19,284 nt of DNA, taken from the IMG/VR virus record IMGVR_UViG_3300027807_000001, positions 1 through 19,284 of that record; one strand, 5' to 3'. Position numbers and translations under genes: made by a program. Shown here one piece after another: positions 1 through 19,284 of this stretch; position 1 is the stretch's first letter, and every line of letters begins with the position of its first letter. A model generated the notes under the pieces. The model saw only the letters and a list, made by a program, of their open reading frames with translations. It made no database searches and was not told where the DNA came from. The stretch is from a virus. Its lineage: Duplodnaviria > Heunggongvirae > Uroviricota > Caudoviricetes.

Positions 1-177
1 TAAACTGTAAGTTGAAACTATAGTAGTAGAAAAGGTAGAGCCGCTGTTAAAACTTCTACTCATTAAGACCTGTAATTGAGAAAAAGCTACACCAGCTGTA
101 TCGATAGAGCTATTATCACCAGCTGGAGCAATTCCGAGAGTAGTAGTACCTTGAACGTTAAGCGCCCCTGTTTTCAT
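1..177 (-). CDS. 5' part of a probable virion/fibre protein (runs off the left edge)
   Basis: Not in the ORF track. ATG at 177, 7 nt after the stop of the preceding gene. Open for 59 codons to the window edge: MKTGALNVQGTTTLGIAPAGDNSSIDTAGVAFSQLQVLMSRSFNSGSTFSTTIVSTYSL. Thr/Ser/Gly-rich like the upstream fibre gene. Confidence 0.7.
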   Translation of the reverse strand, partial: MKTGALNVQGTTTLGIAPAGDNSSIDTAGVAFSQLQVLMSRSFNSGSTFSTTIVSTYSL

Positions 178-184
178 GAACAGT

Positions 185-2830
185 TTACCCTAAGTATATG
201 TATCCCCAAGTTCCAGTTAACGTTCCAAAACTGGATAGAGTGACTGCGACAGAGTTTGTGGACCCTACGACGCCATCCGGGATAATCATATTGCCACCAT
301 TATCAAAAATACTGATAAGAATAGAATATGGTGCGGATAGACCGAGACTATGTGTTATAGTAAGTACACCCGAGCTTAAAGATGAATTAGTAAATGTTCC
401 GCTCGTTGCGGTCGCGCCACCACTAGCAGGCTGCCACGTCGGTAGTGAGCTAGCACCTGTTGAAGTTAAAACATAGCCAGAATTAGATATACCAGAAGTA
501 GCCTGCTGTAATAGTCCCGTCGTTGTGGTACCGCCACAAAGTGGAGCATATGTAGTTAGAGAGGTAGTGCCCGTTCCTCCTAAAGCAACAGTGACAGGAG
601 ATGTAAGACTAAATTGAGTCCCAGTAAGAGTTAATCCTGTTCCTGCAGTATAAGATATTGGAGCAGCAAACTGAACGAAGACTATATTTGTAGTGCCAAC
701 CGTTATAGTACCTGTTGTCGTCTGTACCCAAGAAATATTTGCGTTTATACTCCCCGACTGAATAAGTACCGCATCTCCTGCAGTAATATCCGCGGAAGTA
801 GCATAATCAGCGGCGCGCGTAAGTACTAAGGCTACTCCAACTGCCCCTGCTGTAGTGACAGTGTAAATACCATTATATGGTTGATTAGTAGATACTTCAT
901 TCTTAACAAGAATTCTATTACCAAGTGCTAAAACAGACCCATCTATTGTAACTGCCCCAGTGGATGATGCTGTAATAACTCCACTGGTATATGTATAGCT
1001 TGGAAGAGTAGTGGTCGTCGCTAGTAAGCAGGGGCTTTTCCAAGTAAGACCATTGATAGCACTATCTACGTAATTCTTTGTAGCGGCATCTTGGGGAGCA
1101 GTTGGATCTAATAAATTTGTAATCAGATTACTACCCATGTTGAGAGTGGTAGAGAGAGGACCGGGTATCGTAATACCTGCTGCATCACCTACTTCAACGA
1201 TATCAGAGGAATTCTTGCTTAAGCCATTGATATCCGCGGTGTTTGCATTATTGCGAAAAGCAACGGCTATATCAGTAGTACCTGCAGCGAGAAGGCCAAC
1301 AGATGCTACATATGAAGCGCCCTGCGATACAATACGCGCGGTCGGAAAATAGTTATTTAACTTAACAAGAGATCCATCGGGACCACCGTGATCTCCAATA
1401 GATGTTACATTGACAGGTTGGTAGTTATAGTATGTAGGAAGAAGAACGTTATATCCTCCATCATAAAATGGAGCATACCCCGCAGGACAATTCTGATAGT
1501 AGTTACCTTGTGAGAATAGCGTACTCGCATCACTTGTACCCGTAAACAAAGGGTCGGATATCTGAATATAGGGAACAGAGGATCCTGTTCTCAAGTTGAT
1601 AAAGATATTATTAGTTAGAGATAGAGATCCTTGGAAAGAAATGATCGTATCATTAGCTGCTAGCGAAGCTGCTCCTGCCCATGAACAGTTCTTGACGGTA
1701 ACCGCCCCAGCATGTGCACCAGTCGTTCCTATAATGAACGCAGATCCCGAGAGAGGCTCCGATTCAACACCATCAACATTAAGTGAAGAAGCACCTGTTT
1801 TAAAGTCAGATACCGTCGAATTGCCCATCACCGTGCCATAAAAATTCATCGAGCCACTGGCAAGCGTGAGGTTAGCGTGCACACTATGACTAGAGAAAAC
1901 GCCCCCGAAGAAGCTCCAATTTTTTGCATTTCCCGCAGATAACGTTACAAACCCGTATGCAGAGTTACTTCCACCAAAGAAATTGCAGTTATCGAACTGC
2001 ATTTCACTTATTTGGTGGGTTTGATTGGAGGTAGGGTTGCCCGCTGCTACCTCCGCGGAGGTAGTTCCATTAGAATTTAAGAATGCACATCGTCGAAAAG
2101 TAACGCCAGAAGACCCTGCGCTATTTCCCACAGATGCTGCAGAGGTATGTGCTTTTTTAAATGTCGCAGTAAATGTTGTACCTGTAGTCGCAGTGACCGT
2201 AACAATTTCAAAATTAGTACCTGTATCAACATTTAAAAAAGTACCAACGGTAATATTCGCCATTGATCCAGGGGTAACGGTGTGAGACCCCACAGCGACA
2301 GTGGTTCCTAATGTTGTATTGATGACATTGGTTGCGGTGACAACAACATCATACAGTGCTGTATTGTTACCATTGAATTCCATATTATCAACGGTAGTAT
2401 TACACGCACCAAGAAGAATCAACATTACCCCGCCCGCTGCTCCATTCCAATAGAGAGTCGAGCCGGTGCCACCGTTGCTAGCGCCAGTAGTTCCTACTAT
2501 CCTCAGCGCGTAGTTCGGAGACCCTCCATAGTAAAGCGTGGAAGAAATAACACACTTTCCTTGAGGGAATAAGAGAGTGCCAGACGCAGTGCCTGCATTG
2601 CCGCTGGTAAAGAGGTTAAGGGCTGCCTGAATAGCTGCGGTGTCGTCGGTTACTCCGTCACATTTTGCGCCCATGATACGAACATCTACCATAGGGCCGG
2701 ACGCTATTACATTACCGTTCGCTGCATCAAGAAGGATATTCGGAGAAGCAGAGAATGCGCTGGGGCCAATAGACACCGAGCCTATGGCTGTAACGTTGCC
2801 GCTGTTATCTACATTCCACTTTGTTCCCGT
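185..2830 (-). CDS. Virion fibre/spike protein with N-terminal pectate-lyase-like beta-helix (881 aa if started at ACG 2830; 863 aa from GTG 2776)
   Basis: Pectate_lyase_3-type start motif VDVRIMGAKCDGVTDDTAAIQAALN...LLFPQGKCVISSTL; fibre motifs DPTAPQDAATKNYVD, GNRILVKNE...NGIYTV...TRAAD, YTAGTGLTLTG and a C-terminal ITHSLG module. Very Gly/Thr/Ser/Asn-rich. The frame is open upstream to a TAA at 2849-2851, and RBS GAGGAG lies 6 nt before the in-frame ACG. Confidence 0.8.
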   Translation of the reverse strand, partial: TGTKWNVDNSGNVTAIGSVSIGPSAFSASPNILLDAANGNVIASGPMVDVRIMGAKCDGVTDDTAAIQAALNLFTSGNAGTASGTLLFPQGKCVISSTLYYGGSPNYALRIVGTTGASNGGTGSTLYWNGAAGGVMLILLGACNTTVDNMEFNGNNTALYDVVVTATNVINTTLGTTVAVGSHTVTPGSMANITVGTFLNVDTGTNFEIVTVTATTGTTFTATFKKAHTSAASVGNSAGSSGVTFRRCAFLNSNGTTSAEVAAGNPTSNQTHQISEMQFDNCNFFGGSNSAYGFVTLSAGNAKNWSFFGGVFSSHSVHANLTLASGSMNFYGTVMGNSTVSDFKTGASSLNVDGVESEPLSGSAFIIGTTGAHAGAVTVKNCSWAGAASLAANDTIISFQGSLSLTNNIFINLRTGSSVPYIQISDPLFTGTSDASTLFSQGNYYQNCPAGYAPFYDGGYNVLLPTYYNYQPVNVTSIGDHGGPDGSLVKLNNYFPTARIVSQGASYVASVGLLAAGTTDIAVAFRNNANTADINGLSKNSSDIVEVGDAAGITIPGPLSTTLNMGSNLITNLLDPTAPQDAATKNYVDSAINGLTWKSPCLLATTTTLPSYTYTSGVITASSTGAVTIDGSVLALGNRILVKNEVSTNQPYNGIYTVTTAGAVGVALVLTRAADYATSADITAGDAVLIQSGSINANISWVQTTTGTITVGTTNIVFVQFAAPISYTAGTGLTLTGTQFSLTSPVTVALGGTGTTSLTTYAPLCGGTTTTGLLQQATSGISNSGYVLTSTGASSLPTWQPASGGATATSGTFTNSSLSSGVLTITHSLGLSAPYSILISIFDNGGNMIIPDGVVGSTNSVAVTLSSFGTLTGTWGYIYLG

Positions 2831-2844
2831 ATTAGTCTCCTCTC

Positions 2845-3459
2845 TTATTTACTTTTAACAAGTGCCCTAATTCGATTTTTCGAATTATGCACCAACTGCG
2901 GATATGTTGAATGAGTCGCAATCAATTCCAATAGACGAATATCTGTAGTCTCTTTGATCGCTTTTAATTTTTGGAAGTACCTTAGTGAATTAAACTTTTC
3001 CAACGTAATCGTTGAAGCAAGCGCCAAGGACGCCGCATCCACCTCAGAGATCGCAAGACTATTAGGTTTGCGCGATTGTTCGCTAGATAAAACCTCAACT
3101 AGCTTAGGCTGCACATCAGCTGGATAGCCGATAGATACTGAAGGGCCACTTGCAGCGACTAATTCTTTTTCGCAGCTAGCGGGAGTCTCAACCTGTTCTT
3201 TAGGGGACGTTCTTGCCGCCAAATTTTCAACAACAACCCACTTCATCTCAATAAATTTACTTAAAGCTCCGGTACTACGAGACTTCTTTAAATCTTCAAA
3301 ATCCAAAAGCTCTGTAAGAAGATATTCGCCCTCATGCAGAACTACTCGACGATTATATATGGAATTAGTGGACTTAAAAAATAAATCGCGAATAGTTATG
3401 CCGTCTACGCCCTTAAAAACACACCGGTACTTCTCTTGTCGTATCTGTTCATCGTTCAT
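2845..3459 (-). CDS. Hypothetical protein (204 aa) downstream of the major capsid gene
   Basis: ATG with AGGGG RBS, TAA stop, co-oriented with the operon. No recognisable motif. Confidence 0.8.
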   Translation of the reverse strand: MNDEQIRQEKYRCVFKGVDGITIRDLFFKSTNSIYNRRVVLHEGEYLLTELLDFEDLKKSRSTGALSKFIEMKWVVVENLAARTSPKEQVETPASCEKELVAASGPSVSIGYPADVQPKLVEVLSSEQSRKPNSLAISEVDAASLALASTITLEKFNSLRYFQKLKAIKETTDIRLLELIATHSTYPQLVHNSKNRIRALVKSK

Positions 3460-3501
3460 TTTGGGGCCCCTAAAAGCAATTGAGCGAACATGTGCTCGAG
3501 A

Positions 3502-3600
3502 TTAGTTCTGGCTCATGTCCGCTTCATTTATAACTACACTGTACTTCACACCCTCGTTTCGTACACCACTTCTTATTTTAAATCTATAATCTCTATCCAT
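3502..3600 (-). CDS. Possible 32-aa small ORF (MDRDYRFKIRSGVRNEGVKYSVVINEADMSQN)
   Basis: ATG at 3600 to TAA at 3502 fills the gap after the post-MCP hairpin, but there is no convincing RBS. Confidence 0.25.
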   Translation of the reverse strand: MDRDYRFKIRSGVRNEGVKYSVVINEADMSQN

Positions 3601-3622
3601 TAACAATGCTAAGATATCCGTC

Positions 3623-3652
3623 GAGGGGTTAAAGATTGCTCTCTAACCCCTC
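3623..3652 (-). other. Strong RNA hairpin just after the MCP stop (13-bp stem, GCAA tetraloop, no U-tract)
   Basis: Minus strand GAGGGGTTA-G-AGA-GCAA-TCT-T-TAACCCCTC: perfect 9-bp outer inverted repeat, one G.U pair, 3 bp and a GNRA loop. Followed by GACGG, not a U-run. Confidence 0.75.
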
Positions 3653-3681
3653 TCTGGAATTCTAAAACTAACGATCTAGAC

Positions 3682-4665
3682 TTAAGATACCTGGATCTGA
3701 CAAATTCCCTTCGCGTAGCGGATGACGAAACCTACATCCTCCCAGATTGCGAAGACGTCTGCGAACTTGTTAGAGTCCTTAAGAGTCTCGACGGATACGT
3801 CAGTACGAACCGCCATGACTCCGAGGTAATCAGCAGGAGCAAGGACATAGACAGCGCTCGTCGGAACGATAATGTCCTCAAGAACTTCAACGCCCCAGAT
3901 GCTTCCGACGCGGCCAGCCTTAAGGGCCTGATCCTGGAAGTTAGGCGCGAAGATTCCGGCTCCACCGGTACCAGATACTGCTGTGTTGAACAGCATTAAG
4001 TCTTTGCCGCGGAACGGGTGCATAAAGATCTTGTTAGCGACCAAGAGCTTGCCGCGAAGGTCAACGATACCCTCGACCAAGGACTCCTGCATTAGGCGGC
4101 CAGCGCCTACTGAAGAAGTAACAACCGTAGCGTTGTTGTTTGCCGCAGTCGTAGCAGAGCCCTGGTAAACCAACGAGTTTGTCTGAGGCTGGTTAGTAAG
4201 ACTTGCTGCGTACTGAAGAAGTGCAAAGCCACGACCATCTTCTTGGAACTGAATAGATGCCTTACCGCGTTCCTGCGCACGGTTTAACACGTCAAACTTA
4301 CGGAAGTTTGACTCGTTCCAGCGAACCATAGGACGAACAGTGATCGGAGAAGTTTCGATGCGGATACGATCTGATCTAACTTCCAACTGCTCTGGAAGAC
4401 CCTCGACGGAAATACTTGCCGCCGGTACATCCAAGTCTGCGTCAAATACGGCTTCCTCACCCAGAGCTAACTTATAAGTCTGATAGATCTGGCGAATGCG
4501 TCCCTCAAACAATAGGTCGCGCTTCAGCGGTGAAAGCATCTGCTGCGCGATCTTCTGAAGTCCGCCCGGTGAGTTCATAAGGCGGGATAGACGATCCTCT
4601 ACTTGCGAAGAGGTGAGGTTGATACCATAAACCTGCTCATCGGCAGGCGTTACTTTAGGTTCCAT
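3682..4665 (-). CDS. Major capsid protein, HK97-like fold (327 aa)
   Basis: Size, position after protease/scaffold and decoration genes, and strong RBS TAAGGAG. Typical large-phage MCP pattern (KIAQQMLSPLKRDLLFEGRIRQ...LGEEAVFDAD; IFMHP; GSIWGVEV; C-terminal WEDVGFVIRYAKGICQIQV). Confidence 0.9.
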   Translation of the reverse strand: MEPKVTPADEQVYGINLTSSQVEDRLSRLMNSPGGLQKIAQQMLSPLKRDLLFEGRIRQIYQTYKLALGEEAVFDADLDVPAASISVEGLPEQLEVRSDRIRIETSPITVRPMVRWNESNFRKFDVLNRAQERGKASIQFQEDGRGFALLQYAASLTNQPQTNSLVYQGSATTAANNNATVVTSSVGAGRLMQESLVEGIVDLRGKLLVANKIFMHPFRGKDLMLFNTAVSGTGGAGIFAPNFQDQALKAGRVGSIWGVEVLEDIIVPTSAVYVLAPADYLGVMAVRTDVSVETLKDSNKFADVFAIWEDVGFVIRYAKGICQIQVS

Positions 4666-4682
4666 TATGTTATCTCCTTACC

Positions 4683-5180
4683 TTAGATTGACAACTTGAT
4701 GCCCAGCAACATTGCTGTTGAAGAGCCCGCGTTTGTCACGTACGCACAAGAGCCGATCTGCGGAGAGTTACCAGAAGCGTCTGCAGTAACTAACCCAGTT
4801 GTCGCCTGAGCGTATAACGGCACGTTCGATGCATAAGAAGTTCCCGGAGTTAGAACGAAAGGATTACCTGAGCCATCGTTAGATAGTTCAAATACTCCAC
4901 CGTTCTGGAAAGCGCCGATAAGACCGCCGCGGTTGAAATTAGTATAGTCATAACCCACACCTACGGTAAGCCCACCAGCGCCCTGGAGCGGCTGTGTGAC
5001 ATTGCTGTCTGAGGCTAGTCCCCACGGAGCGGTTGAGCCCGTGCTTGTAGACAACTGCACGTTCACACCGTTGTTGGCGAGTTCCAAAACCATGCCGGCA
5101 AGAATATTGCTATTCGTACCGTTTGACTGAGGAAGACGTCCACCGTCGCGGCTGACCTCCTTTAAGATTCTAATAGCCAT
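4683..5180 (-). CDS. Head decoration/capsid cement protein (165 aa)
   Basis: Immediately upstream of MCP with strong RBS AGGAG. Gly/Asn/Ser-rich, with the ILAGMVLEL...PWGLASD...GGVFE pattern usual for cement proteins at this position. Confidence 0.7.
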   Translation of the reverse strand: MAIRILKEVSRDGGRLPQSNGTNSNILAGMVLELANNGVNVQLSTSTGSTAPWGLASDSNVTQPLQGAGGLTVGVGYDYTNFNRGGLIGAFQNGGVFELSNDGSGNPFVLTPGTSYASNVPLYAQATTGLVTADASGNSPQIGSCAYVTNAGSSTAMLLGIKLSI

Positions 5181-5213
5181 TGTTGAGTCTCCTATTATTG
5201 TTGCTTCGTTTAA

Positions 5214-5223
5214 ATTGTACTAC
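5214..5223 (-). promoter_or_regulatory. Candidate late promoter element GTAG-TACAAT upstream of decoration/MCP
   Basis: -10-like TACAAT preceded by GTAG, 33 nt from the start codon. One mismatch from the GTCG-TAnnnT copies at 8471, 8554 and 15133. Confidence 0.35.
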
Positions 5224-5307
5224 TTATCATTTCCTGTCCGTTCTTTTCAGGCTTATCTTGCCTCGTACAACCTTTGTCTTTGCGGGCGCTTTGGCTCTAT
5301 GACTAAA

Positions 5308-8214
5308 TTATAGATTACGCCCTTTTTGCGATCCCATATTACCGAATACGTCATTCAGCCATTTGTCATCTTGGCTGTGTTCATCAAATTGCAATCGGAA
5401 GGCTTTCTTAAGAACTCCTCCAGAAGGAGGCGCAGCAGGAGTACGTCCTTTAACTCTAGATACAGTCATCGCAAATGCCTTGAGTGTAGCGTCTTCCATC
5501 GCAAGAAGATCACGACACTGCTTATCGATAGCCTTCTTAAACGCTGCAGCTCGTGCATCGAATAAAGGCTTACCGTTCGCGATCTCTTCCTGTATATCTG
5601 CTTCGTCTGCAGCGATAAGGTCCTTTTCAACCATCTCACTGACAATCGTCTGGCAGCGCTGGGCCTTCGCACGGAGAGACGCTTCTAGCTTAAGCTGGGC
5701 CAACTCGGCCTCAAGCTCCTGCTCTCTAGATGAGACACTAGGAAGATCGACCTCAACAGTCGCTGTCTTTTCCATAGCAGGCTCTTCTTTCTTAGGCTCT
5801 TCTGCTTTAGCTTCTGCAGCGGGAGCTTCTGGCTCGCCCTTGTCATCCTTCTTTTCCTTCTTAGCTGCCTTCTCCGCTTCCTTAGCGGCAGCAGCTTCTG
5901 CCTTTTCGGCTTCCTTGGCAGCTTTCTCATCTTCCTTCGCCTTCTCTTTGGCAGCCTTTTCAGCTTCCTTAGCCTCGGCAGCCGCAGCCTTCTCCGCTTC
6001 CTTAGCGGCAGCTTCCCGGTCTTTTTCCAAGGCCAATGTCGCTTTCTCGACAGCTTTCTGTAAAGATTCTAGAGGCTTCTTGAGTTTATCACCAGGTTCC
6101 ATTGATTCGATAGCTTCGTTCATCCACGCAAGCTTCTCCTCATCGGACATCTCTGCAAGAGGCTTATCACCCTTGGGGGCTTCCATCTTCTCTGCGGGTG
6201 CAGCCTTCTCCTCTTTCTTGTCCTTCTTTTCCTTATTATCTTCCTTGGGAGCGTCTGCAGGCATATCCATAGGTGGCATGTCTGCCGCAGGAGCGTCTGC
6301 TGCCTCCGCCTTAACTTCAATCTTACCAGCAGCATCCTCCGCAGCGTAAGTAGCAAACTCCGACTTCACCTTAGGACCTCCGCCGCCAACGTGCTTGTAC
6401 TCAGATTTACCCATAGATTTAGATGTAGGGTAGGCATCTCCCTTTCCACCAGTAGGACCCGCAGATCCAGGGAAAGCCCCTCCAGACATATCAGTTCCTT
6501 CAGGAGAGGTCTTCATTTTAGCACTGGCGGTAGGAGCAGCAGGAGTATACTCATCCTTGCCCACGCTCTTCTGGCTTGGCCACTCATCGCCTTTACCAAC
6601 CTGTCCACGCGCGTCAGCAGCTTCAGTGTAAATTGTTGCATTCGTCGCAAGCGCAACCTTCTTTAATCCATCTGTCTTTACACGCTGAAGCAGTGCTTCA
6701 CCGTAGACAGTAGAGGATGCATATGCGCTCATCTCATTAACTTTGTCGCCCCAGATATCATTTAAGGAAGCTTTAAGAACAGGCTTACCATCTGCCGTGA
6801 CCACCCAGTAAGAGTTTTTGATTTCTGGCTTTGAGACGAAGATTGCCTTGAGCTTACGTGCCTCAAGCTCCGCTTTCTTCTCTTCTTTGGCCTCTTCCTT
6901 CTTAGCTTCTGCTTTCTCTTCTTTCTTCTCTTCTTTGGCCTCTTCCTTCTTAGCTTCTGCTTTCTCTTCCGCCTTGGACTCTGCGGTCTTAGGCATGGAC
7001 GCTAGCTCTGCCTTTTCGTGAGCAAGAGCTTCTTCTGCAGGAGGGAGAGCATCCTTAAGGAGCTCATCAACCTTCTTCATATCTGCGACATCTTTTTTCT
7101 CACCCGCTTTCTCACACTTCATGCATGATTTATCTTCTGCGCAGCCGCACTCTTTCTTAGCTTGGACCATAGGAGCTACAGCAGGAGTAACGGGGGCATC
7201 GACGGGAGAAGTTGGCTGAGGTAAGCCATTGGCTTTCTTCATGTACGCCTGAAGATCAAGAAAGTCTAGTGCGGATAACTTCTCTTTAAAAATCTTTGTT
7301 AATCGAGATTCTACAGTTGATTCATCAGCGGAAGCTTTCTTATCTTCCTTCTTAGCTTCTGCTTTCTCTTCTTTCTTGCATTTAGCGCACTCTTTGCTGC
7401 TAGTGCACCCACACTCCTTCTTAGTCTCTACATCTAGCTTTGGAGCGTCTGTAGTAGACGCTGCTTCTAAATCATTTTGGGATGCCATTGTTAAAATATC
7501 CTCCAAATCTTTGATCACGTCAGCAGAAGGCTCTTTCGCAACGCGATCCTTTAGCTGTGCAATGATCTGCACTATCTTTGCATTGTTCCACGCAGGAACG
7601 TTTACGACAGAAAGTTCCGTGAAATTCAAACCTCGGTTAACTGCAAACGCTTTAAGCCGCTGACCTTTCTTAATATTGCATTCCGGAAGATCAGCTTCAA
7701 CGACAAATTCTTTTCCGAGCCCAGAAGACATATGGCGACACTTGGGGTCTTGGTCAGAATAAATAGTATGGGCACAAATAGAGCATTGAGAACTTTCAAC
7801 GCTGCAGCCCATGGAGCAAGAGTCAAGAATACCTGACTCGATTTGGCGGGCTAGTTCGGGGTGGGCAACTGCATCAATCTTAGCGAGACATTCGATGTAC
7901 TTTTCACCAGATTGATCATCTACGACAGGATAAGCGTCAAGAACTTTACCGATAGCATTTCGGGGGTCGCTAGAGTTATGATTAAGGAAGAGGTTACGTC
8001 CTACGAAAGAGGTGTAGCTCTTTAATAAATGATCCCAAGGGAAATAATCTCCGTTTCCATTGGGTTCGTCGGCTTGAATTGCCTTTGACGCAAAATAGAG
8101 AAATTCTCCCTTCTTAGCGTTAGAGACAGCAGCTACGATTGGGCGACCCGGGGCTACCTCTGTAAGGCTACCTGCCTTTCTGATTTGTAAATTAATGCCC
8201 TGCTTGTTTAGCAT
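5308..8214 (-). CDS. Prohead maturation protease fused to a long scaffold/core region (968 aa)
   Basis: Residues ~36-220 carry HK97-gp4/assemblin-type (clan SH) motifs LFLNHN (His), ILDSCSMG (Ser), a CSIC...CRH Zn-type insert and FTELSVVNVPA. The rest is Lys/Glu/Ala-rich with a predicted coiled coil near the C-terminus. Canonical position between portal and MCP. Confidence 0.88.
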   Translation of the reverse strand: MLNKQGINLQIRKAGSLTEVAPGRPIVAAVSNAKKGEFLYFASKAIQADEPNGNGDYFPWDHLLKSYTSFVGRNLFLNHNSSDPRNAIGKVLDAYPVVDDQSGEKYIECLAKIDAVAHPELARQIESGILDSCSMGCSVESSQCSICAHTIYSDQDPKCRHMSSGLGKEFVVEADLPECNIKKGQRLKAFAVNRGLNFTELSVVNVPAWNNAKIVQIIAQLKDRVAKEPSADVIKDLEDILTMASQNDLEAASTTDAPKLDVETKKECGCTSSKECAKCKKEEKAEAKKEDKKASADESTVESRLTKIFKEKLSALDFLDLQAYMKKANGLPQPTSPVDAPVTPAVAPMVQAKKECGCAEDKSCMKCEKAGEKKDVADMKKVDELLKDALPPAEEALAHEKAELASMPKTAESKAEEKAEAKKEEAKEEKKEEKAEAKKEEAKEEKKAELEARKLKAIFVSKPEIKNSYWVVTADGKPVLKASLNDIWGDKVNEMSAYASSTVYGEALLQRVKTDGLKKVALATNATIYTEAADARGQVGKGDEWPSQKSVGKDEYTPAAPTASAKMKTSPEGTDMSGGAFPGSAGPTGGKGDAYPTSKSMGKSEYKHVGGGGPKVKSEFATYAAEDAAGKIEVKAEAADAPAADMPPMDMPADAPKEDNKEKKDKKEEKAAPAEKMEAPKGDKPLAEMSDEEKLAWMNEAIESMEPGDKLKKPLESLQKAVEKATLALEKDREAAAKEAEKAAAAEAKEAEKAAKEKAKEDEKAAKEAEKAEAAAAKEAEKAAKKEKKDDKGEPEAPAAEAKAEEPKKEEPAMEKTATVEVDLPSVSSREQELEAELAQLKLEASLRAKAQRCQTIVSEMVEKDLIAADEADIQEEIANGKPLFDARAAAFKKAIDKQCRDLLAMEDATLKAFAMTVSRVKGRTPAAPPSGGVLKKAFRLQFDEHSQDDKWLNDVFGNMGSQKGRNL
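5867..6012. repeat. Two exact 26-bp copies (5867-5892, 5987-6012) encoding AAAKEAEKA in the scaffold
   Basis: gccttctccgcttccttagcggcagc occurs twice, 120 bp apart. Confidence 0.85.
6873..6968. repeat. Perfect 48-bp x2 tandem duplication (KEKAEAKKEEAKEEKK-type 16-aa unit), with a third exact 35-bp partial copy at 7343-7377
   Basis: ctttcttctcttctttggcctcttccttcttagcttctgctttctctt at 6873-6920 and 6921-6968; tcttccttcttagcttctgctttctcttctttctt recurs at 7343-7377. Confidence 0.9.
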
Positions 8215-8441
8215 TAGGAAGGTCTCTCATCCTTCAGATCGTCCATCAACTTGATAAAGTGCTCTAGAAGGGCATACGAATCATCTTTTAAATTCTTTTT
8301 TATCTGCTCAAAGGATCTGTCAGACATACCAGAAATACGTGCATAGTCTAACGACTTACCCATAAGCTTCTGCATGAATAGCTTCAGAAGTTGCGCTTCA
8401 GGGGTCCCACTATTATTTTGTTCTTCCATAGTTGTCGCCAA
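8214..8441 (-). CDS. Small hypothetical protein (75 aa from TTG, or 71 aa from ATG 8429), translationally coupled to the protease
   Basis: The stop overlaps the protease start (TAATG at 8212-8216). Helical-looking sequence; weak RBS. Confidence 0.65.
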   Translation of the reverse strand: MATTMEEQNNSGTPEAQLLKLFMQKLMGKSLDYARISGMSDRSFEQIKKNLKDDSYALLEHFIKLMDDLKDERPS

Positions 8442-8470
8442 TAAATCGGTTTTATCCGTAGTAGTAGTGT

Positions 8471-8563
8471 ATCTTACGACAAAATTAACACAACAGGGAG
8501 CGGACTATTTATTATAATGTATTCATACTAATCTTCGACATTTGTTTCTGCAAAGTTTACGAC
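8471..8563 (-). promoter_or_regulatory. Promoter region: two GTCG-TAnnnT elements (8471-8480, 8554-8563) flanking a sigma70-like TTGCAG-N17-TAGTAT (8525-8553)
   Basis: AT-rich 130-bp intergenic gap. GTCGTAAGAT and GTCGTAAACT on the minus strand; -35/-10 pair with exact 17-nt spacing; a TATAAT is also present at ~8511-8516. Confidence 0.5.
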
Positions 8564-8571
8564 ACTTTCGG

Positions 8572-9105
8572 TTAATCGCCAAGACCCGCACGTTTTGTAA
8601 ATTCAACCGCTTCATCTTCCGATAGAAAGTTACGCGTATGTCGGATAGTAACTACTGTCTGCCAAGTACCTGTCCGCTTATTGAATCTAATTTCTTTCCA
8701 TTTAGTGGTCTCTGGTTCTTTCATCTTCGGCAAAAGTTTCTTAGTAGGAGTCTTCGATAATGGCCCCGTAGGAGCTTCTGCAGGAGGAGTCATCTCTTCT
8801 TTGAGACGCTCATCGCCGAAGTCAAGAGGACCTTCTTTGGTAGATGCAGGTGGACCTTTAGGTTTTTCAGGAGCGGCAGTCTTCGCCACACCCGTCATCT
8901 TCTGGTTAACCTGCGAAATAGCTGCATTCATTACATCCCGAAGAAGCTCCACCTCTTCTACCACCTGGGAAGCCCATTCATCCAGCTTTCCCCCCTTATA
9001 CTGGTCAAGAAGTTTCTTATAGGTTTCATCCATAAAATTAACAGATGCTCCCTTTTCGTCTCCCGCTTCATTAGCTGCCTTTGTTATCCAGTGAGGAATG
9101 CCCAT
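8572..9105 (-). CDS. Hypothetical head-region protein (177 aa)
   Basis: ATG with AAGGA RBS, 1 nt from the upstream stop. Helical N-half, Pro/Lys-rich linker and small beta-rich C-terminal module. Confidence 0.8.
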   Translation of the reverse strand: MGIPHWITKAANEAGDEKGASVNFMDETYKKLLDQYKGGKLDEWASQVVEEVELLRDVMNAAISQVNQKMTGVAKTAAPEKPKGPPASTKEGPLDFGDERLKEEMTPPAEAPTGPLSKTPTKKLLPKMKEPETTKWKEIRFNKRTGTWQTVVTIRHTRNFLSEDEAVEFTKRAGLGD

Positions 9106-9106
9106 G

Positions 9107-9340
9107 TTATTTGTCCTTTAAGTCTTTAATAGTAAAGTCGTTCTGCAGCTGCTCCTTGACAGCAGGAAGATCTTTCTCATCAACAGATGCCACAGGAGCT
9201 ACGGCACCTGCGGCTATTAGGTCGCTGATGCATCGGGACCATTCTTCCGGACTTTTCGGGTTGCATTTATTTTTTATTATCCAATCTTCAAGCGCGTCCG
9301 CCAATGCTCCTGCAGTAGTTACTGAGATGAGCGCTTTCAT
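9107..9340 (-). CDS. Hypothetical protein (77 aa, MKALISVTTAG...)
   Basis: Start moved to ATG 9340, 2 nt after the stop of the Com-like gene, which avoids an overlap. Confidence 0.7.
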   Translation of the reverse strand: MKALISVTTAGALADALEDWIIKNKCNPKSPEEWSRCISDLIAAGAVAPVASVDEKDLPAVKEQLQNDFTIKDLKDK

Positions 9341-9342
9341 AT

Positions 9343-9597
9343 TTAGATAAGCACGTCGTTGCACGTGTTGCACACCGGACATTTAATCTTAGCTTCCGAT
9401 GCTTTAACCACGAGATCTACATCCTTACGCTTAACACTCATCATGTCATTGGCAAGTTTGGCGAGCAGCTTTCCGCACTTTGAACATCTAATCAGATTAT
9501 TAGTGCTTACAATCTCATTACGAAGTGTTTCGAACTCCTGCTCACTGGAAACAACTGTCTTAATTTTCTGGGTAGTACCGTATTTTTGTAATGACAT
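9343..9597 (-). CDS. Mu Com-like zinc-ribbon protein (84 aa), putative translational regulator
   Basis: IRCSKCGKLLAK...IKCPVCN matches the two-CxxC pattern of Mu Com (IRCxxCxKLL...I[RK]CPxC). RBS AGAGGA 6 nt before ATG 9597. Confidence 0.75.
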   Translation of the reverse strand: MSLQKYGTTQKIKTVVSSEQEFETLRNEIVSTNNLIRCSKCGKLLAKLANDMMSVKRKDVDLVVKASEAKIKCPVCNTCNDVLI

Positions 9598-9610
9598 AAT
9601 TGATCCTCTA

Positions 9611-12541
9611 CTAGGCTTGTGGGGCTTCTGGTGCAAAAGGCGCCTCTGGCATCGAGGGAGTCTCGGGCATTACAGGGCCACCTGTTTCGACAGGAGATGT
9701 GGACGGAGCAGCCATTTCTGGTGAAGAGCTTTCTTCACCAGCAGGCACAACAGGAGGGGCACCTGCTCCAAGAGACCCTGCGCCTGGGAGCCCTTCAACA
9801 GCCCCTTGCGGCAGTCTCTTATCTCCCTTATCGTAGATGGTGCCGCGTTCTTTTTCAAGGCGAATACCTTCGGTGGTGTAATCAAGGTCAGGGAATTTAC
9901 CAAACAGCGTCTCGGTACTAACAACACCAGCCTTGTACATATCCCAATATAGTTTACGCTCTTGATCTCTCTCTTCTAGGTCTAAGGACTTATACCAGGA
10001 GATAGTAGGGAGAATATACTTCTTTCTTCCATTGACGATTTTAAATAAGTCATTCTTGACAGCAAGTGGTCTAAAGAAATGCTTAATCATCCAGTTCTCA
10101 AACTGGTCTCTAATCGCTTTATAGACCATCATGAGTTTATGGAGAGACATCGTGCGGACGTTTGAAAAGCTAGGACCTTCACCCAAGATTAAGTTCTTGT
10201 TTACGCCCAGACCTACGAGAATTTGATCATGAATATACTGATATTCATTAGTAACCGGGAAGTAAGATCTTCCAGATGTAGAGAGACTCTCGTACTTAAC
10301 TACCGGAGGAAATACAAGCGAGAATGGAGGATTCTGTACCGCTAAGCTAATCGTATTCTTAAACGTTTCGAGTTCTTCTTGAGTAGGCCAGATACCTTGC
10401 GCAGCATCTCCAATCTGCCATAACTCAATAGGAAATACATAACGTTGCGCAAAGGCAGCCTGCGCCAATCGAATCCAATCCTGATAAATTAAGATCTTAA
10501 ACAACGACTGAATAATAGGCGTTCCTCTAGTCGCTGATGGGTCTGTAATACGTCCAATTAGACTTACTGATTCAGAATCTAGCGGTATAAGTCTATTATT
10601 TGCGATAGACTCTTTAACCACATCCGGAATACCTTCTTGGCGCTTGATCGCAGTCGGATCTGAAGACTTAACAATCTGCTTAAGTTCTTCGGTGGGAACT
10701 AATTCAAAATGTGGAGCGTCTTCGAAGATTTCTTGACGGACTTCAACAAGTTCAGGCTCAAGAAGAATAAAGCTAGTCCATCTCCACATATCGTCAGGCC
10801 CCTTTTCCATATTACCAAATGGAATGGCCTCTCCGAACTTCCAATAAGAAAGACTCGCCTTACGAATAAAATCGTAAAGATCAATCGTATCACTGAACGC
10901 TACATCTTTATAAAATTCAGTTACCGAGGGATCTTCTGTGATGATGTCAAACTTAGAGAAAGGATAGTCTGCATGCATCGTGATGATGCTCTGGATATAC
11001 GCTTCAAGATTGAAAAAAATCCTGCAATTGTGTACCAGTACCGGTGCCACGTAAGTATGATCTTCTGTCTGCAGATCGTAGCCCCAGGCGTCTTCCGCAT
11101 AAGTAGTTACTTCGCGAACAGGGAGATAGAAGTTCTTGTCATCTTCTAAATATTTAGTAACTCGCTTCTTTGTTTTGGTCGCCTCGAGATTTTCATATCC
11201 ATCAAAAAGACGACCACACATCTCTCCCGTAATTGTTATATAATAAACAAAAGGAGAGGCGTTTAAAATTGGGGCATCCTGACCGCCGATTTTACCAAAT
11301 TTATAAACTTTACCTTTTGTGTCATACTTAGTCATCGAGCCGAGTACATTTAATTTAGTTAGAAGTAATTGTGTTTGGTACGCAAGCGTTTCGGATACGG
11401 TAGCGAAAGAAATCACAGGAAGCCCCTTTGCATTTTTAGTAAAAGTGCCATCCCCCTTAAAAAGACCCTGCAAAAATGCTTTTACATTCTCGGGAGTTGA
11501 ATTCATTAAGAAGGAGGGGATCTTTTTGTTACGAGCTCCGCGACCAAACTCTTCTTGAAAGATATGCGCTTCTTTTGTGTGCATTCTTAATTGAATTGCA
11601 TTTGCGCAGTGGGAAGAATCTCTTACATACGCAGTACTTGCAAAATTATTCTTTACGATCTCGGCTAATCTATCAAACTCTCCTCGCTCGTCAATATTTC
11701 CCGTTAATCGAATAGTATCTTTATAAGAAAATCCTTCCGCAGCGAACCATCCATAAAAATAAGCTGTTTCTACAGAAACAGGTAGCACTCCTTCGTTTTC
11801 TTCTACGTGTTTAAACTTAGGGTATACCACGAAATCGCCTACTTCCAACTTCTTCGGAGATATCCACTGAACCAAGGAATTCGACAGACCTTTTTCTTGG
11901 TCTGTCATTACAGTTTGTAAGTATCCATCAATTTCAATTTGCGGAATTGATAAAATGTTTGTATCCGCCGCTTCTTTAATCTTTTCGCAAAGTTGCTTAT
12001 AAGCGTATTGTCCTGCGCCGACCCACTTTTTACCTTGCTGAGGCTGCGGACGCTTAATAGCCGTAATTGGATGGTAAGCTCCCAAAGTGAACTCAGGGAG
12101 ACATTGTACTTTAAGAGTAGTCCACTCATTTCCCGCTTCATCAGAAGCAGTGTACATCTTCTTAGAGACCGCTATTACTTTCTGCCACTTACCTGAGGTA
12201 GAAAGAACTTTTTCGCCTGCACAAATATTTTTTATTTCCTTAGCACCTTCTTCTGTAAGGACGAGAGATTCTCCACGGTACATCCATTTTAATATTTCCT
12301 GTCTTGACTTCGGCAGCAGGAAGCTCTCTACGGTCAGCTCGGGGCTATAAAATTGGGAGGGAGTATTTGTGGTTGGATACGCGCCGCCTGCGATAAATCC
12401 ACCCATCCCAGAGGCGCCTGCGTTTGCAGTCTTATCTATCGATCCAGCCTTACTTATTGCGCTCTTATATGCGCTTGTAGATCCTGAAATATACGAACCG
12501 GTCTTTGCTATCCTTGGTGTGCCTTCTTTCCGTTTTCCCAC
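9611..12541 (-). CDS. Portal protein, intein-containing precursor (976 aa; 557 aa if spliced)
   Basis: Between terL and protease; GTG start with GGAG RBS. The rejoined extein LPKSRQEILKW|CRIFFNLEAYIQSIITMHADYPFS and downstream motifs (RGTPIIQSLFK, QRYVFPIELWQIGD, ILVGLG...ILGEG) fit large-phage portals. Ends TAG TAG. Confidence 0.85.
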   Translation of the reverse strand: MGKRKEGTPRIAKTGSYISGSTSAYKSAISKAGSIDKTANAGASGMGGFIAGGAYPTTNTPSQFYSPELTVESFLLPKSRQEILKWMYRGESLVLTEEGAKEIKNICAGEKVLSTSGKWQKVIAVSKKMYTASDEAGNEWTTLKVQCLPEFTLGAYHPITAIKRPQPQQGKKWVGAGQYAYKQLCEKIKEAADTNILSIPQIEIDGYLQTVMTDQEKGLSNSLVQWISPKKLEVGDFVVYPKFKHVEENEGVLPVSVETAYFYGWFAAEGFSYKDTIRLTGNIDERGEFDRLAEIVKNNFASTAYVRDSSHCANAIQLRMHTKEAHIFQEEFGRGARNKKIPSFLMNSTPENVKAFLQGLFKGDGTFTKNAKGLPVISFATVSETLAYQTQLLLTKLNVLGSMTKYDTKGKVYKFGKIGGQDAPILNASPFVYYITITGEMCGRLFDGYENLEATKTKKRVTKYLEDDKNFYLPVREVTTYAEDAWGYDLQTEDHTYVAPVLVHNCRIFFNLEAYIQSIITMHADYPFSKFDIITEDPSVTEFYKDVAFSDTIDLYDFIRKASLSYWKFGEAIPFGNMEKGPDDMWRWTSFILLEPELVEVRQEIFEDAPHFELVPTEELKQIVKSSDPTAIKRQEGIPDVVKESIANNRLIPLDSESVSLIGRITDPSATRGTPIIQSLFKILIYQDWIRLAQAAFAQRYVFPIELWQIGDAAQGIWPTQEELETFKNTISLAVQNPPFSLVFPPVVKYESLSTSGRSYFPVTNEYQYIHDQILVGLGVNKNLILGEGPSFSNVRTMSLHKLMMVYKAIRDQFENWMIKHFFRPLAVKNDLFKIVNGRKKYILPTISWYKSLDLEERDQERKLYWDMYKAGVVSTETLFGKFPDLDYTTEGIRLEKERGTIYDKGDKRLPQGAVEGLPGAGSLGAGAPPVVPAGEESSSPEMAAPSTSPVETGGPVMPETPSMPEAPFAPEAPQA
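11027..12283 (-). mobile_element. Intein with LAGLIDADG homing endonuclease (419 aa), atypical Met at position 1
   Basis: Block A MYRGESLVLTEEG..I..I..GEKVLSTSGKWQKV; block B LGAYHPI; ISPKKLEVGDFV; LAGLIDADG blocks AYFYGWFAAEG, KKIPSFL, AFLQGLFKGDG, TVSETLAYQTQLLL; block F GYDLQTEDHTYVA; block G VLVHN followed by Cys+1 at 11024-11026. Confidence 0.92.
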
Positions 12542-12777
12542 GATTGGTCTCCATAAGAGGAAGTAATTTTGCTTCTAAGGTCTGTTCTTTGTGCCTCTAA
12601 CTTAATTTTTTGTTCTTCAAGTCTAGCGCGAGCATAAATCATACTGTCGAGAGTATGCCCCAGATCATCAATATCCAGATCTTGTGAATAGAGCTGATCG
12701 TATAGCCCGCTAAATACGTCAATTAAATGGGTAAGATGGTCAATTCCATCTGTTACAGCACCAAGGGGATCAGTCAT
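12508..12777 (-). CDS. Hypothetical acidic coiled-coil protein (89 aa) between terL and portal
   Basis: ATG 12777 lies 1 nt after the terL stop and the gene overlaps the portal start by 34 nt. Heptad-like C-half. Confidence 0.65.
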   Translation of the reverse strand: MTDPLGAVTDGIDHLTHLIDVFSGLYDQLYSQDLDIDDLGHTLDSMIYARARLEEQKIKLEAQRTDLRSKITSSYGDQSWENGKKAHQG

Positions 12778-12778
12778 A

Positions 12779-14374
12779 TTAAAGGTACCGTTTATCTCCG
12801 CCGGGTCTACGCTGCACAATGCTAGTGTTAGCAGCGGACACACCGATGCGGAAAGTGGACTGTACTTTATTGAAGGTCATGTTCTTATCGCACGCCCAGA
12901 CAGCAAGAAGATCGGACATACATCCATCATCATGTAACCCCGGAGGCGCAGTGATCTTATCGTTAATACCGACACTCACGATTCTCTCAAGCGCTAACCA
13001 TTGATGATAATGTTTGCGCATAATCTTGTCCCTTTCAACGTGCTCCATCTTTGGGTACTTAACACGCCCAGCTTGCAATTCAAACTGAAACTGATTCGCC
13101 ATTGCGTTCTTATAGTTCTTGTGGGATGTAGGGTCAGTCGTTGAAAATATTACACCGGCCACTGGTATTTTTAACCGCTTGAACATCTCCACGGACGTAA
13201 TACCTACGTTACTGTAGTCAACACATCCAAAGTCGCAAGGAAATAATCCTGTTTGAGGGTGAACAATGCCCGCGATTTCTTCCGCTTGCGCGATCGTTTC
13301 TCCGCCTTGCCATTCCCGTGACCACACCCTCTCTTTCATTCCATCATCTCGGCGTCTCCAGATTGAAAGAGCAGTAAAGTCCAAATCATGTTTTCCAGGA
13401 ACTAACGTACCAGAGCTTGTATCTAGACCGAAGAAATAATGCTCTCCGGCCCTGCCCTGCATAAGCATATCGTGAGTACCGACCAACGTTTCCGGCTCAT
13501 CTCCCCGCAGGAAGGTATTAATGTCATCCATCCAGATCATACCATACTGGGTATTGAACTCCATCTCAGTCATATCACCGTCGTAATGGATTTCTGGATT
13601 ATAGGGGAACATCGCTACCTTAAGAGCTTTCGGCATACGATCCAATACCATAGTAGGATATTTACCTACAACGACTTCTCCGGTGCTAGCCACTGTTTGT
13701 AATTCTTTGTAGCCGGGCTCTAGGAGAATAGGGGCGTGTGCCCAGTCATGAACTAAAAATTTGTACTTATCGTCGGAGTAACTCGCGTAGAAGTGATTTT
13801 TAAAGAGAGGAATACCTATCTTTATTAACTTAGCTATCTTCTTAGATCCAAGCATCGGGATAATACGCTCTGACATAGACGCATTAGATACCCGATGTGC
13901 CTCGTCAACAACCACCACAGAAAAGTGCCAACCTTCCTGCAAGGATGTTTCCGCGGCAGACAGCGCTAAGATATTAGATCCATTTTTAAATATGATCTTT
14001 TCGTTAGTTGTACGATCCCAGTCAATCTGATCTTTGAGTGGAGATACAAAGAGAATTTTCTTGGTTTCCCCAACAAGGCGGGTTGCCTGATCTGCTCTAG
14101 GGCCAAATAGACCCACATCCAGCCCAGGATTGTCCTCACACATCTTTATAAGACCGATACAGACAGAAAAACTTTTTCCGGATCCTCGAGCACCCAGAAT
14201 ACCCAGGTAATTGATATGAGGATTACAGAGATTAGATATAATCTCTTCCTGGTTACTTTTGAGTTCTACATTTAAGAAGTTCTTTGCCCAGCGAACAGGG
14301 TCGTTTACTTGGAGAGTATATTCAGTTGCTTTTTGTAACAACTGCTTCCAAACATCATCTTCAAGTTTTCCCAC
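12779..14374 (-). CDS. terL: Terminase large subunit (531 aa)
   Basis: Walker A GARGSGKS, Walker B VVVDEAH, C-terminal RNase H-like nuclease acidic motifs YFFGLDTS, GCVDYS and HDDGCMS. Upstream of the portal gene. Confidence 0.95.
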   Translation of the reverse strand: MGKLEDDVWKQLLQKATEYTLQVNDPVRWAKNFLNVELKSNQEEIISNLCNPHINYLGILGARGSGKSFSVCIGLIKMCEDNPGLDVGLFGPRADQATRLVGETKKILFVSPLKDQIDWDRTTNEKIIFKNGSNILALSAAETSLQEGWHFSVVVVDEAHRVSNASMSERIIPMLGSKKIAKLIKIGIPLFKNHFYASYSDDKYKFLVHDWAHAPILLEPGYKELQTVASTGEVVVGKYPTMVLDRMPKALKVAMFPYNPEIHYDGDMTEMEFNTQYGMIWMDDINTFLRGDEPETLVGTHDMLMQGRAGEHYFFGLDTSSGTLVPGKHDLDFTALSIWRRRDDGMKERVWSREWQGGETIAQAEEIAGIVHPQTGLFPCDFGCVDYSNVGITSVEMFKRLKIPVAGVIFSTTDPTSHKNYKNAMANQFQFELQAGRVKYPKMEHVERDKIMRKHYHQWLALERIVSVGINDKITAPPGLHDDGCMSDLLAVWACDKNMTFNKVQSTFRIGVSAANTSIVQRRPGGDKRYL

Positions 14375-14383
14375 AGTATCTCT

Positions 14384-14533
14384 TTACGGACGACCCCAAT
14401 ATATCAGAAGCAATGAGGTGGAAGATAATACGGATGTGGATACGATTATGGCGCCAGGGTTGGCTGCAAACCAAGTATTTAAAGTAGCTGCTATGCTGCC
14501 GTTAATTGTAAAAGTTACTGCGTTTAGTTGCAT
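14384..14533 (-). CDS. Small 49-aa protein missed by the ORF track (MQLNAVTFTINGSIAATLNTWFAANPGAIIVSTSVLSSTSLLLIYWGRP)
   Basis: RBS AAAGGA, ATG 14533, TAA 14384-14386. Ends 9 nt before the terL start and fills the intergenic gap on the coding strand. Confidence 0.7.
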   Translation of the reverse strand: MQLNAVTFTINGSIAATLNTWFAANPGAIIVSTSVLSSTSLLLIYWGRP

Positions 14534-14556
14534 GGCTATCTATCCTTTAGAAAGGC

Positions 14557-14602
14557 ACAGCGGCTAAGGCACATGATTAAACATGTCGCGAACGGCCGCT
14601 GT
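14557..14602 (-). terminator. Extended hairpin upstream of the 49-aa ORF and terL (possible weak terminator/attenuator)
   Basis: ACAGCGGC...ACATG-TTTAAT-CATGT...GCCGCTGT: perfect 8-bp outer and 5-bp inner stems, followed only by GCCTTTCT. Confidence 0.45.
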
Positions 14603-14624
14603 AGTTGTTCCCGAATCGGTAAGC

Positions 14625-15110
14625 TTAGCGTCCCGTAAACTCTGCACTCAACGCGAGGTTGTTAATATTCGCCTGCGTAACAGCAGTCGTAGACGAAAGG
14701 AACGGCGCAGCAGGCGTAAAGAGATACGCCAGTACGACGTTGCCCGCGGTAGGAGCAGGATACGTTAATGTTGAAGCGTTAGCAGATGATACAGAAGTAG
14801 CCCAGGAAGTAGTAATAGTTCCCGCTGTGGTACCTGCTGCCCCGGTAGCGATCTGAAGAATACCGATGGTAGCCTGACCCGAAGCAGGGGGCGTGAGAAG
14901 AACTGCTGTCGAAGGAACGTACGTCATCGTTCCCGTACCTTCCGCGTTAGGCTGAGAGATCAGCCCCTCTACAACGTTAACGTGCAAGTCGTTCGTTGAC
15001 GGCGCGAACGCTGAGACAATGTTTGCTACTGTCGTAGCTGCAGCAATAGCAGGTAAGGCAGGGCGCGCATTTTGAGTACAAGAAACGAATAGACCACGAT
15101 ACAATGACAT
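14625..15110 (-). CDS. Probable virion structural protein (161 aa, Ala/Thr-rich)
   Basis: Strong RBS GGAGG; nearly uncharged beta-type composition; YPAPTAGNVVLAYL...VTQANINN resembles segments of phage tail/fibre-associated domains. Confidence 0.7.
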   Translation of the reverse strand: MSLYRGLFVSCTQNARPALPAIAAATTVANIVSAFAPSTNDLHVNVVEGLISQPNAEGTGTMTYVPSTAVLLTPPASGQATIGILQIATGAAGTTAGTITTSWATSVSSANASTLTYPAPTAGNVVLAYLFTPAAPFLSSTTAVTQANINNLALSAEFTGR

Positions 15111-15132
15111 AGAAGACCTCCGTTATTTAACT

Positions 15133-15142
15133 ACTATACGAC
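15133..15142 (-). promoter_or_regulatory. Candidate late promoter element GTCG-TATAGT
   Basis: Lies 22 nt upstream of ATG 15110, which would put a transcription start just ahead of the GGAGG RBS. Confidence 0.4.
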
Positions 15143-15218
15143 TCGACCCGACGGCCTTTTGCCTAACTGGTCGTTTATTACGTACACCTATCCCTGCTAC
15201 GTCTTTGGGACAAATCGT

Positions 15219-15422
15219 TTAAGCGGCAGGTGTCGACACAGCAGGCTCAGGCTTTGCAGCTTTTTCTAAATTAATTAACTCTACAAGTTGCTTGGCTGCC
15301 CCCTGAACTTCAAGGGCTTGCTGGAACAACTTTTGTTTAGTCTCCTCGGCTTCCGTAATCTTAGCCTTAAGGGAGTCAAGTTCCTTAAGCTTGGCCTGGA
15401 GCTTCTCTTCTAATGATGTCAT
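15219..15422 (-). CDS. Small coiled-coil protein (67 aa)
   Basis: RBS TAGGAG; continuous heptad pattern. Confidence 0.8.
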   Translation of the reverse strand: MTSLEEKLQAKLKELDSLKAKITEAEETKQKLFQQALEVQGAAKQLVELINLEKAAKPEPAVSTPAA

Positions 15423-15434
15423 ATCTTCTCCTAA

Positions 15435-17249
15435 TTAAACGCCTATCTCGTCTGCAATTTTACTTTTTTGATCGCGCGCAGCTTCTAATTGCTCTCGAAC
15501 TTCTTCCATCCTCTTTTTCAAATCTCCTACGGCTTCTGCATCTGCATCCAGTAATTGCTTTTCTAGTTGGTTTAATTCATTTTTAAAGCGATTTTCATTC
15601 TCTTGGATAGCTTTAAACTCTTCCTTCTTTTCTAGATAGGCAGGTACCCCGTGCTCTAATTTATATCTGTTAGGGATCTTTTTGTTAGTATCCTGCTCAT
15701 GAGAGTATTTTGCATATTTACGAAAAACCGCAATTATAGCATCTCGGTATTTCTGATCATCTATAAGCTGGCCGTCTTTTTCTGCTAGCATCCTTCTGAG
15801 CTTTCCCTTCTGAGCAGCCTGCGCGGATTTGCGGTAATCTTGCAAGAACTTCAGCCACTGCATTCTCTTTGAGAAGCTTCCTGACTCAATCCATGACTTC
15901 ACGACTTCCTGAAAATCATTTGCATACTTCCACGCTCTTCGCGCTACCTCTTCTGGAGGCATACGTCCATGACTTTCCGCCATTTGTGCAATGTACTGAT
16001 CTACTTCTTCTAAAGGCAAATCAAAAAAACTACGGGATTCTCCTACCCGATCATTAAATAGTTGTTCAGATCCAGTGGTAGTACTCGCCAGTTTATCTCT
16101 TTCCTCAGGAGCCCATAAGTAAGGCTTACTTTTAAGTTCTTGATACTTTAATCTTCGTAATTTATTTAAAATTGGCTTGGCACTATCCTCTCCATTGATA
16201 TTACCATCTCCCGCCCCAATTTTGCCCAGGTCCTTTATTAAGTCAATTTCTTTTTGACATTCTTCAATAGAATTGTCCCGTGAGAGGGTGTCTTTAAGTA
16301 ACTCTTCGGTCGCCTTGTAGTTACTAGAGAGCTGCTTAAGTTCCTGTCTAAGCCCTGCTCGCCCATACGCCAAACTGCGAGGCATGTGCCTTCCAGGAAC
16401 TTGTTCAAAAGCTTCGCCAGGAGGACGTACAAGTGAAGTCTGGTACTTCTTTTTGATTTCGAGAAAAGAGTCTTTAGCTTCTTGAAAAAGATTCTTTTCA
16501 TGGATTAAAGCCGCCTCAAGAGCAGATTGATTTTCGGTATCCGCAGACTTTAATCGATTCTCAGCCTCTTGAACCGCTTTAGCCGCTTGATGTACTTTTT
16601 CGCTAGCAGCCTCGTAATCTTTTTCTAAATCTTCTGATTCTCTGAGCTTAGGAGGAACTCCGGGGCCCTTGCCACCAGGCACAGATACATCTGGGCTGCC
16701 ATTAGGCCCAACAGGAGCAGTACCTTCCGGAAGATCTTGGTAGATCCTTTCCATCCACTCTTGAGGGAATCCAACAGGCCAGGCTATTTCAGCCGAATTG
16801 GCCCAGGAAGTGAGACTTCCTACAAGATAGAGACCGTCTTCTTCCTCTAGATCGGGAGAACCTTCCTCTATATCCTCTCGGGTAGGCTCTTCATCTTTTT
16901 CGCTGTCGTCTACTTCATCAAAAACGGCAGGAGGGGAAGCAGCTGGTTGGTTTTCATCATCTGAAGGTATTGACTCATACTCTTCTCTAAGTTTAGAGAA
17001 GTCTTCAGATGATACGAGAGAGCGATAGGAATCTAAGTTTACGGCAACTAAGCTGCCCGGCGCATACGAAGGATCATAAGGAGTAAGATAACCTGGGGCA
17101 GTAAGTACACCGGAATCAGCAACTTCTAAAGTGACCTCGGAAGACTCCGAAGTAACAACTACTCCCCGGATATAGATTAATACTCCAGGCCCTTCCGATT
17201 TATCGATATAATAAACTTCTTGGCCCGGACTAAGTGTTTCTAGATCCAC
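15435..17249 (-). CDS. Hypothetical protein (604 aa), acidic linker plus coiled coils; possible internal head protein
   Basis: GTG start 5 nt after the upstream stop. Small beta-rich N-terminus, Asp/Glu-rich linker and several helical/coiled-coil segments. Confidence 0.8.
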   Translation of the reverse strand: MDLETLSPGQEVYYIDKSEGPGVLIYIRGVVVTSESSEVTLEVADSGVLTAPGYLTPYDPSYAPGSLVAVNLDSYRSLVSSEDFSKLREEYESIPSDDENQPAASPPAVFDEVDDSEKDEEPTREDIEEGSPDLEEEDGLYLVGSLTSWANSAEIAWPVGFPQEWMERIYQDLPEGTAPVGPNGSPDVSVPGGKGPGVPPKLRESEDLEKDYEAASEKVHQAAKAVQEAENRLKSADTENQSALEAALIHEKNLFQEAKDSFLEIKKKYQTSLVRPPGEAFEQVPGRHMPRSLAYGRAGLRQELKQLSSNYKATEELLKDTLSRDNSIEECQKEIDLIKDLGKIGAGDGNINGEDSAKPILNKLRRLKYQELKSKPYLWAPEERDKLASTTTGSEQLFNDRVGESRSFFDLPLEEVDQYIAQMAESHGRMPPEEVARRAWKYANDFQEVVKSWIESGSFSKRMQWLKFLQDYRKSAQAAQKGKLRRMLAEKDGQLIDDQKYRDAIIAVFRKYAKYSHEQDTNKKIPNRYKLEHGVPAYLEKKEEFKAIQENENRFKNELNQLEKQLLDADAEAVGDLKKRMEEVREQLEAARDQKSKIADEIGV

Positions 17250-17254
17250 TGAGC

Positions 17255-18427
17255 TTACTTTCCTTCTGCAGCCTCTTTCTTAAGGAGATCAGCTATCTCA
17301 TCTTCAGGAGAAGCTTCTGTGTCATTTCCGATAGGTGCCGTTTCCCCTTCCCCCGCTAATGGGAGAGATTCTTCAACTTTAGGTTCCTCATTAAGGAGGT
17401 CGTCTAGCTTTTTTTCTTCAGCGCTCTTCGGCTCTTCTTCTTTCGCTTTTTCTTTCTTGGGCCCTTCTTCAGACTTCTTACCCTTGCCCTTCCCTAAGTA
17501 ATCAAGAATTCTATCGAGTTCTTCGGGATGATTGGGATCAGAGAAATATCTCTCTACGACGGCAGCCGTCTTAATCCACTGACCAGTAACGCTATCATAG
17601 CTAATGCCGTAGTGGCTAGGATTGGGAGTTAGTGCTGCGCAGAGGATATTATATTCTTCTAATGGCATCCCTCCCACCATGAATGTTTCTCCACCAATTC
17701 TGCTGATCATCGCCGCATTGCGTACGATATTGCCGTCGGATGTTTGAGCTTTTCTCCAGTAACTTACAACAAAATTATCTGCACCGCAGTGTGGCCGGCT
17801 TGCTGTTGAGTAGACGTACTCGCCCTCTCTTACAGGTGCCGCCGAAACCTCTTGGCGGTCTACAAAGAGGTTAGTTAGGAAATCATCCGAGAAGGACACC
17901 ACGAGCTTTCCTTCTTTATTGATGACCTCCCACCCTTTTATAATTTCAGTATGTAAGGAAGAATTGGAGCGAGATCCAGTACCTTCACCAGGCGCCCCTA
18001 CCATTGGGTCTGATTGACCCTTGTATTCGTCGAATAGCTCTTCAACTTTAGCCTTGGCCTTGTCCGGATTAGTATCTACATAACTTTCTATCTGGCGCAG
18101 CTCTTTAAGCATATTACTAAAGACTACTTCCGCATCTTTGGCGGAAGCGAACTTTTTATAGAACTCTAAAACTGGCGGAGTTGTCCCCTCCCAGCCTAGT
18201 TGAACTACTGCGGTGCCACTTTCTGGATCTTCAAAGAACTCCGCCTTAAGTCGACGAACCATTGGTTGATCTGCTTTGCCAGGAGCAAAAGGGTCAACTA
18301 CTTTAAAGCCATGCTCCCGGGGACCATTTGAAGGAACAACGGCGGCCTCACCTGGAGTTGCTTCATCCGCAAGTGCCTGCCGAATCCACGTAGGAACTAA
18401 GTCTATCTTCTTAATAGATCGTGCCAT
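17255..18427 (-). CDS. Hypothetical protein (390 aa) with charged C-terminal tail
   Basis: ATG with AAGGGG RBS; tightly packed with its neighbours. Confidence 0.8.
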   Translation of the reverse strand: MARSIKKIDLVPTWIRQALADEATPGEAAVVPSNGPREHGFKVVDPFAPGKADQPMVRRLKAEFFEDPESGTAVVQLGWEGTTPPVLEFYKKFASAKDAEVVFSNMLKELRQIESYVDTNPDKAKAKVEELFDEYKGQSDPMVGAPGEGTGSRSNSSLHTEIIKGWEVINKEGKLVVSFSDDFLTNLFVDRQEVSAAPVREGEYVYSTASRPHCGADNFVVSYWRKAQTSDGNIVRNAAMISRIGGETFMVGGMPLEEYNILCAALTPNPSHYGISYDSVTGQWIKTAAVVERYFSDPNHPEELDRILDYLGKGKGKKSEEGPKKEKAKEEEPKSAEEKKLDDLLNEEPKVEESLPLAGEGETAPIGNDTEASPEDEIADLLKKEAAEGK

Positions 18428-18439
18428 TGTAGCGCCCCT

Positions 18440-19284
18440 TTAATAGCTGTTCTGCTTATATACTGGTTTAGCATAATCATTAGTACAGCGTTCAAATAGC
18501 CAGTAGCTCGCAGTATCGCGCTCTTTGCTTAGCTGTCCTTCTGATTTAGACGCGAGCTTAAAACGAAGACCATCTATTTCAACCACATCGCCAACCTTAA
18601 GGGAAGCAGGGAGAAAATCTTTCGGTAAGCGAACGACTTCCTGGAAACTATTATTGTTAGGAGACATCGGCGTTGCTTTCTTCTCAAGAGAAATATTCTT
18701 CTTTGTATTCTCTCCAACGCGCTCAGTCGCGACAACCTTAGCCTCTTTCAACATCGCCGGCAACTCCGCAAAGTCAGGAAGCTTCATGTTACTGCCGCTG
18801 ACATTGACCTTGAAAGGGACTAGCTTTATATCCTTTCCGTCAAGAACTTCTGCCTCAATAGTAATTTCGCCCATTCCCGAAGCAGGTTCCCATGTTGAAA
18901 CGGTGTTCTTAATTTTAACGTTACCCGTCCCCCGCTGTTTCCATGCATCTGTAAAAGCAGATAGCGCCCTCTGCGTCACACGAGACTTAAGATCATCATA
19001 GCTCTTTTGGGCTGCTTCTGCAGCCAATCTAGAAGAATCTGCAACTTTTGTTTTCCAGGTAATATCGTCTTCGTAGTCTGCAGGAAGTTCTCGGGTGTCC
19101 GCTTTAACAACAAAGCGAGCTTCTTCCGCAGCGAGTGCTTCAACAACCGTAGGTTCTGTAAATTCCCCAACAAAGTTTACGTCAGCTGACCAAGACACTG
19201 CCTCATCTTTTAGCATCTCTGCAAGGAGTGTTTTTTTGTCCGCAGCTTGGTACTCTTCTTTAGAGACTGCACCGATAGCTTCTA
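18440..19284 (-). CDS. 3' part of a hypothetical protein (>281 aa, starts beyond the right edge)
   Basis: The frame stays open upstream of ATG 19216 to the window end (EAIGAVSKEEYQAADKKTLLAE-MLKDE...). Confidence 0.8.
   Translation of the reverse strand, partial: EAIGAVSKEEYQAADKKTLLAEMLKDEAVSWSADVNFVGEFTEPTVVEALAAEEARFVVKADTRELPADYEDDITWKTKVADSSRLAAEAAQKSYDDLKSRVTQRALSAFTDAWKQRGTGNVKIKNTVSTWEPASGMGEITIEAEVLDGKDIKLVPFKVNVSGSNMKLPDFAELPAMLKEAKVVATERVGENTKKNISLEKKATPMSPNNNSFQEVVRLPKDFLPASLKVGDVVEIDGLRFKLASKSEGQLSKERDTASYWLFERCTNDYAKPVYKQNSY

Follow-up and report, generated by a model that had tools for sequence, protein, structure and literature searches.

A phage portal intein lineage with neither a position-1 nucleophile nor a block B threonine

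The portal gene of a complete phage genome carries a 419-residue LAGLIDADG intein whose lineage has no nucleophile at position 1, no Thr in block B, and Asp instead of Cys at position F4 of block F. It lies within the window analysed here, by which we mean the whole stretch of 19,284 nucleotides (positions 1 to 19,284 of IMG/VR record IMGVR_UViG_3300027807_000001). The portal insert is a real, recently mobile intein with exactly defined boundaries and an intein-free allele; its Hint domain is under purifying selection, and it shares no alternative Cys with its relatives. We infer both that it splices and that it does so by direct attack of Cys+1, the class 2 route, which, judged from sequence, is on balance the probable course.

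Portal gene, intein boundaries and splicing domain

The source phage genome measures 210,348 bp and is complete, with direct terminal repeats and a CheckV value of 100%. A whole-genome scan found one portal gene and one intein. Portal homologues begin with MGKRK at the same place as the precursor, which reads ...QEILKW/MYRGESLVLTEEG...APVLVHN/CRIFFNL. The only portals returned by a tblastn search of phage GenBank records were distant ones (Bacillus phage G at 31%, and portals of actinophages), and the intein had no relative there. The features are as follows, all on the minus strand.

9611-12541, minus strand: portal gene, 976-aa precursor with a GTG start; PHROG 16240 portal, E 3e-30
12284-12541, minus strand: N-extein, 86 aa, ending ...FYSPELTVESFLLPKSRQEILKW (Trp-1), a motif kept in intein-free and intein-bearing alleles
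11027-12283, minus strand: intein, 419 aa (Met1-Asn419), its Hint splicing domain interrupted by a further helical region plus a LAGLIDADG endonuclease
12281-12283, minus strand: first intein codon, ATG for Met, aligned with Cys1 of block A; runs X1 and X2 gave contigs with the same ATG
12245-12283, minus strand: block A, MYRGESLVLTEEG, from the alignment with 17 class 1 relatives
12059-12100, minus strand: block B, LPEFTLGAYHPITA; B7 Gly at 12080-12082, B10 His at 12071-12073, B12 Ile
11729-11761, minus strand: LAGLIDADG motif 1, YFYGWFAAEGF; Pfam PF14528, E 2e-11; G, A, E and G invariant in A2
11447-11476, minus strand: LAGLIDADG motif 2, FLQGLFKGDG; G-D-G invariant; PDB sequence match to the TliVMA intein endonuclease
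11048-11086, minus strand: block F, WGYDLQTEDHTYV; F4 Asp at 11075-11077, His F13 present; invariant in the four clade members
11024-11047, minus strand: block G with Cys+1, APVLVHN/C; G5 Val, G6 His, G7 Asn at 11027-11029, Cys+1 at 11024-11026
9611-11026, minus strand: C-extein, 471 aa, first residues CRIFFNLEAY; contains the portal core and a tail rich in Pro, Ala and Glu

The insert is in frame at a conserved site and is missing from orthologues. Nine intein-free portal homologues, 68-89% identical, read KW/CRIFFNL with nothing inserted, and a 29.5-kb contig from another study (run X6) shows 0-1 differences in the flanks and lacks the intein. This contig skips positions 11021-12283 and carries six replacement letters, a net loss of 1257 nt, or 419 codons. 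These proteins and the contig bear out the junction proposed in the preliminary description, which placed Met1 after Trp-1 and Cys+1 after the terminal Asn. They also rule out a junction shifted to a Ser or Cys of the N-extein, and there is no repeat ambiguity. The motif FYSPELT..KSRQEILKW-CRIFFNLE is conserved across both sides of the splice junction. Cys+1 itself is kept in every intein-bearing allele at the KW/C site, while in intein-free portals this residue varies among Cys, Ala, Ile and Val.

Blocks A, B, F and G are all present, together with a C-terminal Asn and a +1 nucleophile (the insert ends His-Asn/Cys), as in a Hint intein, and the two LAGLIDADG motifs retain the acidic residues of a homing endonuclease. 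Alignment with 17 class 1 relatives places Met in the Cys1 column and gives Gly at B7 (GAYH), His at B10, Ile at B12, Asp at F4 (GYDL) and Val at G5. The preliminary description, made from the letters of the sequence, had read all of these residues and His-Asn/Cys+1 correctly, and its view that both LAGLIDADG motifs are intact agrees with the PF14528 match. Given that Pfam Hint models produced sub-threshold matches only (E 0.017-0.12), the fold was confirmed by structure prediction, a step which that description had also proposed. The AF2 model of the intein (pLDDT 83) found the class 1 VMA inteins TliVMA and PI-SceI (PDB 7qsu, 1ef0) as best Foldseek matches (E 5e-22, TM 0.62-0.74), with block F aligning residue for residue. 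These inteins share the overall fold of the portal intein and have its domains in the same order (Hint, DNA-recognition insert, LAGLIDADG), but both have Cys1 and Thr B7, and the portal intein has neither.

To place these residues in a wider context, we surveyed 222 Hint N-terminal matches in related proteins. Position A1 is Cys in 195 and Ser in one, and B7 is Thr or Ser in 204. Within this survey, a non-nucleophilic A1 is restricted to the KW/C site of the portal, a pattern therefore far from chance.

The authenticity of Met1 had been a concern of the preliminary description, since ATG is one transition away from ACG (Thr), and the support for this codon comes from contigs rather than raw reads. 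Nonetheless, contigs from two separate runs (depths 22.7 and 7), both of which may be among the moss-metagenome source samples of the phage DNA, have the identical ATG. In IMG, genome-length contigs (210,348 and 210,340 bases) encode this protein without any change of residue. Moreover, the three closest relatives carry CAG, AAT and CAG (Gln, Asn, Gln) at this position. The relatives' codons and the identical contigs answer the concern, and an assembly or sequencing artefact hiding a true Cys, Ser or Thr is scarcely credible. The relatives' Gln and Asn also rule out Met1 as a conserved internal translation start.

Members of the lineage and selection on the Hint domain

The search for homologues suggested in the preliminary description yielded, as closest relatives, three inteins at the same site, none with Cys or Ser at position 1. 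The clade of this intein has four known members, with Met, Gln, Asn and Gln as residue 1; one of them, P0004 (Gln1), is present in three sources and was read on three contigs. Viral contigs, metagenome contigs and short proteins were searched for further members, and only the known four were found. Run X3 holds a relative about 10% diverged, in which the first 41 intein codons are strongly different.

Common to all four members are Gly B7, His B10, Asp F4, the terminal Asn and Cys+1, and within the intein the active-site set of His B10, Asp F4, His F13 and Asn G7 does not vary across the clade. Three members have His at G6, and the fourth (P0055) has Ser. The clade also has features of its own, namely a 6-residue insertion with invariant residues directly before block B and a strongly conserved hairpin, KKxYTxxDxxGNEWT, ahead of that block at intein residues 41-55. 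In the Hint parts, every Ser or Thr that all four members have in common falls in block A or in this hairpin, or occupies a position held in common with class 1 relatives. Intein position 40 is Ser or Cys in all clade members and variable in the consensus of class 1 relatives.

Synonymous differences between clade members are saturated (pS 0.65-0.95). In contrast to this saturation, pN is 0.04-0.24 for the C-terminal part of the Hint domain and 0.17-0.28 for its N-terminal part, and Hint pN is as low as or lower than extein pN. Such strong conservation despite saturated synonymous sites argues that the lineage is maintained by selection and is not a dead copy. The host portal ORF is interrupted downstream in two of the four members, by a frameshift in P0055 and by an early stop near the contig end in P0015.

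The splicing route and its alternatives

That the intein needs to splice is suggested by the complete genome with its single portal gene and by the conserved motif that crosses the junction. Its residues do not fit class 1, since position 1 lacks a Cys, Ser or Thr and B7 is neither Thr nor Ser, although His B10 is present. It shares with class 3 the absence of a position-1 nucleophile but has none of Cys F4, Trp B12 and Thr G5. By signature, class 2 is defined by the absence of both the position-1 nucleophile and the WCT triplet (Tori et al. 2010; PMC2807308), and both are absent here. The preliminary description was right that no position-1 nucleophile exists, but its statement that the intein fits none of the three classes was overstated in view of this match.

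Cys+1 is the sole nucleophile left at the active site, which points to the class 2 route. In this route, Asp F4 would activate Cys+1, which would attack the Trp-1 carbonyl directly while His B10 polarises that bond. The attack would yield the standard block G branched thioester; Asn419 would then cyclise with the help of His418, and an S-to-N shift would join KW-CR. Of the three options in the preliminary description, a class-2-like intein with Met1 and no B7 Thr is the best supported. Against it, Gly B7 and the bulky residue 1 are unlike the class 2 inteins of KlbA, and we lean towards direct attack with this reservation.

The exteins might instead stay unligated. The intein would then either cleave only at its C-terminus, leaving a portal minus its first 86 residues, or be inert, with a phage that is defective, reliant on co-infecting intein-free relatives, or tolerant of the insert. 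Taken jointly, we consider these outcomes unlikely. In their favour, class 1 inteins with a mutated residue 1 fail to splice (PMC3196547), the Thr B7 needed in KlbA is missing, a near-identical intein-free phage exists (run X6), and the portal ORF is interrupted in two of the four members. Furthermore, the sole earlier non-KlbA candidate without Cys F4, the Arsp-FB24 intein (Arth_1007 of Arthrobacter sp. FB24), which also has no position-1 nucleophile, turned out to be a pseudogene (PMC3196547). However, the Arth_1007 intein is a lone degraded copy that does not splice, its exteins add up to 66 aa, and its His B10 is gone as well, whereas the portal intein keeps His B10 as well as Asp F4, Asn G7 and Cys+1, resides in an essential gene, and is conserved over four diverged members. 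All four are without the nucleophile, each with a different codon history. Purifying selection on the Hint domain at saturated synonymous sites and the single portal gene of a complete genome likewise speak against a failure to ligate. Cleavage at the C-terminus only, another option of the preliminary description, is disfavoured because the junction lies inside a single conserved motif, so that a portal without its N-extein is unlikely to function.

If ligation does occur, the first step could differ from direct Cys+1 attack. A step new to science, with the nucleophile supplied by the hydroxyl of a Ser, Thr or Tyr or by the carboxylate of Asp F4, or with the clade hairpin taking part, would accommodate the loss of Thr B7, a residue 1 that is bulky and variable, unlike that of KlbA, the invariant residues associated with the clade-specific insertion before block B, and the constant Ser or Cys at position 40. 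Yet the residues invoked lie outside the blocks that line the active site (A1, B7, B10, F4, G6-G8), position 40 varies in class 1 relatives, and such a step is without precedent, while the class 2 route is the simplest chemistry with the residues at hand; we regard a new first step as quite improbable. The preliminary description also raised one of the five internal Cys as nucleophile, in effect a disguised class 3 intein with its branch point at a Cys other than F4. One of these Cys lies six residues before B7, and what is probably a sister clade, inserted at the same site, shows class-3-like Pro1, Cys F4 and Thr G5. This idea was rejected because none of the Cys positions is shared by all four clade members (the Cys before block B is Gly in two of them). 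The class 3 signature residues are all absent as well, with Ile at B12, Asp at F4 and Val at G5, and thus no block F branch point is expected. A disguised class 3 intein is accordingly very remote, and direct attack by Cys+1 remains the reading that we favour.

Known intein systems and a Pro1 clade at the same site

The established class 2 inteins are those of Methanocaldococcus jannaschii KlbA and its orthologues in archaea (Southworth et al. 2000; Johnson et al. 2007; reviewed in PMC4031507). They splice by direct Cys+1 attack, for which His B10 and Asp F4 are needed; they also need Thr B7 and have a small Ala1, and a widened active site has been proposed as enabling this attack (PMC4031507). 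The literature describes all class 2 inteins as KlbA orthologues with a single origin (PMC4031507, PMC3196547), and according to reviews it is unclear why they, but not class 1 inteins, can attack the N-terminal amide directly (PMC4031507).

The portal clade resembles KlbA in lacking both the WCT triplet and a Cys, Ser or Thr at position 1, in its Asp F4, His B10, C-terminal Asn and Cys+1, and, on the route that we infer, in direct Cys+1 attack leading to a block G branched intermediate. Where KlbA has Ala, the clade has a bulky and variable residue 1 (Met, Gln or Asn), and the required Thr B7 is replaced by Gly in all four members. Ser G6 of KlbA recurs in P0055, whereas the three others have His. 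In addition, KlbA carries a mini-intein in an archaeal KlbA protein, while here a phage portal hosts a LAGLIDADG intein of 419 aa that is not orthologous to it. The portal clade groups with class 1 phage LAGLIDADG inteins and not with KlbA, and a class 2 route would therefore be of independent origin. A second, unrelated class 2 lineage would offer an independent test of why the N-terminal amide can be attacked directly, as it would lack the supposedly required Thr B7 and tolerate Met, Gln or Asn at position 1. An intein with no requirement for a residue-1 nucleophile, whose only scar is a Cys, could also be of use in protein engineering.

The class 3 (WCT) inteins used for comparison were mycobacteriophage Bethlehem 'DnaB', Dra Snf2 and Msm DnaB-1 (PMC2807308, PMC5222942). 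Like the portal clade, they have no position-1 nucleophile, a variable first residue, a phage origin and His B10, and their B7 Thr is dispensable or absent.

The same KW/C portal site also holds inteins with Pro1, Cys F4 and Thr G5 (P0016, P0020, P0021, P0129). Both clades have lost Cys1 and Thr B7, and common to them are a LAGLIDADG endonuclease, Tyr at B9 and the sequence TEDHT within block F. They differ in that the Pro1 clade has Cys F4 and Thr G5, as in the internal-Cys route, whereas the Met1 portal clade has Asp F4 and Val G5. Identity between the two clades is only about 28%. A tree built with 10-aa exteins left their relation unsettled, and after removal of the exteins the two nucleophile-less clades joined with support of 80/93.7. 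The Pro1 clade is therefore the probable sister of the portal intein clade, on evidence that is suggestive and not decisive.

The KW/C site may hold an evolutionary series, from Cys1 inteins through working but nucleophile-less inteins with Asp F4 and Cys+1 attack to inteins with Pro1 that gained Cys F4. If so, the class 2 route would have arisen a second time, independently of KlbA and with neither Thr B7 nor a small residue 1, and would represent a viable stepping stone from class 1 to class-3-like splicing. We put this forward tentatively, as a possible but doubtful scenario. Tori and Perler assumed that intermediates after Cys1 loss splice poorly (PMC3196547). The portal clade may bear on how inteins survive that loss, and the probable sister clade with Cys F4 provides a natural comparison.

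The portal gene and the limits of its intein

The window covers the opening 19 kb of a virus record, a 210,348-bp genome that has direct terminal repeats, a completeness rating of 100%, one portal gene and one intein. The minus strand of the window encodes the head module:

12779-14374, minus strand: large terminase
9611-12541, minus strand: portal, a 976-aa ORF
5308-8214, minus strand: protease/scaffold
3682-4665, minus strand: major head protein

Portal PHROGs match the 976-aa ORF only from residue 490 on, and a LAGLIDADG domain lies at residues 353-413; the junctions read ...QEILKW|MYRGESLVLTEEG...APVLVHN|CRIFFNL. Protein searches recovered more than 100 homologous portals. In nine close intein-free portals (68-89% identical), KW is followed directly by CRIFFNL with nothing between, which places the insert at exactly residues 87-505 (11027-12283). 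The W|C junction, which the preliminary description proposed to check against intein-free alleles, is fixed by these nine portals and also by DNA. A 29.5-kb contig from another study (metagenome run X6) has 0-1 differences from the window in the flanks and carries six letters in place of window 11021-12283, a net loss of 1257 nt, in independent agreement with the protein-based boundaries. The existence of this near-identical phage without the intein points to a recent gain or loss of the element. The six letters, TGT AGA, encode the Cys-Arg (Cys+1, Arg+2) that the window encodes as TGC AGG (11021-11026); both differences are synonymous and lie directly at the homing site, and they could stem from co-conversion or target immunity. 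Separately, the C-terminal tail of the portal (residues about 905-976, window 9611-9830) is a low-complexity stretch rich in Pro, Ala, Glu and Gly, whose length and sequence differ among homologues.

Residue 1 and the splicing blocks

The reported Met at residue 1 was borne out. Its codon is ATG (12283-12281), and separately assembled contigs from two moss-metagenome runs (one of 46 kb, depth 22.7; the other of 3.9 kb, depth 7) are both identical to the window over 10900-12600, a support that consists of contigs, not raw reads, from runs that may both be source samples. IMG records the identical protein on contigs of genome length (210,348 and 210,340 bases). Weightier evidence comes from the three nearest inteins, which occupy this same site in homologous portals and begin with Gln (CAG; P0004, 70% identical), Asn (AAT; P0015, 59%) and Gln (CAG; P0055, 50%); P0004 is on record from three sources and was seen on three contigs. 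Lack of the nucleophile is therefore a property of this lineage, here called clade b, and not a slip in one sequence.

The intein was aligned with 17 full-length relatives that are more distant and without exception canonical (Cys1, T/SxxH, His-Asn, +1 Cys or Ser). The Met sits in the Cys1 column, and the remaining positions are Gly B7, His B10, Ile B12, Asp F4, Val G5, His G6 and Asn G7. The same alignment upholds the original block readings (GAYH in block B, Asp F4, Ile B12, Val G5, His-Asn/Cys+1), and HMMER places the block F Asp on that of TliVMA. The structure prediction suggested at that stage, run with AF2, gave pLDDT 83 and pTM 0.85 with the splicing blocks within high-confidence parts; the model matches the VMA inteins TliVMA, PhoVMA and PI-SceI (E 5e-22 to 1e-16, TM up to 0.74). 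Among 222 Hint N-terminal matches from all proteins gathered in the analysis, 195 have Cys and one has Ser at A1, and 199 have Thr and five have Ser at B7; an A1 residue that is no nucleophile goes together with Gly or Ala at B7, exclusively at the KW|C portal site. Directly before block B, clade b has a specific 6-residue insertion in an almost invariant stretch, KKxYTxxDxxGNEWT (intein residues 41-55, window about 12119-12163), modelled at lower confidence as an extended hairpin.

Splicing route and maintenance

The alignment of the four clade b members contains no Cys conserved in all of them, and the Ser/Thr residues common to all four lie in block A, in the clade-specific hairpin or at positions that class 1 relatives (Cys/Ser at position 1) share. 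Cys+1 is the only nucleophile at the active site, and the class 2 route is the simplest chemistry: His B10 would polarise the Trp-1 amide, Cys+1, activated by Asp F4, would attack it, and Asn would cyclise, with an S-to-N shift then following. Direct Cys+1 attack is how KlbA inteins splice, and they need both His B10 and Asp F4 to do so (PMC4031507). The window intein has both residues; however, KlbA has Ala1, a required Thr B7 and Ser G6, whereas the window's intein has Met1, Gly B7 and His G6. In the literature, all class 2 inteins are described as KlbA orthologues that arose once (PMC4031507, PMC3196547); among actinophage inteins, a 2025 survey reported only classes 1 and 3 (10.1101/2025.01.02.630785), and a full-text literature search returned no class 2 intein outside KlbA. 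The earlier view that the intein fits none of the three classes thus stands in part: its signature is that of class 2, yet in detail it is unlike every characterised class 2 intein.

We give direct Cys+1 attack somewhat better than an even chance. A first step of an undescribed kind is improbable, though the departures from KlbA leave it some room. The internal Cys nucleophile once proposed is rejected, as no Cys is conserved across clade b; a hidden Cys and an artefact each keep a small remainder of probability. That the intein does not ligate its exteins is unlikely, if slightly less so than an undescribed first step. In two of the four clade b members the portal ORF is broken downstream, in the C-extein, by a one-base frameshift near CCAAATAAAGC (P0055; locus L002, about 5740-5760) or a premature stop some 80 nt short of the end of the contig (P0015; locus L003, about 5615-5640), each attributable to sequencing error or decay. 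The Arsp-FB24 intein, which lacks Cys F4 and His B10, is a pseudogene (PMC3196547); in contrast, clade b keeps His B10 and shows a purifying pattern. Synonymous sites are saturated between its members (pS 0.65-0.95), and non-synonymous divergence runs from 0.04 to 0.24 in the C-terminal Hint part and from 0.17 to 0.28 in the N-terminal one, values comparable to or below those of the portal exteins. None of the four departs from His B10, Asp F4, His F13 or Asn G7, and each of them has Cys+1. Cys+1 occurs in every intein-bearing allele at KW|C; in intein-free portals this position is Cys, Ala, Ile or Val. Conservation on both sides of the junction (FYSPELT..KSRQEILKW-CRIFFNLE) speaks for a need to join the two exteins. 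The observation of a nucleophile-less portal intein is confirmed as a whole, and a second, independent case of nucleophile-less splicing is predicted, with a possible bridge to internal-Cys splicing.

Other inteins at the KW|C site

Three intein types occupy the site.

Intein types at the KW|C portal site
Clade b (window, P0004, P0015, P0055): residue 1 Met/Gln/Asn; B7 Gly; F4 Asp; G5 Val; end His-Asn or Ser-Asn
Clade a (P0016, P0020, P0021, P0129): Pro1 (P0021 N-terminus missing); B7 Ala/Gly; F4 Cys; G5 Thr; B12 Ile/Val, not Trp
P0005 (943 aa, NCBI/Logan): Cys1; TSNH in block B; Asn at F4; end Asn-Phe-Gln instead of His-Asn

Clade a has an internal-Cys, class-3-like pattern in which the WCT triplet is incomplete: Cys F4 and Thr G5 are there, but Trp B12 is absent. 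Both clades are monophyletic (100/100 each), and they share one side of a branch (80/93.7) in a tree with exteins and residue 1 removed. Clade a is probably the sister of clade b, and the topology is suggestive, not decisive, of a single loss of Cys1 and Thr B7 behind both. The first residues of P0005, CYRGG, resemble clade b starts (MYRG, QYRGG).

The portal stretch around KW|C is an intein hot spot. Relative to the insertion point in the window, other class 1 inteins lie 12 residues further downstream, at PYVQ|C, and two residues further upstream, at ..EQ|CKW, the two sets of carriers being P0027, P0034, P0039, P0083 and P0127, P0179. The portal of the closest relative, P0004 (1337 aa; locus L004, 3001-7014), carries a second, canonical Cys1 intein downstream, between ...GEGPSF and SNARTM. 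P0122 (1655 aa) has a 745-aa insert at KW|C that starts with Glu and has two Hint matches, the first ending Tyr-Ala and the second with B10 Asp and F4 His; they may be a decayed or nested pair. A relative on a contig from run X3, of another study, agrees with the window across the N-extein and from intein codon 42 on, but its first 41 intein codons are equal in length and strongly diverged (against window 12161-12283), a pattern that suggests mosaic exchange in the N-terminal Hint part.
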